Below are positions 1 to 24,000 of a DNA stretch of 24,000 nt, one piece after another. Origin of the DNA: Parasporobacterium paucivorans DSM 15970 (GTDB lineage Bacteria > Bacillota > Clostridia > Lachnospirales > Lachnospiraceae); assembly GCF_900141895.1 (NCBI RefSeq), contig NZ_FQYT01000025.1:14104-38103 (forward strand), read 5' to 3'. Under the pieces are notes generated by a model, which had not been told where the DNA came from, did not search any database, and saw nothing but the letters and a program-made list of their open reading frames with translations. The position numbers were made by a program, and so were the translations under genes. The first letter of the stretch is position 1, and every line of letters starts with the position of its first letter.

Positions 1-11
1 AGGGACACTTT

Positions 12-365
12 ATGACTGAAAAAATTACGAAAGTTGATATTATAACGTCTCCTAACAGACTGGAAGACCTGATGGACGAGTTGGACAAAATAGGAGTCAC
101 GGGAATGACCGTGTCAAATGTTTCCGGATGCGGTCTGCAGAGGGGACACAAGGAATATTATCGTGGAACACCTGTGGAAATCAAGCTTTTGGCTAAAGTG
201 AAGGTGGAAATCGTGATTTGCGAAATTCCAGTGGATAAACTGGTTGAGACTGTCAAGAAGGTACTCTACACCGGAAACATCGGGGATGGGAAGATTTTCG
301 TTTATGACGTGGTTAATGTCATCCGCATAAGCGATGGTACAGAAGGAATAGACGCATTACGCTGA
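12..365 (+). CDS. glnB: P-II nitrogen regulatory protein (GlnB/GlnK family)
   Basis: 117 aa, the typical P-II length. It has a T-loop-like segment 'GLQRGHKEYYRG' and a C-terminal 'GDGKIFV' motif. It sits at the window edge, so the usual upstream partner (an ammonium transporter) cannot be seen. Confidence 0.9.
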   Translation: MTEKITKVDIITSPNRLEDLMDELDKIGVTGMTVSNVSGCGLQRGHKEYYRGTPVEIKLLAKVKVEIVICEIPVDKLVETVKKVLYTGNIGDGKIFVYDVVNVIRISDGTEGIDALR

Positions 366-418
366 GGCTGGAATTCTGGCTGAGGAATGTGCATGGATAA
401 AAGTAGATTCATAAAAGA

Positions 419-469
419 ACGGAGATACCCGGAGCTAAGGATAGTGAGCTCCGGGTATCTCCGTTTTTT
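419..469. terminator. Bidirectional rho-independent terminator between convergent genes
   Basis: Perfect 18-bp stem ACGGAGATACCCGGAGCT (419-436) / AGCTCCGGGTATCTCCGT (447-464) with a 10-nt loop, followed by a T-run. It lies between the P-II stop (365) and the GGDEF gene stop (471). Confidence 0.85.
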
Positions 470-470
470 G

Positions 471-2162
471 CTATTCGCCCAAGAATCCGGCTCCGTATTT
501 CATTTGATGCTTGTCTTCATACATGAGCCTGTCTGCATGTTTGAAGGCGGAATCGATATTCCGGATGTCCGAGCCGATTGTTGTAGAGTATCCGCTGGCC
601 AGGGAAAGGTTCAGATCCATATCCTGTCCCAAGGCGACGACGGCTGTCTTGATTCGGATTATTTTGTTCTGGATAATTTCTTCTGTAAGAGATTCCGTAT
701 GGGGGGCAATGATGCAGAATTCATCTCCTCCGATTCGGTAAACAGATGCATTTTCATTGAATTCGTTCTTAAGGATATCGGCAATGCCCTTGAGAATCAG
801 GTCGCCGATTGCATGGCCATAATTGTCATTAATCAGTTTCAGACCATTCATATCGAATTCGATTACATATGCTTCACCCATGCCGGGTTCCCGGTATTCC
901 TGAAACTTTTTCTCAAAGGCGGTGCGGTTCTTCAGACCCGTCATCTGATCCTGGTAGGCCAGCACCTCCAGCAGCTGCGTCTGAGTCATTTTCACAAGAA
1001 GCTGGGACATATTCATAATGATTTCCGAAGCCCAGATAATGATAAAAATCACCATCCCGATGCGGGTGAAAAACCCGTCATCAACGCTTATGCACAGATA
1101 GAATTTGAAGATGTCCAGCGCGGAGCAAACGAACGCCAGAATTACGGAGATGGTCAGTACGCGGACTTCACGGGTGGCGTTATTCTTTATAAGAGCCTTT
1201 ACGCTGTCAGATATAAGGTAAATGATGGAGATTCCCAATAAGATATGCTCCGCGGCGATTGTTTCCATATAATCGGCAATGTTGAAAAGCTGTAGTATAT
1301 GAATTATTATGGCTAAGATGACAGATATCTTGAAAAGTATATATAGGACTTTCTTGTCCTTGTAATATTCAAAGGAATCCAGAAACCAAAAGGCTGTGGG
1401 AAGTAAAAGCAAAAACGCCAAAAACTCCAGATTCAAAAGCGAAAACACGTCGCTGGTCAGAATCTGCAGGATATTGCTCGTGCAGGCGCTCCATATGCCC
1501 ACCAGGACGGAAAGCACTCCAAGACGGAACAGGGGAGACGTAGCTTTTGTTTTCCACGGGATTAAGGCAACTGTTATCATGGTGAATCCCAGAATGAGCA
1601 GAACCGTACTGATGAGAAGGTTCCCCAGACGTTTGCCTAGAATATAGGAAAGAACCGAACTCTTGTCTCCCATGTAGAAAGCATTGATTCTGCCCATATT
1701 GGAGAAATAGATGCCTGTCAGCTCAACCTGAATCTGTTTTCCTGCATATTCTTTTTGTATCGGAACTGTAATCCAGGCGGATGCCGGACTATGTCCAAAA
1801 AGCCGCTGTTCATTCCACCCAAAACTATAAATTTCTTTTCCATCGATAAAGGCTTTCACATTTTGATGGCTTGCACGGAAAAAAAGGAACGTATCATTTT
1901 CAATCGACGCAGGAAGCCATTTGGTTAAAATCAGCGGAGTGCCTGATTCTGCTTCTTTTGCATTGAATGGAAGGGTCACGTCTTCGTGAACCACATCATC
2001 AACCGCTATCATCCAACCCCTGTTGAAATCTGTCAATTCTTCCCCTGTAAGTACTGGCAGATCAACTTTCGATAGAAGGATTCCCAGTATCAGGACCATG
2101 AATCCCACCACGGAACAAATCAGCAAACCGGCGGGCATTCTCCTCTTTGTTCTACACGCCAT
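471..2162 (-). CDS. Membrane-bound diguanylate cyclase (N-terminal extracytoplasmic sensor, 7TM region, C-terminal GGDEF domain)
   Basis: The C-terminus carries 'RIGGDEFCII' preceded by 'MTGLKNRTAFEKKF...YVIEFDMNGLKLINDNYGHAIGD'. An N-terminal signal anchor and extracellular domain are followed by multiple hydrophobic helices (7TMR-DISM-like layout). I moved the start from 2213 to the ATG at 2162, which has GGGGGAGG 8 nt upstream on the minus strand. Confidence 0.85.
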   Translation of the reverse strand: MACRTKRRMPAGLLICSVVGFMVLILGILLSKVDLPVLTGEELTDFNRGWMIAVDDVVHEDVTLPFNAKEAESGTPLILTKWLPASIENDTFLFFRASHQNVKAFIDGKEIYSFGWNEQRLFGHSPASAWITVPIQKEYAGKQIQVELTGIYFSNMGRINAFYMGDKSSVLSYILGKRLGNLLISTVLLILGFTMITVALIPWKTKATSPLFRLGVLSVLVGIWSACTSNILQILTSDVFSLLNLEFLAFLLLLPTAFWFLDSFEYYKDKKVLYILFKISVILAIIIHILQLFNIADYMETIAAEHILLGISIIYLISDSVKALIKNNATREVRVLTISVILAFVCSALDIFKFYLCISVDDGFFTRIGMVIFIIIWASEIIMNMSQLLVKMTQTQLLEVLAYQDQMTGLKNRTAFEKKFQEYREPGMGEAYVIEFDMNGLKLINDNYGHAIGDLILKGIADILKNEFNENASVYRIGGDEFCIIAPHTESLTEEIIQNKIIRIKTAVVALGQDMDLNLSLASGYSTTIGSDIRNIDSAFKHADRLMYEDKHQMKYGAGFLGE

Positions 2163-2263
2163 AAATATCCTCCCCCAAAGATAAACTATACATATTATAC
2201 AATGCATTTGCATAATATACTACTATTAACAACTATTTCATGAAATTACTGGCTGATCCAGCC

Positions 2264-2292
2264 TTGACAGGCGGCAAATAGTAGGATAAGTT
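2264..2292 (+). promoter_or_regulatory. Candidate sigma-A promoter for the DUF5050 lipoprotein gene
   Basis: TTGACA (2264-2269), 17-nt spacer, TAAGTT (2287-2292). It lies about 40 nt upstream of the GGAGGG RBS and the ATG at 2334. Confidence 0.45.
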
Positions 2293-2333
2293 GAACGTAG
2301 AAGTACGTTTTTCGGGGATAAGAGGAGGGTATT

Positions 2334-4067
2334 ATGTGGAGAAAAAGCAGGAAATACTTACTCGCTTCATTTGTTCTGTCAATACTGGTATTTACAGGCT
2401 GCAGTTCTGAGAGCAGCAATGAACTCATGATGGGAAATACAAACGCCAATCTCTCTAACGGGGGTCCATCTGTTCTGTATGATGACTGGATTTTTTTCAT
2501 GAACTACGCCGATGCGAACAACCTTTACAAGATCAAAACCGATGGAACTGGAGAGACCAAGGTAAGCGGCGATGCGGCATACTACTTGAATTCATATGGG
2601 GACTGGCTTTACTATACCAATGGAAGCGAATCCAACAGGCTCTATAAGATCCGGCCCGATGGGACCGGCCGGGAGATTCTTAGCGACAGAGTTTCCTACA
2701 ACACACTGGTTTTGCAGGACTGGATATACTTCATTGATTACACTGATCCTGAGGACATCTCTACGTACGGCAGGATCTTCAGGATAAAAACGGATGGTTC
2801 GGGAAAGCAGCAGGTCAATGACAGCGCTACCGGCACCTTTGGAATTTCGGATGGATGGATTTATTATCTCAGGCAGGATGACTCAAAGATATATAAAATA
2901 AAAGCCGATGGGTCAGGAAATGCCAAAATAAGCGATGTGGCCGCATTAAACTTCAATGTGCTGGGAGACTATCTATATTATGTGGATTCAGACTATGGCA
3001 ACAATACGATCTGGAAAATGAAAACGGATGGCACGGGCAGTGTCAGACTTTCCGAAGACAAGGTATCCGCCATGAATGTTACACCGGACTGGATATATTA
3101 CGGAAGTACCCTGTCCGATGGAAAAGGACTCGAATTCAAGAAAATGAAGCTTGACGGCTCGCAGGCAGTCAAAGTGAATGATGACGACCCTATCAGTATA
3201 AGCGTGATTGGTGATCGGATCGTCTATATCTGCTTTGACTTTGCAAACTTCAGCACGAAAGAAGTATTCATCAATACAGATGGCACCGGAAGAGTAGAAT
3301 ATCTGGTAAAGCAGGAATCTGAGGCTCCCGAAGTGGAAAAGTATCCCATGAATGAAGATGTGAAAGCAGGAGACCTTACTGTGACCGTGAATTCTGCCTA
3401 CTCGACAAACATTATCGTGAATCATGAGCCAGGATTGGAATCGCAGATTTATGATGATGTCACCGATGATATGTATCTGTTTGTGAATATGACCGTAACG
3501 AACAATGGCAGCAACGAAGTTGACCTGAAGCAGATGACAGGAATTACAGAGGATTCCAGCGATGGAGGCAGTTCAACCTACTGGGCAATGTTGGCAGATG
3601 TTACGGATGAGACCGGCAGAGATGACTTCCGTTTCCACCTGAACTGGGCCGGCTACAGTGATTCCCTCATTCTGCAGCCCGGTGCGCAACGGGAGATACA
3701 ATCATTTTTTTTCCAGACCAGAAAAAGCTATCCGGTCTATCTTAACCTTTTCAATGGAAAAGACATGGATCCCCTGGCCGAAATCGAGGTGACAGCTGTC
3801 GAGGAATACGTGATAAGTAATGCTTCTGCATTAGAAATCATGAAAGAACAATTTGGCGGATATGAGATAAGCCAGCTAAACGGGATCGGTTTCAGGATGG
3901 AAGGCGAGGCGGAGGACAAGATGTACTATTCATTCGAAGTCAGGAGCCCGGGCTCCTCTGCGACAGAGTATTACCTCGTCAAGCGTGATACGGGCGTGAT
4001 TTATATAGGGGAACATGACGAGAAATATCCTGAGTACACGGCTGTACCTGTGAGACCGCTGGAATAA
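2334..4067 (+). CDS. Lipoprotein with a seven-repeat DUF5050-type beta-propeller and a DUF4352-like C-terminal region
   Basis: The signal peptide ends in the lipobox 'VFTGC'. There are seven spaced repeats of the 'dW(I/L)Y(Y/F)...(L/I)(Y/F)K(I/M)KtDG(T/S)G' type (LYKIKTDGTG, LYKIRPDGTG, IFRIKTDGSG, IYKIKADGSG, IWKMKTDGTG, FKKMKLDGSQ, VFINTDGTG). 'YLFVNMTVTNNGSNEVDL' resembles the DUF4352 immunoglobulin-like fold. Confidence 0.8.
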   Translation: MWRKSRKYLLASFVLSILVFTGCSSESSNELMMGNTNANLSNGGPSVLYDDWIFFMNYADANNLYKIKTDGTGETKVSGDAAYYLNSYGDWLYYTNGSESNRLYKIRPDGTGREILSDRVSYNTLVLQDWIYFIDYTDPEDISTYGRIFRIKTDGSGKQQVNDSATGTFGISDGWIYYLRQDDSKIYKIKADGSGNAKISDVAALNFNVLGDYLYYVDSDYGNNTIWKMKTDGTGSVRLSEDKVSAMNVTPDWIYYGSTLSDGKGLEFKKMKLDGSQAVKVNDDDPISISVIGDRIVYICFDFANFSTKEVFINTDGTGRVEYLVKQESEAPEVEKYPMNEDVKAGDLTVTVNSAYSTNIIVNHEPGLESQIYDDVTDDMYLFVNMTVTNNGSNEVDLKQMTGITEDSSDGGSSTYWAMLADVTDETGRDDFRFHLNWAGYSDSLILQPGAQREIQSFFFQTRKSYPVYLNLFNGKDMDPLAEIEVTAVEEYVISNASALEIMKEQFGGYEISQLNGIGFRMEGEAEDKMYYSFEVRSPGSSATEYYLVKRDTGVIYIGEHDEKYPEYTAVPVRPLE

Positions 4068-4080
4068 GTCCTGCTGAATG

Positions 4081-4117
4081 AAAAAAAGACTTGAAAGAGT
4101 CTTTTTTTTATTTTTTT
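4081..4117 (+). terminator. Rho-independent terminator
   Basis: AAAGACT (4085-4091) / AGTCTTT (4098-4104) with loop tgaaag. It is flanked by an A-run upstream and a long T-run downstream. Confidence 0.75.
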
Positions 4118-4236
4118 ACTTTCGGTTGTTTGAACAACGGAAAAAAGACGGATACTGTAGTATCGTGGAGGTTGGTTTACCATATTGCTACTCGCATGTG
4201 AAATATTAAAGATTAAATGATTCAAGGGAGGAAAAA

Positions 4237-5490
4237 ATGAAAAAAAAGGTATTGAAACGGTTTACTGCTGCAGCAATAATGGCATTACTGCTGCTGGGAA
4301 TGTTGTTCAGCAATCTGACAACGACTGATGTATTTGCCCTCGATGGGGTTACGGTACAAACGGGCCAGATGGGCAGTCCATCGCTGGCATCCTATGCCGG
4401 AACGGGGGCATCCCTGTCAGATCCTTACCGGATTGCTGTATCTCCCAATGCCTTCACGGCGCCGAGCGGTTTCTGGGGGCCGGAGGTTAACGGGGTGGAG
4501 AATGGATGCGGAGTATTTGCCGTATCCTTTGAACAGTACCCCATGGTTTCCGGAAAAACGGCAGGAAACATGATCAGTTCATCCACGTTTGATCTGGGGA
4601 ACAATGGTACTTCCGTGTGGAACGGAAGCTGGACCTATGCGTTCAGATTCCCAACATGGACAGTATTTGATACCTCAACAGGTGATTTGCGCATGGCATT
4701 CCCTTATAAAGGGAATTTCGACCTGTATTGGACGGACTGGGAATATAAATTTGATGCAGCTGGCCAGACGGCCGGGTTGTCAGCAGATAAGCAGATTAAG
4801 GCTGGTGATGTCGTCTGCATTACCCACTATGGGAATTATATCCAGGGTCAAAGCTCGAGAGGAACAAATTACACTGTCAATTTTGATGCAGCCATCGATT
4901 ACACAGGTGGAATCGTGCTGCCTGGCAGCGGCGGAACAGCATCTCCGGTCGTTCCAATGGAAACCCCGCTGGATGCGGTCTATTATGCAGTTGTGGATGA
5001 GAATGGGTATGCGTCCTTCTCAGGTGACAACGCAATCCTGTACGGTGGAAACTATCTTGTCCAGAAACTGTCTGTATCTGTAAATGCAGAAAATGACGTC
5101 TCCGCAATCGATACAAAAGGCGGGACCTTGGATCTGGATGCAGCTGTTGCTCCTTCCGCTGCATCGCAGTCGGTGACATGGCAGATTGTCAATGGCCAAT
5201 CCTTGGCATCCATTGATGAAAATGGAATTTTAACCGCGAAGGCGGATGGACAGGTTACCGTGAGGGCTGCTTCGAGTGCGTTTGATGGTGTTTATGGGGA
5301 TTATGTGATTACGATATCCAACCAGGCGGATAAGGTAACGGTGGCACCATCAGGCACCACTCCGTCAGCAACCGCTTCAACACCGAAGACCGGTGATAAT
5401 CCAATGACCTTACTGTATGCTGTCCTGGCAGCGGTGGCAGTTGGAATGGGATGCTTTGCTTCCAGGAACATCAGGAGAGGATTCAGATAG
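4237..5490 (+). CDS. Secreted, probably sortase-anchored surface protein with a Big_2-like domain
   Basis: It has an N-terminal signal peptide. Roughly 250 aa of N-terminal sequence match no motif I recognise. A Big_2-like segment reads 'VTWQIVNGQSLASIDENGILTAKADGQVTVRAAS'. The C-terminus 'TPKTGDN', hydrophobic helix and 'RNIRRGFR' tail form an (S/P)PxTG-like sorting signal similar to clostridial SrtB substrates. Confidence 0.75.
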   Translation: MKKKVLKRFTAAAIMALLLLGMLFSNLTTTDVFALDGVTVQTGQMGSPSLASYAGTGASLSDPYRIAVSPNAFTAPSGFWGPEVNGVENGCGVFAVSFEQYPMVSGKTAGNMISSSTFDLGNNGTSVWNGSWTYAFRFPTWTVFDTSTGDLRMAFPYKGNFDLYWTDWEYKFDAAGQTAGLSADKQIKAGDVVCITHYGNYIQGQSSRGTNYTVNFDAAIDYTGGIVLPGSGGTASPVVPMETPLDAVYYAVVDENGYASFSGDNAILYGGNYLVQKLSVSVNAENDVSAIDTKGGTLDLDAAVAPSAASQSVTWQIVNGQSLASIDENGILTAKADGQVTVRAASSAFDGVYGDYVITISNQADKVTVAPSGTTPSATASTPKTGDNPMTLLYAVLAAVAVGMGCFASRNIRRGFR

Positions 5491-6366
5491 GTGGCCAGAT
5501 TAATTTCCATTATACTATGCGCTTTATTACTGGTTTTCCCAACCCCGGTTTCTGCCTTGGAAGATGGCACCGGGGGCGGTGGAGGACCGGGTGTTCCGCT
5601 TTGTTTAGACAGCGTCACACTGGCAGACGGGGCGGAAATGACGGACACAAATACGACATTTGTCCTGCAGTACAGCCATAATGTTGCGGACGCCTCAATA
5701 CGGTCCAATAACCGGACCGCTATCAGTGTCACGACGATTTCAGGAATACCGGTGCAAGCGGATATAAGTTTTTCGGATACGTTTGCACTGCCCTACAGGC
5801 AGCAGGTGTATGTAAAACCTCTCGGAATGGAAATGAATACAACCTATGTGATTACGATCGGGCCGTCATTTATGTCCAGGAATGGTTATGTAACAGGAAC
5901 GCTGGACACGCTCACATTTACGACGGGGAATAATACGATAACGAAAACATCCACAGTTGTTGAAGCCCCACCCGCTGCAGATACGGGCGGGTCCCAGGAC
6001 AGCGGGACGGTAGATTCTGCGGGCAATGCCACCGGAAGCAGTGCAAGCGCAGGCCAGACGGGTGAAGCTGCAGAAAATGAATCGGCAAATGAAACATCCA
6101 TTACTGAAAATGCGACAGGTGAGCCTGCTGCAGATACTGAAAAGACGCAGGAAATGACAGAAACAGTAATTCAAATCACAGGGACAGAAGAAAGCGCCGT
6201 TCCTATGGAATCCGCAGAAGAAACAGTACCGGTCAGCCGGACTTCAAATCTGAAGCCCGGTAAGGTGACAGAGGGAAAAAGTGGAGGAATTGCCATTATA
6301 ATGGTGACGGCTACGGGCCTGGCGCTATACGGCACAGTGACGGCTATCAGGAGGAGAAGATATTGA
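5491..6366 (+). CDS. Secreted Ig-like (SbsA/Big_5-like) domain protein with an acidic Thr/Glu/Ala-rich linker and a C-terminal membrane anchor
   Basis: The GTG start directly abuts the previous stop. The signal peptide is 'LLLVFPTPVSA|LE'. A single Ig-like module runs 'LDSVTLADGAEM...TTYVITIGPSF...LTFTTG'. A low-complexity acidic stretch follows, then 'GGIAIIMVTATGLALYGTVTAIRRRRY'. Confidence 0.6.
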   Translation: MARLISIILCALLLVFPTPVSALEDGTGGGGGPGVPLCLDSVTLADGAEMTDTNTTFVLQYSHNVADASIRSNNRTAISVTTISGIPVQADISFSDTFALPYRQQVYVKPLGMEMNTTYVITIGPSFMSRNGYVTGTLDTLTFTTGNNTITKTSTVVEAPPAADTGGSQDSGTVDSAGNATGSSASAGQTGEAAENESANETSITENATGEPAADTEKTQEMTETVIQITGTEESAVPMESAEETVPVSRTSNLKPGKVTEGKSGGIAIIMVTATGLALYGTVTAIRRRRY

Positions 6367-6367
6367 T

Positions 6368-7807
6368 ATGTATGATGTTGCAATTATCGGCGGGGGAATA
6401 TTGGGCTGTACAATCGCGCGGGAGCTGAGCAGATACCATCTGCATGTAACGGTCCTGGAAAAGGCCTACGACATCGGAGAGGGTGCGACGAAAACCAACA
6501 GCGGAGTTTTGGCGGCGGGATTTCACCCCCGTGGAGGAAGCCTCAAGGGTATTTCCTGTGTAAAGGGAAACGATATGTACAGGCAGATTTGCGAGGAACT
6601 GGACATACCGGTCCGGTTCATAGGTTCGCTGTATGTCGCCTTTAGCAGGAACGGCACGGAGATGATTGCTCAAAAATATAATAAAGGCATTAAGAATGGA
6701 GTACAGAGGATGGAAATAATCGACGGAGATCAGGCCAGATCCATGCAGCCCGGCTTATCCCCAAAGGTTATACAGGCTCTGTACGCACCCACCACGGGAA
6801 TCATTGACGTATTTGGCCTGATACTGAGAACAGCGCAAAATGCCTCTGAAAACGGAGTGGAATTTCATTTCGACACGGAAGTATCCGACATTATTGATGA
6901 GGGTAGGCATTATACGGTCCATACAAACAAAGGCACGGTTCAGGCTGAATATATCGTAAATACTGCCGGCGAAGAAGCTGCATCCATTGAGGGCTTCCTC
7001 AGGCCGGCAGATCTTGTCATCCGGCCCAGAAGAGGGCAGTTTTACGTCTTTGACAAACAGACAGATTCTGTTGTCAGGCATGTGATCTACCAAGCGCAGG
7101 ATATGGATGAGAAGGGCTGCCTGCTGACGCTTTCCATAGATGGAAATCTGATTGCAGGGCCGACCTCCGAAAATGTTTCTTCCTACAAAAGAGTCGAAAC
7201 TACCAGGGAAGGCCTCGAGCTGATTGAACAAGTGGCCAGGAAAATCATGCCCGGTCTGGATATGGGTAAAGTCATTGCCTCATTTGCAGGAGCCAGGACA
7301 AATATAAGCAATGTGGCAAAAGAAGAAAAGGATTTTGTTATCCGAAAGAGCGCCAGGAATATGGTAAGTGCCCTGGGAATCAAGAATCCCGGGCTGACGG
7401 GGGCACCCTATCTTGCTCTGAAAGCCGTTGACATTTTGCGGGAAGAAGGTCTCATACTCGAAGCAAAAGCCGGGTTCAACACCCAGGCAGTTTCAGGGAA
7501 AAAATTTCTGGACTGCAGTGTGGCGGAGCAAAAGAAACGGATGACAGAAGACCGGAGATATGGAAATGTGATATGCCGCTGCGAGAAAATCACGGAAGGG
7601 GATATTCTGCGTGTTCTAAGCGAACCGCTGCCTCCCAGAACCCTCAATGGCATGAAGAAAAGGCTCAGAGCCGGAATGGGAAGGTGCCAGGGAAGCTTCT
7701 GTACGCCCAGAATCATTGAGATACTCAGCAGGGAAATGAAAGTCAAGCCGGAAAAAATCCTTAAGAATACCCAGGGAAGCAGTCTGGTAAAGGGGAGGGT
7801 CAAGTAA
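6368..7807 (+). CDS. FAD-dependent oxidoreductase, GlpA / L-2-hydroxyglutarate-oxidase-like, with a C-terminal BFD-like [2Fe-2S] domain
   Basis: The N-terminal dinucleotide fold is 'YDVAIIGGGILGCTIARELS'. The C-terminal 'CRCEKITEGDI...RAGMGRCQGSFC' shows the BFD-like Cys pattern. The start is 1 nt after the previous stop. Confidence 0.85.
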   Translation: MYDVAIIGGGILGCTIARELSRYHLHVTVLEKAYDIGEGATKTNSGVLAAGFHPRGGSLKGISCVKGNDMYRQICEELDIPVRFIGSLYVAFSRNGTEMIAQKYNKGIKNGVQRMEIIDGDQARSMQPGLSPKVIQALYAPTTGIIDVFGLILRTAQNASENGVEFHFDTEVSDIIDEGRHYTVHTNKGTVQAEYIVNTAGEEAASIEGFLRPADLVIRPRRGQFYVFDKQTDSVVRHVIYQAQDMDEKGCLLTLSIDGNLIAGPTSENVSSYKRVETTREGLELIEQVARKIMPGLDMGKVIASFAGARTNISNVAKEEKDFVIRKSARNMVSALGIKNPGLTGAPYLALKAVDILREEGLILEAKAGFNTQAVSGKKFLDCSVAEQKKRMTEDRRYGNVICRCEKITEGDILRVLSEPLPPRTLNGMKKRLRAGMGRCQGSFCTPRIIEILSREMKVKPEKILKNTQGSSLVKGRVK

Positions 7808-9237
7808 TGGAGGTTTTTTCTCATTATGAACTGGTTATTGTAGGGGCAGGGGCGGCCGGGATGGCCGCCGCTGTGTCAGCAGGAAAAAAGGGAATCAAAA
7901 AAATACTGATTGTGGATCGCAACGAGCATTCCGGTGGTATATTGAGGCAATGTATCCACGACGGGTTCGGGCTACATCTGCTTCAGGTTTCCATGACCGG
8001 ACCTGAGTATGCGGAATACTGGCAGGCGAAAATGGGCGGCTGCGGTGCGGAGATTTCCCTTTCCACTACCATACTGGACATCGATTACGAAAAAAAACCA
8101 TATCGGCTGACGTTTTTGAACGAGGAATATGGATATGGGGTCTGTGAGGCAGACGCAATCATACTGGCATGCGGCTGCCGGGAGCGTACCCTCGGACAGA
8201 TGCGGATTCCCGGGAGCCGCCCGGCAGGGGTATACACTGCGGGAACTGCCCAGTATATGATGAATGTCAGGAACCTTCTGCCGGGAAGAACGGCTGTGAT
8301 TCTGGGGTCCGGAGATATAGGGCTTATAATGGCCAGAAGGTTTACGCTGGAAGGAATCAAAGTAAGGCTGATTTTGGGAGAAGCAGCATCTGGTCTGGCC
8401 CGGAATCATATACAGTGCGTGAAGGATTTTGGCATTCCCATCCGCTTTGGATATACAGTCCTTTCCATCCACGGATATCGCAGGCTCAAGGGGGTTACCA
8501 TAGCTCCCCTGGATGCGGGTGGAATGCCTCGTATTGAAGAGAAGGAATATATCCAGTGCGATACACTTCTGGTGGCCGCAGGTCTGATTCCGGAAACGGA
8601 ATTATGGAGCCTGCCGGATAACCCGCTATCTGAAGTCGGAGGTATATTGACTGACGCAGAAGGCAGAACGTCACAGCCTGGCGTGTTTGCCTGTGGAAAT
8701 GTGACGAAAATCTTTGATTTGGTGGATAAGGTCAGCCTGGCCGGGGAAAAGGCTGGAATCGCGGCATATGATTACTTGTATGCCAGAAACAAGAATCCTG
8801 CGCCGAATCATAAAAATGATGCCTTTTTTGAAAGGAGAGAGCCCACGTATGAAGCATTGGCTGCACTGGGGGAAAATGAAATGATATGCACCCGGTGCCC
8901 CCGTGGGTGCATCTTGCACATAGCGAAACACACAGGTAACGGCAGGGGATATGATGTTAGTGGAGAGGGCTGTAAAAAAGGGATGGAAGCCGCACTGGAA
9001 GAACTGACTATGCCTAAAAGGATTCTGACAACAACTGTAAAAGTGGAAGAAGGAAGAAGCATACTCATCCCGGTCCGGAGTGAAAATCCAGTCCCAAAAG
9101 GGCTGCTCCGAGCGGCGGTAAAAGAATGCAACCGCTGCATTTTAAAGGCTCCGGTAAGCCGGGGGCAGGTGGTCCTAGGAAATGTTGCAGGCAGCGGTGT
9201 GGATATGATAGCATCAGGAACGGTTGAAAAGATATGA
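7807..9237 (+). CDS. Pyridine nucleotide-disulfide-type FAD oxidoreductase fused to a DUF1667 domain
   Basis: The N-terminus 'YELVIVGAGAAGMAAAVSA...IVDRNEHSGGIL' and a second Rossmann motif 'AVILGSGDIGLIMA' mark the oxidoreductase part. From about nt 8881 onward, 'CTRCPRGCILHI...VSGEGCKKG...PKRILTTTVKV...VPVRSENPVPKG...APVSRGQVVLGNVAGSGVDMIASG' matches my recollection of DUF1667. The start overlaps the previous stop (TAATG). Confidence 0.8.
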   Translation: MEVFSHYELVIVGAGAAGMAAAVSAGKKGIKKILIVDRNEHSGGILRQCIHDGFGLHLLQVSMTGPEYAEYWQAKMGGCGAEISLSTTILDIDYEKKPYRLTFLNEEYGYGVCEADAIILACGCRERTLGQMRIPGSRPAGVYTAGTAQYMMNVRNLLPGRTAVILGSGDIGLIMARRFTLEGIKVRLILGEAASGLARNHIQCVKDFGIPIRFGYTVLSIHGYRRLKGVTIAPLDAGGMPRIEEKEYIQCDTLLVAAGLIPETELWSLPDNPLSEVGGILTDAEGRTSQPGVFACGNVTKIFDLVDKVSLAGEKAGIAAYDYLYARNKNPAPNHKNDAFFERREPTYEALAALGENEMICTRCPRGCILHIAKHTGNGRGYDVSGEGCKKGMEAALEELTMPKRILTTTVKVEEGRSILIPVRSENPVPKGLLRAAVKECNRCILKAPVSRGQVVLGNVAGSGVDMIASGTVEKI

Positions 9238-10253
9238 TACAAAAGAAGAATGGAACGTTTTCAATTTTTTTACTGGTATCCACCCCTGTATTTTTTATGA
9301 TTGCCTCTTTGTTTGTGGGACGTTACCGGGTCTCGGCGTGTGATGTGGTTCAAAGTCTTGTCAGCGCCATTGGGCTAGGAAGGTTTGAACTGTCCAGGGA
9401 AGCATTTGCGGTAGTGTCGCAGCTCAGGCTGCCAAGGATTGTAGCAGCGGCCTTCGTTGGAGGTGGACTGGCCGCCAGCGGCACGGCATTTCAAGGAGTT
9501 TTTCGAAATCCACTGGTGAACTCCGGACTCCTTGGAGTGAATTCCGGAGCCGGTTTTGGAGCGGCCCTGGCAATTATTCTGTTGGGTGGATATGGATATA
9601 CCTACGGATTTGCATTCGTTTTTGGTGTTCTGGCTGTTGCGATGAGCTACTGGATAGCCCGGATCTACAAAACCGTCCCGGCGGTCATGCTTATCCTTGG
9701 AGGGACGATTGTATCGGCTTTTTTCAGCGCGATGATTACTCTGCTCAAATATATTGCGGATGTTGACACGGAGCTTCCGGCAATAGTCTACTGGCTGATG
9801 GGAAGTCTTTCTTCCGTGTCATATGGGGATTTCTGGGCCTTTATCCCGATTGGAGCAGGAATCACGGTTTTAATGCTTTTTGGATGGCGAATCAACGTCA
9901 TTTCAATGGGGGATAAAGAAGCGAGGTCCATGGGAGTGGATGTCGTTAAATGTAAAATTGGAATTATTTTAGCCGCCACGATGGCTACCGCGGGGGCTGT
10001 CTGCCTGTCGGGAGGGGTGGGATGGGTAGGCCTTGTGATTCCCCACATTGGCCGGATGGTCGTCGGGAATGACAACAGGAGGCTTATGCCTGTATCCGTT
10101 TCCATCGGAGCATCGTTTATGGTATGCATAGATACGATAAGCCGCAGCGCTACAACTTCAGAAATACCCTTAGGCGTTCTGACGGCTCTTGTAGGAGCAC
10201 CTTTCTTCGTATTTCTTCTTAAAAAAACAAAAGGAGGCGGATGGAAGGCATGA
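9234..10253 (+). CDS. FecCD-family ABC importer permease (iron-siderophore / heme / corrinoid type)
   Basis: 'RLPRIVAAAFVGGGLAASGTAFQGVFRNPLV' and about nine hydrophobic helices are typical of FecCD/BtuC. ATGA start-stop overlap with the upstream oxidoreductase. Confidence 0.9.
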   Translation: MIQKKNGTFSIFLLVSTPVFFMIASLFVGRYRVSACDVVQSLVSAIGLGRFELSREAFAVVSQLRLPRIVAAAFVGGGLAASGTAFQGVFRNPLVNSGLLGVNSGAGFGAALAIILLGGYGYTYGFAFVFGVLAVAMSYWIARIYKTVPAVMLILGGTIVSAFFSAMITLLKYIADVDTELPAIVYWLMGSLSSVSYGDFWAFIPIGAGITVLMLFGWRINVISMGDKEARSMGVDVVKCKIGIILAATMATAGAVCLSGGVGWVGLVIPHIGRMVVGNDNRRLMPVSVSIGASFMVCIDTISRSATTSEIPLGVLTALVGAPFFVFLLKKTKGGGWKA

Positions 10254-11071
10254 GAAACCGACACAATAAACCGACGGGTCCTGACATAATCCAGATTGAA
10301 AATGCGACATTCCACTATGACGATAAACCCATTTTTAAGGACATTCATCTCGAAACAGCAGCAGGGGAATTGTTCTGTATTATGGGATGCAATGGATGTG
10401 GAAAAAGCACCCTTTTGGACTGCATTCTGGGGAATCACATCCTCGGGAGGGGAACAATCCTGGTGTCAGGAAAAGAGGTATCCGGTTACCGGCCGGCCGA
10501 ATTGGCGAAAAAAATCTCCTATGTCCCGCAGATACATGAAAAGTCATTTCCTTATCTCGTACGGCAGATTGTCCTGATGGGGAGGACAGCCCATTTGGGA
10601 GGATATGGGAAACCGGATGAGCTGGATGAGGATATTTCAGAGCAAAGTATGAAGGATGCCGGGATCGCCCACCTGGCAGACCGGCCATACACCCAGATCA
10701 GCGGAGGTGAAATGCAGATGGTTGCATTAGCCAGGGCTCTGGCACAGAAAACGCCCATCATCCTGATGGATGAGCCTACGGCCCACCTGGATTTTTTTAA
10801 TGAGATGCTCTTTTTGGAAAAAACAGTAGGATTGGTAAATACGGGGAACCGCACCATATTGATGGCAACCCATTCGCCCAATCAGGCCTTTTACCTGGAA
10901 AACCAGGGGGTAAAGGTGCGGGTCGCCCTGATGCATGAGGGTGCAATCTTTTCTGTTGGATCTCCTGATGAGGTGCTGACAGAAGAGAACCTGGCAAAAG
11001 TATATGGGGTCAAAGTCCGGATTCTTAGGGATGAAAACAGGAAACAAATAGTTCCTGTTGGGACCATTTAA
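10241..11071 (+). CDS. ABC transporter ATP-binding protein (FepC/FecE/BtuD type)
   Basis: Walker A 'GCNGCGKSTLL', signature 'ISGGEMQMVALARAL', Walker B 'IILMDEPTAHLD'. An alternative start ATG lies at 10250. It overlaps the end of the permease gene. Confidence 0.9.
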   Translation: MEGMRNRHNKPTGPDIIQIENATFHYDDKPIFKDIHLETAAGELFCIMGCNGCGKSTLLDCILGNHILGRGTILVSGKEVSGYRPAELAKKISYVPQIHEKSFPYLVRQIVLMGRTAHLGGYGKPDELDEDISEQSMKDAGIAHLADRPYTQISGGEMQMVALARALAQKTPIILMDEPTAHLDFFNEMLFLEKTVGLVNTGNRTILMATHSPNQAFYLENQGVKVRVALMHEGAIFSVGSPDEVLTEENLAKVYGVKVRILRDENRKQIVPVGTI

Positions 11072-11094
11072 AAAACAGACAGGGAGCCGGGAGA

Positions 11095-12195
11095 ATGCGT
11101 AAAATACAAAAAATAGCAGTATTTATTTTCGTGATGTTCACATTAATTGTAGTCTGTACGGCATGCAGCGGCCAGTCAGGGGCAGCGTCGGGCAAAGAAA
11201 CGGACACTTTTATTGACTGCATCGGACGGAAAGTGGAAATCCCCAAAACGATCAGAAAAGTAGCGGCAATCGATGCTTTTACGGGAGAAGCAATGGTGAT
11301 GATGGGAGCGGGCAGCTATATGGCAGCCTGTCCCGAAGGCGTCCGTTCGGATATGCTTCTTCAGGAAATCTATCCGGAACTGAAAGATGTGGCAGTTGTT
11401 CAGTCAGGCGGTTCCATTAATGCGGAGGCATTGCTTGCATTGGATCCGGATGTGGTATTGGTGAAATATGCCCTGTATATGACGGAAGGCGAAGTCGCGA
11501 AGCTGGATAAGCTGGGGATTCCATATCTCGTTATCGAATATACGAATATGGAGGAGCAGATTGAAGCACTGAACCTGATCGGGGAAGTGGTTGGAGGCAA
11601 GCCCCTGGAAAAAGCAGAAACAATCTGCCGGTATTATGAAGATACCATCCATCTGGTGACGGAAATCAGCGAAAAAATTCCCCAGAAAGAGAAGCTGGCT
11701 GTGTATCATTCAATCAATCAGACATTCAGGACGGATGGGGAGGATTCCCTGGGAGCGGACTGGATAAAGGCCGTCGGCTGCAAGGATGTTTCGGCGGACC
11801 AGGCCCTGACGTCAGATGGCGGCGGATATTTTGCGAGCCAGGAACAGGTTTTCGTATGGAACCCGGATGTCATTATATGCAATGCAGCCCTGACAAAAAA
11901 ATATTTTGAAGAGGATGCGGCGTGGCAGGGTCTTCGGGCAGTCTATGAGGGGAATGTCCATAACATACCGGTCGGAGCCACGCGATGGGGGCAGGAAGGA
12001 AGTGTGGAAACATTTTTTGGGATGCTCTGGCTCGGTGTCACCGTATATCCTGAGTATTACAGCCAGGTTAATCTGAAAAATGAGGTCGTGACATTTTATC
12101 GGGATGTATTAGGGATAGAGTTGGACGATGCTACATATGAAAAAATATTATCAGGTGATGGAATACGGGCTTCCAGCCAGAATGCGGGGAAATAG
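11095..12195 (+). CDS. ABC transporter substrate-binding lipoprotein (Peripla_BP_2 / class III, siderophore-heme-B12 type)
   Basis: Signal peptide with Cys ('VVCTACSG'). 'KVAAIDAFTGEAMVMMG' and 'LDPDVVLV' are typical of FhuD/BtuF-like binding proteins. Confidence 0.85.
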   Translation: MRKIQKIAVFIFVMFTLIVVCTACSGQSGAASGKETDTFIDCIGRKVEIPKTIRKVAAIDAFTGEAMVMMGAGSYMAACPEGVRSDMLLQEIYPELKDVAVVQSGGSINAEALLALDPDVVLVKYALYMTEGEVAKLDKLGIPYLVIEYTNMEEQIEALNLIGEVVGGKPLEKAETICRYYEDTIHLVTEISEKIPQKEKLAVYHSINQTFRTDGEDSLGADWIKAVGCKDVSADQALTSDGGGYFASQEQVFVWNPDVIICNAALTKKYFEEDAAWQGLRAVYEGNVHNIPVGATRWGQEGSVETFFGMLWLGVTVYPEYYSQVNLKNEVVTFYRDVLGIELDDATYEKILSGDGIRASSQNAGK

Positions 12196-12196
12196 G

Positions 12197-13075
12197 ATGG
12201 TTAAAATACTTGTCTGCGTGGATGACACGGATGATATTTCGAAAAAAACAAGCACCGGAAAAGTGGCAGAGATGATGGCGGGGGAGGTGAAGAAACTGGG
12301 AGGAGAAATCGTCCTTGGCATCACCAGGCACCAGCATCTTCTGCATGAATCCATAGCCTACACGTCGCACAACAGCTCCATGTGCTTTGAATCTGCCATT
12401 TTAGAAGAGAATCTGGACAGTCTGTGGGAAAATATGTCTGCCATATTAAGAAAAGAAATGGCAGAGACATCAGATCCCGGCCTATGCATGTGCAGGATGG
12501 ATTCCGTTTCCGCAGTCCACAAGCTGATTGCATTCGGTAAAAGGTCACAGCAGGAAGTCCTGCAGAAAAAAGAGGCCTTCCATTTGGCAGAAGAAACAGA
12601 TGTCCGCCTGGAAGCATTTAACCGAAGCGGTCTTGGCGTGATTGGTGCCCTGGCAGGAATGGGGCTGCGTTTATCCGGAAACGACGGGACTTTCCGAGGA
12701 AAAAACATACAGGGCATCAATCCGGGAATGTTTTTGGTTGGAGACTGCAAGAAAAAACTGGATGTATCCCAGGTCATTACCATGACTGGCCAGTACCTGC
12801 CGGATGACCGGGAAGTATATCTGGAAATAAATATGAAACTTATTTACTTCAATCATCAAAAAATGGCAATTGCGGAAGAACAGGAGAATGGCGTTTATAA
12901 AATTTGTGATAAGTCAGGTTTGTATAACGCGAACTGGAAACAGCAGGATTGGCGCAGCCCATGCGATATGTTTAGTCTGGATAATGATAAGAATGAATGT
13001 TATGGTAATGAGAGGTCGTGCCATAACTGCCAGTTTCGCAGATGGACCCCGAACGGGATAAGCTGCGTTAATTAG
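12197..13075 (+). CDS. Uncharacterised protein with an N-terminal 'VDDTDD' motif and a C-terminal Cys-rich ribbon (possible TiaS TCKD-like fold)
   Basis: I chose the ATG at 12197, 1 nt after the binding-protein stop, rather than the track start at 12128, which overlaps the upstream gene by 68 nt. Motifs are 'KILVCVDDTDDISKKTSTG', 'DPGLCMC', 'GLGVIGALAGMG' and the C-terminal 'C..(11)..C..(6)..CHNC..(12)..C'. The product assignment is an inference only. Confidence 0.6.
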   Translation: MVKILVCVDDTDDISKKTSTGKVAEMMAGEVKKLGGEIVLGITRHQHLLHESIAYTSHNSSMCFESAILEENLDSLWENMSAILRKEMAETSDPGLCMCRMDSVSAVHKLIAFGKRSQQEVLQKKEAFHLAEETDVRLEAFNRSGLGVIGALAGMGLRLSGNDGTFRGKNIQGINPGMFLVGDCKKKLDVSQVITMTGQYLPDDREVYLEINMKLIYFNHQKMAIAEEQENGVYKICDKSGLYNANWKQQDWRSPCDMFSLDNDKNECYGNERSCHNCQFRRWTPNGISCVN

Positions 13076-13087
13076 TTTCTGCTTTTG

Positions 13088-13116
13088 TTGACAGTGAAAA
13101 ATGAGAATGTTATGAT
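13088..13116 (+). promoter_or_regulatory. Near-consensus sigma-A promoter
   Basis: TTGACA (13088-13093), exactly 17 nt, TATGAT (13111-13116). It lies about 210 nt upstream of the rubredoxin-like CDS. Confidence 0.6.
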
Positions 13117-13327
13117 TGAATGATAATAAATATAAACAGATAATGGCTTTACCAAAGCCCCTGTCGATTGGTACTTCAGTTACACGGCGATTTTTCCTCA
13201 TTGTTTGGAAAATTGGGAGGAACGCCGCCATAATGGCCTTTTGCTGGCAAATTAATGCACCTGTTAGTAGTGTTGCGGGGTTTTTAACTGCAGACAAGTC
13301 AAGCACCCATGAAAGGAGAAATGAACT

Positions 13328-13657
13328 ATGTTATGGAAATGTACAGTTTGTGGATTTTTACACGAAGGAGATGAGGCGCCGGAGATATGTCCGAAATGTG
13401 GGGCTCCCAAGGAAAAGTTTGTAGCATTATCCGAAGAGGCGGCGAAAAAAATCTATGATTCTGACCGCACGAATGATATTCATATGGAGATTATCAAACT
13501 TGCAATGGAAATAAAGAATCTGGCTAAAGAAGGAATTGAAATCAATCTGGATCCTCCTTGTGTCGCATTATTCAAACAGGCACATGACGAAGCGTGGGTT
13601 ATTAAGCAGAGAAGCAAAGCCGAAATCATAGGTCATGTAACCAGAGAAAAATGGTAA
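13328..13657 (+). CDS. Rubredoxin-like zinc-ribbon protein with a helical C-terminal domain
   Basis: The N-terminal 'WKCTVCGFLHEGDEAPEICPKCGAPKEKF' is a CxxC...CxxC rubredoxin-type knuckle pair. The remaining roughly 75 aa look helical. RBS AAAGGAG precedes the start. Confidence 0.75.
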   Translation: MLWKCTVCGFLHEGDEAPEICPKCGAPKEKFVALSEEAAKKIYDSDRTNDIHMEIIKLAMEIKNLAKEGIEINLDPPCVALFKQAHDEAWVIKQRSKAEIIGHVTREKW

Positions 13658-13699
13658 AAATGGTAAATCTATCCGGGATCCTTTAACGGTAGAAGTAAA

Positions 13700-13740
13700 G
13701 AGGCCGGCCTCGTATCCTTATGGGATACGAAGCCGGCCTC
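13700..13740. terminator. Strong GC-rich hairpin between convergent transcription units
   Basis: GAGGCCGGC (13700-13708) pairs with GCCGGCCTC (13732-13740), and the inner arm TCGTATCC pairs with GGATACGA. This gives about 17 bp with one mismatch. A U-rich tract follows only on the minus-strand reading (CTTTACTTCT), so it is probably the terminator for the ferredoxin-side transcript. Confidence 0.6.
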
Positions 13741-13807
13741 CTGTGATGGTCAGTTCTTTTTCAATGAGTTTTTTTCTTAGCTTGTCCAAATTATTTTCGT
13801 TTTTCAT
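13718..13807 (-). CDS. Candidate 29-aa small ORF (MKNENNLDKLRKKLIEKELTITGGRLRIP)
   Basis: It is not in the ORF track because it is below the length cutoff. The ATG at 13807 is preceded by GAGGAGGT with a 7-nt spacer on the minus strand. The 3' end and stop codon lie inside the 13700-13740 hairpin. Confidence 0.3.
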   Translation of the reverse strand: MKNENNLDKLRKKLIEKELTITGGRLRIP

Positions 13808-13951
13808 AACGCGACCTCCTCGTATCACGAAAGTATCTTCTTGAGTTTGTTATACCACTTACACAACACGGACAAAAATTGGTCGATTAAGAGGTAGAGT
13901 ACAAAATAAGAGATGCGTGAAGGAGAAGTATTTTTTTTGTGCATCGACGGA

Positions 13952-14140
13952 TTATTCAATTGTAATAACATTTACAGGGCAATCTTCTTTTGCCTCAATT
14001 GCACAGCTTTCTGATTCCTTAGGAATCTCATTCACCAGTACGTTGGCTTTTCCGTCGTCCCCCATTTCAAAGACCTCAGGACAGTCAGATACGCACAATC
14101 CACATCCGATGCAGTCTGCTTTTAGGATATAAGCTTTCAT
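13952..14140 (-). CDS. fdx: Small [4Fe-4S] ferredoxin
   Basis: 62 aa. 'CIGCGLCVSDCP' plus the distal 'C...CP' match single-cluster clostridial/Thermotoga-type ferredoxins. RBS GGAGGT lies upstream. Confidence 0.9.
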   Translation of the reverse strand: MKAYILKADCIGCGLCVSDCPEVFEMGDDGKANVLVNEIPKESESCAIEAKEDCPVNVITIE

Positions 14141-14178
14141 TTTACTACCTCCATCAAAAAAATGTCTGCTACATCTTT

Positions 14179-14207
14179 ATTATATTCCCATATCACAGGA
14201 ACCACAA
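14179..14207 (-). promoter_or_regulatory. Candidate sigma-A promoter for the ferredoxin gene
   Basis: On the minus strand: TTGTGG (14207-14202), 17 nt, TATAAT (14184-14179). It lies about 35 nt upstream of the ATG. Confidence 0.5.
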
Positions 14208-14280
14208 TATAATTTCACCGTTCCATCCTGGCAAGTCTGTTTGAAAATATGAAAAGTCGATCGAATGGAATTAAATAGGC

Positions 14281-14318
14281 GGATACAATTGATATTATGA
14301 TAAAATGGGGATACAATT
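14281..14318 (+). repeat. Direct repeat GGATACAATT x2 overlapping the promoter elements
   Basis: GGATACAATT occurs at 14281-14290 and at 14309-14318, with starts 28 nt apart. The two copies overlap the -35 and -10 hexamers called below. Confidence 0.5.
14289..14317 (+). promoter_or_regulatory. Candidate sigma-A promoter for the Mo-oxidoreductase-fold lipoprotein gene
   Basis: TTGATA (14289-14294), 17 nt, TACAAT (14312-14317). Confidence 0.55.
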
Positions 14319-14396
14319 AATCTAGTGAAGAAAATAACTTTAGCGAACGTCGACACTGAGTTTTTTGAACAGATTCTCTGATCTGGAGGAATGAAA

Positions 14397-15047
14397 ATGA
14401 AAAAAGCGGCAGGTTGCATGTTATTGTTATTGTGCGCGATTCTTTTGGGTTCATGTAATAGTGGAGATAACTCGGGGACGGATGGGGTCTCCAATGCTAC
14501 GATGAAGCGCTACCAGGAGCTTGAAATACGCGAATATGAAGGCGTCAGGCTTGATCCATCCGTCGGGCCGCGTGACAATTCAATATCCGGCATCCAGAAT
14601 GTGGACATCAGTACCTATGAGCTTGCAATAACAGGACTTGTGAAAGAGTCGATTGCGCTTACATACGAAGAAGTACTGGAGCTTCCGTCTTATGAAAAGC
14701 TGATAACGCTCCATTGTGTGGAAGGATGGGATGCCACTGTTTTATGGAAAGGGGTCCTGCTTTCGGACCTGATTGAAATGGCGGGAGCCGACAGTGCGGC
14801 CAACACGGTTATTTTTCATGCCGTTGACGGGTATACAACTGCGCTGCCGCTTCAGGATGTAATCGACAAAAAAATAATTCTGGCATATTCTTCGAACAGA
14901 ATTCCGCTGCCTCCCGCTCTGGGATATCCGTTTATCGTGGTTGCAGAAGATAAACCTGGTTACAAATGGGCAAGATGGGTGACGAAAATCGAACTTTCGG
15001 ATGACCCATATTATCTGGGATACTGGGAAAGCAGAGGTTTTCCTTAA
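14397..15047 (+). CDS. Lipoprotein with an oxidoreductase molybdopterin-binding (sulfite oxidase / YedY-MsrP) fold
   Basis: Lipobox 'LLGSC'. 'LITLHCVEGWDATVLWKGVLLSDL', 'FHAVDGYTTALPL' and 'GYPFIVVAEDKPGYKWARWVTKIEL' are typical of this family. The start is set at the second ATG (14397), which gives 7-nt spacing from GGAGGA. The track start is 14391. Confidence 0.8.
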   Translation: MKKAAGCMLLLLCAILLGSCNSGDNSGTDGVSNATMKRYQELEIREYEGVRLDPSVGPRDNSISGIQNVDISTYELAITGLVKESIALTYEEVLELPSYEKLITLHCVEGWDATVLWKGVLLSDLIEMAGADSAANTVIFHAVDGYTTALPLQDVIDKKIILAYSSNRIPLPPALGYPFIVVAEDKPGYKWARWVTKIELSDDPYYLGYWESRGFP

Positions 15048-15054
15048 ACCAAAG

Positions 15055-15083
15055 GAGCCCCCGAGGAGGGGGCTTTATTTATA
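15055..15083 (+). terminator. Rho-independent terminator
   Basis: AGCCCCC (15056-15062) / GGGGGCT (15068-15074) with loop gagga, followed by TTTATTTAT. Confidence 0.8.
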
Positions 15084-15175
15084 CCGAATCGAAATTTTAC
15101 GTGGTTTTGACTTGGGTATGTGGGGAGTTTGTGATAAAATTGTTAAAGGTATTGTTATAAGGGGGACTTCGATTT

Positions 15176-16594
15176 ATGAAAATGAAAAATACCCGTTTTA
15201 ATGGGAGACTTATAGTTATTGGCGCAAGCGCTGTCGTTTTGGCGTCTGCCGCCGGCACGGCTTTTGTTTTTACTGACCATACGGATACTTCCGCTGAAAC
15301 ATCCGTTGCACCTGAAGATGGAACTGTGGATAAGGCTGCGCTGCTTACCCGGGAAGATATCGAAAACTATTTATATGAAAAAAATCTGATCAGCATGGCA
15401 CATGCCCACGAATTGCTGGCTTCCAGGCCGGTTTTGACTCTGAAGGTCTCCTCTGTGGGAAGCCGGGTTTCTGTCAAAATTGTACTGCCTGACGGAAATC
15501 TTGCAACAGGCAATCTTTTTGTCATAACGCTTACGGATGAAGCGGGGACTCGAACCGAATATACCAATAATGACATGGATGGGTGGATCATCATCGATAA
15601 TCTTGAAAAAGGAGATTATGCAGTATCCATGAATGAGATGAAGGATTTCGTCACTCCTGCCTCCCCGACGGTGACTGTTGAAGGTGAGGTAGCGCCTGTG
15701 GCAGTAGCGAATATTGAGGAGAAAGTAGTCAGTGAAGCGAAGATCGTTGTAGCCGAAGAAGATGCTGCTTATGGAAACGTGACGACGGCTGAAACGGTAC
15801 AGGATACTCCTGCCCCTGAAACGACTGCATCTGCACCGACCGAGACGTCTGCCGAAACATCTGTACAGCCGGTTTTTACGGGTTGGCAGACATTCGACGG
15901 CAGTACCTATTATTACGATGGAACCGGTAACCGGGTAACCGGCTGGCAGACGATTGGCGGGTTGAAATATTATTTTAATGAGTCTGGGGTGAAATCGTCC
16001 AAAGTCGGCGTCGACGTATCGAGATACCAGTATGCAATCGACTGGGCGGCGGTCAAGGCCTCAGGAGTTGATTATGCGATTATACGTCTCGGATACAGAG
16101 GATACGGTTCCGGGGCCCTGGTGCTGGATCCGTATTACATCCAAAATATCAGAGGTGCATCAGCCGCCGGCCTGCAAGTGGGAGTCTATTTCTTTTCACA
16201 GGCCATTACAGAGACGGAAGCTGTAGAGGAAGCCAGTATGGTGCTGGAGTACATCCGCGGCTACAATATTTCCTGTCCGGTTGCTTTTGATACGGAGTTC
16301 GTGAATGATGTTGCGCGGGCAAATAATTTGTCTGCTACTGACAGGACGACCATTGCACTGGCCTTCTGCAGAACCATTGCCAATGCCGGATATACATCTA
16401 CTGTATATGCAAGCAAAAGTTTTCTATACAACAATCTGGAATTATCCAGACTGTCGGGATATCAGACATGGCTGGCGCATTATGTCAATATGACGGATTA
16501 CGCCTACGATTATGATATGTGGCAGTATACGTCCAAGGGTTCCATAAACGGAATCAGCACGGGCGTTGATCTGAATGTCTGGTTAAACAATTGA
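15176..16594 (+). CDS. GH25 muramidase (lysozyme) with cell-wall-binding repeats
   Basis: N-terminal signal anchor. Two CW_binding_1-type repeats read 'GWQTFDGSTYYYDGTGNRVTGWQTIGGLKYYFNESG'. The C-terminal 'GVDVSRYQYAIDWAAVKASGVDYAIIRLGYRG...VAFDTE' is GH25. Confidence 0.9.
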   Translation: MKMKNTRFNGRLIVIGASAVVLASAAGTAFVFTDHTDTSAETSVAPEDGTVDKAALLTREDIENYLYEKNLISMAHAHELLASRPVLTLKVSSVGSRVSVKIVLPDGNLATGNLFVITLTDEAGTRTEYTNNDMDGWIIIDNLEKGDYAVSMNEMKDFVTPASPTVTVEGEVAPVAVANIEEKVVSEAKIVVAEEDAAYGNVTTAETVQDTPAPETTASAPTETSAETSVQPVFTGWQTFDGSTYYYDGTGNRVTGWQTIGGLKYYFNESGVKSSKVGVDVSRYQYAIDWAAVKASGVDYAIIRLGYRGYGSGALVLDPYYIQNIRGASAAGLQVGVYFFSQAITETEAVEEASMVLEYIRGYNISCPVAFDTEFVNDVARANNLSATDRTTIALAFCRTIANAGYTSTVYASKSFLYNNLELSRLSGYQTWLAHYVNMTDYAYDYDMWQYTSKGSINGISTGVDLNVWLNN

Positions 16595-16619
16595 CAATCG
16601 AAGATTTAAGTTATATTGT
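16591..16619 (+). promoter_or_regulatory. Possible promoter for the NTF2 / URO-D / heliorhodopsin operon
   Basis: TTGACA (16591-16596, overlapping the GH25 stop) is followed by TATATT at 15-nt spacing or TATTGT at 17-nt spacing. The spacing and hexamer quality are ambiguous. Read-through from the GH25 gene is also possible because no terminator lies between them. Confidence 0.3.
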
Positions 16620-16677
16620 TGAAATACAGTTACACGAAACCGAAAACATATGCAAAAAAACCTAAGGAGGAAATTCT

Positions 16678-16998
16678 ATGATATTGGAAGATTACATTGC
16701 TCGCATGAACAAAAGTGATTTTGAAGGTATTGGAAATTTGTTTACGGAAGGTTGTCGGTTTAATGACGGAGGCGCAAGAACCATCGGTGTGGATGACCTG
16801 GTAGTGAATGGACGGGAAGCCTTGAAAAAGGCATTTCAGGGGGTCTGGGAAGTATATAAGGTTCGGGCTGAAATTGTAAAGCTGAATGCACATTCTATGG
16901 AATATGACGTATTTCTGGGAGATGTCAAACTTGAATGTATCGGCTGTGCAACTTTGAAAGACGGTCTTATCGATGAATATATTGTGAGACCCCGCTGA
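16678..16998 (+). CDS. NTF2 / SnoaL-like small protein
   Basis: 106 aa. The size and the N-terminal 'YIARMNKSDFEGIGNLFTEGCRFNDGG' pattern are typical of SnoaL-like domains. Strong RBS AAGGAGG. Confidence 0.6.
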   Translation: MILEDYIARMNKSDFEGIGNLFTEGCRFNDGGARTIGVDDLVVNGREALKKAFQGVWEVYKVRAEIVKLNAHSMEYDVFLGDVKLECIGCATLKDGLIDEYIVRPR

Positions 16999-17030
16999 TT
17001 AGGGCGTTTTATCAGAACAGGAGGGTTTGC

Positions 17031-18032
17031 ATGTTAACAAGAAGAGAGAATCTGCTGGAAACAATCCGGGGAGGAAACCCGGATCGTTTTGTGAAACAGT
17101 TTGAACCATTTGCCCTTCAGTGGGCGACACCCCAGGATGTCAGATTTCCTGCTCCCGAGTATGGAAAAGGAATAGCCAGAAACTGCTGGGGAGTCTATTT
17201 TTCGTGGCCGGAGGGAACGCCCGGACCGGTGTCGTCACTTGATTCCGAACACCGTCTGATTAAGGATATTTACCACTGGCAGGATTATCTGAAGATGCCG
17301 GAAACGGAATTTCCTGAAAGCGAGTGGAAATGGATTATGGAACGGGCGGATAAGGTGGATCGGAACGAGTATTTCGTGACGGCCGCCATATGGCCGGGAT
17401 TATTTGAAAACTGCCTCCATATGATGGGTATGGAGGAGTTCGTAATCAATATGTATGAAGAACCGGAAATTATCCATGCTATTCTGGATCTCATGACGGA
17501 ATATGAGGTGCGGATGGCACGTCAGATTTGTAATCACATCCATCCGGATGCAGTTTTCCGCCTGGATGACTGGGGCGGTCAGTCTTCCACGTTCCTCTCC
17601 GTGGAGATGTTCCATGAGTTTATCTTTGAGAGGACCAAGAAAATCTACGATACATACCGGGAAAATGGGGTTGAGATTATCGTTCACCATTCCGATTCAT
17701 ATGCAGAGACCCTGGTACCGGAAATGCTGAATATGGGTATCGATATCTGGCAGGGTGCCTTCAACACGAATGATCTTCCCCGCCTCGTCCGTGAGTATAA
17801 GGGCAGGCTGACTGTAATGGGCGGCATCAACTCCGGAATCGTTGACAGTCCGGATTGGACACGGGAGAAGGTGGCTGCAGAAGTGGAGAAGATTATAAGG
17901 TGGACAGACTCCAGGTATTTCATTCCGAACCTGACTTTTGGGGGAGATGAAAGCACCTATAGAGGAGTGTATGAGGCGGCAGATGCGGAGATTGAAAAAA
18001 TGGGTAAGGAGTATTTTGCGGAAATCAAATAA
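17031..18032 (+). CDS. Uroporphyrinogen decarboxylase (URO-D) family protein, MtaA/CmuA-like methyltransferase subgroup
   Basis: 333 aa. 'RRENLLETIRGGNPDR', 'FRLDDWGGQ' and 'IVHHSDSY' resemble the expanded URO-D-family paralogs of anaerobic Firmicutes. RBS GGAGGG. Confidence 0.8.
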   Translation: MLTRRENLLETIRGGNPDRFVKQFEPFALQWATPQDVRFPAPEYGKGIARNCWGVYFSWPEGTPGPVSSLDSEHRLIKDIYHWQDYLKMPETEFPESEWKWIMERADKVDRNEYFVTAAIWPGLFENCLHMMGMEEFVINMYEEPEIIHAILDLMTEYEVRMARQICNHIHPDAVFRLDDWGGQSSTFLSVEMFHEFIFERTKKIYDTYRENGVEIIVHHSDSYAETLVPEMLNMGIDIWQGAFNTNDLPRLVREYKGRLTVMGGINSGIVDSPDWTREKVAAEVEKIIRWTDSRYFIPNLTFGGDESTYRGVYEAADAEIEKMGKEYFAEIK

Positions 18033-18048
18033 GTAGGAGGACGTAAGG

Positions 18049-18834
18049 ATGACCAATAAAACGACGTTCAAATCACTTTGGAGATTCAACCTGATTATGG
18101 GCTGTATCCACTGCCTGCAGGGTGTGGTTATGGTGGTGCTCGCGTTATCTATTGACAGGATTTCGGCCTTCAAGATTCCGGTTTTATCCAATTTTCTGAA
18201 GTTCGATACCGAAACTATGAGGTTGGTAACGGACACCCGGACTCTGTTTTCGGTGCCATTCGCGGTTTTTGTGTCTGTTTTCCTATTCCTGTCGGCTTTG
18301 GCTCATTTTATTATTTGTGCTCCGATATCAAATGATGTCTATAATGCCAGTCTCGTTAAAAGGAGAAATCCTTTCCGCTGGTATGAATACGCCCTCAGTT
18401 CATCCCTGATGATTGTTCTGATTGCACTCTTATTCGGGGTGTATGACGTCGGGTCCCTGATTCTGATGTTTGCCCTGAATGCCTGCATGAATCTTTTTGG
18501 GCTGCTGATGGAACAGCAGAATCAAAACAGGATGCCGATAAACTGGACTCCATTTGTTTTTGGATCTTTCGCGGGACTGGTTCCCTGGGGCGTTTTGTGC
18601 ATGTTTGCCTTCGGGAATTCGGATCTTGGCAAGGTGCCTTGGTTTGCATATGCCATTTTTGGGTCTTATTTTGTGTTTTTTAATCTGTTTCCTATCAATA
18701 TGATTCTCCAATATAAGCAGATAGGAAAATGGAGGGATTATTTATATGGAGAAAGGGTATACATCATACTGAGTCTGGTGGCCAAAACGGTATTAGCCTG
18801 GCTGGTATTCTTTGGAGTGATGCAGCCAAATTAA
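18049..18834 (+). CDS. Heliorhodopsin
   Basis: 261 aa with seven hydrophobic helices. It is colinear with my recollection of heliorhodopsin 48C12: 'KSLWRFNLIMGCIHCLQ', 'LSALAHF', 'FRWYEYALSSSLMIVLIA', 'NACMNLFGLLME', 'GLVPW', 'FFNLF...LQYKQIGKWRDYLYGERVYIILSLVAKTVLAW'. The Schiff-base Lys is retained (K246, nt 18784-18786), as are the counterion Glu (E113) and both His residues (H21, H86). Confidence 0.9.
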   Translation: MTNKTTFKSLWRFNLIMGCIHCLQGVVMVVLALSIDRISAFKIPVLSNFLKFDTETMRLVTDTRTLFSVPFAVFVSVFLFLSALAHFIICAPISNDVYNASLVKRRNPFRWYEYALSSSLMIVLIALLFGVYDVGSLILMFALNACMNLFGLLMEQQNQNRMPINWTPFVFGSFAGLVPWGVLCMFAFGNSDLGKVPWFAYAIFGSYFVFFNLFPINMILQYKQIGKWRDYLYGERVYIILSLVAKTVLAWLVFFGVMQPN

Positions 18835-18841
18835 ACAAAGG

Positions 18842-18882
18842 AAAGAGAGCCAATGCGGTTTTTTGCATCAGCTCTCTTTTTT
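18842..18882 (+). terminator. Rho-independent terminator of the heliorhodopsin operon
   Basis: AAAGAGAGC (18842-18850) / GCTCTCTTT (18871-18879), with inner ATGC/GCAT pairing, followed by a T-run. Confidence 0.8.
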
Positions 18883-18925
18883 GAAAATTGGATGGAGAAA
18901 TCTTTATAACTGCTTTATGTTAATT

Positions 18926-18952
18926 TTCAAATGGGGTGAGTGCCCATTTGAA
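18926..18952. repeat. Perfect 10-bp inverted repeat in the AT-rich gap
   Basis: TTCAAATGGG (18926-18935), 7-nt spacer gtgagtg, CCCATTTGAA (18943-18952). Confidence 0.7.
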
Positions 18953-19131
18953 GCAATTATCTTTTTTGGTGCCGAATGAATTAAATGTAAGTTGTGTGAA
19001 AATAAAATATCATTATTAGAAGAATAAGTCAATTTAATTTAAAAATTCACAAATATAATAAAAATATAACAAGATTACCAATAAATTGACGATATATGCA
19101 GATGGATTCCAGAAGAGATTTGAAGAGTAAG

Positions 19132-19140
19132 TGGTATAAT
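19132..19140 (+). promoter_or_regulatory. Extended -10 promoter element (TGgTATAAT)
   Basis: TG at 19132-19133 and TATAAT at 19135-19140. There is no good -35. It lies about 130 nt upstream of the pirin-like start and upstream of the first palindrome copy. Confidence 0.4.
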
Positions 19141-19231
19141 ATCATGAAAGGATGGCAGAATATGGATCTTAATGATATATTATTAAAGGAGCGTTAGGGG
19201 GTTCACACGTTGGGGGGAGCCACACGTTTAG

Positions 19232-19244
19232 GGGGTCAGACCCC
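19232..19244. repeat. GGGGTCAGACCCC palindrome, copy 1
   Basis: Exact 13-mer. It extends to an imperfect TTAGGGGGTC/GACCCCTAA palindrome. It is preceded by related G-run units (TTAGGGGGTTCACACG, TTGGGGGGAGCCACACG). It ends 25 nt before the pirin-like ATG. Confidence 0.95.
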
Positions 19245-19269
19245 TAAGATGACAGAAGGAGATAATTTC

Positions 19270-19968
19270 ATGATAAGAAAAATTTATAGCAGCAAATTGG
19301 GTACAAGTGATATAGGATGGTTAAAAAGCAGGTTTCATTTTTCCTTTGCTGATTATTATAATCCCGAAAATATAAATTTTGGAACGTTAAGGGTCCTCAA
19401 TGATGACCAGATATTTCCCAATTCGGGGTTTGATATTCATCCGCACAATGAAATGGAAATAATATCTTATGTTGTCGATGGAAAATTGACCCACAGCGAT
19501 AACATGGGAAATAAGAATGCAATTTCCCGGGGAGATATACAGTACATGAGTGCCGGTACAGGCGTTTGGCATAGCGAATTCAATCGGGGGCAGGAGATCC
19601 TGCGGTTTCTCCAGATATGGATTATTCCTGATAAGAAAGGTTATAACCCAAGCTACGGAGATTTCCCTTTTGCATGGGAAAGCAGAAAGAATAGCTGGCT
19701 TCATATGGTGTCAGACCCCGAGGGAGGAGCACCAATTAAAATTCATCAGGACTGCAATATTTATTCACTTGAACTCGAAGCCGGCAAAGAAATTCAATTT
19801 CCAGTAAATGAGGAGAGGCAGGCTTATCTGGTACAGATTGAAGGATCCTCTGATATTAATGGTATAGATATGACCGAACGGGATGCCATGGAAATTATTG
19901 GAGAACCCATTACGATCAAAGCAAGTAAAACGTCACATATACTTCTAATTGAAATGAAGAAGGTATAG
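19270..19968 (+). CDS. Pirin-family (YhhW-like) cupin protein
   Basis: 232 aa from the ATG at 19270 (RBS GAAGGAG, 8-nt spacing). 'GWLKSRFHFSFADYYNPENINFGTLRVLNDD', 'GFDIHPHNEMEIISYVVDGKLTHSDNMGN' and 'GDIQYMSAGTGVWHSEFN' are pirin hallmarks. The track start at 19210 (TTG) was not used. Confidence 0.85.
   Translation: MIRKIYSSKLGTSDIGWLKSRFHFSFADYYNPENINFGTLRVLNDDQIFPNSGFDIHPHNEMEIISYVVDGKLTHSDNMGNKNAISRGDIQYMSAGTGVWHSEFNRGQEILRFLQIWIIPDKKGYNPSYGDFPFAWESRKNSWLHMVSDPEGGAPIKIHQDCNIYSLELEAGKEIQFPVNEERQAYLVQIEGSSDINGIDMTERDAMEIIGEPITIKASKTSHILLIEMKKV
19707..19719. repeat. 12/13 degenerate copy (GGTGTCAGACCCC) inside the pirin-like CDS
   Basis: It differs from the 13-mer only at position 3 and encodes 'VSDP' in frame. 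Confidence 0.5.
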
Positions 19969-19988
19969 ACGTTGACAAAAGGTGAGGG

Positions 19989-20001
19989 GGGGTCAGACCC
20001 C
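19989..20001. repeat. GGGGTCAGACCCC palindrome, copy 2
   Basis: Exact 13-mer, extended to GGGGGTCAGACCCCC (19988-20002). It starts 21 nt after the pirin stop and ends 15 nt before the MFS ATG. Confidence 0.95.
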
Positions 20002-20016
20002 CAAGTGAGTGACGGT

Positions 20017-21213
20017 ATGAATATGCAACGTTATTTAGGCAATAAGGGACTTGTTGGTTTTATTGCATTGATGAATATGCTTATCCCTCTTTCAATAGAC
20101 ATGTACCTGCCGGCTTTGCCAGGCATGAATGCTTATTTCGGGAGCAGCTCTGCAATCACGAACCTTACACTTAGTGCATTTTTTCTTTTCTATGCGGTTG
20201 GCATCCTGTTTTGGGGACCCCTAAGTGATAAATATGGCCGTAAAAAGATTCTTTTGGTGGGGGGAATAGTGTATCTTCTTAGCAGCATTGCCTGTGCCCT
20301 TTCCTTCAATATTTATTTTTTGATTGCTGCCAGAATTTTTCAAGGAATAGGCTCAGGAGGAATTACTTCTGTATCTATTGCCATTATCAAGGATTGCTTT
20401 GCAGGAAAAAAGAGGGGGGCCATACTGGCAATTAGTCAGTCTGTCTCGGGACTTGCACCCATGCTGGCTCCTGTAGTGGGAGGCATTATCCTGCGATTTA
20501 CAAATTGGCAGGGAACTTTTTGGGCTCTGGCGGCAATTGCTGCTATTAATCTGGTGCTGATTTTTCTTTTTGAGGAGACGCTTAAGGAAGAAGACAAATA
20601 TACCGGAACCGTGATGGGTTCCCTCGGCCGTCTTCTGATAGTGGGCAAAAATAAAAGCTTCATGATACCGGCCGGTATCTTTTCATTGTGTGCGCTGCCG
20701 TTTATGGGTTACATTGCTGTATCCTCATATATTTATGTGGATTATTTTGGCCTGAGCGCGCAGGAATACAGTTATTTTTTTGCGGCTAATGCACTCGTGT
20801 CCATATGCGGTCCATTTCTGTATGTGAGGGTCTTTATGGTCCTGAATAAAAAGGTTTTTGCTGCATCGATGCTGGGGATTTCTGCCATCAGCGGAATTCT
20901 CGTTATGACAATTGGAACGCTAACTCCCATTTTGTTTTGGGCATCCTTTGCTCTGATGTCTCTGTCGGTTTCCATTACCAGACCCTTTAGCACGGCGCTG
21001 TTGCTTGATCAACACGTGAGTGATACTGGAGCAGTTTCATCATTGATAAATACAATGTTTACAGTGCTGGGAAGCGTGGGGATGTCGGTCGTTACTTTGA
21101 TGCCGGGAAATATAATCACAGTCTTGGGAGTATTGATTGCAGTTTTTTCGGTAATCCCTTTCATAGGATGGATTGCATTCATGAAGTCGAGCATTCCTTG
21201 TAAGGGAGTATAA
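20017..21213 (+). CDS. MFS efflux transporter, Bcr/CflA (DHA1) family
   Basis: 'LIPLSIDMYLPALPGM', 'GPLSDKYGRKK' and 'ARIFQGIGSGG' are classic Bcr/CflA motifs, with about 12 TM helices. The start could be the ATG at 20017 or at 20023, and the RBS is weak. Confidence 0.85.
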   Translation: MNMQRYLGNKGLVGFIALMNMLIPLSIDMYLPALPGMNAYFGSSSAITNLTLSAFFLFYAVGILFWGPLSDKYGRKKILLVGGIVYLLSSIACALSFNIYFLIAARIFQGIGSGGITSVSIAIIKDCFAGKKRGAILAISQSVSGLAPMLAPVVGGIILRFTNWQGTFWALAAIAAINLVLIFLFEETLKEEDKYTGTVMGSLGRLLIVGKNKSFMIPAGIFSLCALPFMGYIAVSSYIYVDYFGLSAQEYSYFFAANALVSICGPFLYVRVFMVLNKKVFAASMLGISAISGILVMTIGTLTPILFWASFALMSLSVSITRPFSTALLLDQHVSDTGAVSSLINTMFTVLGSVGMSVVTLMPGNIITVLGVLIAVFSVIPFIGWIAFMKSSIPCKGV

Positions 21214-21232
21214 ACAATGAGGAGTGTCATAT

Positions 21233-21259
21233 GGGTCGGGGTCATAGGGGTCGGGGTCA
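21233..21259 (+). repeat. Tandem GGGTCGGGGTCA direct repeat abutting palindrome copy 3
   Basis: GGGTCGGGGTCA occurs at 21233-21244 and again at 21248-21259. The second unit supplies the left arm of copy 3. ATAGGGGTC (21244-21252) is also the reverse complement of GACCCCTAT (21260-21268), which gives an alternative, larger hairpin. Confidence 0.8.
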
Positions 21260-21265
21260 GACCCC
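21253..21265. repeat. GGGGTCAGACCCC palindrome, copy 3
   Basis: Exact 13-mer. It starts 40 nt after the MFS stop and ends 37 nt before the flavodoxin-like ATG. Confidence 0.95.
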
Positions 21266-21302
21266 TATCGGCATGACCATACCAGCAAAGGAGGAAATGA
21301 AT

Positions 21303-21719
21303 ATGAAGATTGCGGTCATTTATTTAACAAAGACGGGACATTCGAGGAAGATAGCTAATGCCATTGCTGGGGAACTGAACATTCATGCAGAAGATATCAG
21401 TATGAATCCAGGAATTGCCGATGTGGATATACTTTATATCGTAGGTGGGATTTACGGTGGTAAGAGTGACCCGATTATGATTGAATACATTAAAGGCATT
21501 GACAGTACAATGGTAAAAAAAGCAGTCTTGTTAACCTCCTGTGTTAGCAAAAAATTCAAACAGGATGAGGTCAGGGAGATTCTGCGCCGCAAGAATATTG
21601 AAGTTAGTTCAGAGGAATTTGTTTGCCAGGGTGGTTTGGGGTTTATTGGACGGAAACATCCCAACAGTTCGGATTTAGAAAATGCCATTGCATTTGTGAA
21701 GGGGGGTCAGACCCCATGA
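21303..21719 (+). CDS. Flavodoxin-family protein
   Basis: 138 aa from the ATG at 21303 (AAAGGAGG, 8-nt spacing). 'MKIAVIYLTKTGHSRKIA' is a flavodoxin-type phosphate-binding loop. The last five codons (GGQTP) are encoded by palindrome copy 4, and the stop overlaps the glf ATG (ATGA). Confidence 0.7.
   Translation: MKIAVIYLTKTGHSRKIANAIAGELNIHAEDISMNPGIADVDILYIVGGIYGGKSDPIMIEYIKGIDSTMVKKAVLLTSCVSKKFKQDEVREILRRKNIEVSSEEFVCQGGLGFIGRKHPNSSDLENAIAFVKGGQTP
21703..21715. repeat. GGGGTCAGACCCC palindrome, copy 4
   Basis: Exact 13-mer. It directly abuts the glf ATG (21716) and lies inside the 3' end of the flavodoxin-like CDS. Confidence 0.95.
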
Positions 21720-22843
21720 GAGAGGATGAATACATAGTGAAACAATATGATTACCTTATTGTTGGCGCAGGCTTATTCGGTGCAGTATTTGCGCATGAAG
21801 CATTTAAAAGGGGAAAGAAGTGTCTTGTATTAGACCGCCGGAATCATATTGGCGGAAATATTTACTGTGAAAAGATAGAAGGTACAAATGTACATAAATA
21901 CGGTGCGCATATTTTTCATACCAGCGATAAGAAAATATGGGATTATGTAAATCAATTTGTTGAGTTTAATCGATATACCAATTCTCCTATAGCAAATTAT
22001 AAGGGAGAAATTTATAATCTTCCGTTTAATATGAATACTTTTAATAAGTTGTGGGGAGTCGTTACTCCAAAAGAGGCCAAGAGCAAAATTGAAGAACAGA
22101 AGGCGGCAGCGGGGATACGTGAACCGAAAAATCTGGAAGAACAGGCTATTTCCCTGGTTGGTACCGACATTTATAAGAAGCTGGTGAAGGAGTATACCGA
22201 GAAACAGTGGGGGCGGAAAGCTGTTGATCTGCCGGCCTTCATCATAAGGCGACTTCCTGTTCGGTTTACCTATGACAATAATTATTTTGACGATAAATAT
22301 CAAGGAATCCCCGTAGGCGGATACAATGTGATTATTGAAAAAATGCTGGAAGGTACCGAGTTAATGCTGAATAAGGATTATTTTTCGGATAAAGAAAATT
22401 TCGATAAAATGGCAGAAAAGGTTGTGTTTACGGGCATGATTGATGAATTTTTCGGGCACAGATTCGGAAGGCTTGAGTATAGAAGCCTGCGGTTTGAAGA
22501 TGAAATTCTTGACAAGGATAATTACCAGGGGAATGCAGTCGTAAATTATACGGATGCGGAAACGCCTTTTACCCGGATTATTGAACACAAGCATTTCGAA
22601 TTTGGCACCCAGCCAAAGACCGTCATCACCAGGGAGTATCCTGCAGAATGGAAACCGGGGGATGAACCGTATTATCCGGTAAACGATGAAAAAAATATGC
22701 ATTTATATGAAAAATATAGGGAGCTTGCTGAAAGAGAAAAAAATGTGATATTCGGAGGCAGGCTGGCTGAATACAAATATTACGATATGCATAATGTTAT
22801 TTCAAAAGCACTGCTTCTGTGGGGGTCAGACCCCATAAAATAA
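21716..22843 (+). CDS. glf: UDP-galactopyranose mutase
   Basis: 'YDYLIVGAGLFGAVFA', 'GGNIY...VHKYGAHIFHT', 'YTEKQWG', 'RIIEHKHF', 'PYYPVND' and 'GGRLAEYKYYDM' are all characteristic Glf motifs. A possible alternative GTG start lies at about 21737. Confidence 0.9.
   Translation: MREDEYIVKQYDYLIVGAGLFGAVFAHEAFKRGKKCLVLDRRNHIGGNIYCEKIEGTNVHKYGAHIFHTSDKKIWDYVNQFVEFNRYTNSPIANYKGEIYNLPFNMNTFNKLWGVVTPKEAKSKIEEQKAAAGIREPKNLEEQAISLVGTDIYKKLVKEYTEKQWGRKAVDLPAFIIRRLPVRFTYDNNYFDDKYQGIPVGGYNVIIEKMLEGTELMLNKDYFSDKENFDKMAEKVVFTGMIDEFFGHRFGRLEYRSLRFEDEILDKDNYQGNAVVNYTDAETPFTRIIEHKHFEFGTQPKTVITREYPAEWKPGDEPYYPVNDEKNMHLYEKYRELAEREKNVIFGGRLAEYKYYDMHNVISKALLLWGSDPIK
22822..22834. repeat. GGGGTCAGACCCC palindrome, copy 5
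   Basis: Exact 13-mer within the last seven codons of glf (encodes GSDP). Confidence 0.95.
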
Positions 22844-22850
22844 ATCAAAC

Positions 22851-22885
22851 ATGCCGTAGGTTAAAAAAACCTGCGGCATTATTCT
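22851..22885 (+). terminator. Terminator hairpin after glf
   Basis: ATGCCGTAGGTT (22851-22862) / AACCTGCGGCAT (22868-22879): a 12-bp stem including one G-U pair, with loop AAAAA, followed by TTATTCT. Confidence 0.7.
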
Positions 22886-22886
22886 G

Positions 22887-24000
22887 GTGCGCCTGGCGGC
22901 GCACGTTTCTAAAGGGTGAAAGTCCCAAATCCGCCCTAGTAGTGGGAAGGATACAGCCAAGACCAAGGGTGTCCATCGTGAGGTGGAATCTGAAGGAAGG
23001 TGGAGGCAAAACTCTGGTCTGACGAACAGAAATCACATGAGGCTATACGTTGAGGATAAGGTTGCCAGACAAACCAAAGTCCAATTACTACTCGGAATCA
23101 ACTATAGTAAATGTGGCAGATGGATGGAGTGAAAGAAACGTGTGGTACCCAGGGAGATCTCGCCAGCGGATGGAAACAGAGTATGAAATCCGTGAGTAAC
23201 AACGAATGGCGAGAAGTCAGCAGAAGCCATATTAAACCGATGGTTGCAAAAATCGGCGAAGGGCTGAACTTTAGGAGATACAAGCAATGAAAGTAACTGA
23301 TAGTAGATTTAAGAACAGACAACTTCATATTGAGGACTATCTGCAAATGGTATCGGCGGAACAGAAAGAGTATGCAGAAGTGTTCGACTACGGGAAGATT
23401 ACTGAAAAGAGCGGTATCATCACAGACTATTGGACGAACAATCTTTTGGATTTGATTTTACTAAAAGATAACCTTAATAAGGCTTATAAAAGGGTGAAAG
23501 CAAACAAGGGCAAAGGTGGAATTGATGGTATGCAGGTGGATGAACTTCTGCCCTTCCTAAGAGAAAATCAAGATACCCTAATCCAAGAGATAAGGAATGG
23601 TAAATATAAGCCAAACCCAGTTCGAAGGGTAGAAATACCCAAAGAAACAAAAGGTGAGTTTAGAAAGATAGGAGTTCCAACTGTAGTTGACAGGGTTATT
23701 CAACAGGCAATCACACAGGAACTTACACCAATCTATGAGGAACAATTCTCAGAAAACAGTTTTGGTTTTCGACCAAAAAGAGGAGCACACGGTGCCCTCA
23801 AGCAGTGCCAAAAGAATGTAAACGATGGCTATGTATATGTGGTGGATATGGACTTGGAAAAGTTCTTTGATACTGTAAGTCAGAGTAAACTGATTGAGGT
23901 ACTTAGCAGAACCATTAAAGACGGTAGACTGATTTCACTCATCCATAAATATCTGAATGCGGGAGTTATTGCAAACGGAATGTTTGAGAGAACAGAAATA
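22887..24000 (+). mobile_element. Group II intron (5' portion; continues beyond the window)
   Basis: GTGCG lies at 22887, the expected 5' boundary. Strings typical of domain I are present (GGGTGAAAGTCCC, GGTGGAATCTGAAGGAAGG). About 400 nt of structured non-coding RNA precede an RT/maturase ORF that begins at 23287. Confidence 0.85.
23287..24000 (+). CDS. Group II intron reverse transcriptase/maturase (N-terminal 238 codons; truncated by the window end)
   Basis: My own translation is open from the ATG at 23287 to the window end. 'AYKRVKANKGKGGIDGM', 'RRVEIPKETKGEFRKIGVPTVVDRVIQQAI', 'SFGFRPKRGAHGAL' and 'YVVDMDLEKFFDTV' are RT blocks 1-4. The YADD block would lie beyond 24000. Confidence 0.9.
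   Translation, partial: MKVTDSRFKNRQLHIEDYLQMVSAEQKEYAEVFDYGKITEKSGIITDYWTNNLLDLILLKDNLNKAYKRVKANKGKGGIDGMQVDELLPFLRENQDTLIQEIRNGKYKPNPVRRVEIPKETKGEFRKIGVPTVVDRVIQQAITQELTPIYEEQFSENSFGFRPKRGAHGALKQCQKNVNDGYVYVVDMDLEKFFDTVSQSKLIEVLSRTIKDGRLISLIHKYLNAGVIANGMFERTEI

Follow-up and report, generated by a model that had tools for sequence, protein, structure and literature searches.

A heliorhodopsin gene closes a three-gene unit of probably lineage-specific composition in the anaerobe Parasporobacterium paucivorans

No settled function has been assigned to heliorhodopsins (HeRs), and hypotheses about their partners come mainly from gene context. Characterized HeRs regulate a glutamine synthetase, a photolyase, and an ABC transporter that are encoded next to them (PMC11109279; PMC9769723), and a promoter shared with neighboring genes is predicted for about 39% of helR genes (PMC11109279). 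Published surveys describe variable HeR contexts (PMC8612252; PMC11109279), and URO-D and SnoaL proteins are not among the ten frequent neighbor groups that have been published (PMC11109279). We analyzed a 24,000-nucleotide stretch (the window) from P. paucivorans DSM 15970, an O-demethylating sediment anaerobe (PMC8359953) that lives on methoxylated aromatics, in which a HeR gene follows a SnoaL-like gene and a URO-D-superfamily gene. A preliminary description, made from the sequence, had put these two forward as candidate partners for a light-regulated activity. The reading that we favor, and consider reasonably probable, is that a bona fide HeR forms the last gene of a three-gene unit that is a lineage-specific mosaic and not a conserved functional module.

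The HeR gene (18049 to 18834, forward strand, 261 aa, with the ribosome-binding site GGAGG at 18036 to 18040) encodes WP_073994409.1. Judged by its sequence, this protein is a genuine heliorhodopsin, and it was annotated as such before, under the NCBI name [quoted passage not shown]; the entry was missed in our homologue search, its 90% cluster being represented by a 77-aa fragment. The assignment in the preliminary description was borne out by profile searches, with the Pfam profile PF18761 matching along its whole length (1 to 242 of 242) at 337.4 bits against a cutoff of 26.7 (E value of 5.6e-101) and the NCBIfam equivalog NF038020 matching at 312.8 bits against a cutoff of 100. The protein also aligns over its full length with TaHeR (6is6; E value of 6.5e-60), pairing the Schiff-base residue K246 in SLVAKTVLAW with K238 and the counterion E113 in FRWYEYALSS with E108 in RWFEYSIS; the equivalent lysine and glutamate of HeR 48C12 are K241 and E107. 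By the family alignment, we take H21 and H86 to be H23 and H80 of 48C12. These four positions, already called in the preliminary description, proved exact, and they are invariant in all 42 of the 42 HeRs aligned. A hydropathy scan fused TM3 with TM4; in a crude count that uses TaHeR-like helix boundaries, 12 Lys and Arg residues fall on the predicted cytoplasmic segments (N terminus and ICL1 to ICL3) and 6 fall outside, which would agree, as far as so rough a count goes, with an N terminus on the inside.

In agreement with the preliminary description, the window ORFs that were scanned yielded no retinal-synthesis domain, and the host is a sediment anaerobe (PMC8359953); both observations would suit a HeR that has lost its function in a strict anaerobe living in the dark and unable to make retinal, and whose operon position is meaningless. 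We regard such a relic as highly improbable, because all 82 positions that do not vary among 42 homologues are preserved in the protein, K246, E113, H21, and H86 among them, and because the gene has an uninterrupted ORF and a good ribosome-binding site. Retinal, moreover, can be scavenged. HeRs are widespread in anaerobic Clostridia according to our homologue search, and earlier work describes anaerobic Firmicutes that carry HeRs (PMC8612252).

The anatomy of the unit agrees with the preliminary description: the three ORFs lie on the same strand with gaps of 32 nt and 16 nt, each has its own ribosome-binding site, and a single strong terminator follows the HeR gene. A sigma-70-like promoter candidate (TTGACA-17-TATTGT, 16591 to 16619, forward strand) is located 59 nt 5' of the SnoaL start codon; its 10 of 12 consensus matches are a consensus-only call, and such sites are no more numerous in the region than expected from shuffles. 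No terminator was found between the upstream GH25 gene and this candidate, so read-through from GH25 is possible. The unit ends with an intrinsic terminator hairpin that is U-rich on its 3' side (18839 to 18882, forward strand); its folding energy is –21.7 kcal/mol (z = –3.76), none of 200 shuffles fold as well, and the palindrome was also found in the site scan. The gene spacing suggests that SnoaL, URO-D, and HeR are co-transcribed, and since the 16-nt gap between URO-D and HeR, when searched, contained no promoter-like site, these two genes are almost certainly co-expressed in P. paucivorans. The operon carries no known RNA family in Rfam, whose only matches are group II intron domains at 22972 to 23264.

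The first gene (16678 to 16998, forward strand, 106 aa, with the ribosome-binding site AAGGAGG at 16664 to 16670) is a SnoaL_2/NTF2-like gene by a marginal match to PF12680 (29.5 bits against a cutoff of 27, residues 4 to 69 only), and its product matches a P. paucivorans “nuclear transport factor 2 family protein” at 100% identity. It belongs to a family of 55 database clusters, almost all of 106 aa, whose usual place is directly after the gene of a 649-aa Oxidored_FMN/Pyr_redox_2 flavoenzyme with a divergent HTH_30 regulator. This layout is found at five SnoaL loci, and a sixth has a truncated Pyr_redox-type ORF in the flavoenzyme position; HeR is absent from all six.

The nearest relative locus, L001, shares about 20 kb of synteny with the window (GGDEF, GH25, SnoaL, HeR, MFS, flavodoxin, and GLF), with identities of 80% for HeR, 90% for SnoaL, and 72% for MFS; a pirin gene is also missing from it. 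SnoaL in L001 directly precedes HeR with a 53-nt gap and without URO-D at the junction, and the window segment from about 16999 to 18066 corresponds to 71 nt with clean indel junctions. The URO-D gene is therefore a clean, gene-sized indel. Either the P. paucivorans lineage gained it at the SnoaL-HeR junction or L001 lost it there; no outgroup shares this junction, and the sequences at the junction in the window and in L001 cannot be aligned with each other.

This comparison brings up a further reading, in which SnoaL and HeR are the relevant pair, the SnoaL-like protein acting as a soluble partner or ligand carrier in the Parasporobacterium clade, and URO-D is a later hitch-hiking insertion. 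SnoaL lies immediately upstream of HeR in L001, in both genomes it precedes HeR uncoupled from its usual flavoenzyme, and it is 90% identical between them versus 59 to 80% for the flanking genes. However, the adjacency needs no selection, because these are two related genomes with about 20 kb of common synteny, and the high conservation belongs to the family as a whole rather than to the pairing, since identity is about 75 to 85% even to Bacillaceae members without an adjoining HeR. SnoaL is also missing beside the next HeR relatives (76%, 72%, and 71% identical), and NTF2-like proteins are not enriched among the small ORFs flanking 163 HeRs. A functional SnoaL-HeR pair thus seems very unlikely to us.

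The URO-D-superfamily gene (17031 to 18032, forward strand, 333 aa, with the ribosome-binding site GGAGG at 17020 to 17024) encodes WP_073994408.1, which is matched by PF01208 in its C-terminal half only (residues 125 to 303; 58.3 bits against a cutoff of 23.9). Searches with the single sequence and with a 36-sequence profile retrieved no sequence-level PDB relative. With the AF2 model (pLDDT of 94.7), Foldseek retrieved HemE (2inf), MtaA (4ay7), and 1uro at a probability of 1.00 and TM scores of 0.60 to 0.67; the closest folds, HemE and MtaA, have TM scores of about 0.65 at 13 to 17% identity. On the basis of this model, the protein is placed in the UroD superfamily with a predicted TIM-barrel fold. 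Specific identities were rejected, as the protein scores far below the cutoffs for HemE (TIGR01464, 20.3 bits versus 302.95) and for MtaA/CmuA (TIGR01463, 36.7 versus 235.4 bits; NF004889, 38.2 versus 244). The zinc site of MtaA (His-x-Cys ... Cys) activates the thiol acceptor; across 36 members of the window family, no invariant or near-invariant Cys for such a site was found, and the conserved motif is H219-H220-S-D222, invariant as H219-H220-x-D222.

The window protein belongs to a large family in Clostridia, whose members are about 330 aa long. The closest homologues (62 to 70% identical) occur in URO-D→MFS pairs near HTH_30 genes, MttB-superfamily methyltransferases, and URO-D paralogues, and their loci lack HeR. 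Such a layout is that of a corrinoid-dependent demethylation cluster, which fits the O-demethylating host, and corrinoid O-, S-, and halogen-demethylases are among the members of the UroD superfamily (PMC10418091); the window protein is probably a corrinoid-dependent methyltransferase. Among the window ORFs scanned, no corrinoid-protein or activase gene adjoins the operon, and the URO-D paralog that the preliminary description ascribed to the host has no counterpart in the window, where tblastn found no second URO-D. The GC content of the URO-D cassette (0.484, with a GC3 of 0.551) versus that of its neighbors (0.424 to 0.435) is uninformative as a test of foreign composition, because the values lie inside the spread of the other window genes. 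Insertion of HeR into an ancestral URO-D→MFS pair was rejected, as the MFS gene downstream of HeR and the MFS genes after the URO-D homologues have no homology detectable by tblastn.

Conservation of the arrangement was surveyed with crude ORF calling at 163 further HeR loci of genomic or metagenomic origin, drawn from at least 6,892 HeR clusters at an E value of ≤1e-10 among 8,000 candidates scored. The window-type URO-D gene was found at none of them, 120 of which extend at least 1.5 kb upstream, and the SnoaL family occurs at 1 of the 144 loci with at least 400 nt upstream, the one being L001. Contexts are heterogeneous: the commonest family among 72 genes upstream of HeR, DUF4153, has 6 members, and one close HeR homologue is divergent to glnA. 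Neither family recurs beside HeR in independent lineages, as would be the case in a conserved HeR-partner operon, and the adjacency on which the preliminary description built is largely unique to this genome. Because they stand beside HeR only in the P. paucivorans lineage, the SnoaL-like and URO-D proteins are not convincing light-regulated partners.

More distant URO-D relatives were sought in the HeR loci by running jackhmmer with eight diverse superfamily queries, a panel that replaced an HMM of the window family, which had missed its positive control, a 437-aa URO-D in L001. With the window excluded for ascertainment, two independent near-HeR occurrences of the superfamily were found, one of them adjacent, which is not beyond chance. 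In the adjacent case, seen in three Eubacteriales MAG species, a 412-aa URO-D-like gene immediately precedes HeR and is read from the same strand. Its product is a very distant member of the UroD superfamily according to hhalign (94.8% probability) and sub-threshold Pfam matches; the AF2 model (pLDDT of 37, from 4 sequences) was left out of the assignment. The HeR gene in one of these species has its own promoter-like site within an 88-nt gap. This adjacency in one further lineage is suggestive, though not above chance, and the placement of URO-D-superfamily genes next to HeR may not be pure accident. On the downstream side, a Staygreen (Mg-dechelatase family) gene directly follows HeR in two lineages, that of Clostridium frigoris and another in which HeR shares only 48% identity with the C. 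frigoris protein.

These observations bear on the possibility that HeR modulates the co-transcribed URO-D enzyme in response to light, with or without the SnoaL-like protein, in photolabile corrinoid or tetrapyrrole chemistry; methyl-corrinoid transfer, for instance, might be shut down or protected on illumination. Methylcobalamin is known to be photolabile, and the operon is tight and has a single terminator. The very divergent URO-D-like gene 5' of HeR in a second lineage and the Staygreen genes, whose family acts on Mg-tetrapyrroles, 3' of HeR in two further lineages also speak for such a role, as does the regulation of adjacently encoded enzymes by known HeRs (PMC11109279; PMC9769723). On the other side, the window type of URO-D is missing from the 163 surveyed loci and from the L001 junction, its closest homologues live without HeR, the operon is not adjoined in the window by a corrinoid-protein or activase gene, the superfamily adjacency lies within chance, the HeR in one species of the second lineage may have a promoter of its own, and the tetrapyrrole theme was put together post hoc from heterogeneous neighbors. 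We therefore hold a URO-D partner to be unlikely. Of the pair proposed in the preliminary description, then, the tight operon stands and a distant URO-D-like gene recurs in a second lineage, but the neighbors themselves are not conserved and have conserved partners elsewhere without HeR. Because the two genes are almost certainly co-expressed, a functional coupling of URO-D and HeR particular to this species is still conceivable.

A broader version, more doubtful still, is that HeRs are repeatedly placed beside tetrapyrrole-handling enzymes and would serve in the light-gated control of photosensitizing or photolabile tetrapyrroles in nonphototrophic monoderms. If this were true, the targets would be corrinoids, porphyrinogens, and ingested chlorophyll, and the operon of P. 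paucivorans would exemplify this role; such a link would be in line with a published proposal in which HeRs assist monoderms in coping with porphyrin-mediated photo-oxidative stress. The HeR-Staygreen pairs and the distant URO-D-like neighbor are cheap, testable leads.

To return to the lineage-specific mosaic, analogy with characterized HeRs suggests that the protein would bind all-trans-retinal at K246 and would work as a slow-cycling light sensor, its cytoplasmic face modulating a partner that is either soluble or in the membrane. On the same analogy, generic light sensing is its most likely role, and the gene context does not point to the partner. The case illustrates how a single tight operon can mislead, both upstream genes having other conserved homes; at the same time, the HeR of strain DSM 15970 provides a cultivable strict-anaerobe example that could be used for light-response tests of URO-D enzymes.

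Compared with known systems, the three proteins differ in how closely they follow their models. The SnoaL-like protein resembles SnoaL polyketide cyclases and ketosteroid isomerases in its marginal SnoaL_2 match over residues 4 to 69 and weakly matches the steroid delta-isomerase 3ov4 (E value of 0.45); it is shorter, at 106 aa, than most SnoaL/NTF2-like enzymes, and the conserved genomic partner of its family is an OYE-type/FAD flavoenzyme and not a polyketide or steroid cluster. The URO-D protein shares with corrinoid demethylation systems the predicted TIM-barrel fold, the clustering of its homologues, and an O-demethylating host, whereas it differs from MtaA-type proteins in its scores far below the cutoffs, in having no zinc-site Cys, and in having no corrinoid protein beside it. 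Predicted co-transcription with candidate partner genes is a likeness to the HeR-glutamine synthetase, HeR-photolyase (TfHeR), and HeR-ABC transporter (OmrDE) systems; however, those groupings recur across many genomes, and those with URO-D and SnoaL do not in the 163 loci. The HeR, known here from its sequence, is only partly identical to TaHeR (6is6) and 48C12 (6su3), and its host is a strictly anaerobic Lachnospiraceae-type bacterium; yet it is colinear with both over the full length (E values of 6.5e-60 and 1e-51), has the same size of about 260 aa with no added domain, and keeps the Schiff-base Lys, the counterion Glu, and the two His residues.

The three genes of the unit lie on the same strand and encode a 106-residue SnoaL_2/NTF2-like protein (SnoaL; 16678 to 16998), a 333-residue URO-D-superfamily protein (URO-D; 17031 to 18032), and a 261-residue heliorhodopsin (HeR; 18049 to 18834). 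As in the preliminary description, an ORF scan gave gaps of exactly 32 nt (SnoaL/URO-D) and 16 nt (URO-D/HeR), with a GGAGG-type ribosome-binding site ahead of each gene. The terminator placed after HeR was also recovered, as a hairpin with a U-rich 3' side at 18839 to 18882 (-21.7 kcal/mol, z = -3.8); it is the top-scoring terminator-like site of the area in a terminator scan, and 0 of 200 shuffles fold as well. Since a consensus scan found a promoter-like site (TTGACA-17-TATTGT) at 16591 to 16619 and saw none in the URO-D/HeR gap, co-transcription of the three genes can reasonably be inferred from these sequence signals. The heliorhodopsin assignment is borne out by an end-to-end match of HeR to Pfam PF18761 (337 bits) and by the NCBIfam equivalog NF038020 (313 bits; cutoff 100), and full-length alignments with the solved heliorhodopsins TaHeR (6is6) and 48C12 (6su3) gave E values of 6.5e-60 and 1e-51, respectively. 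H21, H86, E113, and K246, all correctly numbered beforehand, do not vary among 42 aligned homologues, with E113 and K246 aligning with the counterion glutamate and the Schiff base lysine of TaHeR; a crude positive-inside count gave 12 for the N-terminus-in topology versus 6. The family assignment is correct but not new, as the window HeR is WP_073994409.1 (strain DSM 15970), already named "heliorhodopsin HeR" by NCBI and UniRef. Homologues of about 390 residues with 66 to 67% identity to the window HeR (P0094, P0098, P0102, P0114, and P0118) carry an N-terminal MORN-repeat (PF02493) fusion, which was already described by Bulzu et al. (PMC8612252).

SnoaL and URO-D are 100% identical to P. paucivorans database proteins. 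The SnoaL_2 match is marginal (29.5 bits versus a cutoff of 27), and URO-D is above the Pfam cutoff over its C-terminal half only. PDB searches found no sequence-level relative of URO-D; its AF2 model is a confident URO-D barrel (pLDDT 94.7), about equally far from HemE and MtaA (TM about 0.65, 13 to 17% identity). The motif H219-H220-x-D222 is invariant in its family, whose alignment contains no conserved cysteine, so that the zinc-thiolate site of MtaA is absent from URO-D. HemE or MtaA/CmuA proper was rejected as an identity, the NCBIfam scores being far under the cutoffs (20 bits versus 303 and 37 bits versus 235, respectively). Elsewhere in the window, two flavoprotein genes (DAO/BFD-like; Pyr_redox_2 plus DUF1667) run straight into those of a siderophore- or cobalamin-type importer (FecCD, ABC ATPase, and Peripla_BP_2) at 6368 to 12195. 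An Rfam search of the window returned no cobalamin riboswitch; it placed group II intron RNA domains (22972 to 23264; RF02001, 145 bits; RF01998, 44.6 bits) just past the UDP-galactopyranose mutase gene.

Adjacency was surveyed in 163 other HeR loci, which include 80 species-representative genomes, 79 metagenome contigs, and contigs of the closest database homologues; the sequence ahead of HeR extends for 400 nt or more in 144 of them and for 1.5 kb or more in 120. By tblastn, SnoaL was matched in 1 of the 163 (144 with sufficient upstream sequence), and window-type URO-D in none (0 of the 120 for which it could be scored). The preliminary description had proposed URO-D and SnoaL as light-regulated partners of HeR and had tied this proposal to conservation of the adjacency; its operon and its heliorhodopsin stand, and the partner pair is largely undermined by these counts. 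The sole SnoaL-bearing locus, L001, has the closest HeR (80% identity) and shares with the window the order GGDEF, GH25, SnoaL, HeR, MFS, flavodoxin, and GLF, with HeR directly after SnoaL across a 53-nt gap. DNA comparison revealed two gene-sized indels: the URO-D cassette (window, about 16999 to 18066) corresponds to 71 nt in L001, and the pirin region (about 18834 to 19975), made up of the pirin gene (19210 to 19968) and a 375-nt AT-rich spacer (GC 0.30), to the only 173 nt that separate HeR from the MFS gene there. The HeR relatives next in order of identity (76, 72, and 71%) have neither SnoaL nor URO-D beside HeR. A species-specific coupling of HeR to the URO-D enzyme is possible because the two genes are almost certainly co-expressed in P. 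paucivorans, and we regard it as improbable. L001 also contains a different, 437-residue URO-D-superfamily gene 6 kb downstream of HeR, divergent from a GGDEF_2/HTH_30 regulator (L001:14407-16786), an example of the abundance of URO-D paralogues in such genomes.

The SnoaL family comprises 55 database clusters, nearly all of whose members have 106 residues and, save one fragmentary match, 53 to 100% identity to the window protein; Clostridia and Bacillaceae members share about 75 to 85%. Its usual site is directly after the gene of a 648- to 649-residue Oxidored_FMN/Pyr_redox_2 flavoenzyme with a divergent HTH_30 regulator, as in Alkalibacter mobilis and several MAG/metagenome contigs, and the Oceanobacillus member is flanked by aldehyde dehydrogenase and chemoreceptor genes; HeR is found in none of these flavoenzyme or Oceanobacillus contexts. 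Flavoenzyme and SnoaL genes, 0 to 40 nt apart and almost always paired (L084:4058-6321, L087:4020-6321, L089:4027-6321, and L174:1893-4201), form a tightly coupled, uncharacterized two-gene module, which two URO-D-family genes precede in Alkalibacter mobilis. At E ≤ 1e-5, the window URO-D family numbers 1,664 database clusters, and the matches listed are about 330 residues long. Its closest homologues (62 to 70% identity) each have an MFS transporter gene next downstream and sit among HTH_30 regulators, MttB-superfamily methyltransferases, and URO-D paralogues. MFS transporters and UroD-superfamily methyltransferases both occur in corrinoid-dependent demethylation clusters (PMC8359953; PMC10418091), and the URO-D-MFS-MttB layout is typical of such systems. 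It also fits the physiology of the host, which, as Lomans et al. (2001) are cited in PMC8359953, is an anaerobe of freshwater sediment and an O-demethylator of methoxylated aromatics; the earlier guess of a strict anaerobe was thus right. Given the usual contexts of both families, SnoaL and URO-D appear to be parts of catabolic modules that came to lie ahead of HeR in the P. paucivorans lineage. The best reading, one that we hold to be rather likely, is a lineage-specific mosaic operon that carries a genuine heliorhodopsin.

When all HeR loci were searched by jackhmmer with eight diverse URO-D-superfamily queries, the only matches were the non-adjacent L001 gene and a 411- to 417-residue "hypothetical protein" ORF in three Eubacteriales MAG species (L005:4674-5912, L014:1214-2449, and L069:4607-5860). 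This ORF lies on the HeR strand, directly upstream of HeR by 84 to 140 nt, and the HeRs concerned show 87 to 90% mutual identity and 66 to 70% identity to the window HeR. It scores 17 to 18 bits against Pfam URO-D, just under the cutoff, and hhalign matched it to the window URO-D family (94.8% probability, E 5e-8) over 79 columns spanning the two most conserved motifs; the AF2 model (pLDDT 37) gave no usable fold. Judged from these profile matches, the protein is probably a very divergent URO-D-superfamily member. The window was left out of the adjacency count because of ascertainment bias; without it, one of two independent URO-D-superfamily occurrences adjoins HeR, a figure within what chance allows. 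The gap before HeR in L005 (88 nt) holds its own promoter-like site (TTGACA-17-TAGAAT). Neighbors in these loci (aconitase X, MatE, ABC exporter, and Fe-hydrogenase) are not obviously corrinoid-related; L005 and L069 share a block of URO-D-like ORF, HeR, ABC exporter, and Fe-hydrogenase, preceded by aconitase X in L005 and by MatE in L069.

In three loci (L027:6001-7372, L117:4555-5905, and L161:6001-7307), a Staygreen gene (PF12638, Mg-dechelatase family; E 8.5e-56) lies on the HeR strand directly downstream of HeR, about 50 to 140 nt off according to which start codon is the true one. The loci belong to Clostridium frigoris DSM 14204, to a near-identical metagenome contig, and to one distant lineage, in which HeR (48%) and SGR (46%) are about equally diverged. 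A literature search found no paper naming heliorhodopsin plus Staygreen or dechelatase. The two unrelated URO-D-like neighbors and the HeR-Staygreen pairs in two diverged lineages hint at a broader HeR-tetrapyrrole connection, a theme assembled post hoc that we regard as improbable. The metagenome contig L117 carries two HeR copies (414 to 1196 and 4555 to 5337) about 3.4 kb apart.

HeR neighbors are heterogeneous in general. In a set of 72 genes lying upstream of close HeR homologues, DUF4153 leads the Pfam families (6/72), ahead of Thioredoxin_4 (3/72); Oxidored_FMN, DUF2177, AhpC/TSA, Ogt-type DNA_binding_1, and DNA_alkylation are among several found twice each, and glutamine synthetase occurs once. 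No NTF2-like enrichment was seen among 132 small HeR-flanking ORFs. The most frequent small neighbor in the sample is a LigT-like 2'-5' RNA ligase/phosphoesterase gene; in eight loci, mostly of Alkalibacterium genomes (L022, L028, L035, L051, L056, L071, L073, and L103; about 6860 to 7440, minus strand), it adjoins HeR on the downstream side in convergent orientation. A literature search found no paper naming both heliorhodopsin and uroporphyrinogen decarboxylase. Bulzu et al. described varying HeR contexts with histidine kinases, oxidative-stress genes, and GS/NAD synthetase (PMC8612252), and Cho et al. listed ten frequent HeR neighbor groups, with URO-D and SnoaL in none (PMC11109279); the heterogeneity observed here matches both surveys. 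L002 has a 72%-identical HeR in divergent orientation beside a glutamine synthetase gene, with ANTAR, CTP synthase, and GlmS genes next in line (L002:6449-8786), a pairing in keeping with the published HeR-GS link (PMC11109279).

Follow-up and report, generated by a model that had tools for sequence, protein, structure and literature searches.

Perfect 13-nt palindromes at the gene junctions of a Parasporobacterium paucivorans operon are probably the core hairpins of a REP/RAYT family

Why should one perfect 13-nt palindrome recur at the boundaries of four adjoining genes? The question is raised by the 3′ part of a 24 000 nt stretch of P. paucivorans DSM 15970 DNA (hereafter the window), in which exact copies of GGGGTCAGACCCC begin at 19232, 19989, 21253, 21703 and 22822, all on the + strand and all with A as the central base. 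These positions, the copy-to-copy spacings of 757, 1264, 450 and 1119 nt and the absence of the motif from the preceding 19 kb had been put forward in the original prediction, and all were confirmed by search, with positions 1–19000 devoid of any match at up to two mismatches. At this same threshold the window yields 12 strand-matches; the shuffle-based expectation is 0.44, and not one of 100 shuffles reached 12, which bears out the contention that five copies exceed chance. The list of copies was nevertheless incomplete, as the only other match in the window at up to two mismatches, a 1-mismatch copy at 19707 inside the pirin gene, had been overlooked. The features of the block are given below, with L001 denoting the homologous locus of the single close relative (approximately 75 % nucleotide identity) used for gene-order comparison.

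18835..19231, no strand: AT-rich spacer 3′ of the heliorhodopsin gene, with two terminator-like hairpins and a promoter-like site at 19152–19181
19232..19244, +: palindrome copy 1 (GGGGTCAGACCCC), 25 nt 5′ of the pirin ATG
19270..19968, +: pirin-family gene (Pfam), between copies 1 and 2, missing from L001
19707..19719, +: 1-mismatch copy GGTGTCAGACCCC within the pirin coding sequence, encoding M-V-S-D-P where homologues have MVSSK
19989..20001, +: palindrome copy 2, in the pirin–MFS spacer, 20 nt from the pirin stop and 15 nt from the MFS ATG, orthologous to L001:8719
20017..21213, +: MFS transporter gene, Bcr/CflA-like (Pfam)
21253..21265, +: palindrome copy 3, between the MFS and flavodoxin genes, counterpart of L001:9954
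21303..21719, +: Flavodoxin_5-family gene (Pfam), the last five codons (GGQTP) and stop of which span and just pass copy 4
21703..21715, +: palindrome copy 4, at the flavodoxin/glf junction, where L001 has a palindrome-flanked transposase gene and orf142
21716..22843, +: glf, UDP-galactopyranose mutase (Pfam GLF), with a C-terminal tail WGSDPIK read through copy 5
22822..22834, +: palindrome copy 5, over the last codons of glf, without an L001 counterpart
22851..22879, +: terminator-like hairpin ATGCCGTAGGTT-aaaaa-AACCTGCGGCAT, read by eye, at the block end and outside the palindrome family
22887..24000 (start approximate), +: group II intron (5′ GUGCG; Rfam RF02001, 145 bits) with a reverse transcriptase ORF from 23287, running off the window end

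Pfam agrees with the identities originally assigned to the four genes, and the pirin and flavodoxin-like products match P. paucivorans proteins at 100 % identity. Three of the exact copies are intergenic and two overlap the last 5–7 codons of a gene, including copy 5, which covers the final glf codons as had been stated for the end of the last gene. From each motif it is 25, 15, 37 and 0 nt to the start of pirin, MFS, the flavodoxin-like gene and glf, respectively, as originally described, although the last value rests on the called glf start. Alignment with L001 suggests that the true start is likely the GTG at 21737, which follows a conserved ribosome-binding site, AGAGAGGA; copy 4 would thus lie 21 nt 5′ of glf, and its overlap would be confined to the final five codons of the flavodoxin-like gene.

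With regard to the flanks, the gap described as approximately 370 bp is present after the heliorhodopsin gene and measures 397 nt. Copy 1 is probably located in the 5′ leader of the block, and immediately 5′ of it (19196–19231) are G-rich partial repeats. The AT-richness claimed for the block is only partly distinctive, since its GC content of 0.33–0.45 is below the 0.45–0.53 of the 4–18 kb region, but the segment at 13.5–14.5 kb is similarly low (0.39). At the other end, the predicted succession of a terminator and a group II intron was upheld. The hairpin at 22851–22879 is missing from the terminator scan because its tail has fewer than five T residues, and the intron is a neighbour lying outside the palindrome system. 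No + strand copy of the palindrome is listed in the same scan as an intrinsic terminator (a G/C-rich hairpin with a T-run after it) either.

The palindrome itself is predicted to fold into a 5-bp stem with a CAG loop. This bare hairpin is weak, with a DNA folding energy of −3.4 kcal/mol, and in context four of the five exact window copies fold no better than shuffles. Copy 3 is contained in a larger hairpin (21234–21278), which includes a duplicated left half-site (GGGGTC GGGGTCAGACCCC) and has an RNA fold of −26.4 kcal/mol (z = −3.3).

Comparison with L001 supplies the first indication of what the repeat may be. Gene order there is heliorhodopsin–MFS–flavodoxin–[Y1_Tnp 188 aa + orf142]–glf, with exact 13-mers at 8540, 8719, 9954 and 10433. 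Two more copies, at 11102 and 11586, are degenerate, and the 11 strand-matches in all compare with an expectation of 0.13. The two loci agree in the order MFS–flavodoxin–glf and in having the motif before MFS and between MFS and flavodoxin; these two orthologous copies are exact in both, whilst the flanking intergenic columns are merely 43–46 % identical. They differ by two indels bounded by the palindrome. Pirin lies between copies 1 and 2 in the window and is missing from L001, where one copy precedes MFS, and the transposase gene with orf142 lies between copies in L001 and is missing from the window, where one copy remains, its central base being A in the window and T in L001. The notion that units come and go at palindromes is in part borne out by these two cases, but a further indel in the same region, URO-D (17031–18032), has no palindrome at its edges.

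The transposase situated between the flavodoxin-like gene and glf in L001 is probably of the kind for which the original prediction had advised a search, namely a RAYT or HUH enzyme. Amongst NCBIfam models it fits NF047646 (REP-associated tyrosine transposase) best, scoring 71.5 bits, which is below the curated cut-off of 80; the IS200 model gives 19 bits (cut-off 55). The enzyme belongs to the Y1 superfamily PF01797, its HUH (NHVHL) and Tyr (RYIHxNP) motifs are invariant across 11 homologues, and the sole PDB match of the profile is 4ER8, E. coli TnpA-REP (E = 7e-6). No RAYT gene or remnant occurs anywhere in the window. P. paucivorans does encode a RAYT of its own, P0073, which is 73 % identical to that of L001 and lies on a separate 77.7-kb contig; the window is thus a RAYT-less cluster of five copies.

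The association of motif and enzyme extends beyond this pair. In three independent metagenome loci (L113, L114/115 and L116/117), RAYTs that are 50–54 % identical are each flanked by the identical 13-mer in inverted orientation, the upstream copy being TCAGA and the downstream one TCTGA; the latter frequently overlaps the RAYT 3′ end or stop codon. In L001, by comparison, the copies nearest the RAYT are both TCTGA, and TCAGA copies are found further upstream. Other genes are similarly bordered: a HEPN/MNT toxin–antitoxin pair in L113 lies between 58-nt direct repeats (93 % identical) containing the palindrome, the RAYT of L116 itself lies between 31-nt direct repeats containing it, and in L114 every gene boundary over 4.5 kb has a copy. 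Loci of this Lachnospiraceae type have few copies, all within 2–3 kb, with approximately 60 kb of flanking sequence free of any.

A survey of 80 RAYT loci from GTDB genomes, covering Bacillota and other phyla, places these observations in a wider frame. At least 10 other genomes from several orders have the 13-mer at the flanks of RAYT genes and of unrelated genes. Many of the surveyed genomes carry this core or a variant of it; high densities of the exact core are seen in Alkalihalobacterium elongatum, Paradesulfitobacterium ferrireducens, Bacillus thermotolerans and Sutcliffiella, and several of these have it as the apex of longer palindromes. Cores vary from genome to genome, and other surveyed genomes carry variants of the form GGKG-NCWGN-CMCC in which pair 3/11 shows a G-C to T-A compensation. 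Amongst 11 core variants, a small sample, this pair is G-C in six and T-A in four, with a covariation of 0.225 compared to 0.110 in shuffles (7 of 500 shuffles as high). Each enzyme appears to be matched to its own repeat in A. elongatum, the two RAYT loci of which have GGGG[TA]CWG[AT]CCCC and GGTGCCWGGCACC, respectively, with no cross-occurrence. Copy density is 3–6 times higher within 0.5–1 kb of the RAYT than farther out, and some Bacillaceae loci maintain one copy per 2–3 kb over 20 kb. Exact copies are largely extragenic, with 47 of 55 at gene boundaries or in intergenic regions (14 loci, 58–90 % coding). Only 13–15 nt are shared between copies, their flanks being unrelated, and no conserved GTAG or CGTC tetranucleotide tag is found within 18 nt on either side of the 55 copies.

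Taken together, it is very probable that GGGGTCAGACCCC represents the hairpin core of a REP-type element whose cognate enzyme is a RAYT-type Y1/HUH single-stranded DNA transposase common in Bacillota. From the 13-mer at the L001 junctions, the RAYT loci and the survey, it follows that the block is best viewed as a RAYT-less REP cluster saturating the intergenic junctions of one operon. The REP-like hairpin that the original prediction had listed as an alternative is therefore the reading favoured by the RAYT inside the homologous L001 block and by the same 13-mer around RAYTs in three other loci. If it behaves like E. coli TnpA-REP and the enzymes of the IS200/IS605 family, the RAYT would bind the hairpin in single-stranded DNA, for instance at the replication fork, and would cut and rejoin beside it, thereby seeding new copies. 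These would arise mostly near the RAYT gene and persist only where insertion is tolerated, i.e. at gene boundaries, and such local spreading would account for the clustering of copies. In the lineage of the window, the RAYT may once have stood between the flavodoxin-like gene and glf, as it still does in L001, and its hairpins may have come to fill every junction of the adjoining operon.

Many features of the proteobacterial REP/RAYT systems (E. coli TnpA-REP/REP-BIME; Pseudomonas and Stenotrophomonas REPINs; PMC2817692, PMC3116915) are recognizable here: a short G/C-rich extragenic palindrome, a Y1/HUH transposase gene with inverted flanking copies, a cognate core for each RAYT, and non-autonomous copies away from the RAYT gene. 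Inverted REP copies around the RAYT gene have been described previously (Nunvar 2010, PMC2817692), as has a GTAG or CGTC tag at one REP end (Di Nocera 2013). Unlike the proteobacterial elements, which conserve 20–40 nt, the present ones comprise 13–15 nt and are without such a tag. Lachnospiraceae-type copies are few, mostly single rather than in inverted pairs, and within a few kb of the RAYT; classical REPs usually number more than 100 dispersed copies, in contrast to the window, which has five within 3.6 kb and the preceding 19 kb empty. Furthermore, proteobacterial REPs are typically species-specific, whereas an identical core is seen here with RAYTs that are approximately 45–55 % identical and from different Bacillota classes. 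Group 1 RAYTs are widely distributed, including in Clostridia, and their flanking 16-mers occur at approximately 12 per replicon (Bertels, Gallie & Rainey 2017, PMC5581495); this low copy number fits the low-copy, RAYT-proximal pattern described here. That paper gives no Firmicutes REP sequence, and the 13-mer was not found in a full-text search of a literature library. The Firmicutes REP/RAYT family seems to be undescribed, although the kind of system is known.

How far other explanations account for the same observations differs considerably. That the hairpins persist chiefly as RNA elements used by the host, as 5′ or intercistronic stem–loops of a polycistronic mRNA that shield its segments from RNases or adjust translation where genes stop and start, is rather unlikely. 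In E. coli, mRNA 5′ of a REP is stabilised, and a REP near a stop codon can reduce translation. In the window all five copies share the orientation of the four genes, copy 1 is just 3′ of a promoter-like site (its L001 equivalent has a promoter-like TTGGTC-N17-TATAAT on one side and the MFS start on the other), the orthologous copies are perfectly kept within diverged spacers, and copy 3 sits in a strong hairpin. The weakness of the bare hairpin weighs against such a role, as does the mixed orientation in other loci (19 sense-A and 10 sense-T copies between co-directional genes), and the tight link of the motif to RAYTs would be left unexplained. An RNA role could accompany the REP/RAYT explanation as a secondary use but would not replace it, and the transcribed hairpins may affect how stable the mRNA is or how the four genes are translated. 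Less can be said for an autonomous IS200/IS605-type insertion sequence, or PATE-like derivatives, the ends of which the palindromes would represent in place of a domesticated RAYT/REP system; this we consider quite improbable. IS608, ISDra2 and their 'peel and paste' relatives share the catalytic superfamily PF01797, and plausibly also the recognition of a subterminal hairpin on one strand; the compact REP–RAYT–REP arrangement of L116 with its direct repeats resembles a transposable unit, and Group 1 RAYTs are amongst the most insertion-sequence-like groups (PMC5581495). The protein, however, fits the RAYT model and not that of IS200, with TnpA-REP its sole PDB match, three of the four closest loci have inverted hairpins around the gene, unlike the co-oriented IS608 ends, and hairpins far outnumber the gene. 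Moreover, each RAYT protein cluster examined occurs on only one or two database contigs. An operator for a dimeric transcription factor co-regulating the four genes, the further option raised at the outset, is highly improbable: the perfect 6+1+6 palindrome is typical of a dimer site and one copy is near a promoter-like site, yet four of the five copies are between genes or inside gene 3′ ends rather than at promoters, the block is without a regulator gene, and the motif accompanies RAYTs and unrelated genes elsewhere.

Two readings treat the genes as mobile units. An integron-type cassette array with a miniature attC has in its favour the co-oriented one-ORF units, the conserved palindromic site between them, which like that of integrons would act as single-stranded DNA, and the adjoining group II intron; it shares only its layout with integrons and can be set aside as scarcely credible. 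Pfam reveals no IntI, tyrosine or serine recombinase among the window genes, nor is any such recombinase present among the called genes of L001, L113, L114 and L116; the site of 13–15 nt has none of the R″/L″–L′/R′ organisation of an attC (approximately 57–141 bp, paired R/L boxes); the intron follows an ordinary terminator hairpin and is not inside a palindrome; and every gene has its own ribosome-binding site, in an order conserved in the one relative. With the striking pattern explained by a known mechanism, a false lead to integron-like arrays in Firmicutes is removed. Because the pirin and RAYT+orf142 indels break at REPs, a minority reading remains in which the RAYT itself mobilises cassettes, co-oriented REPs bracketing a gene that is excised as a single-stranded circle with one REP and re-inserted at another. 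It is improbable, as is its extension whereby the RAYT neighbourhood is an HUH-based gene-capture platform and the window a four-cassette array left after the RAYT moved. In its favour, besides the two indels, are the REP-containing direct repeats of L113 and L116, the boundary copies of L114, flavodoxin-like homologues of approximately 60 % identity in unrelated gene contexts, and a block GC content below most of the window. Against this, MFS–flavodoxin–glf order and REP positions are unchanged in the sole relative, the URO-D indel has no REP at its edges, no unit was found at more than one genomic location, no polymorphism was seen between two samples of the L001 organism, and the junction REP has a different central base in the two loci. 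Since the comparison involves one genome at 75 % identity, the indels are also explained by ordinary deletion across 13-bp repeats or by REPs that inserted independently. If true, a RAYT capture platform would amount to a cassette system that runs on HUH chemistry in place of an integron integrase.

The REP/RAYT reading documents such a family in Bacillota, where these systems are little described. The family is distinctive for an unusually small, untagged core (GGKG-NCWGN-CMCC) that is identical across RAYTs of approximately 50 % identity, and for copies that cluster round a RAYT gene instead of spreading genome-wide. It offers a compact system for testing Y1/HUH recognition of a 4–5 bp hairpin, and permits testing of whether REP-to-REP cutting deletes or moves genes. 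There are also consequences for annotation, as REP insertions appear to rewrite last codons and stops, here in flavodoxin, glf and the RAYT itself. In L116, the stop codon of the RAYT comes from the REP (K G V * = AAG GGG GTC TGA), and P0073 likewise ends ...EKGV.

The 13-nt palindrome GGGGTCWGACCCC, which appears in the window as GGGGTCAGACCCC, is very probably an element of the repetitive extragenic palindrome (REP) type, belonging to a Bacillota clade of REP-associated tyrosine transposases (RAYTs). All five exact copies previously read by eye (19232, 19989, 21253, 21703 and 22822; REP copies 1–5) are confirmed, each having A as its central + strand base. When up to two mismatches are allowed, the window search returns 12 strand-matches against 0.44 expected from shuffles, the single extra site being GGTGTCAGACCCC at 19707, within the pirin gene; no match lies in the first 19 kb, in agreement with the absence originally noted there. 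Three of the five copies are intergenic; the other two cover gene ends, copy 4 the final five flavodoxin-like codons (…GGQTP*) and copy 5 the final codons of glf (…WGSDPIK*). Comparison of their flanks reveals nothing in common beyond a variable G/C run, and Rfam gives no match at the hairpins, the group II intron being all that it matches in the window. The surrounding features are as follows, with Pfam agreeing with the identities first proposed for the four genes of the block.

18049–18834, heliorhodopsin, upstream of the block (Pfam, E = 6e-101)
19270–19968, pirin (Pfam)
20017–21213, MFS (Pfam)
21303–21719, Flavodoxin_5 (Pfam)
ending at 22843, GLF, glf (Pfam)
22851–22879, terminator-like hairpin, with the intron inserted 7 nt after it
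from ~22887, group II intron (5′ GUGCG), running off the window end (Rfam RF02001, 145 bits, with an RT ORF from 23287)

The group II intron, first described as following a terminator, is upheld by Rfam and the RT ORF, and it has no connection to the palindrome. The block had also been called AT-rich; its GC content is indeed lower, if modestly, but this is not unique within the window.

P. paucivorans encodes proteins 100 % identical to the flavodoxin-like and pirin products. The next-best flavodoxin homologue (69 %) is encoded on L001, a 25-kb contig from the only close relative found; contig and window show synteny at ~75 % nucleotide identity. The order GH25, SnoaL-like, heliorhodopsin, MFS, flavodoxin, glf is common to both, with three differences: a URO-D gene and the pirin gene occur in the window only, and a 188-aa Y1_Tnp gene with an adjacent ORF (orf142, no match in Pfam or NCBIfam) occurs in L001 only, between flavodoxin and glf. 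Exact copies of the 13-mer in L001 lie at 8540 (after heliorhodopsin), 8719 (before MFS), 9954 (between MFS and flavodoxin) and 10433 (after flavodoxin, with a central T), and degenerate copies at 11102 (3′ end of the Y1_Tnp gene) and 11586 (before glf). The copies preceding MFS and separating MFS from flavodoxin occupy orthologous positions in window and L001, and both are exact amid intergenic columns that are otherwise 43–46 % identical; the REP core is therefore being maintained. Flavodoxin-like homologues at ~60 % identity (L198–L201) lie in unrelated contexts and carry no motif; the gene therefore does not take the motif with it. Both samples of the L001 organism display one arrangement, with no polymorphism seen, and a metagenome scan with the MFS protein yields nothing beyond a 1.6-kb fragment of 58 % identity.

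The best NCBIfam model for the L001 Y1_Tnp protein is the REP-associated tyrosine transposase (71.5 bits, just below the curated cut-off of 80), with 19 bits for the IS200 model. The HUH (NHVHL) and catalytic tyrosine (RYIHxNP) motifs are both preserved among its homologues, whose profile matches one solved structure only, E. coli TnpA-REP (4ER8). The closest homologue (73 %) is P0073, a P. paucivorans protein annotated as transposase/RayT on a separate 77.7-kb contig, and the source genome therefore has a RAYT enzyme outside the window; tblastn detects no trace of the L001 RAYT or of orf142 in the window. The window holds a RAYT-less REP cluster at a locus where the relative retains the RAYT gene.

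This L001 gene supplies a probable RAYT/HUH transposase of the kind for which the original prediction had proposed searching, and the 13-mer flanks RAYT genes elsewhere as well. In all three further loci, which come from unrelated samples and encode RAYTs 50–54 % identical to that of L001, the identical palindrome is found on both sides of the gene.

L113: upstream at 9834 and 9887 (TCAGA orientation), downstream at 10584 and 11349 (TCTGA orientation)
L114/L115: upstream at 5699, downstream at 6319, further copies at 3436, 4908, 6822 and 7888, one per gene boundary
L116/L117: upstream at 9953, downstream at 10523

REPs on both flanks are the arrangement by which RAYTs are defined, and proteobacterial RAYTs show the same one (Nunvar et al. 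2010, PMC2817692); its recurrence with this 13-mer bears out the REP-like hairpin that had been offered as an alternative explanation. The 3′ end of the RAYT gene and the downstream REP often overlap; the gene enters this REP at L116:10523–10535, L001:11102–11114 and L114:6319–6331 to give tails of …KGV* or …GSDP…; in L116 the end reads AAG GGG GTC TGA (…KGV*), with the stop codon inside the REP. The P0073 protein ends …EKGV, which suggests a similar stop/REP overlap in P. paucivorans. RAYT-like GSDP/GQTP tails recur on the flavodoxin and glf products of the window. Amongst viral contigs, a 14-mer gave 111 single matches and no multi-copy locus, consistent with chance.

Scanning GTDB genomes with the RAYT alignment produced at least 80 loci, with P. 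paucivorans absent among the matches listed. Within that list, several Bacillota carry the exact 13-mer at high density, including Paradesulfitobacterium ferrireducens (8 copies in 14 kb), Alkalihalobacterium elongatum (often as inverted doublets, 31–39 nt apart), Bacillus thermotolerans (as the apex of a ~45-nt palindrome), Sutcliffiella, Bacillus ectoiniformans and others. Many other RAYT loci harbour their own repeated 13-nt core of like design, e.g. GGGGACAGTCCCC, GGTGCCAGGCACC, GGTGACAGGCACC and GGGGCCAGACCCC. A small sample of 11 core variants retains the four outer pairs, among which pair 3/11 switches from G-C to T-A. The CWG centre never varies, and bases 5 and 9 frequently do not pair; this small sample therefore points to a conserved design of a 4-bp stem and an NCWGN loop. 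Core copies are several-fold denser within 0.5–1 kb of the RAYT gene than farther away, and a crude ORF call puts 47 of 55 exact copies in intergenic DNA or at gene boundaries. A. elongatum MEB199 possesses two RAYT loci (L125 and L154) with different cores, GGGG[TA]CWG[AT]CCCC (13 copies in 14 kb, many in inverted doublets) and GGTGCCWGGCACC (10 copies in 20 kb), neither of which was found in the other locus over 14–20 kb.

By analogy with the family, the RAYT would bind the hairpin on single-stranded DNA and would cut and rejoin beside it, with REP copies surviving only where they do no harm. This mechanism would explain both why each junction in the adjacent operon holds a REP and why some REPs have replaced final codons and stop codons of genes. 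As a secondary use, transcribed hairpins may affect mRNA stability or translation: all five window REPs share the orientation of the genes, and copy 1 is within a probable leader, but for four of the five exact copies folding in context does not surpass that of shuffled sequence, and orientation is mixed at other loci. A HIP1-like iterated palindrome is rejected because 19 kb of the window contain no copy and the motif is linked to RAYT loci, a CRISPR because whole genes separate the copies, and an assembly artefact because independent assemblies display the same pattern.

The integron-like cassette array put forward in the original prediction does not hold, as no integrase or attC-like site was found in the window or among the genes called in the relatives' loci, and the MFS–flavodoxin–glf order is identical in the only relative. 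Cassette behaviour driven by the RAYT itself, with units excised or inserted from REP to REP, is improbable. Alignment with the relative, as initially advised, does place REP copies at the breakpoints of the pirin and RAYT–orf142 indels; moreover, copies of a 58-nt direct repeat, 93 % identical and containing the REP, bracket a HEPN/MNT pair (L113:10563–11385), and those of a 31-nt direct repeat, which also includes the REP, bracket the L116 RAYT. The same alignment, however, reveals a fixed gene order and a URO-D indel with no palindrome found at its edges. Deletion between short repeats and independent REP insertions each account equally well for the indels and direct repeats, and with a single relative, 75 % identical, whose two samples show no polymorphism, excision, deletion and insertion are inseparable. 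The L113 pair is of the HEPN/MNT toxin–antitoxin type (NTase_sub_bind and NTP_transf_2) and sits directly downstream of the RAYT gene.

The palindrome of this Bacillota clade belongs with the REP/RAYT systems, resembling those of Proteobacteria in its working and displaying most of their defining features. It departs from proteobacterial REPs in that the conserved core is very short in P. paucivorans, copies are few and local in Lachnospiraceae-type loci, and the Bacillota core is identical across deeply diverged RAYTs. The GTAG or CGTC tags described for REPs by Di Nocera et al. (2013, PMC3733652) were not found at the 13-mer copies. According to Bertels et al. (2017, PMC5581495), Clostridia are among the hosts of Group 1 RAYTs, whose flanking 16-mers are low in copy number, which fits the pattern here. 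Firmicutes and Clostridia go unmentioned by Nunvar et al. (PMC2817692) and Di Nocera et al. (PMC3733652), Bacillus being named only for the unrelated bcr1 element, and a full-text literature search with the 13-mer and 11-mer cores matched only unrelated primer and virus sequences; among the papers searched, this Bacillota family seems undescribed.

Several smaller features accompany the window copies. The one-mismatch copy GGTGTCAGACCCC (19707–19719) lies in pirin coding sequence and encodes M-V-S-D-P, where seven close homologues all read MVSSK or MVSSM, the 'DP' (GACCCC), by which the near-REP is made complete, being particular to the window gene; it could be due to chance or to a small conversion from a REP. 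At copy 3 (21234–21278) the left half is duplicated (GGGGTC GGGGTCAGACCCC) within a longer imperfect palindrome, GGTCATAGGGGTC...GACCCCTATcggcATGACC, with an RNA fold of −26.4 kcal/mol (0 of 200 shuffles as good) and another GGGTCGGGGTC immediately upstream. Abutting copy 1 upstream (19196–19231) are two G-rich units, GGGGGTTCACACGTT and GGGGGGAGCCACACGTTT, with CACACGTT in common; these may be partial REPs that have decayed, or may have arisen by slippage. The URO-D-family (methyltransferase-like) gene lies at 17031–18032, between SnoaL-like and heliorhodopsin, and is missing there in L001, which harbours a longer URO-D gene elsewhere (14153–15466, minus strand). The heliorhodopsin gene belongs to a strictly anaerobic Lachnospiraceae bacterium and has the same neighbours, GH25 lysozyme and SnoaL-like, in L001.
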